A stretch of 48,154 nucleotides of DNA. It comes from a virus (lineage: Duplodnaviria; Caudoviricetes). Both the position numbers and the translations under genes were made by a program. The notes under the pieces are model-generated. The model searched no databases, was not told the DNA's origin, and was given only the letters and a program-made list of their open reading frames with translations. The DNA lies in IMG/VR virus record IMGVR_UViG_3300022177_000052, positions 1-48,154 of that record. One strand, given 5' to 3'. Positions 1 through 48,154 of the stretch are shown in pieces (position 1 is the stretch's first letter; each line of letters starts with the position of its first letter).

Positions 1-41
1 TCAAGTTTCAATCTCACTCTGGTTTCGATTGTAGTTTTCAT
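1..41 (-). CDS. 5' end of a divergent ORF running off the window (MKTTIETRVRLKL...), possibly the prophage repressor
   Basis: ATG at 41-39 on the minus strand, open to the edge; minus-strand -7 box TATTTTTG at 83-76; divergent from a Cro-like gene. An alternative reading is given in the findings. Confidence 0.4.
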   Translation of the reverse strand, partial: MKTTIETRVRLKL

Positions 42-117
42 AAGACATTGATAAGGAACAACTTGCTTTAACAGCCAAAAATATGGTTAGATATATTTTC
101 ATTTTTAGATACTTTTA

Positions 118-148
118 TTTGCACTTATAGAAACATTTATTACCTTTG
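118..148 (+). promoter_or_regulatory. Bacteroidetes housekeeping-sigma promoter for the early rightward operon
   Basis: TTTG (118-121), 19-bp spacer, TACCTTTG (141-148). Confidence 0.75.
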
Positions 149-221
149 CAGTACGATATGAAGGCAACAGAATGCCAATTCTGTGCAAATGATTAACAAA
201 AGTAATCAAAACTAACGCAAA

Positions 222-440
222 ATGCAAGTAAAAGTTTACCCGGCTGATGAAGTTAGACCGCAAAGGGGTCCAATTGCAGCCATTCTCAAACGACTAAACC
301 CGGGAGAGGCAGTGAATCTGCCAATGGAAAAACGCAATTCAATCCGTGCTGCAATAAGCCGGATGCACCGCAGAACCGCCTGTAAATACAGGACAGTTAA
401 AATTGATGATCTGGAGATCGCAATTATCCGTGAAAATTAA
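222..440 (+). CDS. Small basic DNA-binding protein (Cro/Xis-like position)
   Basis: 72-aa basic protein, first gene after the early promoter. Confidence 0.55.
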   Translation: MQVKVYPADEVRPQRGPIAAILKRLNPGEAVNLPMEKRNSIRAAISRMHRRTACKYRTVKIDDLEIAIIREN

Positions 441-464
441 TCCTAACCTTAAACAACAGCAACA

Positions 465-671
465 ATGAAAACAACAGCAGCAGGAGTTTGGCTATGTTTT
501 AGTTTCCTTGGGTTATCCGTTGGATTCCCGGAATCAGCCCCCCTCAAACCTCAATTTATTTACTACTCAGTGGTTTTTGCCAATATTCTGGCAAGCATGT
601 ACACTTACAACAGACTGGTGAATGGACAGAATAACAAGACTGGAGCAGACGCTAAAAATAGCGTTAGGTGA
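465..671 (+). CDS. Small membrane protein
   Basis: Two hydrophobic stretches; preceded by the CAACAGCAAC leader (454-463). Confidence 0.6.
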   Translation: MKTTAAGVWLCFSFLGLSVGFPESAPLKPQFIYYSVVFANILASMYTYNRLVNGQNNKTGADAKNSVR

Positions 672-777
672 ACTGGAATTGCTGAGGATTGAACACCAGA
701 CCGTTAAACGGCCCCCGGCAACTCCCCGGCAAAACCGAAAAGACAAATACAAGGCTCGGTTAGTAAACAGAAGTTAA
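622..777 (+). CDS. Hypothetical protein (51 aa)
   Basis: Hand-read ORF MDRITRLEQTLKIALGELELL..., co-oriented with the operon. Confidence 0.4.
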   Translation: MDRITRLEQTLKIALGELELLRIEHQTVKRPPATPRQNRKDKYKARLVNRS

Positions 778-891
778 GATAATGGCAAACCCTTATAAAG
801 CAATATTCCCGGAGCCCCTTACATGGGAGGAAAGGAGAGGCCCAAAGGTAGCCACACAAATAAATCATTATTCACTTAAACCCTTTTCAAA

Positions 892-1851
892 ATGAGTAAA
901 AAACTCGTCGAATTTAATTCGTCAATTCTGGCAGGATTGAAGCCAGTTGAAATTCCGGACCATGAATTTATCCGGGATAAATTTATCACCCTGTATAATT
1001 CAATCCACAGGAGCAATGAGGGGGAAATGGTTCACGCCCGGGAATCACATTTCTTTAAAAAACTGATTTCCGACACCCCGGCATTGCAGCAGTGTACAAA
1101 TCTGTCACTTTACACTGTGTTTATTGATATCGCTGTTAACGGCCTGTCATTGGAAACCGGAGGCAAACCCCTTGCTTATGTTACCCCCCGGAGCGTTAAT
1201 GTAGGGACAAAGGAGGGCGCAAAATGGGAAAAAAGGGCTACACTGGTCCCCTCCCCTTATGGTGAACTTTTCCTCAGGATACGATCAAGGCAAATAAGGT
1301 ATGCAGACAACCCGGTTGTCTGTTATGAAGGGGACACCTTTGAGCCCTACCTTGATGCTGAAGGGAACAAAAGGATTAACTACCGTGCTGTTATCCCACG
1401 CAAAAGCACCCGGATTGTTGGTTCATTCATTAAGATTACCAAAATTGACGGCACTATTGATTATGAGTTTCTGACTGAGGAAGACGTTGCCCGGTTCAAA
1501 ACGGCCTCAGAGAAAAACAACAAAAGGGGCAATACAGACGGCAAAGCAAATGATCTGTACACCTCAAACAACGGACAGATTGACCCGGGGTTCCTTGCCG
1601 GTAAGACAATCAAACATGCATTCCGGGCCTATCCAAAAGTAAGGGTTGCCGGTGCGGCCACAATGACTGAGGACCAGATTGAGCAGGAGTTTAACGCAAT
1701 GGCAGTTTATGGCCTGAATCCTGACAGCCCGGCCGTTCAGTCGGTTAAGCAGGAGCAAACAGCAGAGGATTTTGAGAATGAGGAATCCGTAAATATTGCT
1801 CCGGAGGCTCCGGCCACAGCACAAGTTGAAGCCAATTCAGAAACCTTTTAA
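892..1851 (+). CDS. RecT/Redbeta-like ssDNA annealing recombinase
   Basis: RecT-like features (LQQCTNLSL, GLSL, AYVTP, YGEL, VCYEGDTF, KTIKHAFRAYPK), acidic C-terminal tail, next to an exonuclease. Confidence 0.75.
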   Translation: MSKKLVEFNSSILAGLKPVEIPDHEFIRDKFITLYNSIHRSNEGEMVHARESHFFKKLISDTPALQQCTNLSLYTVFIDIAVNGLSLETGGKPLAYVTPRSVNVGTKEGAKWEKRATLVPSPYGELFLRIRSRQIRYADNPVVCYEGDTFEPYLDAEGNKRINYRAVIPRKSTRIVGSFIKITKIDGTIDYEFLTEEDVARFKTASEKNNKRGNTDGKANDLYTSNNGQIDPGFLAGKTIKHAFRAYPKVRVAGAATMTEDQIEQEFNAMAVYGLNPDSPAVQSVKQEQTAEDFENEESVNIAPEAPATAQVEANSETF

Positions 1852-1862
1852 CAACAGCAACA

Positions 1863-3077
1863 ATGAACACAGAGAACGCAATGGTGCCGGCTACCAGTAG
1901 CACAGCCGTAGAACTCCCTGCAAACTTGCAGGAAATTATGGGTAATGCCTCAAACATTCTGAATGACAACCGGGCCCGGGTCCAGAGAGCCAAAGAAGCA
2001 GGACAAGCCCTGTTGGAGCGTATGGAGGCCGGGATGGATGAATCAGTTTACAATCAGGGGTTGGAATTTCTGTCGAAAATCCGGAAAACTATTACCCTGA
2101 TGAATGAAACCCGGAAACCGGTCACTCAGATCATTGGAGAGGTCAGCAAAATGTTTACAGGACTGGAGGCCGACATTGACCCAAAGGGTAAAACCACAAT
2201 CCCGGGAGCAATTCAGGTGAAACTTGATGCATTCGCAGCAGAGTTGGCCCGGAGAAAAGCAGAGGAAGAACGGTTGGCAGCCCTGAAACTGGCAAAGGAA
2301 AAGGCAAAAATTGAGGTCCGGGCCGATTTTGAGGTAAAACTAAATCAGCACTTTGTTTCCTACATGCAGTCGGAAATTGATGCACTGAACCGCTATTGGT
2401 CCGGGGTGACACTGGAAACCTTTGATGAAGTTACTAATGAAATCCTGAATTTCAATATAGACTTAAATGAGAATGCGTTACGGAATATCAAATATTCTGC
2501 AAACACCCTACATGTCACCCCGGCAGAGGTAACGGAAATCATGGAGGCAGTCATTACTGAGAAATTCCCGGATTTCCGGAATAAGTACCGGGAGGCTGTC
2601 CACCAAAGGAGGGATGAAATAACGCTTGTATTCAATTCCCGGAAACTGGAGTTGAAGGAAATTGCCTCAGCAAGTGAAGCGGAGGCCCTGAGGTTGCGGC
2701 AAATTGCAGAGGAAAGGGAAAGGGCTGAACAAGCGGAAACCCTCCGTAAATCGCAGGAAATGTTGGATAAAGCCAATGCACAAACTGAGGTTGCCAAAAA
2801 TACAGCAGCCGTTGAAACACTTTTCGACATTGCCGCCACTGTTGCAACCCCGGCCGTGAAAATCAAGGAGCAAATTTCAATCAATGTTAACGGTCCAGCA
2901 GGTTGGATGGCGGTACTGGCATTCTACTTTGAAAAGGAAGCCAAAGGAATGACCTCGGACCAACTGGAAAAGAAGTTTGGTTTTGCCCGGAAGTTCGCAG
3001 AATCCTACTTTGACAAGCATGGTGAGGAAATCAAGTCGCCTTATTTGACTTACACCAAAACAGCAAAGGCAAAATAA
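1863..3077 (+). CDS. Coiled-coil phage protein
   Basis: 404-aa helical protein between recombinase and exonuclease; leader motif at 1852-1861. Confidence 0.6.
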   Translation: MNTENAMVPATSSTAVELPANLQEIMGNASNILNDNRARVQRAKEAGQALLERMEAGMDESVYNQGLEFLSKIRKTITLMNETRKPVTQIIGEVSKMFTGLEADIDPKGKTTIPGAIQVKLDAFAAELARRKAEEERLAALKLAKEKAKIEVRADFEVKLNQHFVSYMQSEIDALNRYWSGVTLETFDEVTNEILNFNIDLNENALRNIKYSANTLHVTPAEVTEIMEAVITEKFPDFRNKYREAVHQRRDEITLVFNSRKLELKEIASASEAEALRLRQIAEERERAEQAETLRKSQEMLDKANAQTEVAKNTAAVETLFDIAATVATPAVKIKEQISINVNGPAGWMAVLAFYFEKEAKGMTSDQLEKKFGFARKFAESYFDKHGEEIKSPYLTYTKTAKAK

Positions 3078-3712
3078 TGGACCTGTATTATAGCAGACCG
3101 GAAGTATCAAACTCGGACCTGTCGGCACTGGATGATTATTTCAAAGGTGCCGATGGAGCCGACCCAAACCGGGAAAATGCGTACCGCTTGGGTGGTTTGA
3201 TTGATGCCATGATTACGGAGCCGGAAAAGGTAAACCACTACAAACTGACTTTTGGGGATACCGTTTGCACAAGGGAGGAGTTTGAGTTGGCTAAGGAAAT
3301 GCGAAAGGCATTTATGAGGGACCAGTTTGCAGTTGGATTGCTGAAGGCCTCCGTACCTCAAAAAGTGTTTGCTGATGAAGTAAATCTTACCTATGGAGAT
3401 TTCCCCTTTTCCTTGTGGATGCGCTGTAAATATGACCTGTGGGCCCCTCCCGGAATAATCGGGGGGGACCTCAAAAGCACAACAGCGACCACGCAAGCGC
3501 AGTTTGAGGATGCAATCAGGCATTTCAGCTATGACCGTCAAAGGGCTGTTTATATGACCCTATCTGGAGCCAAAAAGGATGTACTTATTGGCGTATCAAA
3601 GAAAAATTTCAAGGTTTTTAAAGTATTCATTGACCGGGAGAGCGAGTTGTTTAAATCCGGTATGGAGAAATTCACAGACCTTGCTTTTAAATGGTGGACT
3701 TTATTTTGTTAA
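3077..3712 (+). CDS. PD-(D/E)XK exonuclease (RecE/exonuclease VIII-like)
   Basis: YY..PEVSNSDL, RCKYD...DLKST and YDRQRAVY motifs. Confidence 0.8.
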   Translation: MDLYYSRPEVSNSDLSALDDYFKGADGADPNRENAYRLGGLIDAMITEPEKVNHYKLTFGDTVCTREEFELAKEMRKAFMRDQFAVGLLKASVPQKVFADEVNLTYGDFPFSLWMRCKYDLWAPPGIIGGDLKSTTATTQAQFEDAIRHFSYDRQRAVYMTLSGAKKDVLIGVSKKNFKVFKVFIDRESELFKSGMEKFTDLAFKWWTLFC

Positions 3713-3726
3713 ACAAACTTTCAAAA

Positions 3727-4155
3727 ATGGAAAAACAATTATTTGCTGAAATGCCCCCAAAAGGGCGGTTGGAAATGCTCCGGGACAATGCCGATGCAAT
3801 TGAGGAAATTGGTTACATGAAATCGTTCAGCCCTGAGTTGCTTGACGGCATGAAGGATGAACTGGTTCACTCAACTATTGCACTGACAGAACTGGAGCAG
3901 GAGTTAAAGACTATTCAGGAGGACTATAAAAACCGTATGGCCCCACTGAAAAAGGCCGTTGCCCTGAATGCTAAGTACCTGAAAGAAAAGGCAGAATACA
4001 TTAAGGAGCCCTGTTTCAAAATGGTTGACCATGCAGCCGGAGAGGTTGGTTATTACAATGGCGAAGGGGAGTTAATCCTTTCACGCCCGGCCAAACCAGA
4101 GGAAGCACAACGGACAATCCTGAGTATGAACAGGTCAACAGGAACCGATTATTAA
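3727..4155 (+). CDS. Conserved phage hypothetical protein (coiled coil)
   Basis: ORF track; in-frame ATG at 3727 preferred. Confidence 0.65.
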   Translation: MEKQLFAEMPPKGRLEMLRDNADAIEEIGYMKSFSPELLDGMKDELVHSTIALTELEQELKTIQEDYKNRMAPLKKAVALNAKYLKEKAEYIKEPCFKMVDHAAGEVGYYNGEGELILSRPAKPEEAQRTILSMNRSTGTDY

Positions 4156-4176
4156 CCCTTAACAACCAGTAAGAAA

Positions 4177-4875
4177 ATGGAAACACCAAAATTCAAATTT
4201 GAGGCCCCGGGAGTATATCACATTTACGAAGGCAAAGCATTCGACCAGAAACCGCCAGTACCCTTGATTGTGAACGGTTTGATTACGGCCCCGGCTGATT
4301 TCTTAATCAAGCGAAGCCCGGCCCCGGGAAATACGATTGTTAAGCACAACCTGACAGCCGGCAGGATTGAGTTACTGATTGATGAAAACAGCCCTTATGC
4401 TACAAAGATCACCGGTGAAGTTCGTAAGAACCCGAAATTCACAGCATGGGGTATCAATGAGAACAGGGAGTATAACACCTTTGAGTTGGCTGACAAGATC
4501 AAAATGAACCGGCATTTATTTAGCAAGGTAGAGGTTGCCATGAAACTGGTCACGGAGTTGAAAAATTTCAAGATGAAACTTGACCGTGAGTTGGAAGCCT
4601 CAAACAATAACCGGGGCACAACCAAAGCGATGGTTGCTCAGACAATCAAGGAAAACAATATTCCGGAATCGTTTTCAATCCGGATGGCTGTATTTGAGAA
4701 TGAACCCCCGGCAGAAATCAAGGTTGAGATATACATTGATGCCAACACAATGCTGTGCCAGTTAGTTTCCCCCGATCTGGAGGCATACATTGAGCAATAC
4801 ACCGAAAGCGCAGTTAACACGCAGTTGGCCCGGATAATTGAATTTAATCCCGCAATTCCTGTGTTGGCTGTCTAA
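4177..4875 (+). CDS. Phage hypothetical protein (weak resemblance to DUF2303/YfdQ)
   Basis: 232-aa ORF; IPESFSIRMAVFEN segment; paired with the upstream small gene. Confidence 0.5.
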   Translation: METPKFKFEAPGVYHIYEGKAFDQKPPVPLIVNGLITAPADFLIKRSPAPGNTIVKHNLTAGRIELLIDENSPYATKITGEVRKNPKFTAWGINENREYNTFELADKIKMNRHLFSKVEVAMKLVTELKNFKMKLDRELEASNNNRGTTKAMVAQTIKENNIPESFSIRMAVFENEPPAEIKVEIYIDANTMLCQLVSPDLEAYIEQYTESAVNTQLARIIEFNPAIPVLAV

Positions 4876-4893
4876 GCCCCCTCCCCTTTTGAA

Positions 4894-4930
4894 TTGCCAT
4901 AGTGGTATAAAAAAATTACCACTATGGTAA
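4894..4930. promoter_or_regulatory. Two palindromic operator sites TTRCCA-N3-TGGTAW upstream of the helicase promoter
   Basis: TTGCCATAGTGGTAT 4894-4908 and TTACCACTATGGTAA 4916-4930; -7 box TACATTTG at 4950-4957. Confidence 0.65.
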
Positions 4931-5000
4931 TTTCAAAGACTTAAAAACTTACATTTGCAACAGACCTACACAACAGCAACAACCAGTAAAACAGTTATTT

Positions 5001-6668
5001 ATGACAATTAAAGAACAAGGAAGGGACTTTATAATCAAGTTCACTTTTAATCCCCGGCTTGTCAATGCGGTCAAAGCACTCCCCGAAAGGAGGTTTAACT
5101 ACCATGACAAATCTTGGTCTGTGCCGATTGAGCACCGGGAGGAGATTGAAAAGTTTGCCCGGAGGTATAATTTCGACATTTCAGGAAAGCCGGAAATGGT
5201 TGTACCAGAATTACCCCCTTTGCCGGATTTAGGTATTCATATACCCCTGAAAAGGCCCCTATATCCATACCAGAGGCAGGGCGTTGCCTATGCAATTCAA
5301 AAGAAAAGGCTGATAATCGGGGACCAACCGGGGTTAGGGAAAACAGGACAGGCAATTGCCGCCCTTATTGGTGGGGAGGTAAATGGAGAAAAGGCATTCC
5401 CGGCCCTTGTCATTTGCCCGAGTTCGCTGAAAATAAACTGGCAAAGGGAGTTTGCCTTGTGGTCCGACAAAAGGGCAATAATCCTCAATGACAAGGTAAA
5501 AACTTCGTGGCCGCTTTACCTATCCTCCGGGATGGCTGATGTGGTGATTGTCAATTATGAAAGCCTCCGGAAGTATTTCATTCAGGAGATAATGATGGCA
5601 ACGGATGGCAGTTTCAGACTGAAGGACATAACATTCCGGAACTCTATAACAGCATTCAAATCGGTGATAATTGACGAAAGCCACAGGGTCCGGAATACCG
5701 GAACTCAGATTGCAAAATTCGTCAAGGGAGTTTGCATTGGGAAGGATTATGTAATTGCATTGACCGGAACCCCTGTTATAAATAAGCCAAAGGACCTGAT
5801 TAGCCAGTTGGGTATCATTAACCGGCTGAATGAACTCGGGGGATGGAAAGGCTTTGTTACCCGGTATTGCTCCGGGGAAACAGAGGCAAGCAACCTGAAG
5901 GAGTTGAATTACAAGCTGTCAACAACCTGTTTTGTAAGGAGGGATAAAAAGGACGTGCTGAAGGACCTCCCGGACAAAATCCGGCAGGAGGTAATTTGTG
6001 AGATTGACAACAGGAAGGAGTACACTGAGGCTGAAAATGACCTGATAAACTACCTTGTTAAATGGAAAAATGCCACGGATGAACAAATTGAAAAGGCAAT
6101 CCGGGGGGAGGTCATGGTAAGGATTAACATACTGAAAAATATTTCAGCCCGGGGCAAAATAAATGACGTGTGCGAGTACATTGATGATATCCTTGAATCC
6201 GGGGAAAAATTGGTCCTTTTTGGACACTTGCAGGAAGTTTTGAAGAAGATTGCCGGCAAATATGGCCCCCGGGCTGTGATGATCACCGGGGAGGTTTCAC
6301 AGAAGGACCGGCAGCATAATGTGGACCGATTCCAGAAGGACCCTGAATGCCAGTTGGCAGTTTGCTCAATCAAGGCAGCAGGAGTTGGATTGACCTTGAC
6401 AGCAAGTTCCCGGGTTGCCTTCATTGAACAATGGTGGACAGCAGCAGACCACGATCAGGCAGAGGACCGGGTTCACAGAATTGGTCAAAAAGACAGCGTT
6501 ACGGCAACCTATTTCCTTGGTCGGGATACCATTGACGAAAAGGTTCATGAAATTGTGGAAAGCAAAAGGGGAATAGCCAAACAAGTGACCGGGAGCAATG
6601 AAGAAATTCCGGTTGACACCCTGAGGGCGTTTGCAGAATTGATGCTAAAAAACAGATCAAATGGGTAG
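5001..6668 (+). CDS. SNF2-family helicase with N-terminal HARP-like domain (SMARCAL1-like annealing helicase)
   Basis: DQPGLGKT, DESH, LTGTP, GVGLTLT and QAEDRVHRIGQ motifs. Confidence 0.92.
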   Translation: MTIKEQGRDFIIKFTFNPRLVNAVKALPERRFNYHDKSWSVPIEHREEIEKFARRYNFDISGKPEMVVPELPPLPDLGIHIPLKRPLYPYQRQGVAYAIQKKRLIIGDQPGLGKTGQAIAALIGGEVNGEKAFPALVICPSSLKINWQREFALWSDKRAIILNDKVKTSWPLYLSSGMADVVIVNYESLRKYFIQEIMMATDGSFRLKDITFRNSITAFKSVIIDESHRVRNTGTQIAKFVKGVCIGKDYVIALTGTPVINKPKDLISQLGIINRLNELGGWKGFVTRYCSGETEASNLKELNYKLSTTCFVRRDKKDVLKDLPDKIRQEVICEIDNRKEYTEAENDLINYLVKWKNATDEQIEKAIRGEVMVRINILKNISARGKINDVCEYIDDILESGEKLVLFGHLQEVLKKIAGKYGPRAVMITGEVSQKDRQHNVDRFQKDPECQLAVCSIKAAGVGLTLTASSRVAFIEQWWTAADHDQAEDRVHRIGQKDSVTATYFLGRDTIDEKVHEIVESKRGIAKQVTGSNEEIPVDTLRAFAELMLKNRSNG

Positions 6669-7551
6669 GATTGACAAAAATAATGCAGACTATTTCCCCC
6701 ACCTGACAACCATGCGTAACCACAGAAAGGTTAAAATGATACGCAACAGGTTCGGGGCTGTATTGGGGTATGCATTCTGGTCCATGTTACTGGAATACCT
6801 GACAGAACAGGATGGTAATGAGTTCGAGTGGTCTGACAACGAAATTGAAATGTTTGCGGCTGAGTTAGGGATTGATCAGGGCAAGGCAAAGGAACTATTT
6901 GAATATTGCATTCAAAAGGAATTGTTGTTCGTCCGGGATGGATTCATACACAGCCAGTCACTTGACATCTACCTTGCACCGGTTTACGCTAAAAGGCAAT
7001 ACAATAAGGTCAGGGCCTCAGAAGCAAGGCAACGCAAAAACAGCGCAAAGGAAAGCCCGACAACAACCCCGGAGCCAAAACAGGACCCCAAAGCCCCGGA
7101 GGTTAAGCCACAGCCCCAGACACCTCAAAACAATACACCGGCCCCGGATTCCACGAAAGCCCCGGAAACGGCCCCGGAGGAGGTTATTGAGGTAGAAGTT
7201 ATTGAGGATGGAGAGCAAAAGCCCGAAACGCCTGTAATTCTATTCCCAAAAGGTGGTAAAAAGAAGCCCGGGCCGCCAAAAATACAGTTTGCGGAAAACG
7301 TAAAAATGACTGAAGCGGAATACTGTATCCTGGTCAGTGATCATGGTGAGGGCGCAACCCGGAGAATGATTGAAATACTGGATAATTACAAGGGCTCAAA
7401 GGGAGTAACCTATAAATCAGATTACAGGGCCATACTCAGTTGGGTTATTGATAGGTATAACAAAGAACAAAACAATGGCAACAACGTCAAAAGCCTTGCA
7501 GACAAGGCCAAAACAGCAGACAGCCTTATTAATTCAATGTTCAGCAAATAA
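6661..7551 (+). CDS. Phage replication initiator / replisome organizer (DUF4373-like N-terminus)
   Basis: DYFPH...RNHRKVKMIRNRFG..GYAFW N-terminus, Pro/Glu linker, C-terminal YKSDYRAILSWV. Confidence 0.75.
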   Translation: MGRIDKNNADYFPHLTTMRNHRKVKMIRNRFGAVLGYAFWSMLLEYLTEQDGNEFEWSDNEIEMFAAELGIDQGKAKELFEYCIQKELLFVRDGFIHSQSLDIYLAPVYAKRQYNKVRASEARQRKNSAKESPTTTPEPKQDPKAPEVKPQPQTPQNNTPAPDSTKAPETAPEEVIEVEVIEDGEQKPETPVILFPKGGKKKPGPPKIQFAENVKMTEAEYCILVSDHGEGATRRMIEILDNYKGSKGVTYKSDYRAILSWVIDRYNKEQNNGNNVKSLADKAKTADSLINSMFSK

Positions 7552-8191
7552 GGACATTAGTGAGTTGATGATTGCAGAAAAAGGGTTGACATTGGACCTT
7601 GCAATCAAATCCACACAAGTTCAGGCATTAGTTAAACAGCTTGGAGAAAGGGACCTTTTGAAAGCTGTGACCGGAGCAATAATATTGGCCGGGGAATATT
7701 TCAACGTAAAAGGAGGCATATCAGAAACTCAGGCTGTGCAGACAGCAGCCCTGTGGATTGAGCAGTACCCGATGGAAACATTTGAGGACCTGTTGTTGTG
7801 CTTGAAAAATGCCAAACTCGGGAAATATGGTACCGTGTACAACCGGATTGACGGCCAGACAATATTTGAGTGGTTCCGTAATTATCTGGATGAGAAATAT
7901 GAACGGTTTGAGCAAATAAAGAAACAGGAAAAACTGGATGCTCAGAACGATGCTGATGTATTTGTTGGCCTTGCCGCCAAAGTGTTGGCAAGCAAAGCAG
8001 CCCCCGGGCCCTCCCCTGAACGCATGACGTATGAAACACATTTCCGGAAATTCAAGGAAATGCTATGTGGATTGACTGAAGCGGAATTGAAGGAGGCAAA
8101 GGAGTATTACACCAAAAAGGACAAACAGACTTTTAACCATGGGTTTCAGGAATATATTGACGCAATTGATGAAGCCCTTAAACTTTTTTGA
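7475..8191 (+). CDS. Replication-associated protein (helicase-loader position)
   Basis: Overlaps the initiator; GKYG.VYNRIDGQTIFEWFRNY segment. Confidence 0.55.
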   Translation: MATTSKALQTRPKQQTALLIQCSANKDISELMIAEKGLTLDLAIKSTQVQALVKQLGERDLLKAVTGAIILAGEYFNVKGGISETQAVQTAALWIEQYPMETFEDLLLCLKNAKLGKYGTVYNRIDGQTIFEWFRNYLDEKYERFEQIKKQEKLDAQNDADVFVGLAAKVLASKAAPGPSPERMTYETHFRKFKEMLCGLTEAELKEAKEYYTKKDKQTFNHGFQEYIDAIDEALKLF

Positions 8192-8192
8192 T

Positions 8193-8414
8193 ATGAACCA
8201 GTGGGTACTTGACCAAAAGGCCAAACTTGCCGTTGCAGAGAAAAAACGGTCTGCAATACACAAAAAGATTGAGGCCGCCACAACCCCGGAGGAGTTTGTA
8301 AAACTGTGCTCAGAACTAACCTCCATTGACCTGAAAATTGATGCACTCCGGGCACGGATAAAGGGGAAGTGGGGAGTAACCGGGCCGGAAACCTTCACAA
8401 TGAATACTCAATGA
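8193..8414 (+). CDS. Hypothetical protein
   Basis: ORF tightly coupled to its neighbours. Confidence 0.55.
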   Translation: MNQWVLDQKAKLAVAEKKRSAIHKKIEAATTPEEFVKLCSELTSIDLKIDALRARIKGKWGVTGPETFTMNTQ

Positions 8415-8815
8415 CTACCTGTAAAATATGCGGCAAAGTGTTAACGGACCCGATTTCCGTTACCCTTGAAATAGGGCCTATTTGTCGAATGAAAGGTAAA
8501 GAAAAGGAAAGCAAAATGAAAAACGGAAATCTATTCAGCAACAGATCAGAGTTCACTTATGGAGTGACTGGAAACATACTTTGGATTCGTGACCTCGGGG
8601 GAATGAAATCTGTGACTAATGACATTGAGGCTGTCATTGATGATATCCTGAAGGATATTGCCATTGAGGGGAAAAAGATCATGTACCGGGACAGCATGGG
8701 TATTTGGGATGAAGTCCGGGCCGATGTTTCAACCGGGAGGGCCAGAAACGTGTCTTTTCACAGCATTGGCGAAAGGGACATGAATAAGGCATTGCACGTA
8801 ATTCAACACAGATAA
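8411..8815 (+). CDS. DUF6011-like zinc-binding domain protein
   Basis: CKICGKVLTDPIS...IGPIC; ATGA overlap with the upstream gene. Confidence 0.7.
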   Translation: MTTCKICGKVLTDPISVTLEIGPICRMKGKEKESKMKNGNLFSNRSEFTYGVTGNILWIRDLGGMKSVTNDIEAVIDDILKDIAIEGKKIMYRDSMGIWDEVRADVSTGRARNVSFHSIGERDMNKALHVIQHR

Positions 8816-8838
8816 AAACCTAAAAACAACAGCAACAA

Positions 8839-9102
8839 ATGACACTACACGAGTACAAAAACCAGATCGAGCCCAAAAGACAACCGGCGTTTTCAGTGGT
8901 TGTAAAACGTTCAGAATGTGAATCTATCCACAAAACGAAATCCGGGGAATTGGTAACACTTCATTTCAAATACAAACACATTGACAAGGAGTATTTCAAT
9001 TATTTCGTCCCGGAAGGTGAAACCGGATTCTGGACAACAGACGATCATGGAAACAAACAACACGCTTCAGTTTTCAGATTTGAGAGGGAAAGCAATGGCT
9101 AA
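8839..9102 (+). CDS. Hypothetical protein
   Basis: Leader motif at 8827-8836 before the ATG. Confidence 0.65.
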   Translation: MTLHEYKNQIEPKRQPAFSVVVKRSECESIHKTKSGELVTLHFKYKHIDKEYFNYFVPEGETGFWTTDDHGNKQHASVFRFERESNG

Positions 9103-9391
9103 AAAACAATCCAGTTTATTCCCGGAGGAAACCGGAGGCCCAAATTGTCCAGTGACCTGTCCAAAATGCAGTATGCCACTGGAGGAGGAAACAACCGTTT
9201 GTTGGATGTGCAGTGAACCGATTATTACAAAGATATCGGAGGAGCAAAAGCAGCAGTTGACAAATGCTTGCCTGAAGGATATTGTTAAGCTGTGCAACCG
9301 GACAACCCCCGGGAATACCTCCCATAATATTGCCGCTATCCGGGCAATGGCGTTACAAACATTAAGCATTTTGAGCAATGATTCAAAGTAG
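9095..9391 (+). CDS. Hypothetical zinc-ribbon protein
   Basis: CPKC...CWMC. Confidence 0.55.
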   Translation: MAKKQSSLFPEETGGPNCPVTCPKCSMPLEEETTVCWMCSEPIITKISEEQKQQLTNACLKDIVKLCNRTTPGNTSHNIAAIRAMALQTLSILSNDSK

Positions 9392-9800
9392 CCTTGAATA
9401 CAGATTTTGGTACCGGATTATTGTGAAACAGAAACCGGGTGACTATCCTATAATTGAGGACCTGAGTTGGTCCGGATTGCCGTTCCATACCAGAATGAAA
9501 TTTAACTGGTATTTCCGTTACCGGGCCGCCCTGCTGCAAGTGAAATATCCCAAACATGAGGTTATGCAGCATTGGGGAAAGGAGGAACCAACCGAACAAC
9601 AAAAGGCTGACAGCCTCAGGAATAAGATCAGAGCCAAAAGGGGAAAGATCACAGAAATACAGCGCAAGTTAGCGATGGCCCGGGACAAGTGGGCTGAAAT
9701 ATTCCCAATTGAGGAGGATACGTTGTACCTGAGGGCCGTTGAGAAACTGAACCGGCTGAAACGTGAATTGAAGGAAATGGAGGAAGCTGTATGCCAGTAG
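9378..9800 (+). CDS. Hypothetical phage protein
   Basis: ORF track; overlaps its neighbours. Confidence 0.65.
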   Translation: MIQSSLEYRFWYRIIVKQKPGDYPIIEDLSWSGLPFHTRMKFNWYFRYRAALLQVKYPKHEVMQHWGKEEPTEQQKADSLRNKIRAKRGKITEIQRKLAMARDKWAEIFPIEEDTLYLRAVEKLNRLKRELKEMEEAVCQ

Positions 9801-9952
9801 ATTACAAGGAATATCCGGAAAACTGGTTCACTGAAATCAGACCGGTAGTATTGGCCCGGGATGGCAACAAATGTGCGTTTTGCGGAGCCCCAAACCACGC
9901 AATCATTTACAGGGAGAAAAACAAGCCCGGGATTAAGGAGGAGTTGCCATGA
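9791..9952 (+). pseudogene. Truncated HNH endonuclease N-terminus
   Basis: MPVDYKEYPENWFTEIRPVVLARDGNKCAFCG then stop at 53 aa; no HNH core. Confidence 0.55.
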
Positions 9953-10107
9953 ATGAAATAGTGATTATAGTTGACTGTTTGGGGGAGCCGGAACACTTGA
10001 AGCCGACACCCATGCGTATAATCAATAAAATTTCCCCGATTGAGAAAACAGGTAAAAAAAAGCGAAAAGAACGAAGGTTAAAAAAACGGAAAGGAGGCCG
10101 AAAATGA
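9949..10107 (+). CDS. Small basic hypothetical protein (52 aa)
   Basis: ATGA overlaps at both ends; K/R-rich C-terminus. Confidence 0.5.
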   Translation: MNEIVIIVDCLGEPEHLKPTPMRIINKISPIEKTGKKKRKERRLKKRKGGRK

Positions 10108-10553
10108 AGGTAGCAGTATTTGGGAGCCGGACCCTGAAGGATGAAAGGGTTAAGGTCATTATTCTGGAGAAAATCCACGAACTGAATGCAAGCATGATCG
10201 TAACAACGCAAGAGCCCTCAGGCGTTTGCGAAGTTGCTCAGAGGGTAGCCAAAGAACATGCTATTCCCTTGGAATTACATTTTCTGAATTTCAAATACCT
10301 GAGGGGGGCGTTTGAGCACCGGAGCAAAGAGGTGGTAAGGGTATCGGATTACTTTATCATTATCCATGATGGCGAAAGCAAAGGGACGGCCAATGAGTTG
10401 AAAATGGTTAAGAAATCCGGGAAGCCCTATCATTATGAGATACTGAAGCCAGAGCCACACCAGAACAACGTTGGTTTCAATATAATGAAGGAATGGACCC
10501 TGACAGAGGATGAAAAGGAAAGCGAACAGTTTACATTTGATTTTGAAGAATGA
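10104..10553 (+). CDS. SLOG-superfamily (YspA/DUF2493-like) protein
   Basis: MKVAVFGSRT N-terminus and HDGESKGT motif. Confidence 0.7.
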   Translation: MKVAVFGSRTLKDERVKVIILEKIHELNASMIVTTQEPSGVCEVAQRVAKEHAIPLELHFLNFKYLRGAFEHRSKEVVRVSDYFIIIHDGESKGTANELKMVKKSGKPYHYEILKPEPHQNNVGFNIMKEWTLTEDEKESEQFTFDFEE

Positions 10554-11077
10554 AAGGAAAGCCAGTAAGCCCGGGCAATTGTGACCATTATTTCCCGGTT
10601 GTCAGATCAGGGAACAAATGGACTTTTGGCCCCTGTGAATTTTGCGGAGTAAAGAAACCGAAAGCCAAACTAAAGACCAAAAAGAAGGAGGACCCGAATG
10701 CCGCAATATTTGTCAAAATGGTCAAAACTCAGTTTGGACTGGATATTGTCCCGGAGTATAAATTTCACGCTCAAAGGCAATGGAGGATTGATTTTGCAAT
10801 CCCCGGGAACAGGGTTGCAATTGAGGTTGAAGGGGGCCGGTTTAAAAAAAGGGAATACACCGACAAACAGACCGGGGAGAAAATAACCGCTGTTGGAGGT
10901 AGGCACAACTCCGGAACCGGATTCCGGAACGACATGGACAAATACAACCATTTGTCATGCCTCGGGTGGTTATTGATCAGGACCACCCCGGAGGACCTTA
11001 TTACAGCCAAAACACTTGACAATATCAAAGAATGCGTCAAAATGAATGAACATTGGTCAAAAATGGCCCCTTTTTAG
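10550..11077 (+). CDS. Vsr/DUF559-like PD-(D/E)XK endonuclease
   Basis: EYKFH..RQWRIDFA...VAIEVEGG...DMDKYN....GWLLIR. Confidence 0.75.
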   Translation: MKGKPVSPGNCDHYFPVVRSGNKWTFGPCEFCGVKKPKAKLKTKKKEDPNAAIFVKMVKTQFGLDIVPEYKFHAQRQWRIDFAIPGNRVAIEVEGGRFKKREYTDKQTGEKITAVGGRHNSGTGFRNDMDKYNHLSCLGWLLIRTTPEDLITAKTLDNIKECVKMNEHWSKMAPF

Positions 11078-11087
11078 GCCTAAATTG

Positions 11088-11108
11088 TTACCATGATGGT
11101 TATTTTTG
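11088..11108 (+). promoter_or_regulatory. Palindromic operator overlapping a -7 promoter box
   Basis: TTACCATGATGGTTA 11088-11102; TATTTTTG 11101-11108. Confidence 0.65.
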
Positions 11109-11126
11109 TACTAAATTTCTCAAACT

Positions 11127-11765
11127 ATGCAAATAAAGAAAATCCCTATTGCAAAACTCCAATTGAACACCGGCCAGATTGAGGGACTGCCAAAGAACCC
11201 CCGGATTAAAAAGAGTGCGGAGTTTCGTAAGTTGATGAACTCAATCAAGGAGGACCCGGAAATGTTAGAACTCCGGGAACTGCTTGTAATACCTTACAAG
11301 GATGATTTTGTTGTCATTGCCGGGAACATGCGACTGATGGCAATGAAAAGCCTGTCATTCACGGAAGCCCCCTGTAAGATACTCCCGGAGGACACCCCTG
11401 TTGAGAAACTGAAAGCAATCACAATCAAGGATAATGTTTCTTATGGTGATTGGGATTGGGAGTTGCTTGGTGAGGATTGGGACATTCCGACACTGGAACA
11501 TTACGGTCTGGACGTGCCGGATGCAATCAAGGATGAAGAAGATTTTCACAAGCAGTTTAAAAAATACAATGATCAGAATGCTATTTACCCACTGGTGCCG
11601 GAGTTTGAGGAGTTCAATGAGGTATTTATAATTGTTTCCTCAAATGAGATTGATGCTAATTGGCTCCGTGAAAAACTTGGTCTGCAGAAAATGAAATCCT
11701 ACAAAAGGGATGAAGTGAAAAAGAGCAATATCATTAACATTAACGACCTGAAAAATGTCCTGTAA
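11127..11765 (+). CDS. ParB/Srx N-terminal domain protein
   Basis: KNPR...KLMNSIKE...VIAGNMRLMA...KDN...GDWD. Confidence 0.85.
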   Translation: MQIKKIPIAKLQLNTGQIEGLPKNPRIKKSAEFRKLMNSIKEDPEMLELRELLVIPYKDDFVVIAGNMRLMAMKSLSFTEAPCKILPEDTPVEKLKAITIKDNVSYGDWDWELLGEDWDIPTLEHYGLDVPDAIKDEEDFHKQFKKYNDQNAIYPLVPEFEEFNEVFIIVSSNEIDANWLREKLGLQKMKSYKRDEVKKSNIININDLKNVL

Positions 11766-12492
11766 TATCGTTATTCCTTCACACAAAAGGGCCGACCGGG
11801 TTTCTACAATTCAGCTTGTAAGCAATCCAATATTGTGCGTGGCCGAAAGCCAGAAGGATGAATATGCAAGGCACAACCCCGGGGTGGAAATCGTTACACA
11901 CCCGGATTCCGTTGTTGGGCTGATTCCAAAACGAAATTGGATGCTAAAGCACTTCAGGGAGTTGTTCATGTTGGATGATGATATCATGTTTTGCCAGAGC
12001 CTCCACAAACAGGTTTCAAACAGCCAGATCAAGGACCCGGAAAAGGTCCGGCAGATCATTGAAAACCTGTATCACCTTGCAAAGGACCTTGATATAAAAT
12101 TGTTCGGATTCAATAAGAACCCACGCCCAGAACAGTTTGACGTGTTTGAACCGATTACCCTCAGGCAGCAGATTACCGGCTGTGCTTATGGAGTTATTGA
12201 TGATGGTGAACTGTATTGGCCGGAGGAACTGAAACTGAAAGAAGATATCTGGATTTCCTGTTATTGTAAGTATCTGAACCGGAAAATCCTGATTGATAAC
12301 CGGTACAACTTCGCACAAAAGGACACCATGAGAAACCCCGGGGGCCTGAGTGAAATCCGGAACTCTCAAACGGAAATGGAATCTATCCTGTACGTGAAAA
12401 AACATTTCGGGGATTCTATCCGGCTGAAAAATTCACAGCATAAGGCAGAGAACAAAAAAAAATACAATATAACGACAACTTTCAGGTTTTGA
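11755..12492 (+). CDS. GREB1/TET-associated glycosyltransferase (TAGT)-like protein
   Basis: IVIPSHKR, KRNW, MLDDD, LKED and NPGG motifs; follows ParB. Confidence 0.7.
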   Translation: MSCNIVIPSHKRADRVSTIQLVSNPILCVAESQKDEYARHNPGVEIVTHPDSVVGLIPKRNWMLKHFRELFMLDDDIMFCQSLHKQVSNSQIKDPEKVRQIIENLYHLAKDLDIKLFGFNKNPRPEQFDVFEPITLRQQITGCAYGVIDDGELYWPEELKLKEDIWISCYCKYLNRKILIDNRYNFAQKDTMRNPGGLSEIRNSQTEMESILYVKKHFGDSIRLKNSQHKAENKKKYNITTTFRF

Positions 12493-12571
12493 AATTTGGA
12501 TATATAGTTGAAATGAACTAATTTAATGTTGTGAAAATGAATAACATAAACCTATACACAACAGCAACAAA

Positions 12572-13108
12572 ATGGACAAAACACTAAGAACAATCAAGGG
12601 GTACGATTTCCACGAATGTACTTCAGCAATGCAAAAGGCAATCCGGAGGGCTGATGCCGCAGTTGCCGGTTATTTCGCACTGGAATTGTGGCATTCAGGA
12701 TACTGGAATTACGTCTGGAAAAGGCTTTTCACGATTTCAGCAGAGGATTGTCATGGATTGATAACAAAGGAAATTGAAGCCCTTTACAATGGCTATATGC
12801 TTGTTAACAAGGGAGCGAAAACACACAAAGGGAGGATATTTATTTCCAAAGCTGTCATTTTGCTGTGCCATGTTGCCAAAAGCAGGGATGCAGATCATTT
12901 GCAATGTATCATTTATGACAAAGACATGGTTGATGCTGATTCATTTCTGGAGGAAGTCAGGCAGGAAATGAAACCGATTCCGACCTATGCGTTTGACTGC
13001 CATACACAAACAGGCCGGAGGATGGGTAAAACTAAGGAGGATTTTTTCAAAGAGGAGTTTAACGCCCTTTCCCCGAAGCAATTAGGCCTGTTTGATAACT
13101 TGATTTAA
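12572..13108 (+). CDS. Stand-alone RarA/MgsA C-terminal-like helical domain protein
   Basis: SAMQKAIRRAD...WKRL..ISAED...IPTYAFDCHT..GR; no Walker A. Confidence 0.65.
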   Translation: MDKTLRTIKGYDFHECTSAMQKAIRRADAAVAGYFALELWHSGYWNYVWKRLFTISAEDCHGLITKEIEALYNGYMLVNKGAKTHKGRIFISKAVILLCHVAKSRDADHLQCIIYDKDMVDADSFLEEVRQEMKPIPTYAFDCHTQTGRRMGKTKEDFFKEEFNALSPKQLGLFDNLI

Positions 13109-13116
13109 AACTTGAT

Positions 13117-13142
13117 AGGGCAACCAGATTGCCCTTTTTTTT
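13117..13142 (+). terminator. Intrinsic terminator
   Basis: AGGGCAA-ccaga-TTGCCCT followed by a T run. Confidence 0.65.
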
Positions 13143-13174
13143 GGTTGGTAATACGTTTGAAAATACGTTGAATT

Positions 13175-13561
13175 ATGAGTAGGAACAAAAACACTACCAG
13201 ACAGAATAAAAAGCTGTTGTTGGAGGCACTTGAAAAGACCCTTGGAGTGGTAAGCACCGCCTGTAAACTTGCTAATGTCAGCCGGGGAGTATTTTATGAG
13301 TATTATAACAAGGATGAAAAATTCCGGCAACAGGTTGACGAAATTGAGCAGATCAGTATTGATTTCGCAGAGAGCCAGTTACTAAAGCAGATCAAAGGAG
13401 GTAACACCACGGCAACAATATTCTATCTAAAGACCAAAGGCAAGGCCCGGGGATACGTTGAAAAGCAGGAGGTTGGATTGACCGGAGAAAACCCCTTTTT
13501 GGAGGCAATGAAGGAGGCCAGTAGGTTAAGGAGGGAGGAACAAAAGAATGGACAAGACTGA
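13175..13561 (+). CDS. Terminase small subunit
   Basis: HTH with ATIFYLKTKGKARGYVE, directly upstream of TerL. Confidence 0.8.
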   Translation: MSRNKNTTRQNKKLLLEALEKTLGVVSTACKLANVSRGVFYEYYNKDEKFRQQVDEIEQISIDFAESQLLKQIKGGNTTATIFYLKTKGKARGYVEKQEVGLTGENPFLEAMKEASRLRREEQKNGQD

Positions 13562-15071
13562 GTTTGCCCGGAATATCCTGTATTATCAGGAGGACTGGTG
13601 CCGGTTTGCCCGGGACATTCTCAGAATACAGTTGGACCCTCAGCAGGAGGCAATTCTAAGGGGAGTTCAGCAGAACAAAATGGTATCAGTAAGATCGGGG
13701 ACCGCCCGGGGGAAGGACTTTGTTTCAGCAGCAGCAGCCCTGTGTTTCCTGTACTTGACACCAGATTTTGACGAAAAGGGGGAAATGGTTGCCTCTACCA
13801 AAATAGCGTTGACGGCCCCAACAGGAAGGCAGATCAGAAACATTATGATTCCAGAGATCAGCAAAATGTTTAACAGGGCTAAATTTCTACCGGGGAAACT
13901 TATGGCTGATGGAATCCGGTTTGAGTATTACAAAGACTGGTTTCTGGTGGGATTCAAAGCAAGCGATTCAGCAGAATCATGGTCAGGATTTCACGCTGTT
14001 AATACTATGTTCGTGATTACTGAGGCCTCCGGGATACCAGAAACAATTTATGAAGCGATTGAAGGTAACTTACAACAGAACTCCCGGATGCTATTGGTAT
14101 TCAACCCAAACGTGGTAACAGGGTATGCAGCCAATTCGCAGAAATCCCCCCGGTTCGCTAAATTCCGTTTGAGTTCGTTGGATGCGCCAAACGTGCTTGC
14201 AAAGAAACTGATATTCCCGGGACAAGTTGACTATGAGTGGGTATGTGACAAGGTAAGATCATGGTCAACCCCTATTCAGGAGAGTGATTTCCTTGAATCT
14301 GAGGGTGATTTCAGGTTTCAATTGCCGGATGAACCGGAAAGGCTATACCGGCCAAATGACCTGTTTAGGATTAAGATTTTGGGGATGTTCCCGAAGGCCG
14401 GGGAGGACAATCTAATTCCAATTGACTGGATTGAGTTGGCAAATCAGAGGTGGTTGGAAAAAATGGAGTTCCTTGATCAGGAAAACCTTGGACCGAAACG
14501 GTTAGGCGTTGACGTGGCCGGGATGGGCCGGGATTCCAGTGTATTATGCCACCGACACGAAAGCCTTGTCTGGAAGTTTGACGTTCATTTTGCGGCAGGG
14601 AAAGCAGATCACATGAACATTGCCGGGATGGTTGCAAATTATCTCAAAATAAACCCTGAAAACAAGGCATTCATTGACACCATTGGAGAGGGAGCCGGGG
14701 TTTACAGCCGTTTGGAGGAGTTGGGGTTTGAGAATGCCATATCGTGTAAGTTTTCTGAAGGGGCAAACGGCCTGAATGACATTACCGGAGTGTACAAATT
14801 TGCCAATATGAGGGCTTATTTGTTTTGGGCTGTCCGGGATTGGCTGAACCCTGCCAACAAAAAGGATGCATGTTTGCCCCCGGATGATCAGCTAATGGAG
14901 GAAGCCACAGCAATCAAGTGGAAATTCCGGTCCGATGGCTCCATAATCATTGAACCTAAGGAGGATATTAAAAGCCGGTTAGGGAGGTCCCCTGACAAGT
15001 TTGATGCGCTTGCAAATACTTTTTACCCTGCAGGTGAAAATTCGGTTGACTTGTCCACAATATTCTATTAG
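13548..15071 (+). CDS. Terminase large subunit
   Basis: SGTARGKD Walker A, VITEA Walker B, GVDVAGMGRD nuclease, SPDKFDAL. Confidence 0.92.
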   Translation: MDKTEFARNILYYQEDWCRFARDILRIQLDPQQEAILRGVQQNKMVSVRSGTARGKDFVSAAAALCFLYLTPDFDEKGEMVASTKIALTAPTGRQIRNIMIPEISKMFNRAKFLPGKLMADGIRFEYYKDWFLVGFKASDSAESWSGFHAVNTMFVITEASGIPETIYEAIEGNLQQNSRMLLVFNPNVVTGYAANSQKSPRFAKFRLSSLDAPNVLAKKLIFPGQVDYEWVCDKVRSWSTPIQESDFLESEGDFRFQLPDEPERLYRPNDLFRIKILGMFPKAGEDNLIPIDWIELANQRWLEKMEFLDQENLGPKRLGVDVAGMGRDSSVLCHRHESLVWKFDVHFAAGKADHMNIAGMVANYLKINPENKAFIDTIGEGAGVYSRLEELGFENAISCKFSEGANGLNDITGVYKFANMRAYLFWAVRDWLNPANKKDACLPPDDQLMEEATAIKWKFRSDGSIIIEPKEDIKSRLGRSPDKFDALANTFYPAGENSVDLSTIFY

Positions 15072-15076
15072 CTTTG

Positions 15077-15091
15077 TGCCCATGATGGTAA
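15077..15091. promoter_or_regulatory. Degenerate palindromic operator before the portal gene
   Basis: TGCCCATGATGGTAA. Confidence 0.55.
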
Positions 15092-15101
15092 CTTTTTTAA
15101 A

Positions 15102-16514
15102 ATGACAGAAATAAACCTGAACACAGCAGCAGCAGCAGAGGCCGTTAAGAAGGTCACAAGCTACAAGAGGCAAGTTGACATTTCAAAACTGAAAGGGGAG
15201 TATGACCCTGAAGGTCATGCAGTAATGGACCTGACAAAGAGGCCAAATAAAAAAGTTGCAAGCAAACCCGGCCAAACAAAAGAGGTTCCGGTTGCAAGGC
15301 TCCCACTGTCATTTCAAAAGATAATTGTAAACCGGGCACAGGCATTCCTATTCACAAACCCTGTGGCAGTGAAACTGGAAACAGAGGACCTGACAAACAA
15401 GGATGCTGTTACGCTGTTGGAAATGGTGAAATACATTCTAAAGAAAAATAAGGCTAACAGCCTTAACAGCGAAATTGCCCGGACATTATTCAGCCAGACA
15501 GCCGTTGCTGAATATTGGTATCCGGTGGAGGATGCAACCTTTTGGAAAAAGTTTCTAAAAAAAACCAAAACGGATGCTCAGGCAGGGTCAAAATTCCGGT
15601 TGCGCTGTATGCTGTTTTCTCCATTCGCAGGGGACACCCTGTATCCTGTTTTTGACCAGTATAATGACATGATTGCCTTTGGTCGTGGGTACACCATTGC
15701 TCAGGATGGAGTAAAAACGGAATACCTTGACTTATTTACCCCGGAGAGAATCCGAAGGTTTAAGAATGACAAAGAAAAGGGGTGGATAGTTGAAAGCGAC
15801 CAACCCAATATCCTAAATAAAATTCCTATTGTTTACTATTCTCAGGATGAAACTGAATGGAGTGATGTTCAACACTTGATTGAACGCCTTGAAACCCTGT
15901 TATCAAACTTTTCAGATACAAACGACTACTTTGCAGCCCCGATGGTAAAGGTGAAGGGAAAAGTAACCGGATTCGCTGAAAAGAACGACACCGGCAAGGT
16001 GATCACAATATCCGATGGTGGTGATGCCAGTTATCTGACTTGGGAGCAGGCCCCGGATGCAATCAAGTTGGAAATTGACACCCTGCAAAACTTTATTTTT
16101 TCGTTGACCCAAACCCCTGACATTTCTTTTAAGACAGTGCAGGGTATTTCAAATATTTCAGGCATTGCCCTGAAACTGTTATTCCTTGATGCATACCTGA
16201 AGGCAGTTAACAAACTGGAAGTATTTGATGAAGCGATGGCCCGAAGGCTGTCAATCCTGAAAGGATATTGCACCCTATTCAATAAAGCAATGGAAAAAGG
16301 CGTTTCTGATGTTGATCTGGAGGCTGAAATTACACCGTATATCCCGGAAAGCCTCAAAGAGGTTGTTGACATGTTAAGCAGCGCAACCGGAGGAAAGCAG
16401 ATCATTTCACAGGCAACAGCCGTTGGAATGACTGGACTGGTAGAGAACGTAGATGCGGAATTAGATAAAATTAAGCAGGAACAAATTAACGAAATAGGAG
16501 AAACATTTGTATGA
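15102..16514 (+). CDS. SPP1-type portal protein
   Basis: KIPIVYY, DTNDYFAAP, TPDISF, ISGIALK; follows TerL. Confidence 0.9.
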   Translation: MTEINLNTAAAAEAVKKVTSYKRQVDISKLKGEYDPEGHAVMDLTKRPNKKVASKPGQTKEVPVARLPLSFQKIIVNRAQAFLFTNPVAVKLETEDLTNKDAVTLLEMVKYILKKNKANSLNSEIARTLFSQTAVAEYWYPVEDATFWKKFLKKTKTDAQAGSKFRLRCMLFSPFAGDTLYPVFDQYNDMIAFGRGYTIAQDGVKTEYLDLFTPERIRRFKNDKEKGWIVESDQPNILNKIPIVYYSQDETEWSDVQHLIERLETLLSNFSDTNDYFAAPMVKVKGKVTGFAEKNDTGKVITISDGGDASYLTWEQAPDAIKLEIDTLQNFIFSLTQTPDISFKTVQGISNISGIALKLLFLDAYLKAVNKLEVFDEAMARRLSILKGYCTLFNKAMEKGVSDVDLEAEITPYIPESLKEVVDMLSSATGGKQIISQATAVGMTGLVENVDAELDKIKQEQINEIGETFV

Positions 16515-16753
16515 TGACAAACTTTCAGGAGTTCAGGTGCCTTTTTTACAAAGGGGAATCTGAGAAGGGTGCGCCCCTTTACAGTGCCGGCAGAATAACT
16601 ATTGACCTGAACACCGTTGTAGCATTCAACCCCTTCACAAAGGACGGACATACCGTTCTGAGGTGCATTGACGGACAAAGCTATATTGTAAGATGCGAGT
16701 ATGAGGAAATGAAAGACAGGATTGAAAGTTTCGCTGTAAGATTTGAAAACTAA
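16511..16753 (+). CDS. Hypothetical protein
   Basis: Coupled ORF between portal and MuF. Confidence 0.6.
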   Translation: MMTNFQEFRCLFYKGESEKGAPLYSAGRITIDLNTVVAFNPFTKDGHTVLRCIDGQSYIVRCEYEEMKDRIESFAVRFEN

Positions 16754-18456
16754 TGGCCCGGCCAGACCCTTTTGACCTTAAACATATCAGGAACGTTGAA
16801 GCCTATGCAAAGAAAATAGATCAACTGTATTCCACTGCAATAGGGAAATTGGCTCAGATCGGTTTAGGAGTACCGGTTGGGCCGGATGAAGTATTCCGCT
16901 TTTCCAATGCCAATGCCGTAAAAGCCAGAATAAACGCAATATTCAGCGAAATGGCTAAGGGGATGGAGGCTGTTGTTTACAATGGCGTGAAAAGCCAGTG
17001 GAATTTCGGGGACCAGAAGGCAATCACTCAAACCATGCAGGGGTTAAAAGGCGTTTTATCCCGGGAGGCATTTGAGGGGATTTCAGCGCAAAAGTTTGGA
17101 GCCACTGACAAGGCCCTGCAATCATTTCTGTCCCGGAAGGATGCCGGTATGGGGTTATCTGACAGGGTTTGGAGGTACACGGAACAATTCAAGGCTGAAA
17201 TGGAATTGGCCTTACAGGTCGGGGTGAAGGGTGGTACCAGTGCCCGGGTACTTGCAACCGAAATGAAACAATACTTGAAGGAACCGAACAAGCTGTTTCG
17301 CAGGGTCCGGGATGAATTTGGTCAATTACACCTGTCCAAAGCAGCCAAGGCATACAACCCGGGGAGGGGCGTATATCGGTCCAGTTATAAGAATGCGTTG
17401 AGATTAACCCGGACAGAGATCAATATGGCGTACCGGAGTGCCGAAAACCAGAGGTACCAAAGCCTTCCCTTCATTGTGGGGTATGAGGTCAGGCTATCCA
17501 ACAGACACCCGGAGGTTGATATTTGTGACGACTTGAAGGGGAAATATCCGAAGGATTTCGTTTTCCGTGGTTGGCATCCTCAATGCCTGTGCCATACAGT
17601 CCCGATATTTGCCACTGAAGCCGAATATGACCGTATGGAGGAACAATTGTTGTCCGGGAAGGGGATAACACCCATTGAAGGGAGAAACGCTGTTAAAGAG
17701 CCTCCAAATGGTTTTAAGGATTGGATTGATCGGAATAAGGCCCGGGCCTCCGGATGGAGGTCACAGCCGTATTTTATCCGGGATAATTTTGCCGGGGGGA
17801 TGATTCAGGGCGGTTTGCTTACCACGTTGAACCGGGACCTGAGAATTGTGCCACTGGAAAGGGACCGGATATTCATTACTGAAGCACGTAAGGCAGCCCC
17901 GGAACTGGACCTGAAATCAATGGCGTTGGCTCAGAGCATGGGAATTAATGTTACCCCTATGAACCTGAAGTCTGTTAGTAGGATTGCAGAGAAAGCCGCT
18001 AATGAATACGGAGGGGATTATTCAAGGGTGAAGGACATTGTTCGTAACACTTTTGTTTGCCCTGAATCCAAATTCAAAGAGGTATTTGCCGGGATTGACA
18101 AAAACTTTGAGGTAATCCGGAGGACTGAAAGGTTGAAGGAAACGGACCCCTTGGGTTACTCCGGCCACCTGTTGAATGTGAAAATCAAGGGAGGGGCAAC
18201 CGGGGAAATTCAGGTCAATACTCCGCAAATGATTTATGGCAAGGATTCTGAAAAGAGTGCAAGGGCTATTCTCGGGGATGATCTGTTTGAAAAGATCAAG
18301 CGCAAAAGCGGTCTGGAGCCTGGTCTGGGTCATGACTATTATGAACAATGGAGAAACCTTAACCCATTGATTGACAGTGATGCGGCCAAAATGAGGGTTA
18401 TTGAAAAAAAGGCAATAGCTTATTACACCAAAATCAGGCAGATAAGTTTGGATTGA
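16753..18456 (+). CDS. MuF/gp7-like minor head protein fused to a C-terminal RelA/SpoT-like nucleotidyltransferase toxin domain
   Basis: LSDRVW, RLTRTE, CDDLKGKYPKDF.F.GWHPQCLC (MuF); C-terminal LKS..RI.EK, KDIVR, GYSG, EIQVNT. Confidence 0.8.
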   Translation: MARPDPFDLKHIRNVEAYAKKIDQLYSTAIGKLAQIGLGVPVGPDEVFRFSNANAVKARINAIFSEMAKGMEAVVYNGVKSQWNFGDQKAITQTMQGLKGVLSREAFEGISAQKFGATDKALQSFLSRKDAGMGLSDRVWRYTEQFKAEMELALQVGVKGGTSARVLATEMKQYLKEPNKLFRRVRDEFGQLHLSKAAKAYNPGRGVYRSSYKNALRLTRTEINMAYRSAENQRYQSLPFIVGYEVRLSNRHPEVDICDDLKGKYPKDFVFRGWHPQCLCHTVPIFATEAEYDRMEEQLLSGKGITPIEGRNAVKEPPNGFKDWIDRNKARASGWRSQPYFIRDNFAGGMIQGGLLTTLNRDLRIVPLERDRIFITEARKAAPELDLKSMALAQSMGINVTPMNLKSVSRIAEKAANEYGGDYSRVKDIVRNTFVCPESKFKEVFAGIDKNFEVIRRTERLKETDPLGYSGHLLNVKIKGGATGEIQVNTPQMIYGKDSEKSARAILGDDLFEKIKRKSGLEPGLGHDYYEQWRNLNPLIDSDAAKMRVIEKKAIAYYTKIRQISLD

Positions 18457-18510
18457 AAAATATTTGTAATTTGTTAAATATTAACAATTTAACGTTAATT
18501 TTGCAGTGAA

Positions 18511-18729
18511 ATGACAAGGGATGAACTTTTTGAGAAACTAAAAAAGGAGCCGGTCTATTTCCTTAATGCGTTTGAGGGGGCTGTTATCAGAACGGACCCA
18601 AAAAGGCAACAAATCTTTGTAAAATTCAAAGGAGGAAAGGAAATGCTTGCAAAGCAAGGCAGCACTGTTGTTGCTGATGCAATGATTTCAGAAAACATTA
18701 TTTCCAAAGCAGAGTATGAAAAATACTAA
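18511..18729 (+). CDS. Small protein, candidate immunity factor for the MuF toxin domain
   Basis: Immediately downstream of the toxin fusion; own -7 box TAATTTTG (18496-18503) and a downstream terminator. Confidence 0.5.
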   Translation: MTRDELFEKLKKEPVYFLNAFEGAVIRTDPKRQQIFVKFKGGKEMLAKQGSTVVADAMISENIISKAEYEKY

Positions 18730-18806
18730 TGAAGGGCACAACGGACAAGGCTGTGGCAGTTGAAACAAACTGGTGGGATGCGTGTGGTTGAAAAGCCCGG
18801 ATAGCT

Positions 18807-18840
18807 GAGGCAATCATTAAGTTGGTTGCCTCTTTTTTTT
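18807..18840 (+). terminator. Intrinsic terminator
   Basis: GAGGCAATCA...TGGTTGCCTC followed by a T run. Confidence 0.75.
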
Positions 18841-18950
18841 GCCCTCCCTTTCCAAAATAGAAAGATTTATTTTCAAAATAAGATACTTTTGTTTGCTTTT
18901 CTGGTTTCAGCGGTTTACTTTTGGCCGTGAAACCTTAAAACAGCAACCGT

Positions 18951-19493
18951 ATGAATGAGAAAGTAATTGAACTTGCAAAGAAACTGAAGGCCCTTGCAGA
19001 TCAGGGCGTTGGAGGGGAAAAGGAAAACGCAACAGCCATGTTGGAGCGACTGATGAAAAAACATGGTATTTCATTGGCCGATATTGAAGGGGACCAGATC
19101 AGGTCCCACGAACTGAAATACTCAGGAAAGGACAAACAGTTTTGCAGACAGGTGATTTCAAGTGTATTGGGGAGCCTCAGGGGGAAAGTGTTTGAATACA
19201 AATCAAGCTATTCCCGGGCAAAGGTCTTGATAATTGAATGCACTGAAGCAGAATTTCTGTTGATTGATGCAAAGATTGATTTCTACTGGAAAGCGTATCA
19301 GGAGGAGTTGGAAGTTTTCTATTCAGCATTTATTCAGAAAAATGCCCTGTGGAGAAAACAGGATGAAAATGAAAAGGAGGAAAAACAACCGTTGAACCCG
19401 GAAGAAAAGGCCAAACTGTTTAGGATGTTACAACTGATGGAAGGGATTAACTCCCACGTAATGAACCCGATGTTAACGGAAGGCGGTAATTAG
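18951..19493 (+). CDS. DUF2786-like protein
   Basis: KKLKALA..GVGGEKENA..MLERLMKKHGI; promoter TTTG(18892)-N20-TACTTTTG(18916). Confidence 0.65.
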   Translation: MNEKVIELAKKLKALADQGVGGEKENATAMLERLMKKHGISLADIEGDQIRSHELKYSGKDKQFCRQVISSVLGSLRGKVFEYKSSYSRAKVLIIECTEAEFLLIDAKIDFYWKAYQEELEVFYSAFIQKNALWRKQDENEKEEKQPLNPEEKAKLFRMLQLMEGINSHVMNPMLTEGGN

Positions 19494-19504
19494 GTAGAAT
19501 GAAA

Positions 19505-19600
19505 ATAAATAAGTTGATTTTTACAAAATATTTATGCTAATTTGTTGGTTATCAATTATTTAGTATTATATTTACTGTACAAACCTTAACAACAGCAACC
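19505..19600 (+). repeat. ~96-bp promoter/leader cassette repeat, copy 1 of 5
   Basis: ATAAATAAGTTG...AAAATA...TTGTTGGT...TAGTATTATATTTACTGTACAAACCTTAACAACAGCAAC then ATG. Confidence 0.85.
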
Positions 19601-19816
19601 ATGAGCGAACAAAACTTTTTCCTTGCAATTACCCTCTGTCGGAGATACCACACAACCGAGATCGTAATAAACCACACCCCGGCAAACGGTGTCGTGAAAC
19701 TGGACAACAGCATTCTGATAAAAAGATGCTGTGCTTCATTGACTGAGGACCTTATTGAGAATGGGTTCAGCCTTTCAATGACAGAATACGGATTATCAGT
19801 TGATAAATTTAATTAA
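19601..19816 (+). CDS. Hypothetical protein
   Basis: ATG directly after the cassette repeat. Confidence 0.7.
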   Translation: MSEQNFFLAITLCRRYHTTEIVINHTPANGVVKLDNSILIKRCCASLTEDLIENGFSLSMTEYGLSVDKFN

Positions 19817-19878
19817 GACAGCCCGGCCCCGGGGGACCTCCCCGGGACCCTTTTTAATAACCTTAAACAACAGCAACC

Positions 19879-20337
19879 ATGATTACCTACCAAAAGAACC
19901 TCCGTAAATTCAGAATCGTTTCTGAAAAAAGTGAAAATTACATCAAAAGGGCAAAGATAATGAGTCCGACAGATGCAGCGAACTACATATATGACTTTTA
20001 TGAGAATGACATTGAAATATATGAGAGTTTTTTTATCCTGCTGTTAAACAAGGGCAACGGCACAATTGGATATGCTAAAATTAGTCAGGGGGGAGTTGCC
20101 GGGACTGTTGTTGACCCTGTTATTGTAGCAAAATACGCAATTGACAACCTTGCAAAATCTGTGGTTTTGGCCCACAATCATCCTTCGGGGAATCTGGAGC
20201 CGAGTGAAGCAGACAAAAAGGTTACCCGGAAGATCGCTGAAGGCCTGAAATTATTTGATATTATGGTGGTTGATCATTTGATATTGGGACCTGAAAAGGG
20301 TGAATACTATTCGTTTGCCAATGAAGGGAATTTATAA
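19879..20337 (+). CDS. RadC-like JAB/MPN domain protein
   Basis: ESF..LLLN, HNHPSG...PSEAD, DHLIL. Confidence 0.9.
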   Translation: MITYQKNLRKFRIVSEKSENYIKRAKIMSPTDAANYIYDFYENDIEIYESFFILLLNKGNGTIGYAKISQGGVAGTVVDPVIVAKYAIDNLAKSVVLAHNHPSGNLEPSEADKKVTRKIAEGLKLFDIMVVDHLILGPEKGEYYSFANEGNL

Positions 20338-20428
20338 GCCGGTGGCCAGTCCGGGAGCCTGATGGCAATTGTGAGCCGGTCCCGGGGACCTCCCCGGGGC
20401 TGTAAACAAACCTTAACAACAGCAACAA

Positions 20429-20773
20429 ATGAAGCCAGAAACCAAATTTAAAGAGTTTGTCAAGGACCGACTGGAGAGAGATCGGGCGTGGCAGAAAAGG
20501 GCGTTATTGGCCCTCTATGGGTTGCAGACAAAGGAGGAACAAAGCATTCAGGGGACCGTGGAAGTGAATAACCGTGGTTTCTCCGGATTTGATGGAGAAA
20601 TCCTGAGCAGTTTCGCTGTGCAATTGCAATCCCGGAACAGTTTGACTGAAAAGCAGTTCGCCTTACTGTCAAAGAAACTCCCAAAATACTGGAAACAAAT
20701 TATTCAAATTAGTGACATTAATAAACTGGAAAACTATGCAGAGAGAGTTGGAAAAGCAGCAGCAGCAGTCTAA
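20429..20773 (+). CDS. Conserved phage hypothetical protein
   Basis: RALLALY..QT.EEQ...N.RGF...LTEKQ; leader motif upstream. Confidence 0.7.
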   Translation: MKPETKFKEFVKDRLERDRAWQKRALLALYGLQTKEEQSIQGTVEVNNRGFSGFDGEILSSFAVQLQSRNSLTEKQFALLSKKLPKYWKQIIQISDINKLENYAERVGKAAAAV

Positions 20774-21380
20774 TTTCATCAGTGAAAGCAGTTTGCTTAT
20801 AATGATGATTGATGCAACCATGATGCAGTCAACAGCCGTCAAAGGACCGGCCGTAAAACAGCAGATCAAACAGACCTTTGAGCCCTTTTTTAACTTTGGT
20901 CGCCTACTTTCCCGGAGGCTGAAAAAGGTCCTTTCAGAAAAGGGGATTGAGGATGATTATGAGGTTGTTGCCCCCTATGTGTATGAGTGCATGCGTGAAA
21001 TTACCAAAGCAAGCAACAAAATGGAGGCCCTTGCATTGCTGAAATCGTACAATGCCGGAGCCGTCAAAATTGTCAACAATCCGGAGGAGGCCCCGGAGAA
21101 TACCACGGAGAGCAAACCGGTTGTTCGTGTATTGCCGATGCCTGAGAATAAAAACTACATGGCAAATGTGGCAAAATACGGATGCCACTCAGAAACATGC
21201 GCAGTTTGTGGCAAACGGACAGCCGAAAAGCTGTTTGTCCACGCAACAACAGACTGGACAGTTATCAATACAGAACAGGAGGACCTTTCAGAATACGGGT
21301 ACACCAGTCAGGGCCTTTTCCCAATCGGTCCGGAGTGCGCTAAGAAACTCCCCCCGGAATTTATATTCAGGTCAGAGTAA
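20736..21380 (+). CDS. Hypothetical protein with C-terminal Cys-rich domain
   Basis: CAVCGK...IGPECAKK. Confidence 0.6.
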   Translation: MQRELEKQQQQSNFISESSLLIMMIDATMMQSTAVKGPAVKQQIKQTFEPFFNFGRLLSRRLKKVLSEKGIEDDYEVVAPYVYECMREITKASNKMEALALLKSYNAGAVKIVNNPEEAPENTTESKPVVRVLPMPENKNYMANVAKYGCHSETCAVCGKRTAEKLFVHATTDWTVINTEQEDLSEYGYTSQGLFPIGPECAKKLPPEFIFRSE

Positions 21381-21414
21381 CCCGGGGGCTTCGGCCCCCT
21401 TATGTTTACTTAAT

Positions 21415-21511
21415 ATAAATAAGTTGTTTTTTGCAAAATAATTACCGTAACTTGTTGGTAATGAATATTTTGGCATTATCTTTACTGTACAAACTTCAAA
21501 CAACAGAAACA
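21415..21511 (+). repeat. Promoter/leader cassette repeat, copy 2
   Basis: Aligns by eye with copy 1; preceded by a GGGGGC-TTCG-GCCCCC hairpin (21384-21399). Confidence 0.85.
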
Positions 21512-21733
21512 ATGAAAGAAGATTTAAAAAATGACATTGTGGATAATTTCCCCCCGGAGCAATTCAACCGCAAATGCAACAACCTACTGTCCAATGGTTT
21601 TGATGAATACCTGACAGTTTTAGAGGAAGGGGTTACTCACTCCATATTTACGAATACCAACCCAAAGAGTTTTTATAATCGTTGGATAGTAGACATTTAC
21701 TCTGATGGCAGGGTTCAATGTTCAAAACAATAA
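21512..21733 (+). CDS. Hypothetical protein
   Basis: Start taken as the ATG after the repeat (MKEDLKND...). Confidence 0.65.
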   Translation: MKEDLKNDIVDNFPPEQFNRKCNNLLSNGFDEYLTVLEEGVTHSIFTNTNPKSFYNRWIVDIYSDGRVQCSKQ

Positions 21734-21750
21734 CCTTAACAACAGCAACA

Positions 21751-22227
21751 ATGAAAGAGATCAGAAAAATGCACCGCAAATTAAGAAGGAACGAAATCAC
21801 CATTCAAGAGTGGTGGGAGTTTATCAAAACTCAGGACCAGAATGAACTGAGGGAGGTCGTTGATAACAGCATGAAGGCAGAACAGAGGCTCCATGATTAC
21901 AGGAACTCGTTCAGATTCCGGATGAAAATACGGAAATACTGTAACCTCCATTTATACAGCGACATTGAGCCTTGCGAAGTTGTCCGGGTAGTTTCTGAGA
22001 ACTGTGTTGAACTCCGGAGGATGGATTACCGGCAAACTGTTTTCCCCTCGCAGGTCTTTATCGGAGGGTTTTCGGCCCACACTGCCGATAACTACAATCA
22101 GGAGTATGAGTACACCTCAAATCCTGAGAATCCAATTTTCAGGATTCGTTTAGGCAAAAAGGGTTGGGCCAATGGCCGGTATGTCATGAGTGACAGCCCG
22201 ATCAGGTTTTATGATTACAATTTCTAA
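21751..22227 (+). CDS. Hypothetical phage protein
   Basis: ATG after the leader motif at 21740-21749. Confidence 0.7.
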   Translation: MKEIRKMHRKLRRNEITIQEWWEFIKTQDQNELREVVDNSMKAEQRLHDYRNSFRFRMKIRKYCNLHLYSDIEPCEVVRVVSENCVELRRMDYRQTVFPSQVFIGGFSAHTADNYNQEYEYTSNPENPIFRIRLGKKGWANGRYVMSDSPIRFYDYNF

Positions 22228-22283
22228 AAATATCCTCCCCGGGGACCTCCCGGGGATTTTGTTAACCTTAAACAACAGCAACC

Positions 22284-23663
22284 ATGTTTGGAATTGAGTT
22301 TTTCCCCACACCAGAGGGAGTAATTGAACAAATGACAACCGGAATAGCCCTTGATGGCCGTGTTGTACTGGAGCCCTCAGCAGGGGCCGGAAATATTGTT
22401 TCATTCTTAAAGCGAAATGGAGCCCGGGAGGTGCTTGCCTGTGAACTGGACCCCGACCTAAGGCAGATACTTGCCGGGAAATGTAACGTTGTCGAAAACG
22501 ATTTCCTTGAACTTACCAGTGACCGGGTTTCACATATTGATTTGATCATTGCCAACCCTCCGTTTTCCAGTGCTGATAAACATATCCTGCACATGTGGGA
22601 CATTGCCCCGGCAGGGTGCGAAATCGTTTCCTTATGCAATGCAGAAACGGTCCGGAACCCATATTCAGCCTCCCGGAAACAGTTGGCTACCTTGATCAAT
22701 CAGCATGGAGCCAGTTTTGAATTGGGGGACTGTTTCCGGAGTGCGGCCCGGGACACCAATATCAATGTTTCAATGATCAGACTTTCCAAACCGGCCAGTG
22801 AGGATTCCGGGGAGTTTGAGGGTTTTTTTCTGGAGGATGATCAACCAGAACAACAGGCAAACGCCCTGATGCCTTACAATTTTGTCCGGGATTTGGTCAA
22901 CAGGTACGTTGCAGCAGTGAAACTATTTGACAAGCAATTGGACCTTGCCGTGGAAATGAACAAGTTGACAGGGCCCTTTTATTCAAGTAAAATAGCTTTT
23001 ACATGCACTCAGGAGAAAAGGCCAGTTGTCCGGAATGACTACAAAAAGGACCTCCAAAAAGAGGCGTGGAGTTATGTTTTCAAAAAGATGAACCTTCAGA
23101 AATATTCAACAAAGGGCCTCCGGGAGGACATAAACAAGTTTGTTGAGCAACAGCAGGAAATTCCTTTTACCATGCGGAACATTTACCGGATGGTTGAGAT
23201 TGTTATTGGAACCACTGGTCAAAGGATGGATAAGGCCCTGATGGAGGTATTTGACAAACTGACAAAGCACTATTCAGAAAACCGGTATGGAGTGGAGGGA
23301 TGGAAAACCAACAGCCAGTATTTGCTGAATGAGAAATTCATTATGCCTTGGATGGTTGAAATTGGTTGGTCCGGTCAAATGAGTTTGGCTTACCGGGGAA
23401 ATTATGAGATCATTGAGGACCTACAAAAGGCACTGTGCTACATAACCGGGACAAATTACGACACATGTACAAGGCTATGGGATTTCATTCACAATGAAAA
23501 ACTGAGGTTCGGGGAGTTGTACCAGTGGGGGTTCTTTGAATTTCGGGGCTACAAAAAAGGGACTGTACATTTCAAATTTCGGAGCCGTGACGTTTGGGCT
23601 GCATACAACCAGAATATTGCCCGGATTTTGGGGTATAACTTACCAGAGAACCTGAGGAAATGA
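22284..23663 (+). CDS. SAM-dependent amino-methyltransferase (N6-adenine type) with DUF4942-like C-terminus
   Basis: FFPTP, VLEPSAGAG, IIANPPF; C-terminal YKKGTVHFKF. Confidence 0.85.
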   Translation: MFGIEFFPTPEGVIEQMTTGIALDGRVVLEPSAGAGNIVSFLKRNGAREVLACELDPDLRQILAGKCNVVENDFLELTSDRVSHIDLIIANPPFSSADKHILHMWDIAPAGCEIVSLCNAETVRNPYSASRKQLATLINQHGASFELGDCFRSAARDTNINVSMIRLSKPASEDSGEFEGFFLEDDQPEQQANALMPYNFVRDLVNRYVAAVKLFDKQLDLAVEMNKLTGPFYSSKIAFTCTQEKRPVVRNDYKKDLQKEAWSYVFKKMNLQKYSTKGLREDINKFVEQQQEIPFTMRNIYRMVEIVIGTTGQRMDKALMEVFDKLTKHYSENRYGVEGWKTNSQYLLNEKFIMPWMVEIGWSGQMSLAYRGNYEIIEDLQKALCYITGTNYDTCTRLWDFIHNEKLRFGELYQWGFFEFRGYKKGTVHFKFRSRDVWAAYNQNIARILGYNLPENLRK

Positions 23664-23890
23664 GAGGTAGAATAAGGACATTTCTGGTCTTGGAGGATGG
23701 ATTTCAGACAACAGTGGTTGTTGGCAATGAAATCCTCCGGAACCAGATCAAAAGTTGGCCGGAAACAAAAAGGATTGAAAACCATGTGAGGGTTGACCAG
23801 TTTATCCCGGATTGGGCTATTGAACTCCCGGCCACTGACATTGTAAGCAAGCACGTAAAAAAAGGACTTAAATTGATAATGGAGTTATGA
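23660..23890 (+). CDS. Hypothetical protein
   Basis: ATGA-coupled ORF. Confidence 0.55.
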   Translation: MRGRIRTFLVLEDGFQTTVVVGNEILRNQIKSWPETKRIENHVRVDQFIPDWAIELPATDIVSKHVKKGLKLIMEL

Positions 23891-24108
23891 AAGCAACAAT
23901 CTATCACCTGTTTGACAAAAAGAGTTTGAAACACCACTATTTTGGTTCAATCGTGGCAATATTCACGGTATTTGCCCCGGAGGATATCCAGACCACAAAA
24001 AGGGCCCTGTACAAGTTTGATTTTGATTCCGGGGATTTCCGGAATGATCACGTAGAAATATTCAAGGGGGAGGTTGTAAGGAGTAAGCATTCAGAATCCG
24101 GCAAATGA
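23887..24108 (+). CDS. Hypothetical protein
   Basis: ATGA-coupled ORF. Confidence 0.6.
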   Translation: MKATIYHLFDKKSLKHHYFGSIVAIFTVFAPEDIQTTKRALYKFDFDSGDFRNDHVEIFKGEVVRSKHSESGK

Positions 24109-24138
24109 TCAAAGGGGCTGTTTAGGTAGAACTACTAC

Positions 24139-24234
24139 AAATAAGTTGTTATACTAAAAATAATTACTGTATATTGTTGGTAATCAATTATTTAGTATTA
24201 CATTTACAGTATGAACCTAAACACAACAGCAGCC
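24139..24234 (+). repeat. Promoter/leader cassette repeat, copy 3
   Basis: AAATAAGTTG...TTGTTGGTAATCAATTATTTAGTATTACATTTACAGT...CAACAGCAGCC-ATG. Confidence 0.8.
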
Positions 24235-24645
24235 ATGACAAAAGCCAAAGAAATTGCAGCCCTTGAAAACCTGTTAGCCATTGCCAAAACCGGGGATTCC
24301 TACATAGGAGAGTTTTTCACTGAGGACCGTATAAACCAGATGATTAACAATATCCGGGATGATTTCCCGATTGACATGCACGTTGATCTGGTTGAAGCCA
24401 AACATTATGAGGCACAAACAAGCCGCTTTACAGCAGACATAAACGAGTTGACCGGTCAGATTCAGGCCATGAAGGAGGCCCACGAACTGAAGCTAAGGGA
24501 AATCCTTGACAATATTTGTGAGAGTGGTAATTGGGCTGTGGCCTATGCAAATTTCAGCCAGAGCGAAGTAATTAAACATAAGCTGTACCGGGCTCCGGAG
24601 GAACTGACATTACATGAACGCCAGTTGTTGGCCTCAATGATCTAA
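24235..24645 (+). CDS. Hypothetical protein
   Basis: ATG after the repeat (MTKAKEI...). Confidence 0.7.
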   Translation: MTKAKEIAALENLLAIAKTGDSYIGEFFTEDRINQMINNIRDDFPIDMHVDLVEAKHYEAQTSRFTADINELTGQIQAMKEAHELKLREILDNICESGNWAVAYANFSQSEVIKHKLYRAPEELTLHERQLLASMI

Positions 24646-24691
24646 CAAGCCGGCCCCGGGGGAAATCCTCCGGGGCTTTTGTTTACTGAAT

Positions 24692-24788
24692 ATAAATAAG
24701 TTCATTTTTCAAAAATAATTACTTTATCTTGTTGGTATTCAGTTATTTAGTATTATATTTACTGTACAAACTTCAAACAACAGCAACA
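24692..24788 (+). repeat. Promoter/leader cassette repeat, copy 4
   Basis: Aligns with copy 1; preceded by a hairpin and T run (24653-24680). Confidence 0.85.
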
Positions 24789-25013
24789 ATGGAATTTATT
24801 TCAACAAATTACGAGTTCGCCCACGGCAGGAAGCCAAAGGGATACGGCCGTTGGATTTTCAAAATTACCGGTACTGATAATGAAGGCAGTTATTTGACCG
24901 AACAGGTTGAGGCAACCGGGAAACTGGCAGAGGCCCGGAGGATGGCCGTCAGGGAGTTCAAGGCAAGCAGCAACAGAATTAAAAGAATTGTAAGGGTTGA
25001 AGTTGAACCTTAA
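24789..25013 (+). CDS. Hypothetical phage protein
   Basis: YEFAHGRKPKGYGRW.F motif; ATG after the repeat. Confidence 0.7.
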   Translation: MEFISTNYEFAHGRKPKGYGRWIFKITGTDNEGSYLTEQVEATGKLAEARRMAVREFKASSNRIKRIVRVEVEP

Positions 25014-25067
25014 ATCAAGGGCCGGGGCCTCCCGGCTAATTTACTAACCTCAAACAACAGCAACAGT

Positions 25068-25430
25068 ATGAGCGCAAAAGCAAAAATTATCGAGATCAGG
25101 AAACGGTTGGCAGAAATGTCACCGGAGCAAAGGGCCGAAATGATTGCCCGGGCCGGCAGCATTGTAACGGTTGAAGGCCGGGCGTTATCCTCCCGGAACA
25201 CGGAGTTAATTGCCAACCAGATGGATGGAGTTACCATTGTCGGAGGATTTCAGCAATGGAAAAGGGCCGGCAGGATGGTCCGGAAAGGGGAAAAGGGGTT
25301 GGCAATATGGGTGCCGGCAATGCAAAAGGGCAAAGAAGGAGAGGACCCGAACCCGGAGGATGATATGTATTTCTTTGGGGCGTCTGTTTTCGACATTACC
25401 CAAACGGAGCCCTTGGAAATGGAAGGGTAA
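25068..25430 (+). CDS. ArdC-like N-terminal ssDNA-binding domain protein
   Basis: S.RN..LI..Q, GFQQWKRAGRMVRKGEKGLAIWVP, VFDITQT. Confidence 0.8.
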   Translation: MSAKAKIIEIRKRLAEMSPEQRAEMIARAGSIVTVEGRALSSRNTELIANQMDGVTIVGGFQQWKRAGRMVRKGEKGLAIWVPAMQKGKEGEDPNPEDDMYFFGASVFDITQTEPLEMEG

Positions 25431-25488
25431 CAAAATCAGACCAGTAAGAAGCCGGGGACCCCTCCGGCTTTTCTTATGTTTACCAGTT

Positions 25489-25584
25489 ATAAATAAGTTG
25501 TCTTTTTGAAAATATTTACCGTAACTTGTTGGTGCTGAGGCTTTTAGTATTATATTTACTGTACAAACCTTAACAACAGCAACA
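25489..25584 (+). repeat. Promoter/leader cassette repeat, copy 5
   Basis: Aligns with copies 1 and 2; preceded by a hairpin (25450-25468) and T run. Confidence 0.85.
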
Positions 25585-25755
25585 ATGAAACTTTCAAACT
25601 GGATTGTAACGGAAATTCAAAAAGGGAATATTGATTTAGAGGACCTGTCCCGGAGTGAACTCAGGTCATACCGGAGGATTCAAAGGAGGGCCAACAGGAC
25701 CAACGCCCGGGGACCACTTCAGGCCCTTTTAACATTAATTCTGTTAACCTTTTAA
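25585..25755 (+). CDS. Small hypothetical protein (56 aa, hydrophobic C-terminus)
   Basis: Hand-read ORF MKLSNWIVTEIQKG... directly after the repeat; below the ORF-track cutoff. Confidence 0.6.
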   Translation: MKLSNWIVTEIQKGNIDLEDLSRSELRSYRRIQRRANRTNARGPLQALLTLILLTF

Positions 25756-25765
25756 TATTGCAGCC

Positions 25766-26101
25766 ATGAGAGTAAAAATTATCAGCAAACTGTACGGCAG
25801 TCAGATCATTAACACTGAAAATTATTGCCCTTTCAAGGCCTCAAAAGACAGCACGTTGTTTAAGATTGTTGAGCACCTTTTCAGGGAGTGGTACAAACAC
25901 AATACACAGCCCGGGGCCCCGATGGGTGACTATATCAAGGAGGCGTATTATGGAGGTTGGGAGCAGGAACCGCTTTATTCTGTTTCAGGTGCCATTAGAC
26001 AGGGGATTGAGGCAGTCATTGAGGAAATCAAGGAATCCCGGAAATCGGTAGTTACAACAAAGGATATTCAGAGGATGGACGTTGAATGTGCATTCCAATA
26101 A
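25766..26101 (+). CDS. Hypothetical protein
   Basis: ORF track. Confidence 0.6.
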   Translation: MRVKIISKLYGSQIINTENYCPFKASKDSTLFKIVEHLFREWYKHNTQPGAPMGDYIKEAYYGGWEQEPLYSVSGAIRQGIEAVIEEIKESRKSVVTTKDIQRMDVECAFQ

Positions 26102-26161
26102 AATAACCCGGGGCCCGGGGATATTCCCGGGCTCCATTGTCAAACCTTAACAACAGCAACA

Positions 26162-26572
26162 ATGAGAACAATTAACAAACGTGCCGCAGTCGTTTTCAAT
26201 TCAATGATCAAAAGACTGGACCAGAAAAGCAGCATAAAAATAGACAACAGCCGGGGTGCATTCATGCCGGTACACCTTGAAAAGATTGAAACTGATGTTA
26301 ACCTTGCCGGGAGGCCGGTTGATATTTACAGCCTGTCACACTACTACGAACAGAACGGTGATTTAATCCCGGACCCGGACATGACTTTTGCAGTTTCTAA
26401 GGTTGATTCAGCATACATTTGGCCCCTGACTATCCAGAACCAATTTGGTTATAAAAGAGGTATTTACAGGGCTGAAAATGGTGCATGGAAAATCAATGCC
26501 AGTGAACAAGCAGATCAGGCTGTTTTCGCAGGAATGTGGTTGAAAAATATAAAGCAGCAACAAGATTTATAA
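26162..26572 (+). CDS. DUF6908-like protein
   Basis: FMPVHLE, SLSHYYEQNGDLIPDPDM, WLKNIKQQ. Confidence 0.7.
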   Translation: MRTINKRAAVVFNSMIKRLDQKSSIKIDNSRGAFMPVHLEKIETDVNLAGRPVDIYSLSHYYEQNGDLIPDPDMTFAVSKVDSAYIWPLTIQNQFGYKRGIYRAENGAWKINASEQADQAVFAGMWLKNIKQQQDL

Positions 26573-26645
26573 AATTATTTTTCTAAACCGGCATTTATTA
26601 ATTATATTTGTGTAGATTTGCAGGAAATCCAATAATTTTTGCAAT

Positions 26646-26927
26646 ATGGTCGAATATAATTGGAATGCACTAATTAAGAGACTTTTAAAGTCAGAATTAG
26701 TGAAGCGTGGCATAACCTATGAAGAGTTGGCAAACCGACTTCAAGCAATTGGAGCGCAAGAAACTAAAGCTAGTGTGGAGAGTAAAATATATCGTGGTAC
26801 TTTTAGTGCGGTATTTTTACTTCAATGTCTTACCGTTATTGGGTGTAAGAATTTTATATCGGAGATTGACACAGTAAATTTCGAGGCCACTAAACCTGAA
26901 AACTTGAACAATAAATCAAATAATTAA
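26646..26927 (+). CDS. DUF6471-like HTH regulator (putative R-M controller)
   Basis: LLKSELVKRGITYEELA..L...G..ET..S...KI.RGTFSAVFLLQCL; upstream of the MTase; TATATTTG at 26603-26610. Confidence 0.75.
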   Translation: MVEYNWNALIKRLLKSELVKRGITYEELANRLQAIGAQETKASVESKIYRGTFSAVFLLQCLTVIGCKNFISEIDTVNFEATKPENLNNKSNN

Positions 26928-26931
26928 TAAA

Positions 26932-28194
26932 ATGCTTTTCTCCAACAAAAAGTCAGGAACAAAATACATTGACATTACGGATTCACAAACTGAACCTAAT
27001 GAAATTCAACTTTCTGTAATTAGCTTATTTACTGGTGCTGGAGGGTTGGATATTGGACTTGAAGAAAGTGGATTCAATACAGCAGCCTGTGTTGAATATG
27101 ACCCCGATTGTCGAGAAACACTCAGGTTTAATCGGCCAGATTGGAAATTATTTGAAGAAAGTTCAAAAAAGGTGAAAGGAAAAATAAAACCGCGAATTCC
27201 TGGTGACATTCGTGATATAGGAACAACTGAACTTTTAAAGTTTTCCGGGCTATCAAAGGGACAAGTTGCTTTGGTAGTAGGAGGAGCGCCGTGCCAACCT
27301 TTTAGCAATATTGGTAAGAAGCTTGGGAAAAATGACAAGAAAAATGGTGACTTATTTCTTGAATTTGTGAGGATGGTGAAAGGTATTAGTCCCACAGCAT
27401 TTATCTTTGAAAATGTAGTTGGTATAACTCAGAAAAAACACGCTGATGTAATAAATTATATTCTTGATAAGTTTCATGGTCTTGGGTATGGTTTATCATA
27501 TACTATTTTAAATTCAGCAAATTATGGAGTTCCACAAAGAAGAGAAAGGTTTTTTATTATTGGTATTAAAGGAATTGAAAATCCCGCTTTCCCTTTGCCT
27601 ACTCATTTTAAGGATGAAAAGGCATTTGATTCTTTCGTAAAAGACTTGGATTGCTTGCCTAATCAATCATATAAGAAATGGGTTTCTGTAAATGATGCAT
27701 TTAAAAAAATACCAAAAGATCATACAAAAAGAATAGATTTTGCTGTAATGAATATCTCAGATATCGTTGCCAATAGAATGACTTATGTTAAGCAAGGAGA
27801 AAATTTCAAGGTTTTACCAATGGATATCAGGCCTGATTGTTGGAAATCAGGAAAACATCAAGGGAATGATACATTCGGTAGGATGATTGCAGATATTCCT
27901 TCGTGTACAATCAGAACGGCAGCATATAATCCTGCCAAAGGTCAATATATTCACCCATTTGAAAATCGAGGGTTGAGTACAATCGAAATGGCTTCATTAC
28001 AATCATTTCCCACGAGTTGGTATTTTCGTAGAAAGGGAGGTGAAAAAATTACACTTGTAAGCGGTGGTCGACAAATAGGGAATGCCGTTCCTCCTCAGTT
28101 AGCTAAAGCATTAGGTACTGCTATTAAAAAACAGATTTTATCTACCTTGAAAAAATCTGAGAAAAAACTAGTTCCGCTTGAGTTAGAGAGTTGA
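26932..28194 (+). CDS. C5-cytosine DNA methyltransferase of a type II R-M system
   Basis: FTGAGG, GGAPCQPFS, FENV, YGVPQRRER, QIGNAVPP. Confidence 0.95.
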   Translation: MLFSNKKSGTKYIDITDSQTEPNEIQLSVISLFTGAGGLDIGLEESGFNTAACVEYDPDCRETLRFNRPDWKLFEESSKKVKGKIKPRIPGDIRDIGTTELLKFSGLSKGQVALVVGGAPCQPFSNIGKKLGKNDKKNGDLFLEFVRMVKGISPTAFIFENVVGITQKKHADVINYILDKFHGLGYGLSYTILNSANYGVPQRRERFFIIGIKGIENPAFPLPTHFKDEKAFDSFVKDLDCLPNQSYKKWVSVNDAFKKIPKDHTKRIDFAVMNISDIVANRMTYVKQGENFKVLPMDIRPDCWKSGKHQGNDTFGRMIADIPSCTIRTAAYNPAKGQYIHPFENRGLSTIEMASLQSFPTSWYFRRKGGEKITLVSGGRQIGNAVPPQLAKALGTAIKKQILSTLKKSEKKLVPLELES

Positions 28195-28981
28195 TTTCAA
28201 ATACCTCATCAACAGCAGCTTGAGGTAAGCTGTGAACGGTTGTAATACTATGTGTTGCAACCGTTTTTAATGCAGTTCTATCCGAAGGTCCTACCCGAGT
28301 TGCAAATGCATAATACTTCAATCCAATAGGATTAATTATCCATTCTCTTGTTTGGAGATGGGTGTAAATGGCTTTCATTAAACTTCCCTCATGAGGTATT
28401 TGAAGCCTTCGATCAGGGCGAAAGGATGTTTTTACAGATATATACCCAAAAATATTGTTGAAATTGCAAGTCCCGGGAAACTTCCTGTAAATATTGTCAA
28501 TAAAATAAATTATATCTGGTGTTATTTCTGTTATCGGTTCTAAATCACCTATACAAACATCAACAACATGCCTATCTATTAAAACAAAGTCTGGATTCGA
28601 TGAGATAAGTTGGACAGCAGATGAAGCAAAAACTTTAGACTTCAAGTCTTGGATTAGATCGTAAAGCTTATCATTATATAACCTTGAAACATCAAATTGT
28701 GATACATTTGGGGTCAATATTGCCAAACCTGAATCCGGATTTCTAACTGCGTAGTTCCATGCTGAAATTGCTAAAAGCCACTCATACCAATCACCATGAA
28801 CATTGTTAAGTGCATCCTTGGTAACAGACCTATCTCGTCTTAAAATTTCTGCATCAAATTCTGATATTAGATCAGTAATTGACTTATCAGCAGGTGGTAG
28901 AACATTATTAAGTAGGGAACAAAAAGCAATATCTTTTATTACTTGTGATTTTCCATTTCCGAGAGTTCGTATGTATGTCAT
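28142..28981 (-). CDS. Type II restriction endonuclease, Cfr10I/Bse634I/SgrAI family (CCGG core, probably RCCGGY)
   Basis: NNVHGDWYEWL, SNPDF, SVKTSFRPDRRLQIPHEG; convergent with and overlapping the MTase. Confidence 0.85.
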   Translation of the reverse strand: MTYIRTLGNGKSQVIKDIAFCSLLNNVLPPADKSITDLISEFDAEILRRDRSVTKDALNNVHGDWYEWLLAISAWNYAVRNPDSGLAILTPNVSQFDVSRLYNDKLYDLIQDLKSKVFASSAVQLISSNPDFVLIDRHVVDVCIGDLEPITEITPDIIYFIDNIYRKFPGTCNFNNIFGYISVKTSFRPDRRLQIPHEGSLMKAIYTHLQTREWIINPIGLKYYAFATRVGPSDRTALKTVATHSITTVHSLPQAAVDEVFEINSLTQAELVFSQIFSR

Positions 28982-29118
28982 TTGAAAGTTTTTTAAAATC
29001 TTGTTTCAAATTCCTTTTCTTTTTAGTTCAATTCAGGCAATGCAAATCAATTTTTTAACCCACAAAATTAAAATAATTGTTAATAAATGATAACTAATTT
29101 TAGGGTATCATTTTTTTT

Positions 29119-29435
29119 CTGTCACAGAAATCCGATTTCTGTGACAGCCTGTAACAGAAATGCATCAAAACATTCAGGAATAAAATCACCATTCCGGGAA
29201 AATTGCCCTTTCCCGGGGAGAAATAACCGTAAAAAGGGCCAAAAATGGCAATTTTGACACTTATTTGATATTCAAATGATTAAGGAAATATCTGTAACAA
29301 CAATCGCTTTGTTGTCACAGTTTGTTACAGAAATGCAACAAATAAGATAAGATAAGAGAAAAGGAAATAAAATAAGATTATTTAGCCAAAAATCCTGAAA
29401 AAATATCTGTAACAACAATCGCTTTGTTGTCGCAG
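29119..29435. repeat. TGTnACA iteron cluster with purine-rich tract (ori-like block 1)
   Basis: 14-bp perfect inverted repeat 29119-29147; 35-bp direct repeat 29286-29320/29401-29435; A/G tract 29341-29377. Confidence 0.7.
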
Positions 29436-29457
29436 AAATAATTCTAAAAAAAAAATA

Positions 29458-29500
29458 TTACCATGATGGTAACTTTTTGAAACAAGTCGCAGTATATTTG
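29458..29500 (+). promoter_or_regulatory. Perfect operator plus promoter of the head operon
   Basis: TTACCATGATGGTAA 29458-29472; TATATTTG 29493-29500. Confidence 0.7.
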
Positions 29501-29528
29501 CAGAAATCAAAAACCTTTTTTCGGTCTT

Positions 29529-30221
29529 ATGAAAGAAAAAATCCTCGCACAACTCAAACAGAAATTTGCAGGGGTGCCAACCGTATTACTGGGGCTGATT
29601 GCTGACAAACTTGCAGCAACGGTAACAGAAGATTCCGCAATTGAGGGAGCAGTAGCAGACCTCGAAAAATTACCTGTATCCATTCAGGATTATGCAAAGC
29701 TGTTGCAGACTGAGGGGGACCGGAGGGCCACAGAAGCAGCCACGACCAGAGAGAACAGCCTAAAAGAAAAGTTCAATTTCGTGGTAAAAACAGGTAATCC
29801 GGACCCGGGGAACCCGACCCCTCAGCCGACACCAGAAAATGAAACTCAGGTAGCCATACTGAAGTTACAGAAGGAACTGGAGCAGTTGAAACAAAAAGAA
29901 CTATCAGCAGCATTCCGGGACAAGGTTGTTTCCACACTCAAAGAAAAGGGCGTAAATGAGAAATTTTTCAAAAATGCCCTGAGTATTGCCAAATTTGAAA
30001 AGGAGGAGGATATAACCACTTTCGTTGATACTGTAACGGCTTCGTGGACTGAGTTTGAACAGGAATTAACTGATCAGGGGTTGAAATCAATCCCACAACC
30101 GGCCTTTGGTAATCCAACCGACACCGGAATTTCAGCAGCAGTTAACGACTATATCCAGTCTAAGGGTACAGGCAAAGAAACCAATGCAGGGGCCTCCCCT
30201 CTTGGTGGTAAACAACTTTAA
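29529..30221 (+). CDS. Capsid scaffolding protein
   Basis: Helical protein (SYGDxR-like TEGDRRATEA) upstream of the decoration and capsid genes. Confidence 0.7.
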   Translation: MKEKILAQLKQKFAGVPTVLLGLIADKLAATVTEDSAIEGAVADLEKLPVSIQDYAKLLQTEGDRRATEAATTRENSLKEKFNFVVKTGNPDPGNPTPQPTPENETQVAILKLQKELEQLKQKELSAAFRDKVVSTLKEKGVNEKFFKNALSIAKFEKEEDITTFVDTVTASWTEFEQELTDQGLKSIPQPAFGNPTDTGISAAVNDYIQSKGTGKETNAGASPLGGKQL

Positions 30222-30246
30222 TACAAACTTTTAAAAAATCGCAAAG

Positions 30247-30822
30247 ATGCAGATTTTCAAAAGCACCGAAAACCGTCAGGTTAATGCGTTTGTCACCAAA
30301 CTGGAGGATATCCCCGGGGGTGGTACAATCGCAGCAGCCGACCTGACACAGCCGGAGGTCCTTGATGGTACCCCGGTAGGCGTTGACAGCAATGGACTTT
30401 TCCACGTTGTCAAAACGGCCAAACTTACCGAAGACGTGACGAATGATGCCACTGCGTACCCTGTTGCTAAGGGACACAATTTCAAGGTTGGTGATGTGAT
30501 TGCCCTGAAAAAAGGTGCAAAAGCCTCAGCCATTACTGCAATCGACACCTCAGAGGAAACCCACGACACGTTGACCGTTGGGGCCACTCTCGGAGAGGTA
30601 GCCTCCACTGGTGCTGTTATTTTTCAGGCAGCAGCAGCCACCACCGGAACCGATTCAGCAATGAAACACGCCCCGGTTGGTCTTGTAGGAACCGGATTCA
30701 GCGTAATCCCGGGGGATAACCACACCACTGACATTGTTGTTCGTGGCACTGTTAAGGAGGCCGTAATTGCCCCGATTCATGCCGATATCAAGGCCGCACT
30801 TTCACTGATTCGTTTCGTTTAA
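30247..30822 (+). CDS. Head decoration / capsid cement protein
   Basis: Ala/Thr/Gly-rich, VVRGTV, position before the MCP. Confidence 0.7.
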   Translation: MQIFKSTENRQVNAFVTKLEDIPGGGTIAAADLTQPEVLDGTPVGVDSNGLFHVVKTAKLTEDVTNDATAYPVAKGHNFKVGDVIALKKGAKASAITAIDTSEETHDTLTVGATLGEVASTGAVIFQAAAATTGTDSAMKHAPVGLVGTGFSVIPGDNHTTDIVVRGTVKEAVIAPIHADIKAALSLIRFV

Positions 30823-30850
30823 CCTTTAAAAGCAAAAGGAGAGCAAAAAA

Positions 30851-31936
30851 ATGAGAAAGTCTTTAATTCAGGGGTTGAGCGAAAAAGATATGCAGGCCGT
30901 TGTTAACACAATGAACCTGAACAATTTCTATTTCCCGACCTTGTTTCCCCTCCGGTTTACGCCTGTGCTGAACTGGAAAACCCTTGCAGGAGATAAGGGG
31001 GTCCCTGTTGCCGCTGACGTTGTTTCTTACGATGCTTCAGCACCCTCCAAAACCCGGGAGGTTGTTAAGAAACTGACTGGTGACATTCCCAAAATTGACA
31101 TTAAACGTGTCATGGGTGAAAGCCGTCTGAATGAATACAACCAACTGAGGCATTATGCCGGAACCGAAGCCGGTAAAATGGAACTGGTCCGCTTCATTTA
31201 TGAGGACGTGGAGTTTTGTTTCACTGGTGTTAACGCACGTCTGGAATGGTTGGCACTCCGGGCCCTTTCAACTGGTAAGATTATCCTGAGCAAATCCAAC
31301 AATGCCGGAATTGTAACGGAGGATGCCGTTGATTTCCAGATTCCCACCACTCAGAAAAAGGGAGTTACCGTTGTATGGTCGGCTGCAAACCTCGCAACCG
31401 CTAAACCGATCACTGACATTAAGGCCATTGTTGCCGATGCTAAGAAAAAGGGCAAACGCCTGAAGTACGTCCTTATGGACCAGAGTACTTTTGACATTAT
31501 GAGGTCAACCAAAGAGGTTGTTGATTATGCAGCCAATTGGGTCCTCCGGGCTACCGGCCTCGCACTGTCACCCACTCAGGAGAATATCAATACAGCCCTT
31601 GCAGCAGAGGGGTTGCCACAGATCAAGATCGTGGACAGCCTTGTAACTCTGGAGGGTAACGATGGAACCAGAACCGTTGTCGAGCCGTGGCAGACCGGCT
31701 GTATTGCATTCATGCCCGACACTGTTGCCGGAACAACGTGGCACGGCCCTCAGGCAATTGAATCCATTGAATCCAAAGCCATGAAGGTAAAACGTGAACA
31801 CGTTATGATTCTGAAGTGGGGGACTGAGGAGCCTGTTTCTGAGGTAACAAAGGGTTCGGCAAATGCCTTCCCGGCACTGAATGACCCTGAAGCGATGTGG
31901 CTTGTGAACACCGGAGCAACCAGTTGGGGCTATTAA
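30851..31936 (+). CDS. Major capsid protein (lambda gpE-like)
   Basis: 361 aa; LFP, ARLEWLALRALSTG, VDF. Confidence 0.88.
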   Translation: MRKSLIQGLSEKDMQAVVNTMNLNNFYFPTLFPLRFTPVLNWKTLAGDKGVPVAADVVSYDASAPSKTREVVKKLTGDIPKIDIKRVMGESRLNEYNQLRHYAGTEAGKMELVRFIYEDVEFCFTGVNARLEWLALRALSTGKIILSKSNNAGIVTEDAVDFQIPTTQKKGVTVVWSAANLATAKPITDIKAIVADAKKKGKRLKYVLMDQSTFDIMRSTKEVVDYAANWVLRATGLALSPTQENINTALAAEGLPQIKIVDSLVTLEGNDGTRTVVEPWQTGCIAFMPDTVAGTTWHGPQAIESIESKAMKVKREHVMILKWGTEEPVSEVTKGSANAFPALNDPEAMWLVNTGATSWGY

Positions 31937-32082
31937 AAAGAGGCTTTTTTGATTGTGTGTAAGTTATTTGTGGTCAGGGTTGCTAAAGATGCTAAGGCTT
32001 CATTAAGAGGGGGGTTGCCCTGAGTATTGAGCCGGACCAATGAACCGCCCTGCCACAAATAAAGAAAATCCCAAAAAGAGGT

Positions 32083-32400
32083 ATGACGAATATTGAAGCA
32101 TTGACGGCCAGTGTAGGTTATCCGTTCACCAAACAGGAGGTTGAACTTGCATGTATCAACAGGGGGATTGCCCCGGATGCCGATTATAGTGCACCCTCCC
32201 GGGCTTTTGACCTTGCAAAGGCTGATTTATACCTTGTGGCCTACAATAAGCCCAATATCAGCGAAGGGGGGTTTTCTGTTACCCAATCAGAAAAGCAGTC
32301 TTTTCTTAAACTGAGGAAATCCATATTCAGGAAGTACGGAATTGAGGATACGTTTGCCCCGGATTCGGAGCCTGAAATTTCAAGCTGTAAGCCATGGTAA
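32083..32400 (+). CDS. Head-tail connector (adaptor)
   Basis: LAKADLY...PNISEGGFSV; position after the MCP. Confidence 0.7.
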   Translation: MTNIEALTASVGYPFTKQEVELACINRGIAPDADYSAPSRAFDLAKADLYLVAYNKPNISEGGFSVTQSEKQSFLKLRKSIFRKYGIEDTFAPDSEPEISSCKPW

Positions 32401-32720
32401 GACAGTACCCGCACGAAATCAATGAGGTTGTTGTTGCCACTCAATCTGAAATGGATGAAAATGGCAATTTCACGTCATTAGGTGACCCTGAGCAAGTTTT
32501 TGTAGGGCAGTGCAGGGCTGAGGCCAATTCCGAAGGGAAAAGGTTTGCAGGGCCGGATGGAGAGGCTTTTATTTACCAGTTTGTGGTTTACATGCCGAAG
32601 CCGGCCAGAACAATCCTCCCGGGAGCAACTGTTAAGATCAGCAGCAACGGAAGGAATATCTTTTCAGGCCAGGTAAAAAGGACACATGAAGGACTTTTAA
32701 ATTTCCGGTTATGGGTCTGA
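32394..32720 (+). CDS. Head closure protein
   Basis: Position and size; DENGN motif. Confidence 0.6.
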   Translation: MVRQYPHEINEVVVATQSEMDENGNFTSLGDPEQVFVGQCRAEANSEGKRFAGPDGEAFIYQFVVYMPKPARTILPGATVKISSNGRNIFSGQVKRTHEGLLNFRLWV

Positions 32721-33166
32721 AGGCAAAAGGTTCGATTTCCGACCTCCGGAAGCGGATGGAAGCAGCAAAGCGCAATGTAGAAACAGCGACCCTGTTAAGG
32801 TTGCAGAAACTTGGAGAAAAGGCAGTAAAACACGCTAAAAGCATACCGCCAGAAACCGGTTTCAGGGACCAGACAGGGAACCTGAGGAGTTCAATGGGGT
32901 ATGCAGTCTATCTGAATGGCAACCTGAAAACACAGTCTTTTGATGGTGACAATGAAGGCATTCAAAAAGGGGCTGAGCACTGCAAAGCTGTTGCGTTGGA
33001 TTATCCCTCCGGATGGCTTTTGGTGGTTGTTGCCGGGATGGAATACGCCCTTGCTGTTGAATCCAGAGGCCGGGACGTGCTTACGTCAGCAGAACAATTG
33101 GTCTGGAAGGAAATGCCGGGAGAAATGCAGAAGTTGAGAAATGCAATTAAGAGGGCCAAATTATGA
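32711..33166 (+). CDS. HK97 gp10-like neck / tail-completion protein
   Basis: DQTGNLRSS and AGMEYALAVE. Confidence 0.8.
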   Translation: MGLKAKGSISDLRKRMEAAKRNVETATLLRLQKLGEKAVKHAKSIPPETGFRDQTGNLRSSMGYAVYLNGNLKTQSFDGDNEGIQKGAEHCKAVALDYPSGWLLVVVAGMEYALAVESRGRDVLTSAEQLVWKEMPGEMQKLRNAIKRAKL

Positions 33167-33570
33167 GGACAAACATTGATGCACTGAATATTGTCTGGTC
33201 CGTATTGAACGGCTCCCCTCTTAAATCAGCAATTGATGGTAAGATTTACAAATCAAGCCGGCCACTCAATTCTGACAAGGAGGACGTTGTAATTAATGCC
33301 TTGCCAATTTCCCCCGGGATACCTCAGAGGTGCATTGTGAATGTGAACATTTACACCAGAAATCTGAGCCTGAACATTGGTGGACAGCCGGACAATACCA
33401 TGCCTGACATTGTAAGGATGAACACGTTGGCCGGCCTTGCTATTGCAGCACTTGATGAAGTTTCCGGAGATCAGTATTATTTCTTTGTTGAGCAACAGGC
33501 CACAATCAAGGAGCCTGAACTATTTCAGCATTACATTAACATTAGAACTGAGTTTTTTTTCACGCATTAA
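33163..33570 (+). CDS. Tail terminator protein
   Basis: Position; RP.NS.KEDVVIN, VNVNIY. Confidence 0.65.
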   Translation: MRTNIDALNIVWSVLNGSPLKSAIDGKIYKSSRPLNSDKEDVVINALPISPGIPQRCIVNVNIYTRNLSLNIGGQPDNTMPDIVRMNTLAGLAIAALDEVSGDQYYFFVEQQATIKEPELFQHYINIRTEFFFTH

Positions 33571-33582
33571 CACCCTTTAAAC

Positions 33583-34092
33583 ATGGCAGAACGTAGAAGT
33601 ATAGGCTTGAAATCAATCAAGGTTGGTGATATCGCTGTTGATGGCGGTATGGGAACCGTGCTTGCGGCCCTTGGTTTGACTTTTGAGGGCACAGCCACCC
33701 TCACTCAGGAGGACCCTGAGGTTACTCCCTTTTATGCAGAGGAGAATGACGACCCGGTTGAAATGTTATCCTCAAAAGGTGACACCAAACTGGAGTTCGC
33801 AATTATGGACTTTACCCCCTCGGTGATGGCCGAAGTGTTGGGAGGAACCGTTACCGGCACAGGTGATGCCGCAGTATGGAACGCCCCGGAAACAATCCCC
33901 ACAATTGAGAAATCAATTGAAGTTGTTACAAGGAAGGACGTGAGAATCCAGATTCCCCGGGCCAAAATTGATGCCAAAATTGACATGAATCTTGGTAAAA
34001 AGGAAATGGGTTTGATCAGAATTGTTGCAACGGCCCTGAAGCCCACCAAAGCCGGGGAGGCTCCAATCAAAATTGACAAGGTTGTTGTGTAA
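33583..34092 (+). CDS. Major tail tube protein
   Basis: Position and size; followed by a terminator and the chaperone genes. Confidence 0.75.
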   Translation: MAERRSIGLKSIKVGDIAVDGGMGTVLAALGLTFEGTATLTQEDPEVTPFYAEENDDPVEMLSSKGDTKLEFAIMDFTPSVMAEVLGGTVTGTGDAAVWNAPETIPTIEKSIEVVTRKDVRIQIPRAKIDAKIDMNLGKKEMGLIRIVATALKPTKAGEAPIKIDKVVV

Positions 34093-34107
34093 CAGTAAGT
34101 TAAACCT

Positions 34108-34132
34108 GAAACCCTCTCCGGAGGGTTTCTTT
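34108..34132 (+). terminator. Intrinsic terminator after the tail tube gene
   Basis: GAAACCCTC-tccg-GAGGGTTTC followed by TTT. Confidence 0.65.
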
Positions 34133-34145
34133 ACTTTGTGCCATT

Positions 34146-34646
34146 ATGCAGCAGAATGATGCTATATTGAGCGAAAGCCGGGCGGTTGATACAATGCTTG
34201 ATGAAGGTTTCAAATTCACTCTGGAGGCAAAGGGACTTGTAAGGCTATTCGGTAAAAAGACTTACCGTTTTCATGTTAAGCAGCCCTACCTTGGAACCCT
34301 GTTGTTGATTTCCCGGGAGTATCTGAAAATCCACCTTGACGAAACAAAGCTGTCTGATGAAGCCTACCAGAACAGTTACATGCTTGTACCTGAGAACGCC
34401 AAAAGGCTTGCCTTAATCGTTGCTTATGCCATACTGAACAGCCCCCGGAAGATCAAACTTTTTGCCCCGGCCCTATCCAGATGGCTGATGTGGAAAATGA
34501 ATCCAACCAAACTTTTTCAGGTGATGGCGTTCACTGTCATGATCTGCAATGTAGCGTCTTTTACGAACTCTATCAGATTGATACAGACGTTTCGGATGAT
34601 GAAACCGAAAGGGGAAAATCTGAGCCCGGTAGAACAAAGGGGTTAA
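34146..34646 (+). CDS. Tail assembly chaperone (gpG-like)
   Basis: Between tail tube and tape measure genes. Confidence 0.7.
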   Translation: MQQNDAILSESRAVDTMLDEGFKFTLEAKGLVRLFGKKTYRFHVKQPYLGTLLLISREYLKIHLDETKLSDEAYQNSYMLVPENAKRLALIVAYAILNSPRKIKLFAPALSRWLMWKMNPTKLFQVMAFTVMICNVASFTNSIRLIQTFRMMKPKGENLSPVEQRG

Positions 34647-34825
34647 ATAGCCTTTGGGGTAGCGTTTGGTCCATAGCAAACGCAACAGGATGGAACTTTG
34701 ATTACATATTGTGGGGGGTAGCTTGGACAAATTTACAAATGATGATTTCCGATGCCCCGGGGTACACAGACAAGCCAAAAGAAGCCAATTCAGAGGATGA
34801 ACTAAAGGAGTTTTTTAAGATATGA
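34637..34825 (+). CDS. Tail chaperone gpT-like extension, probably reached by a -1 frameshift
   Basis: Overlapping -1 frame ORF (...LNSLWGSVWSIANATGW..DYILW...NLQMMISD) ending at the TMP start; 5' limit approximate. Confidence 0.55.
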   Translation, partial: KGLNSLWGSVWSIANATGWNFDYILWGVAWTNLQMMISDAPGYTDKPKEANSEDELKEFFKI

Positions 34826-37800
34826 AAGGTAACGGTCCCCTTGATTTTGAGGCAACAATAGATGCCAAAACTTTCAACTCAATGTTGGATGAAATGGAGC
34901 GCAGGATTAAGGGCGTTTCGTCAACAGCAGAGAGGGAAACAAGTAAGATTGATGATTCATTCCGGAAGGTTGCCCTTGCCGTTGGGGGGTACTTTTCTTT
35001 TGCTTTCGGGGCCCAATTCACAAAGGAAATTGTAAACGTCCGGGGTGAATTTCAGCAGTTGGAAATAGCATTTGAAACAATGCTTAAAAACAAAGCAAAA
35101 TCAGATGCTTTATTGGCTGATGTCACCATGTTTGCAGCAAAAACGCCCTTTGACATGAAACAGGTAGCAACCGGAGCAAAGCAATTGCTTGCATACGGTG
35201 AAGCCTCAGAGGAGGTTGTTGTTACCATGAAAAAACTCGGGGACATTGCAGCCGGGTTGAGTATTCCGTTTGGGGACCTTGTATATCTGTATGGCACAAC
35301 CAGAACTCAGGGCCGTATGATGACTAAAGACCTGATGCAGTTTGCCGGTCGTGGAATTCCGATCATTGAGGAGCTGTCAAAAACCCTGAACGTAAGCAAG
35401 GCAGACATTCTGGACTTGGCCTCAAAAGGTGAATTAAGTTTTGAACACCTTCAGACTGTTATTGAAAACCTGACAGCCTCAACCGGCATGTTTGGTGGTA
35501 TGATGGACAAACAGGCCGCTTCACTCCCGGGCCTTATTTCCAACCTCGGGGATGCATGGGACCGGATGTTAAATAAGATCGGTACAGGTCAGCAGGATAC
35601 ATTTGCAGATGCAATCAAACTCGCAACAGAGGTTGTTGAAAATTATGAGGTTGTTGTTGATATCCTGAAGGTAGTAATTGCCTCTTATGGAGCATACCGG
35701 GCAGCAGTATTGCTGAATGCTATTGCCGTGAATGGATATTCAAAGGCCCTCGGGTTGGCAATTATCAAGGAAAAGGCCCTTGCACTTGCAAGGAAGGCCA
35801 ATCCGTGGGGGTTGGCATTGGCCGGGATAACGGCTGTAATCGGAGCCTTGGTTGTTTATAAAAACCGGATTTCTGAGGTTGATGAAGCACAACAGCAGAT
35901 CAATGAGAGAATCCGGGATGAAGTTGGTGCAATGGACCAACTTTTTGAAACCCTCAAACGTGGAAATGTAAGCGCAGACCAGAGGAAAGCAATCATTGAC
36001 CAGATCAATGAGAAATATGGTCAATACCTCCCGAACCTGTTGAATGAGAAAAGTTCAATGGCCGACATTGCAGCAGCATACACGTCTGTAAATACAGCAA
36101 TGCGGCATAACATTGAACTGACTGTTAAACGCTCCAAAGCACAGGAATTGTACCTGAAACTGTATGAGCAGGAAATGGAGTATGACAGGATTTCAAAAAT
36201 GACCGGTGACGAGTTTCTAAAAAAGGAAATGGGTGGAGGCGTTGAGGGGGTTAAGGGTCAAGCCAGAAGGACCCGACTGAACTCAATCAAGCAGGTAATG
36301 GATGAACTCCGTGAGGAGTATGAAACATTTATGGCCGAACTCCAAACCCTTGACGGTGATATGTTCGCGCCCCCTTCATTTGATTACAGCAAGTTATTCC
36401 CGGATGATAAGGAAGGGGATAAAAAGATAAAAACGTTTGCTCAGAAACTTGATGAAATCCGGAAACTGTATGAAAATTACTACTTGTGGGCCGAAAATTA
36501 TGGCAAGGATTCAGCAGATAAACAGTTTTCCGGCCTGTTGAAGGGAGGCCAGAATTACCTTACCTATCTGAACAATGAAATCAAGAAACTGGAGGGTATG
36601 CAGAAAAGAACCCCCGGGCAAAATGACAATCTGTTGTTGTTGCTATCCGAAAGGACCGAACTGACAGGGGGGAAATCAAGGGTTGACGAACTCCGGGAGG
36701 AAATTGATGCAGCAAAGGACAGTTACAGCAACCTTGTGGATTACATTGGATTCCTTGGTCATAAATTAGATCAGGAACAAGCCGGAAACGATGGAGGGGA
36801 AAGGACGTTAGCCGTTATCCAACTGTTGCAGGAGGAACTTTCAAAGGCTCAAAAGGAGTATGTTAGCCAGTCCCTTGCGACTTATAACAGCTTGATTGAG
36901 CAGTCCGCTGATTATGCCAAACGTAGGTTGTTGATTGAGGAAGAATACCAGAAAACTGTTGCTAAACTTGACAAGGAAAGCCTTGGAAATGATAAGTACA
37001 ATGAAGCAATTCAGGAGGCTGAAAAGAAAAAACGGGAGGCCCTAAACGTTGTTCAGGAGGATGAAGCCAGACAGTCAGAGGCATACCGGAAAATCCGGGA
37101 TGCAATTGAGCAGTTAACCAATAAAGAGGTCAGAAAATACATTGCTCAGTTGAAACAACAATTGTTGTTACTTGACAGCCAGAGTGATGCCTACAAAGAA
37201 ATTTCAGGGCTGATAAAAACAGCAGAAAAGGGCCTCAGCAGCAAAACAGCAGAGGGGTTTGACACCGCCAGTCAGGCCCTCAGTGCTATGGCACAAATGG
37301 CCGGGGCTTTTAACAAAGAATTATCTGAAAGCATTCAGTTTGCCTCCCAATTGGCCGGGGCCGTTGGACAAATAGCCTCCGGGAATGTGATTGGTGGGAT
37401 TACTCAGGGCGTTGCCTCTATTTTTACCTATGTAGCCAATGCAGCAGCCCGGAAGGAGCAGCAGTATGAGGAAGATAAACAGAGGCAATTGGAGGCCACC
37501 GGGAAGTTGATTGAGAAGTTGAATAAGGGCGTTGAAAAGCAGATTGACCTTATTAATGAACTGGTGGGAAATGACAAGCTAAACCAGTACGGAAGGACGG
37601 TCCTTGAAATTTCCAGATCAATGACTGAGGTAATAAACCAGATGGAGGACCTTGATCAGCTTGTAAAGCGGTCCATGGATGGGAGGACTTATGCATTCAG
37701 CCTGTCTGACAGGTTTTCTGAGGCTGATTTCGACCTGTCCGGGATATCCGGAGCCTTTGAAAGGATTGAAGCCCTCAGGGAGGCTATTATGTCCATTGAG

Positions 37801-38502
37801 GATGATATTGACGCTGTAAATACACAGATTGACAACGGCACAATCAAGGGAGAGGACGTTGAACAGTTACAGCAATTCCTTGCGACATATCAGGATTACG
37901 TGGACAAACTGAAGGAGGTTCAGAACCAGTATTTTGCTGAACTAACCGGGACCTCTTATGACAGCATTGTTGATGGAGTGCTTTCAGCGTTTGAGCAGGG
38001 ATTGAGAGGTGCGGAGGATTTTGCAGACACCTTTGAAGGCCTGATGCGTAAAGCCATGTTACAGGCGTTGAGCGTAAATGCCTTACAGGCCCCTTTGCAA
38101 GGGTGGTATGAAATGTTCGCCCAAATGACTGAGGAAGGGCTATCTGAGCAGGAAATTGCGGTCCTGAGGGAGAGTTACAACAGCATTATCCAGAATGCAG
38201 ACGAGTACGCAAAAATGTTGGAGGATGCAGCCGGAGTAAGCCTGTCAGGGGAAGGGTCAAAGGATGCACTTTCCGGGGCAATCAAGGGAGTAAGCGAAGA
38301 AACAGCCGGGTTAATTGCCGGGCAAATGAATGCTATCCGGATGAATCAGGCCCAAATGCTTGTACTGTTAAATGATCGCCTTGGCGTATTGAACCAGATT
38401 GAAAACCATTCCCGGAACATGGTTTACATGAAGCGTATTTATGACTTTTTGACTGAGAATAATTCCAGGAGTTCGGTATTAACAAACAGATTTGAAGGCT
38501 GA
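34822..38502 (+). CDS. Tail tape measure protein
   Basis: 1226 aa, helical; FAAKTPF, QFAGRGIPI, SNLGDAW. Confidence 0.92.
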   Translation: MKGNGPLDFEATIDAKTFNSMLDEMERRIKGVSSTAERETSKIDDSFRKVALAVGGYFSFAFGAQFTKEIVNVRGEFQQLEIAFETMLKNKAKSDALLADVTMFAAKTPFDMKQVATGAKQLLAYGEASEEVVVTMKKLGDIAAGLSIPFGDLVYLYGTTRTQGRMMTKDLMQFAGRGIPIIEELSKTLNVSKADILDLASKGELSFEHLQTVIENLTASTGMFGGMMDKQAASLPGLISNLGDAWDRMLNKIGTGQQDTFADAIKLATEVVENYEVVVDILKVVIASYGAYRAAVLLNAIAVNGYSKALGLAIIKEKALALARKANPWGLALAGITAVIGALVVYKNRISEVDEAQQQINERIRDEVGAMDQLFETLKRGNVSADQRKAIIDQINEKYGQYLPNLLNEKSSMADIAAAYTSVNTAMRHNIELTVKRSKAQELYLKLYEQEMEYDRISKMTGDEFLKKEMGGGVEGVKGQARRTRLNSIKQVMDELREEYETFMAELQTLDGDMFAPPSFDYSKLFPDDKEGDKKIKTFAQKLDEIRKLYENYYLWAENYGKDSADKQFSGLLKGGQNYLTYLNNEIKKLEGMQKRTPGQNDNLLLLLSERTELTGGKSRVDELREEIDAAKDSYSNLVDYIGFLGHKLDQEQAGNDGGERTLAVIQLLQEELSKAQKEYVSQSLATYNSLIEQSADYAKRRLLIEEEYQKTVAKLDKESLGNDKYNEAIQEAEKKKREALNVVQEDEARQSEAYRKIRDAIEQLTNKEVRKYIAQLKQQLLLLDSQSDAYKEISGLIKTAEKGLSSKTAEGFDTASQALSAMAQMAGAFNKELSESIQFASQLAGAVGQIASGNVIGGITQGVASIFTYVANAAARKEQQYEEDKQRQLEATGKLIEKLNKGVEKQIDLINELVGNDKLNQYGRTVLEISRSMTEVINQMEDLDQLVKRSMDGRTYAFSLSDRFSEADFDLSGISGAFERIEALREAIMSIEDDIDAVNTQIDNGTIKGEDVEQLQQFLATYQDYVDKLKEVQNQYFAELTGTSYDSIVDGVLSAFEQGLRGAEDFADTFEGLMRKAMLQALSVNALQAPLQGWYEMFAQMTEEGLSEQEIAVLRESYNSIIQNADEYAKMLEDAAGVSLSGEGSKDALSGAIKGVSEETAGLIAGQMNAIRMNQAQMLVLLNDRLGVLNQIENHSRNMVYMKRIYDFLTENNSRSSVLTNRFEG

Positions 38503-38504
38503 TT

Positions 38505-39167
38505 ATGGCAAATATCAAGTATTCAATAAACGGTAAAAATGTTTCTGATTTCGGAATCAGAATCCTTTCAGTTGATGGTATTTTCGACCTCCCAAAACGA
38601 AAAATCGGATACCGGCATTCATGGTCAGAGGTTTCCGGGGAGGATATTGACCTGAGTGAGGTTGCACTGGAGCCCCGGATAATCAAACTTGATGGCATTG
38701 CAGTTGCTGAATCTATTTCACTTGCAATGACCAATCTTTCGTCATTCCTTGCAATCATTGACACCCCGGGCCCGAAACAGTTGTCAATTGAGTATGACAG
38801 CACCAGAACACCGGCCCCGGCCCTGACATACCTTGTATTCCGGGAGGAACAGGTAAAGGTTGAAAAGCAATTCAGGTTTGGCCGGAATGTTTGGAAGTTT
38901 TCATTGACCTTGCAGGAATATCTACCATACAAAAGCATTTACAGGTTCAATGCAGCAGCCGGGAGTGATTTATCAATGCAATTCACAGCATTGACAAGGC
39001 CTGTTATACTGTTTACCGGGGATGGCAGGAGTGCCGAAATAACCGACATAAACACCATTTCAATTGACTATCCTGTTGCCGGGAGTTACGTTGTCGGGGT
39101 ATTCTCAAACCACCCTTCGGATTTTCAGGTTGGGACCACTAACGCAACTTTTATATGGAAACTGTAA
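38505..39167 (+). CDS. Distal tail protein
   Basis: Follows the TMP; YSING....FGI, HSW.E..GED. Confidence 0.65.
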   Translation: MANIKYSINGKNVSDFGIRILSVDGIFDLPKRKIGYRHSWSEVSGEDIDLSEVALEPRIIKLDGIAVAESISLAMTNLSSFLAIIDTPGPKQLSIEYDSTRTPAPALTYLVFREEQVKVEKQFRFGRNVWKFSLTLQEYLPYKSIYRFNAAAGSDLSMQFTALTRPVILFTGDGRSAEITDINTISIDYPVAGSYVVGVFSNHPSDFQVGTTNATFIWKL

Positions 39168-41266
39168 TAATATACTCAGGCAGCACCGCCCCGGGGCAAA
39201 TGCATGACCCCTACATTGTACGCCCGAAAAGTAGTTCAGGGCTGCAACAGAAGTTACTTGCGGAGGATTTCATTAAACTGGACTTTGAGAGCCCTATTGA
39301 ATTGAACGTAACCCTGAAGGATTATATTCAGGTTTTTGGCCGGAAATACTTCATTAACACAATGCCGGTTGTTACGAAAAAGGCAGCCCGATTATTCAAT
39401 TATGAGTGCACTTTTGAGAGTTACATTTATGACCTATCAAAGGTTGCATTTCTGGACGTTGATGCCACCGGAATACATATTTCACACGAGTTCACATTGA
39501 CCGGGAAACTGGAGGATTTTGGTCATGTGATTAAAAACAACCTCCGGAGGCTTTTCGGGAATAACGGTTGGGACTGTATAAACCTTTATGCAGAGGGCCT
39601 GAATGAAACAAAAACCCTCAGTTTTTCTGAGGATACCTGTTTATCAGCCCTCCGGAAAATTTGTTCGGAGTACGGGGTTGAATACTATTTCACTGAGAAC
39701 GGCCCCGGGGCTGAATACCAGTTTCACCTGTATTTTGGTCTGGTTGGAGGGCTCCCGGTTTCGGACCCTTTTGAGTATGGCAAAGGGAAAGGACTGACAG
39801 AGATTAAGCGTAAAAACGCTTCAGCCTCAAACTTCATTACAAGGGTTTATGCGTTTGGCAGCAGCCGGAACCTTGGACCAAACTACCGTAATTTTTCCCC
39901 CCGACTCAGATTACCGGCCGTGCACATTACTCCGGATATCTTTGTCACAAAGGGCGTTGAAATACAGCACTTCCCGAGTACATATATTTACGGTCAGACT
40001 AATGCAGCATTTGTACAACTGCAGGTCCCTGTTATTGAAGGATGGACCGATTACGGTCAGCCGATGGCAGGAGCGCAGTTTAATGCCGGGCAAGGCCTTA
40101 CATATACTCAGCCCCCGAAGGTTGACGGATTCAGGGTAAAAGCATGGAATGAAGCCGGGAAATATGTTTTCAGTGATGGCAGTTATGAAGGATGGGAAAA
40201 CACCGGGCCAGAAATTGACTATGTGGAAAACCTTGAAGCCATTGAAAAACATGGAGTGATTGAAAAGGTGGTCATTTTTGACGAAATCTATCCTCACAGG
40301 ACCGGGATTGTAAGCGGTTTGGGGGATTCCTCGTTAAAATTCGTTGATTCCGAAATGTTTGACCTGAATGAATACCAGAATGGTGCATATACTTACCTAT
40401 TGCCCGGGCTATCGGCAAAGGTTCATTTCAACACCGGGAACCTTGCAGGATATGAGTTTGAAATCTGGAATTACAATCATGCCTCCCGGGAGTTTACGCT
40501 AATGAGTTACACGGATGAACGTGGTCTGGTGCTCCCGAACAACACCTCCCCGGCCTTTCAAATTGGCGTTGGGGATGAATACGTTATTCTGGACATAAAA
40601 TTGCCTGAATCCTACATTGAGGCAGCAGAACAAAGGTTGCTTGAAAAGGCCACGGATTGGTTAAACAGGTATAGCAACCCTCAGATTGCCCTTGATGTAA
40701 AGGTTGATGAAACATACATTTCCGGGTTAAACATGCAGATTGAAATTGGAAATACGATGCATGTAATTGACCAGTCTTTTAACGTGAATGCCATTTACCG
40801 GATTGTAGGCATTACCAGAAACCTAATCAGGGAGGACCAGTTTGAGGTTACGTTGGCAGAGGAGGTTTATAGGGGCCGGAATGCCAATTTCAGAGAGGGC
40901 AACAAAAAGGGAGGGGGAATATTCAAAACCGGAGGTACTGAAACCCATGACAGGTTGCATTCAATGACTTCGGTTTATGACCATGGTGCCGCAGAGGAAA
41001 AGGACCGGAATAAGGTGCTTGGTTCAAATGCAGAAACCGGTTTGCCGGAGTGGATTGCAAAGGATTCGCTTGATAAATTTTTTGTACACTATCAGGGGGT
41101 GCCTGAGGCCGTTTGGAATGTGAGCCACAACCTGAATAAATACCCTTCAGTTACGATAATTGACACCTCCGGAAATGAAATGGAGGGGGAAATTGAGTAC
41201 ACTGATAACAACAATTTAGTATTAACCTTTTCGGCTCCCTTTTCCGGGGTAGCCTTTCTAAACTAA
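39155..41266 (+). CDS. Tail tip / baseplate hub protein (Tal-like)
   Basis: FEYGKGKGL, ITRVYAFGSSRNL, FDEIYPHRTG, FNTGNLAGYEFE. Confidence 0.75.
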   Translation: METVIIYSGSTAPGQMHDPYIVRPKSSSGLQQKLLAEDFIKLDFESPIELNVTLKDYIQVFGRKYFINTMPVVTKKAARLFNYECTFESYIYDLSKVAFLDVDATGIHISHEFTLTGKLEDFGHVIKNNLRRLFGNNGWDCINLYAEGLNETKTLSFSEDTCLSALRKICSEYGVEYYFTENGPGAEYQFHLYFGLVGGLPVSDPFEYGKGKGLTEIKRKNASASNFITRVYAFGSSRNLGPNYRNFSPRLRLPAVHITPDIFVTKGVEIQHFPSTYIYGQTNAAFVQLQVPVIEGWTDYGQPMAGAQFNAGQGLTYTQPPKVDGFRVKAWNEAGKYVFSDGSYEGWENTGPEIDYVENLEAIEKHGVIEKVVIFDEIYPHRTGIVSGLGDSSLKFVDSEMFDLNEYQNGAYTYLLPGLSAKVHFNTGNLAGYEFEIWNYNHASREFTLMSYTDERGLVLPNNTSPAFQIGVGDEYVILDIKLPESYIEAAEQRLLEKATDWLNRYSNPQIALDVKVDETYISGLNMQIEIGNTMHVIDQSFNVNAIYRIVGITRNLIREDQFEVTLAEEVYRGRNANFREGNKKGGGIFKTGGTETHDRLHSMTSVYDHGAAEEKDRNKVLGSNAETGLPEWIAKDSLDKFFVHYQGVPEAVWNVSHNLNKYPSVTIIDTSGNEMEGEIEYTDNNNLVLTFSAPFSGVAFLN

Positions 41267-41274
41267 TCAAAATT

Positions 41275-42456
41275 ATGGGAAAAAAGATTTATCTGGTTGA
41301 CATTGATTTAGCAAAAAACCAGTTGATTCAGGTTAGGTTGGAAAACTTGGCCTCAGCACCGGCAAGCCCTGTATCCGGTCAGATTTATTATGATACCACG
41401 CTTGGAAAGTGTAGGTATTACACCGGTTCGGCATGGGTAACTATTGACGATATGAATGACCCCCGAACCCCCAAAAGCCATGTTCTTGCGACAAATGTAG
41501 GCCTTGGAGGGGAGCACACCATTTCAGGGGCCACAGCCGGTCACGCCCTCGTTGCCACAGGACCAACGGCAGCCCGGTTTGAGCAGATCAACCACGAAAA
41601 CCTTGCAAATAAGGGGTCCAATACACACGCTCAGATTGACAGCCATATTGGTAACGCTGATATACACAGGGAGTTGAATGATAACCTGACTTCAACAACC
41701 AATCTTTGGTCTGCAAGTAAGATTAACAACCTTATTACGGCCTTGCAGAATGCAGTCACCGGAGCCCTGGTCTTTAAGGGTGGTTACGATGCTGCAACCA
41801 ACACCCCGAACCTGACAACCCCGGCAGCAGGAGCCGTTTTGCAGGGTTATACTTACGTTGTGACCGTGGCCGGAACATTTCACGGAGAGGCTGTGCAGAT
41901 CGGTGACATGATCATTGCCAGACAGGATAACCCGTCTTCATTGGCTCACTGGACGTTGGTAAATAAAAACATTCCGGACATTCTGGATGCAAGCGAAACA
42001 CAAAAAGGTATTGTTGAACTTGCCACGAATGCCGAAACCAACACCGGGACTGATACAACCCGGGCCGTACACCCGGCAGGGCTGAAATATGTGCTCGACA
42101 ACAGGAACGCTACTGAAACGGTCAGAGGTTTGATTGAGTTGGCTACTCAGGCAGAGGTTACAGCCGGAACGGATACTGTCCGGGCAGTCACCCCGGCCAC
42201 CCTTGCCGGAGTATTGGGGACAGGCGGTACACTTTCAAATGCAAGGAAATTCACGCAAACACTGACAACCAGTGCAACCAGTTACACCATTACCCACAAC
42301 CTGAACAGTCAGGCTGTTGTTGTTTCGGTACGTGATACTGCAACCCCTTTCAATGAGGTGGAGGTTGACGTTACCATTACCGGAGTGAATACGGTAGTAT
42401 TGGCTTTTAACACGGCCCCGGCTGCAAACAAATACGCTGTTACTGTAATCGGATAA
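41275..42456 (+). CDS. Tail fibre protein
   Basis: Two A(S/T)ET.(K/R)G..ELAT.AE...GTD..RAV fibre repeats. Confidence 0.75.
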   Translation: MGKKIYLVDIDLAKNQLIQVRLENLASAPASPVSGQIYYDTTLGKCRYYTGSAWVTIDDMNDPRTPKSHVLATNVGLGGEHTISGATAGHALVATGPTAARFEQINHENLANKGSNTHAQIDSHIGNADIHRELNDNLTSTTNLWSASKINNLITALQNAVTGALVFKGGYDAATNTPNLTTPAAGAVLQGYTYVVTVAGTFHGEAVQIGDMIIARQDNPSSLAHWTLVNKNIPDILDASETQKGIVELATNAETNTGTDTTRAVHPAGLKYVLDNRNATETVRGLIELATQAEVTAGTDTVRAVTPATLAGVLGTGGTLSNARKFTQTLTTSATSYTITHNLNSQAVVVSVRDTATPFNEVEVDVTITGVNTVVLAFNTAPAANKYAVTVIG

Positions 42457-42458
42457 CT

Positions 42459-43655
42459 ATGGCAGGGAAAAGGTTTTTAACGCAACTGGAAATCCTGATC
42501 AATTCAACCCTGAGTGCCCCGGAATCAGGGCACTTGGGGTTTGGTGCCAAATCGGAAGGGTTCTACATGATAACCCCCACGGCTGAACACCTTATTTTAA
42601 CCACTCAGGAAATGTTAACTGAGGTCCGGGCCTCAGGAGATGCCAAAGACGAAAAGGTTGTAACAGAGGCCGGGATACGCAGGGCTATTGATGCAATGGC
42701 AGGTTCACTGCAACAGCCAATTATGGTTGAGGAAAAACATTTGTTAGGACGACACCCGGGGACTGGTACAGGACCACCTGAACATGTTCGCCTTGGGTAC
42801 GGCTTAGGTTGGGATGCTAACGGCGAAATTGAGGTAACTATTTCAGGAGGGGGAGGCTCCGGGACTGTTACAAGTGTGGGGCTATCTATGCCTGCCATTT
42901 TCAGTGTAGGCCCCCCGGTGACGACCTCCGGGGACTTGACGGCAGCATTGGTTTCGCAGACAAAAAACTATGTTTTTGCCGCCCCCTATTCAGGCAATGG
43001 CGTGCCTACTTTTCGTCCCCTTGTAGGGTCAGACTTGCCGGACCTTTCAGGCTCTTTTGACTTTTACGGCAGTTGGAATATGCAGGTTAATTCAGGGACT
43101 ACAAAACTGGTTGGGAAAACCGGCACAAGTCAATATGGAAATTTGTACAATGGCATTAAGCTGATTGCCGGGGCAAATGTTACCCTGTCAGAATCAAATG
43201 CCAGTGGTGCGCTTGGAATTACAATCAGCGCAGCAGCAGGAGGTGGTGGAGGCCTGATCTTTACCCAAATGACCCTGAACCAGTCCCCGAGTCCAATAAC
43301 CGCAGGCGTTTGGACCGATGTGCCAACCATGTCTGTAAGCACTTGGGGTGACGGAGCCTATTTAGTGATTGCACATGTTTCAATGGTAAAAGGCACTACC
43401 GGGGCGGGGTCTGTGGCAATGCAGATTGTGACCGATGGGAATACTGCAATTGCCACCGGGGAGCAATACATGTTAAGTGCTTCAGCCAACAGAGCAACAA
43501 TATCATTGAGCAGTGTTTTTATGGTCGAAAAGGGGGACCCTGCAAGTGTAAGAATGCGGATTCATTCAAACACCTCCGGTTGGTCAGCCGTTGCTTCAAC
43601 GCTGAACTCACAAAGCCCAAACGCAACGCAAATAACTTTAATAAAGATTGCATAA
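42459..43655 (+). CDS. Tail fibre / receptor-binding protein
   Basis: GGGGSGTVTSVGLS and G.PTFR.LV.SDLP fibre segments; beta-rich C-terminal head. Confidence 0.7.
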   Translation: MAGKRFLTQLEILINSTLSAPESGHLGFGAKSEGFYMITPTAEHLILTTQEMLTEVRASGDAKDEKVVTEAGIRRAIDAMAGSLQQPIMVEEKHLLGRHPGTGTGPPEHVRLGYGLGWDANGEIEVTISGGGGSGTVTSVGLSMPAIFSVGPPVTTSGDLTAALVSQTKNYVFAAPYSGNGVPTFRPLVGSDLPDLSGSFDFYGSWNMQVNSGTTKLVGKTGTSQYGNLYNGIKLIAGANVTLSESNASGALGITISAAAGGGGGLIFTQMTLNQSPSPITAGVWTDVPTMSVSTWGDGAYLVIAHVSMVKGTTGAGSVAMQIVTDGNTAIATGEQYMLSASANRATISLSSVFMVEKGDPASVRMRIHSNTSGWSAVASTLNSQSPNATQITLIKIA

Positions 43656-43656
43656 A

Positions 43657-44178
43657 ATGGAAACACCAGAAATCAAACGAACTGAAAAACTGACAAACGG
43701 AGAGGTTGTTGAACTGTATCACAATCTGAACAATATTCAAGGTCTGAAAGGTAAATCCGTGCTCTATGCGGTAAGCAAAACCAAATCAAGCCTCAAACCC
43801 TTGGTAAGGGCTTTTGATCATTATAAAATGGTCCCAAAGCCTGAGAGGTTTGCAGAATATGAGAACGAAATTAAGAAGGCCGTTGCAGCAGCCCGGGAGA
43901 AACTTGTCAAGGAGGATCCCGGACACCCGGCACTGGTGAAAACAGAATCCGGAATAATTGAACTGAGGGCCGATTCTGTTGAGGCTCAGGAAATTGCTGA
44001 ACGTCTGAAAAACAAGTATTCTGAAGTTATTGAGGAGTACACGAAAGCAATCAAGGAGTACAATAAATTCCTTGATCAGGAATGTACTGAGGATTACACT
44101 ATTACCAAATTTCCGTTTGCCGATGCCCCTGAGGAACAGGATAAGTTTGAGGCCCTGTTTCTGTTAATCAAAGATTGA
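43657..44178 (+). CDS. Hypothetical protein (fibre-associated chaperone position)
   Basis: Charged helical protein after the fibre genes. Confidence 0.55.
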   Translation: METPEIKRTEKLTNGEVVELYHNLNNIQGLKGKSVLYAVSKTKSSLKPLVRAFDHYKMVPKPERFAEYENEIKKAVAAAREKLVKEDPGHPALVKTESGIIELRADSVEAQEIAERLKNKYSEVIEEYTKAIKEYNKFLDQECTEDYTITKFPFADAPEEQDKFEALFLLIKD

Positions 44179-44195
44179 TTTCTTTGAGAAAAATA

Positions 44196-44248
44196 TTACC
44201 ATGATGGTATTTTTTTTGTTGGAAAATATTACCATCATGGTAACTTTG
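44196..44248 (+). promoter_or_regulatory. Tandem palindromic operators overlapping the lysis promoter
   Basis: TTACCATGATGGTAT 44196-44210, TTACCATCATGGTAA 44229-44243, TAACTTTG 44241-44248. Confidence 0.7.
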
Positions 44249-44274
44249 TCAGATAAACCTAAAACACTTTATCA

Positions 44275-44595
44275 ATGCACTGGTGGGAAATCGCTTTGAC
44301 AAATCTATTCACTTTATTGGCAGGCCTCGTTGGAGGTGGGTGGTACTCAAAAAAGAAGGCCCTTGCTGATGCTGAAGGTTCGGAACTTGACAACCTGAAG
44401 GAGATCATTGTAACGTGGAAAGAATCTTACAATGATTTAAAGCAGCAGAGGGAGGAGTTTAACAAGCTGTCCATTGACTTGCAGAGAGAGAATATTGAAA
44501 TGCGTCAGGAAATTTCAGACCTGAAACAACAGGTTAAGAAACTGCAATGTGAAAACAGTGAATTGAAGAAGGAAATTGAAAAACTGAAGCAATGA
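44275..44595 (+). CDS. Putative holin (one TM helix plus coiled coil)
   Basis: N-terminal hydrophobic helix, coupled to the endolysin. Confidence 0.6.
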   Translation: MHWWEIALTNLFTLLAGLVGGGWYSKKKALADAEGSELDNLKEIIVTWKESYNDLKQQREEFNKLSIDLQRENIEMRQEISDLKQQVKKLQCENSELKKEIEKLKQ

Positions 44596-45116
44596 CAAGG
44601 CAGCAATTTAAAAATGCGTTACCATACGCAACAGAGGCCAATATTGATAAGTTTTATCAGCCGATGCTTGACACTTTCAGTAAGTTTTGCATTGATACCA
44701 AGTTACGGCAGGCCGCTTTCATTGCACAAATAGCACACGAATCCGGCTCGTTGAAATACGTCCGGGAAATAGCCTCCGGAGTAGCTTATGAAGGTAGGAA
44801 GGCCCTCGGGAACACTGAGCCCGGGGATGGTCCCAAATACAAAGGCAGGGGATTAATCCAGTTGACAGGTAGGGCCAATTATGAAGCAGCCTCCAAATAT
44901 TTCCGGACTGATTTTGTCAGATTCCCGGAGTGGGTTGAACGGCCAGAATATGCAACAGCGGTAAGCGGTTGGTTCTGGTACCGGCACAAACTGAATCCCC
45001 TTGCAGATGTCCGGGACATTCGCAGGATTACAAAGATCATTAACGGAGGGTACAATGGTTTGGACAGTAGAATAACCCATTACAACAGGGCCCTGAAGGC
45101 GTTTGGAATACAATAG
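44592..45116 (+). CDS. GH19 endolysin
   Basis: AAFIAQIAHESG, YKGRGLIQLTGRANY, ITKIINGGYNGL. Confidence 0.93.
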   Translation: MTRQQFKNALPYATEANIDKFYQPMLDTFSKFCIDTKLRQAAFIAQIAHESGSLKYVREIASGVAYEGRKALGNTEPGDGPKYKGRGLIQLTGRANYEAASKYFRTDFVRFPEWVERPEYATAVSGWFWYRHKLNPLADVRDIRRITKIINGGYNGLDSRITHYNRALKAFGIQ

Positions 45117-45121
45117 CAGCC

Positions 45122-45697
45122 ATGAGAAACTTAAACCAGATATTGAACTTTGCAATCCTGATTGTATGCGTTGGCCTTGCTTTATGGTGGGGCTTTTCGG
45201 AGAGATCAGAGAAACTGAGGTATAAGGATAATTTTGAGGCTGAAGTTGTCAAAAATGGCAGACAGGTTTATGTTACCGAAATGGAATACTCCCGGCTGTA
45301 CTCAGAAATTGACAGTCTTTCCCGGGAACTCGGGAAAAAACCAAAACACATTGTCCAGATTGTTAAGGTTGATTATCAGGTAAGGGATACAGCAGAGGCA
45401 ACATTGACAGGGGACACTGTTTATCTGGTCCGGAATGACACCATATTTGTTCAGCCGGACACCCTGAGGTTTAATATTGAACGGCCTTGCTATTTACTTA
45501 CCGGGTATGTTTATAACAGCAGAATCAAGGCTGAAATTGATTTCCGGGACAAACCTATGGTTATATTTGACCGAGAAAGGAGCAAACGGTTTCTGTTTAT
45601 CAAATATGGTCCATGGCAATATTCTGCAACCTTTTACAGCCAGTGTTCAGGCAAAACTATGTGGATACAGGAAAATATTTTGATTAAGCGAAAATAG
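45122..45697 (+). CDS. Putative spanin (Rz-like)
   Basis: N-terminal TM anchor and coiled segment, after the endolysin. Confidence 0.55.
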   Translation: MRNLNQILNFAILIVCVGLALWWGFSERSEKLRYKDNFEAEVVKNGRQVYVTEMEYSRLYSEIDSLSRELGKKPKHIVQIVKVDYQVRDTAEATLTGDTVYLVRNDTIFVQPDTLRFNIERPCYLLTGYVYNSRIKAEIDFRDKPMVIFDRERSKRFLFIKYGPWQYSATFYSQCSGKTMWIQENILIKRK

Positions 45698-45710
45698 TTT
45701 TGTATATTTG
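45679..45710 (+). promoter_or_regulatory. Consensus Bacteroidetes promoter driving the small RNA
   Basis: TTTG (45679-45682), 20-bp spacer, TATATTTG (45703-45710). Confidence 0.75.
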
Positions 45711-45714
45711 CATA

Positions 45715-45779
45715 ACAATCCCTCCATTACGTTGCTGTTGTGGAGAAGGTTAAGAGCCCTGAGAAATCGGGGCTTTTTT
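45715..45779 (+). ncRNA. Candidate trans-acting antisense small RNA (~65 nt) complementary to the CAACAGCAAC gene leaders
   Basis: Promoter-to-terminator unit with no ORF; CTCCA/TGGAG stem displays GTTGCTGTTG (45731-45740); second block AAGGTT (45746-45751); 5' end approximate. Confidence 0.7.
45755..45779 (+). terminator. Intrinsic terminator
   Basis: AGCCCTGA-GAAA-TCGGGGCT followed by TTTTT. Confidence 0.85.
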
Positions 45780-45792
45780 CAATCATTTATTT

Positions 45793-46029
45793 ATGTCGTT
45801 ATTTTGCTCTCAGTGTTGTGGAGATTGGGGAATGGAAGCAGACATTGATTTGTTTGATTTAGCCCTTAATCTGGAGAATGGAAGGAGTGAATCATTTATT
45901 TGTGAAGGTTGTAATAATCGGGCCGTATACAAGGATGAAGAAGGCTTTATTTACCTTGCCCGGGAGATCAATAGGGAGATCATTTTAATACCAGTTCAAA
46001 TTTCCGAACTGATGTATGCAGAAAAATAA
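45793..46029 (+). CDS. Small Cys-rich hypothetical protein
   Basis: FCSQC...ICEGC. Confidence 0.6.
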   Translation: MSLFCSQCCGDWGMEADIDLFDLALNLENGRSESFICEGCNNRAVYKDEEGFIYLAREINREIILIPVQISELMYAEK

Positions 46030-46044
46030 TATCAGACGTCAATT

Positions 46045-46150
46045 ATCTGTTACAATCTGTAACAATCTGTCACAGTAATCGGATTTCTGTAACAGAAATG
46101 CAACAAATAAGAATAGAAAAGAAAAGAATAAAAAAGAATAGAAAAGAAAA
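46045..46150. repeat. TGTnACA iteron cluster with purine-rich tract (ori-like block 2)
   Basis: Three tandem ATCTGTnACA, then CTGTAACAGAAATGCAACAAATAAGA and an A/G tract; 21 bp identical to 29327-29347. Confidence 0.7.
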
Positions 46151-46196
46151 TATTCCTGTTAATTTAACATAAATCAAAACCCAAAAACCAAAAGTT

Positions 46197-46796
46197 ATGG
46201 AAACAAGTGATTGGATAGCAATTGCAGCAGTATTGATAGCTGCATTCTCGTGGATTTCGCAATACAGATTAAGTAAAAAAGCGAATGAAGCTACAAAAAT
46301 TTCAAATGATATTCAGGCTGAAATGCTTACTCTATCAGCAAAAGTTGAAGAGTTTGAGGACAGAAAGGGTGAGGTATTATTATTGAATATCATTGGCAGA
46401 TATTTTGTTATCAACTATAACTTTTTGAGTACTACTGACGACAGACAACTTGAAGTAGACAAAAAAAAGTATTCGTCTGGTTTAATGCAACTATCAATGG
46501 ATTTTGAGAAGTTGATTGATAATCCGTATTTCATTAAATTCATTGAAGCGCACCCGGATATAAATCTGTTAATGCTTTCACTCAAAGGGGCTATAATTAA
46601 TGAAAGTTATTCAACTGGCAGAGTAATTAATGCTCAAACTTTTAATTTCTTTTATGACATGTATTTTGTTTTGAAAGACGAATTAAAGAATAAGGAAATG
46701 CTTAACCATCGGTTTTTCAAAGTTGTACAAGAAGCAATTATCAGTATGAAGCTTGTTTTAAAAGAAAATGAAAATCCTCCAAAGCTAAAGGCCTAA
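46197..46796 (+). CDS. AT-rich moron membrane-anchored protein
   Basis: N-terminal TM helix; convergent with the integrase. Confidence 0.6.
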   Translation: METSDWIAIAAVLIAAFSWISQYRLSKKANEATKISNDIQAEMLTLSAKVEEFEDRKGEVLLLNIIGRYFVINYNFLSTTDDRQLEVDKKKYSSGLMQLSMDFEKLIDNPYFIKFIEAHPDINLLMLSLKGAIINESYSTGRVINAQTFNFFYDMYFVLKDELKNKEMLNHRFFKVVQEAIISMKLVLKENENPPKLKA

Positions 46797-46801
46797 AACA
46801 A

Positions 46802-48016
46802 TCAAATCTTAATATCAGCCTCCAAAACAGGGGTATTGCTTGACAGACCTAATGACTTCAGATAAATCATTGTTGTTGCCAGATCGTAGTGCCTCAATTG
46901 TCGCATTAAGGCATAAGGGTCCTTGATTTCTTTGTACAATTCGACTACTCCGGAGTGTTTCCATGAGTACAGCGTTTTGCTTGAATCAATTTTCAAGGCT
47001 TTTAAAAATTCCTTGTGCATGTGTGTTATTGCGTCAGCTTTCATGCGTTTGGTTTCCCCGGGCAATAAATTCCTACTGAAAACATAAAATCCATGAGGGT
47101 ATTTTTCAAGGTTCAAAGACTTTAAAAAGACCAAAAATTCTTTTGGAATAGAAACGGCCTCTTGTTTCCTATTCTTGGCGGAGCCATAGGTAATCAAAAT
47201 TGTCCGTGATGCCAAACTGATATCATGTATTTTCAGATTCAGAATTTCAGTCCTCCGGAGGTAACAATAATACATAAACTGGACAAAAAGAAAGAGTTGA
47301 GGGTTTTCGGCTTTTAACTTTTTGGCAAGGGCAGTTCTTTCAGTGGTCGTAAATGCAATATTTTTACCAATATCACGTCTAAGGGGCTTTATCCCCTTGA
47401 ATGGATTTTCAGTTATATGCTTTCGCTCAATAAGGAGATTAAACAAGGTTATCAGCATACTCAAATGTTTGTTATGAGTAGAAGCGCCGTAACCAGATGC
47501 AAGCCTACTATCAAGATATTTCCTTGCAAGTTCGTTTGTGAATTGATCAGGCTTGATATTCAACAGTCCCTCGGACTTTAACCACCCCTCAAACACTTTT
47601 TGAACGTCAATGTATGTTCTGGTAGATTCCGGCTTGACGTGGGATTTTCTAATCTCAATAAGGTATTTGAGGGATTCAATTAACGTCTTATTGCTTGATA
47701 TCTTTTTATCGTCTGAGGATTCTGGAAGCCCTTTGGAAGGGGTCCAGCCAAGTTGAAGCAGATCAGATAAAGCAGATTTCAGGGCGTTACCCTCCGCAAT
47801 GCGCTCCGCTTTCGTTGAAAATTTATTTATATCCCCTCTAAGTTGATATTGCTTATAAGCATTCAATTCATTATCGTAATATCTGAAGCCAACAAACCAC
47901 TTTTTATTAAGGTTGTACTTGAAATGATATAGCTTTGGTTTTGAGTACATTTCAACCGCACCACTTATTTGAGGATTTATTTGAGGTAAATTGTAAATAC
48001 TTGATATATAGCGCAA
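46802..48016 (-). CDS. int: Tyrosine recombinase / phage integrase (likely ATG start at 47950)
   Basis: LRRTEILNLKIHDI, K, YSWKHSG, QLRH, T.IYL catalytic pattern; adjacent to a tRNA. Confidence 0.92.
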   Translation of the reverse strand: MRYISSIYNLPQINPQISGAVEMYSKPKLYHFKYNLNKKWFVGFRYYDNELNAYKQYQLRGDINKFSTKAERIAEGNALKSALSDLLQLGWTPSKGLPESSDDKKISSNKTLIESLKYLIEIRKSHVKPESTRTYIDVQKVFEGWLKSEGLLNIKPDQFTNELARKYLDSRLASGYGASTHNKHLSMLITLFNLLIERKHITENPFKGIKPLRRDIGKNIAFTTTERTALAKKLKAENPQLFLFVQFMYYCYLRRTEILNLKIHDISLASRTILITYGSAKNRKQEAVSIPKEFLVFLKSLNLEKYPHGFYVFSRNLLPGETKRMKADAITHMHKEFLKALKIDSSKTLYSWKHSGVVELYKEIKDPYALMRQLRHYDLATTMIYLKSLGLSSNTPVLEADIKI

Positions 48017-48029
48017 TAATTGTGATATG

Positions 48030-48111
48030 TGCGGATGAAGGGACTCGAACCCCCACGCCTCTCGGCACCAGATCCTAAGTCTGGCGCGGCTACCAATTAC
48101 GCCACATCCGC
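48030..48111 (-). tRNA. tRNA-Leu (anticodon TAG); probable attachment site at its 3' end
   Basis: Minus strand GCGGATG...TGGTA...CCAGA-CTTAGGA-TCTGG, long variable arm, GTTCGAGTC, CATCCGC-A; promoter TATATTTG at 48128-48121. Confidence 0.97.
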
Positions 48112-48154
48112 AAGAGCGTGCAAATATACAATTATTTGTAAATACGGGGGTAAA

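What the first reader, a model, noticed from the sequence alone, without database searches (positions are those of the whole stretch)
45679..45779. Candidate phage small RNA antisense to a leader shared by 17 early/accessory genes (multi-target RNA regulon)
Seen: a perfect promoter (TTTG-N20-TATATTTG) and an intrinsic terminator enclose ~65 nt with no ORF. A CTCCA/TGGAG stem presents the loop UUACGUUGCUGUUG. GTTGCTGTTG is the exact reverse complement of CAACAGCAAC, which lies 1-3 nt before the ATG (20 nt for the helicase). Exact copies start at 454, 1852, 4971, 8827, 12559, 19590, 19868, 20417, 21740, 22273, 24778, 25055, 25574 and 26151; one-mismatch copies are near 18938, 21501 and 24224. 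A second block, AAGGTT (45746-45751), pairs with the AACCT(T) found just upstream in most leaders, giving bipartite pairing. No terminase, head, tail or endolysin gene carries the leader. Known precedent: P1/P7 C4 and P4 CI RNAs use bipartite antisense pairing, but on only a few targets. Inference: one RNA covers the translation initiation region of a whole early/anti-defence gene class, either in the lysogen (it sits among morons near int) or as a late shut-off. I know of no described system like this in Bacteroidetes phages.
Basis: partly seen in the sequence, partly recalled or inferred. Interest (0 to 1): 0.93.

Follow-up and report, generated by a model that had tools for sequence, protein, structure and literature searches.

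The report
Phage RNA mirroring early-gene start tags
Just behind its lysis genes this uncultured Bacteroidales prophage has a tiny promoter-to-terminator unit that is the exact mirror image of a tag placed before the start codons of 17 of its own early and accessory genes, and related phages change unit and tags together, so it is likely one small RNA that switches those genes off, though no transcript or repression has been seen.

Summary
Observation confirmed. CAACAGCAAC occurs 14 times on + (13 of 14 within 1-3 nt of an ATG) and once on -, at 45731-45740 (chance 0.13), inside a Bacteroidetes-consensus promoter-to-terminator unit directly after the spanin stop. No Rfam family matches.

New here: the unit sits at the same post-spanin position in four other phages, and its sequence tracks each phage's own tags. 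A Lentimicrobium prophage keeps the seed but swaps block 2 (AAGGUU to GUUUGAC), and its leaders swap AACCT for GTCAAAC; 13 of 14 orthologous leaders are predicted to bind their own RNA better. Others use CGCAACAAC or TAATCAC.

A divergent HTH repressor gene is also present, so the RNA would be a second layer, not a CI substitute.

Against: no transcript shown; 1 of 25 shuffled RNAs matched the energy test; only 4 of 22 capsid-related phages with enough DNA show the unit; Pedobacter support is weak.

Best reading: a trans-acting antisense repressor of a phage's own early regulon (0.8); timing unresolved. This scan noted the same design before in other phages; my literature searches found no description. 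Cluster K mycobacteriophage SAS tags may be a culturable analogue (mixed evidence).

The parts
45679..45682 (+). -33 box TTTG of a sigma-ABfr-type promoter, inside the last spanin codons
   Evidence: consensus from PMC7366714; kept in the Lentimicrobium prophage
45703..45710 (+). -7 box TATATTTG
   Evidence: same position relative to the spanin stop in Lentimicrobium, G007, G026; G006 has one 19 nt after the stop
45716..45780 (+). Predicted ~65-nt non-coding RNA (5' end inferred from the -7 box)
   Evidence: fold z -4.1; no Rfam match; transcript not shown
45722..45745 (+). Hairpin CTCCA/TGGAG presenting the seed loop
   Evidence: stem kept with changed arms in the Lentimicrobium RNA
45731..45740 (+). 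Seed GUUGCUGUUG, exact complement of the tag
   Evidence: identical in Lentimicrobium and G006
45746..45751 (+). Block 2 AAGGUU, complement of AACCT(T) in the leaders
   Evidence: replaced by GUUUGUUUGACUU in Lentimicrobium with matching GTCAAAC leaders
45752..45779 (+). Intrinsic terminator hairpin and U tract; also the first terminator-like hairpin found after the lysis genes
   Evidence: not reported by the simple scan
45122..45697 (+). Last lysis-cassette gene (spanin-like by position, DUF6549 below cut-off)
   Evidence: spanin label is inferred
454..463 (+). Tag before gene 465 (gene after cro-like gene)
1852..1861 (+). Tag before 404-aa gene after recT
4971..4980 (+). Tag 20 nt before the SNF2 helicase ATG, just after a -7 box
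8827..8836 (+). Tag before gene 8839
12559..12568 (+). Tag before MgsA_C-like gene 12572
   Evidence: below cut-off
18938..18947 (+). One-mismatch tag before DUF2786 gene
19590..19599 (+). Tag before gene 19601
19868..19877 (+). Tag before RadC-like JAB gene
20417..20426 (+). Tag before gene 20429
21501..21510 (+). One-mismatch tag before gene 21512
21740..21749 (+). Tag before gene 21751
22273..22282 (+). Tag before DUF4942 / methyltransferase-like gene
24224..24233 (+). One-mismatch tag before gene 24235
24778..24787 (+). Tag before gene 24789
25055..25064 (+). Tag before ArdC-N anti-restriction-like gene
25574..25583 (+). Tag before gene 25585
26151..26160 (+). Tag before DUF6908 gene
1..41 (-). 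5' end of a divergent HTH repressor-like gene cut by the window edge
   Evidence: read by eye; first residues match the Lentimicrobium gene L214:5941-6273 (HTH_3, E 0.019, below cut-off), whose neighbour has HTH_26 E 1.4e-6
222..440 (+). cro-like first early gene by position, untagged
   Evidence: 51% identical to the Lentimicrobium gene in the same place; no Pfam hit
46802..48016 (-). Tyrosine integrase, next to a tRNA gene at 48030-48111

Best explanation
A promoter-to-terminator unit right after the spanin gene carries the exact complement of a tag found before 17 early and accessory start codons, and it is likely a ~65-nt trans-acting small RNA that base-pairs with those leaders and would block their translation. 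Shown: anatomy, complementarity, same position in five phages, matched changes of RNA and leaders. Inferred: the open loop bases nucleate on CAACAGCAAC, the weak stem opens, AAGGUU pairs with AACCT just upstream, and the duplex covers about -25 to -1 (often the AUG), the unstructured A/C-rich stretch on which Shine-Dalgarno-less Bacteroidetes ribosomes are thought to load. Its housekeeping-type promoter would keep it on in the lysogen and let it build up after infection, and read-through from the lysis operon would add more late; early and accessory proteins would then be made only in a short burst, with the RNA acting as a second lock beside the protein repressor.
For: 14 forward tags plus one reverse copy against 0.13 expected; reverse copy lies in 1 of the 3 distinct promoter-terminator units my scan found in the window. 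Post-spanin unit in the Lentimicrobium prophage, G007, G026 and G006. Start-associated/total copies are near-diagonal: AACAGCAAC window 15/16, Lentimicrobium 5/6, G006 3/6, G007 0/0; CGCAACAAC G007 7/9, G026 2/3, window 0/1; TAATCAC G006 8/19, window 0/3; AACCTT window 17/68, Lentimicrobium 1/25. In Lentimicrobium 5 of 6 coding-strand GTCAAAC copies in 32 kb sit just 5' of a tag, against 1 copy in the window. 13 of 14 leaders in 7 tagged orthologous pairs bind their own RNA better. Cofold below -10 kcal/mol: window 16 of 40 early/accessory, 0 of 23 late, G007 and G026 RNAs 1 of 40 each; Lentimicrobium 8 of 26 and 0 of 20 with its own RNA, 3 of 26 with the window's. Tags can slide into the first codons, which fits an mRNA target. 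Full leader pattern in 2 of 401 Bacteroidales genomes, one being the related prophage. Precedent: GibS pairs around start codons in Bacteroides (PMC7366714, passages); GcvB silences ACA enhancers (PMC3879156, abstract).
Against: No transcript: RNA runs were contigs only, at depth 2-6, and none outlines a 65-nt RNA. Energy test alone is weak: 1 of 25 shuffled 5' domains reached 16 of 40 and 4 of 25 reached 10 or more; early-versus-late rank tests were not significant for Lentimicrobium (p 0.083), G007 (0.75) or G026 (0.2). G026 has only 2 start-associated tags. Only 4 of 22 capsid-related sequences with 16 kb or more downstream of the capsid gene show the unit. The anti-AUG CAU of the window is not kept in Lentimicrobium. 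The compensatory block-2 swap rests on one pair of phages; leader 19601 prefers the foreign RNA. AACCT also precedes 3 of 23 late genes. Direction of effect and timing are not tested.
Confidence: 0.8

Rival explanations
1. The RNA exists and pairs, but only as the 3' end of the lysis mRNA, giving a purely late shut-off of early translation with no role in the lysogen (a timing variant of the best reading, counted inside its 0.8).
For: No terminator lies between spanin and the unit in my scan; the lysis cassette has its own upstream palindromes at 44196 and 44229; one RNA-library contig of another run spans spanin pieces (cannot show strand).
Against: A consensus -7 box is kept at the spanin stop in all five phages although their lysis genes are unrelated (GH19, amidase, lysozyme), which a mere 3' UTR would not need.
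Confidence: 0.25
2. The tag is just a strong phage translation enhancer spread by duplication of promoter/leader cassettes, and the reverse copy is an inverted cassette remnant or the leader of a 26-aa minus-strand gene.
For: Accessory leaders are parts of longer repeats: a 137-nt cassette x5 and a GC hairpin x6. 12 of 17 tagged leaders have A at -3, a positive determinant in Bacteroidetes (PMC6847099, abstract). The minus strand does read tag-GTA-ATG and 26 codons.
Against: The ATG is missing in Lentimicrobium and no TAnnTTTG box lies within 460 nt upstream on the minus strand; promoter and U tract face +; a remnant would not recur at one position in five phages with matching second blocks. 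Enhancer and target are not exclusive, as GcvB shows.
Confidence: 0.08
3. The tag is an asymmetric DNA operator or a protein-binding site on the mRNA, and the reverse copy is one more operator or a decoy.
For: Asymmetric, one-way operators exist (Cluster A stoperators, mentioned in PMC3203893 section 15); several tags lie at the start site of their own promoters.
Against: Spacing is fixed to the ATG, not to promoters (1852 follows a stop codon inside an operon); a decoy RNA would carry the sense motif, and + is the strand with promoter and terminator; a separate palindrome is the better DNA-operator candidate; the spacing between the two blocks varies from 2 to about 45 nt across looped-out hairpins in Lentimicrobium.
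Confidence: 0.07
4. The RNA pairs with the leaders but stabilises or activates them, or guides a protein, instead of repressing.
For: Not excluded by sequence; some leaders have GC hairpins upstream.
Against: Predicted duplexes cover the bases next to the AUG and often the AUG itself; the flanking genes downstream differ between phages, so no partner gene travels with the unit.
Confidence: 0.05

Closest known systems
GcvB (enterobacteria) and GibS (Bacteroides thetaiotaomicron), trans-encoded base-pairing sRNAs
   Same: Own promoter and terminator; G/U-rich seed against C/A-rich, ACA-containing sequence at translation starts of many mRNAs (PMC3879156 abstract); GibS has two seed regions and pairs around start codons without known Hfq or ProQ (PMC7366714 passages).
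   Different: Host metabolic regulons with imperfect sites; here a phage aims at its own genes through a near-identical 10-nt tag that changes together with the RNA between phages. No sequence family match.
c4 antisense RNA of P1/P7 (Rfam C4) and P4 CI RNA
   Same: Temperate-phage RNA pairing near a ribosome-binding region through loop-presented sequences, sequence-specific between phages (PMC12197685 passage); two pairing blocks (recalled).
   Different: c4 controls antirepressor mRNA of its own operon; processing from that transcript by RNase P is recalled, not read here. This unit is free-standing after the lysis genes with 17 scattered targets, no antirepressor gene was found, and there is no Rfam match.
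Start-Associated Sequences (SAS) of Cluster K mycobacteriophages
   Same: 11-19 one-way copies a few bases before non-structural start codons plus one reverse copy in K1 phages; function open in 2011 (PMC3203893 section 15) and 2024 (PMC11373665 passages). In Adephagia the reverse copy is the loop of an intergenic hairpin.
   Different: SAS contains a Shine-Dalgarno core; no RNA has been proposed there in the passages read; loop and SAS did not covary in Amohnition and the loop is lost in SirPhilip.
Phage sRNAs VpdS (VP882) and PreS (lambda)
   Same: Phage-encoded trans-acting sRNAs (PMC12197685 passages; PreS preprint seen only as a search listing).
   Different: Hfq-dependent and mainly host-directed; no repeated tag in the phage's own leaders is described in what I read.

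Membership tests
c4 / CI phage antisense RNAs | Match to Rfam C4-type models | tested here: not met
   Whole-window cmscan to E 1 gives only a tRNA and a chance snoRNA hit
c4 / CI phage antisense RNAs | Target is the antirepressor mRNA of the RNA's own operon | tested here: not met
   17 targets 19-45 kb away, none annotated as antirepressor
c4 / CI phage antisense RNAs | Loop-presented, two-block pairing near the ribosome-binding region | tested here: met
   Predicted only:
c4 / CI phage antisense RNAs | Processed out of a longer leader (RNase P; recalled) | not testable with these tools
   Own -7 box and terminator suggest a primary transcript; contigs cannot show ends
c4 / CI phage antisense RNAs | Sets superinfection immunity type | not testable with these tools
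   Needs phage and host in culture
Trans-encoded base-pairing sRNA (GcvB/GibS kind) | ORF-free unit with own promoter and intrinsic terminator | tested here: met
   terminator missed
Trans-encoded base-pairing sRNA (GcvB/GibS kind) | Conserved accessible seed complementary to several translation starts | tested here: met
Trans-encoded base-pairing sRNA (GcvB/GibS kind) | Compensatory change of RNA and targets | tested here: met
   natural variation in few phages, not an experiment
Trans-encoded base-pairing sRNA (GcvB/GibS kind) | Transcript detected | tested here: inconclusive
Trans-encoded base-pairing sRNA (GcvB/GibS kind) | Repression of targets by pairing; chaperone need | not testable with these tools
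   No experiment possible; host genome not held
CsrB-like protein sponge | Several sense copies of the protein-binding motif on the transcribed strand | tested here: not met
   One antisense copy on the strand with promoter and terminator

The most novel reading that the evidence does not exclude
Temperate phages run an unrecognised RNA barcode system: they stamp their own early, recombination and anti-defence genes with a short tag at the start codon and keep one mirror-image RNA at the end of the lysis operon as a master off-switch. RNA and tags drift together, so the pair is a second, CI-independent immunity type, and the same design explains the unexplained SAS tags of Cluster K mycobacteriophages.
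Probability: 0.35. Interest if true: 0.92.

Novelty: new variant of a known kind. Interest (0 to 1): 0.8.

Why it matters
Described phage antisense RNAs (c4, CI, sar, OOP; partly recalled) control one or a few genes. One RNA governing about a quarter of a phage's genes through a co-evolving tag would add a post-transcriptional master switch to the lysis-lysogeny circuit, offer a way to time anti-restriction-type genes without an Aca-like protein, and let newly acquired accessory genes join the regulon by picking up ten bases. It would also give a compact, apparently Hfq-free model of translational silencing in Shine-Dalgarno-less Bacteroidetes and natural orthogonal RNA-leader pairs. It makes an open question testable: what start-associated repeats in phage genomes, such as Cluster K SAS, are for.

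Tried and rejected
Expression: 7 of 11 listed runs are RNA, all with a share of 0.16 or less; 4 were laid on 27000-46999 and gave only low-depth contigs; one covers 45730-46036 through the terminator, which cannot show strand, ends or DNA carry-over: no verdict. Promoter-plus-seed pattern scans of viral contigs gave essentially noise: 80 loci inspected of 120+ and 69 of 69; one, L452, looked like the back of a leader and was not followed up. Leader pattern scan: of 80 loci most were chance; useful ones were two near-identical fragments of this phage (G003, G004, about 92-98% identity, not independent), G002 and G006. G015's apparent unit is the reverse strand of a leader, rejected; G014-G016 carry ATCGCAACAAC tags but the fetched DNA lacks the post-lysis region. 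No unit or enriched tag in Porphyromonas phage005a, Riemerella RAP44 or most capsid relatives; these negatives are soft because the detector missed the longer G006 unit. G009 has a -7 box 25 nt after the stop but only 2 weak leader matches. Eleven distant spanin loci show assorted 3' units that could not be tested for lack of the early region. My first accessibility-corrected duplex script picked over-long duplexes and under-scored several targets; replaced by cofolding. Host targets: of 7 non-prophage AACAGCAAC-ATG sites in the Lentimicrobium genome, 6 open no credible gene and 1 precedes a 39-aa ORF. Minus-strand mini-gene rejected. 'RNA replaces CI' rejected. PAK_P3 sRNA1/2 checked as a precedent: single 11-nt phage matches only (PMC4933390 passages). 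PMC12699233 searched for a reverse SAS: no relevant passage. Lentimicrobium family search found no further prophage (1 of 39). No supplements were read; bioRxiv supplements were closed and could hold phage sRNA lists.

Full report
SETTING. The window is one virus record of 48,154 bases. It reads as a temperate siphophage-type prophage: recT, exonuclease, SNF2 helicase and replication genes, terminase, portal, minor head, an accessory island (18.5-26.6 kb), a restriction-modification moron, head, tail and lysis genes, morons, an integrase and a tRNA. Its closest relative (capsid 79%) is a prophage in a record titled Lentimicrobium sp., so a Bacteroidales host is inferred.

OBSERVATION. CAACAGCAAC occurs 14 times on + and once on -, at 45731-45740; 100 shuffles give 0.13. 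Thirteen of the 14 lie 1-3 nt before an ATG, one 20 nt before the helicase (P about 4e-21). Three one-mismatch copies are also at starts. No late gene is tagged (0 of 23). The reverse copy lies between TTTG-N20-TATATTTG, which is the sigma-ABfr consensus (PMC7366714, passage read), and a hairpin with a U6 tail (the simple scan did not report it). The unit starts 5 nt after the spanin stop. The exact 10-mer appeared in 88 of 2,000,000 shuffles of the RNA's 5' part. AACCT precedes 14 of 17 tagged, 3 of 23 late and 3 of 20 untagged early starts. Rfam has no match.

CONSERVATION. The Lentimicrobium prophage has the unit at the same place with the stretch TTACGTTGCTGTTGTGGAG unchanged while stem arms, block 2 and terminator differ. 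A blind scan of 32 fetched phage sequences (31 with a capsid gene, 22 with 16 kb or more downstream) found a -7 box at the stop codon ahead of a post-lysis terminator in 4: the window, Lentimicrobium, G007 (complete, capsid 54%) and G026 (Pedobacter sp. B4-66, 53%). G006, more distant (capsid 22%, minor head 42%), has a longer unit after its spanin that my detector had missed, so the negatives are soft. The lysis enzymes next to the unit are unrelated.

COVARIATION. G007's RNA begins with GUUGUUGCGGU and its leaders carry (AC)CGCAACAAC; it has no CAACAGCAAC, and the window has one non-start CGCAACAAC. In Lentimicrobium block 2 is GUUUGUUUGACUU, and 5 of 6 coding-strand GTCAAAC copies in 32 kb stand just 5' of a tag, in the order that antiparallel pairing needs, twice across a hairpin that would loop out; the window has one GTCAAAC on +. 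Of 10 orthologous gene pairs (31-71% identity), 7 are tagged; 13 of those 14 leaders are predicted to bind their own RNA better, for example -20.8 against -6.1 kcal/mol for Lentimicrobium 20921; window 19601 is the exception. G006's RNA has the window's seed plus two GUGAUUA blocks, and TAATCAC is start-associated 8 of 19 times there and 0 of 3 in the window. G026 is weak: 2 start-associated tags. In several phages the tag sits in the first codons instead of before the ATG.

ENERGY TESTS AND THEIR LIMITS. With automated gene calls, cofolding below -10 kcal/mol was reached by 16 of 40 early/accessory and 0 of 23 late window genes with the window RNA, against 1 of 40 for the G007 and G026 RNAs; Lentimicrobium 8 of 26 and 0 of 20; G007 5 of 33 and 0 of 25; G026 3 of 49 and 1 of 28. 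Rank tests were significant only for the window among cognate pairs (p 0.004). One of 25 shuffled RNA heads also reached 16 and four reached 10 or more, because G/U-rich RNA binds C/A-rich leaders; the exact-match and swap evidence carries the weight, not the energies.

REPRESSOR. Bases 1-41 on - read as the start of a gene matching a divergent Lentimicrobium HTH gene; G007 has a clear HTH_26 gene opposite a cro-like gene. In the window, Lentimicrobium and G007 the cro-like gene is untagged and the next gene is tagged. The RNA would therefore add to a protein switch.

MECHANISM (inferred). The open loop bases would nucleate on the tag, the weak stem would open and block 2 would pair upstream, covering about -25 to the AUG. 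Bacteroidetes lack Shine-Dalgarno pairing and depend on low structure and upstream adenines (PMC6847099, abstract); GibS represses by pairing around start codons (PMC7366714, passages); GcvB silences ACA enhancers (PMC3879156, abstract). Repression is thus the likely outcome. A housekeeping-type promoter argues for expression in the lysogen, where the accessory genes have their own promoter-like cassettes, and from the start of infection; sharing the lysis terminator would add RNA late. I cannot separate these. Confidence in a base-pairing repressor is 0.8.

EXPRESSION. Not shown. Four RNA runs gave low-depth contigs only.

RIVALS. A minus-strand 26-aa gene is not kept and has no promoter box. 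Cassette duplication explains part of the accessory tags but not the core-gene tags, the reverse copy or the swaps. A DNA operator fits poorly with ATG-fixed spacing, and a separate palindrome is the better operator. The tag is not a host-wide leader: 2 of 401 Bacteroidales genomes hold the full pattern.

WHAT IS KNOWN. It works like GcvB/GibS (multi-target seed pairing) and like c4 (phage RNA, loop-presented; PMC12197685, passages) but is not a member of c4/CI: no Rfam match, no antirepressor target, free-standing unit. Searches (listings and abstract starts) returned no paper describing a phage RNA antisense to a tag repeated in its own leaders; the library lacks most subscription journals. 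Cluster K SAS are the nearest published puzzle: 11-19 start tags and one reverse copy, function open (PMC3203893 section 15 part 1; PMC11373665 passages). In Adephagia that reverse copy is a hairpin loop conserved across many relatives, but the loop did not covary in Amohnition and is lost in SirPhilip, so this is a lead only. Earlier notes of this scan describe the same design in other phages; they are unchecked, gave me the GcvB, GibS and review papers as leads, and are not counted as support. None covers this sequence.

VERDICT. Real feature; new variant of a known kind; interest 0.8. The strongest evidence is the matched change of RNA and leaders; the main gap is any sign of the transcript or of repression.

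Noticed in passing
window 4894, 4916, 11088, 15077, 29458, 44196, 44229: Palindrome TTACCA-N3-TGGTAA before the helicase, ParB-like, portal, scaffold and holin genes, 19-20 nt ahead of a -7 box at two sites; two copies kept in the Lentimicrobium prophage. Candidate operator or late-activator site; half-sites recur in the accessory promoters.
   Followed up: partly
window 18.5-26.6 kb: Accessory island between minor head and scaffold genes built from a 137-nt promoter cassette (x5) and GC-rich hairpins (x6) with very short leaders; a near-identical phage (G004) joins the 19.6-kb and 25.5-kb regions directly, suggesting cassette-mediated deletion.
   Followed up: partly
window 26646-28981: DUF6471 HTH gene, C5 methyltransferase and convergent Cfr10I/Bse634I endonuclease: a restriction-modification moron, untagged; absent from the matching stretch of G004.
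   Followed up: no
window 16753-18729: Minor head protein with a long C-terminal extension followed by a small gene with a weak Tis1 immunity hit (E 5e-5, below cut-off): possible polymorphic-toxin/immunity arrangement.
   Followed up: no
L485:43655-43720 (Mycobacterium phage Adephagia, gene 92-93 gap): The single reverse SAS is the loop of a long hairpin found in 131 Mycobacterium phage records; stem shows 2 of 18 pairs with double changes in 6 sequences; anti-SAS loop intact in 4 of 6, altered in Amohnition whose 17 SAS are unchanged, lost in SirPhilip.
   Followed up: partly
L473, L474, L475, L477, L480 (after distant spanin homologues): 3' regions that read like the back of a leader plus start codon; L475/L477/L480 have two tandem promoter-terminator units.
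   Followed up: no
L004:42314 (-7 box, + strand; Riemerella phage RAP44): Promoter-terminator unit antisense to the start of gene gp74, lambda OOP/paQ-like by layout.
   Followed up: no
window 29149-29435 and 46061-46142: Repeats of a CTGTAACAGAAATGCA-type element at the scaffold promoter and in the moron gap.
   Followed up: no
L214 about 4300-5340 (Lentimicrobium): Run of similar repeats just outside the prophage repressor genes, seen in the ORF list.
   Followed up: no
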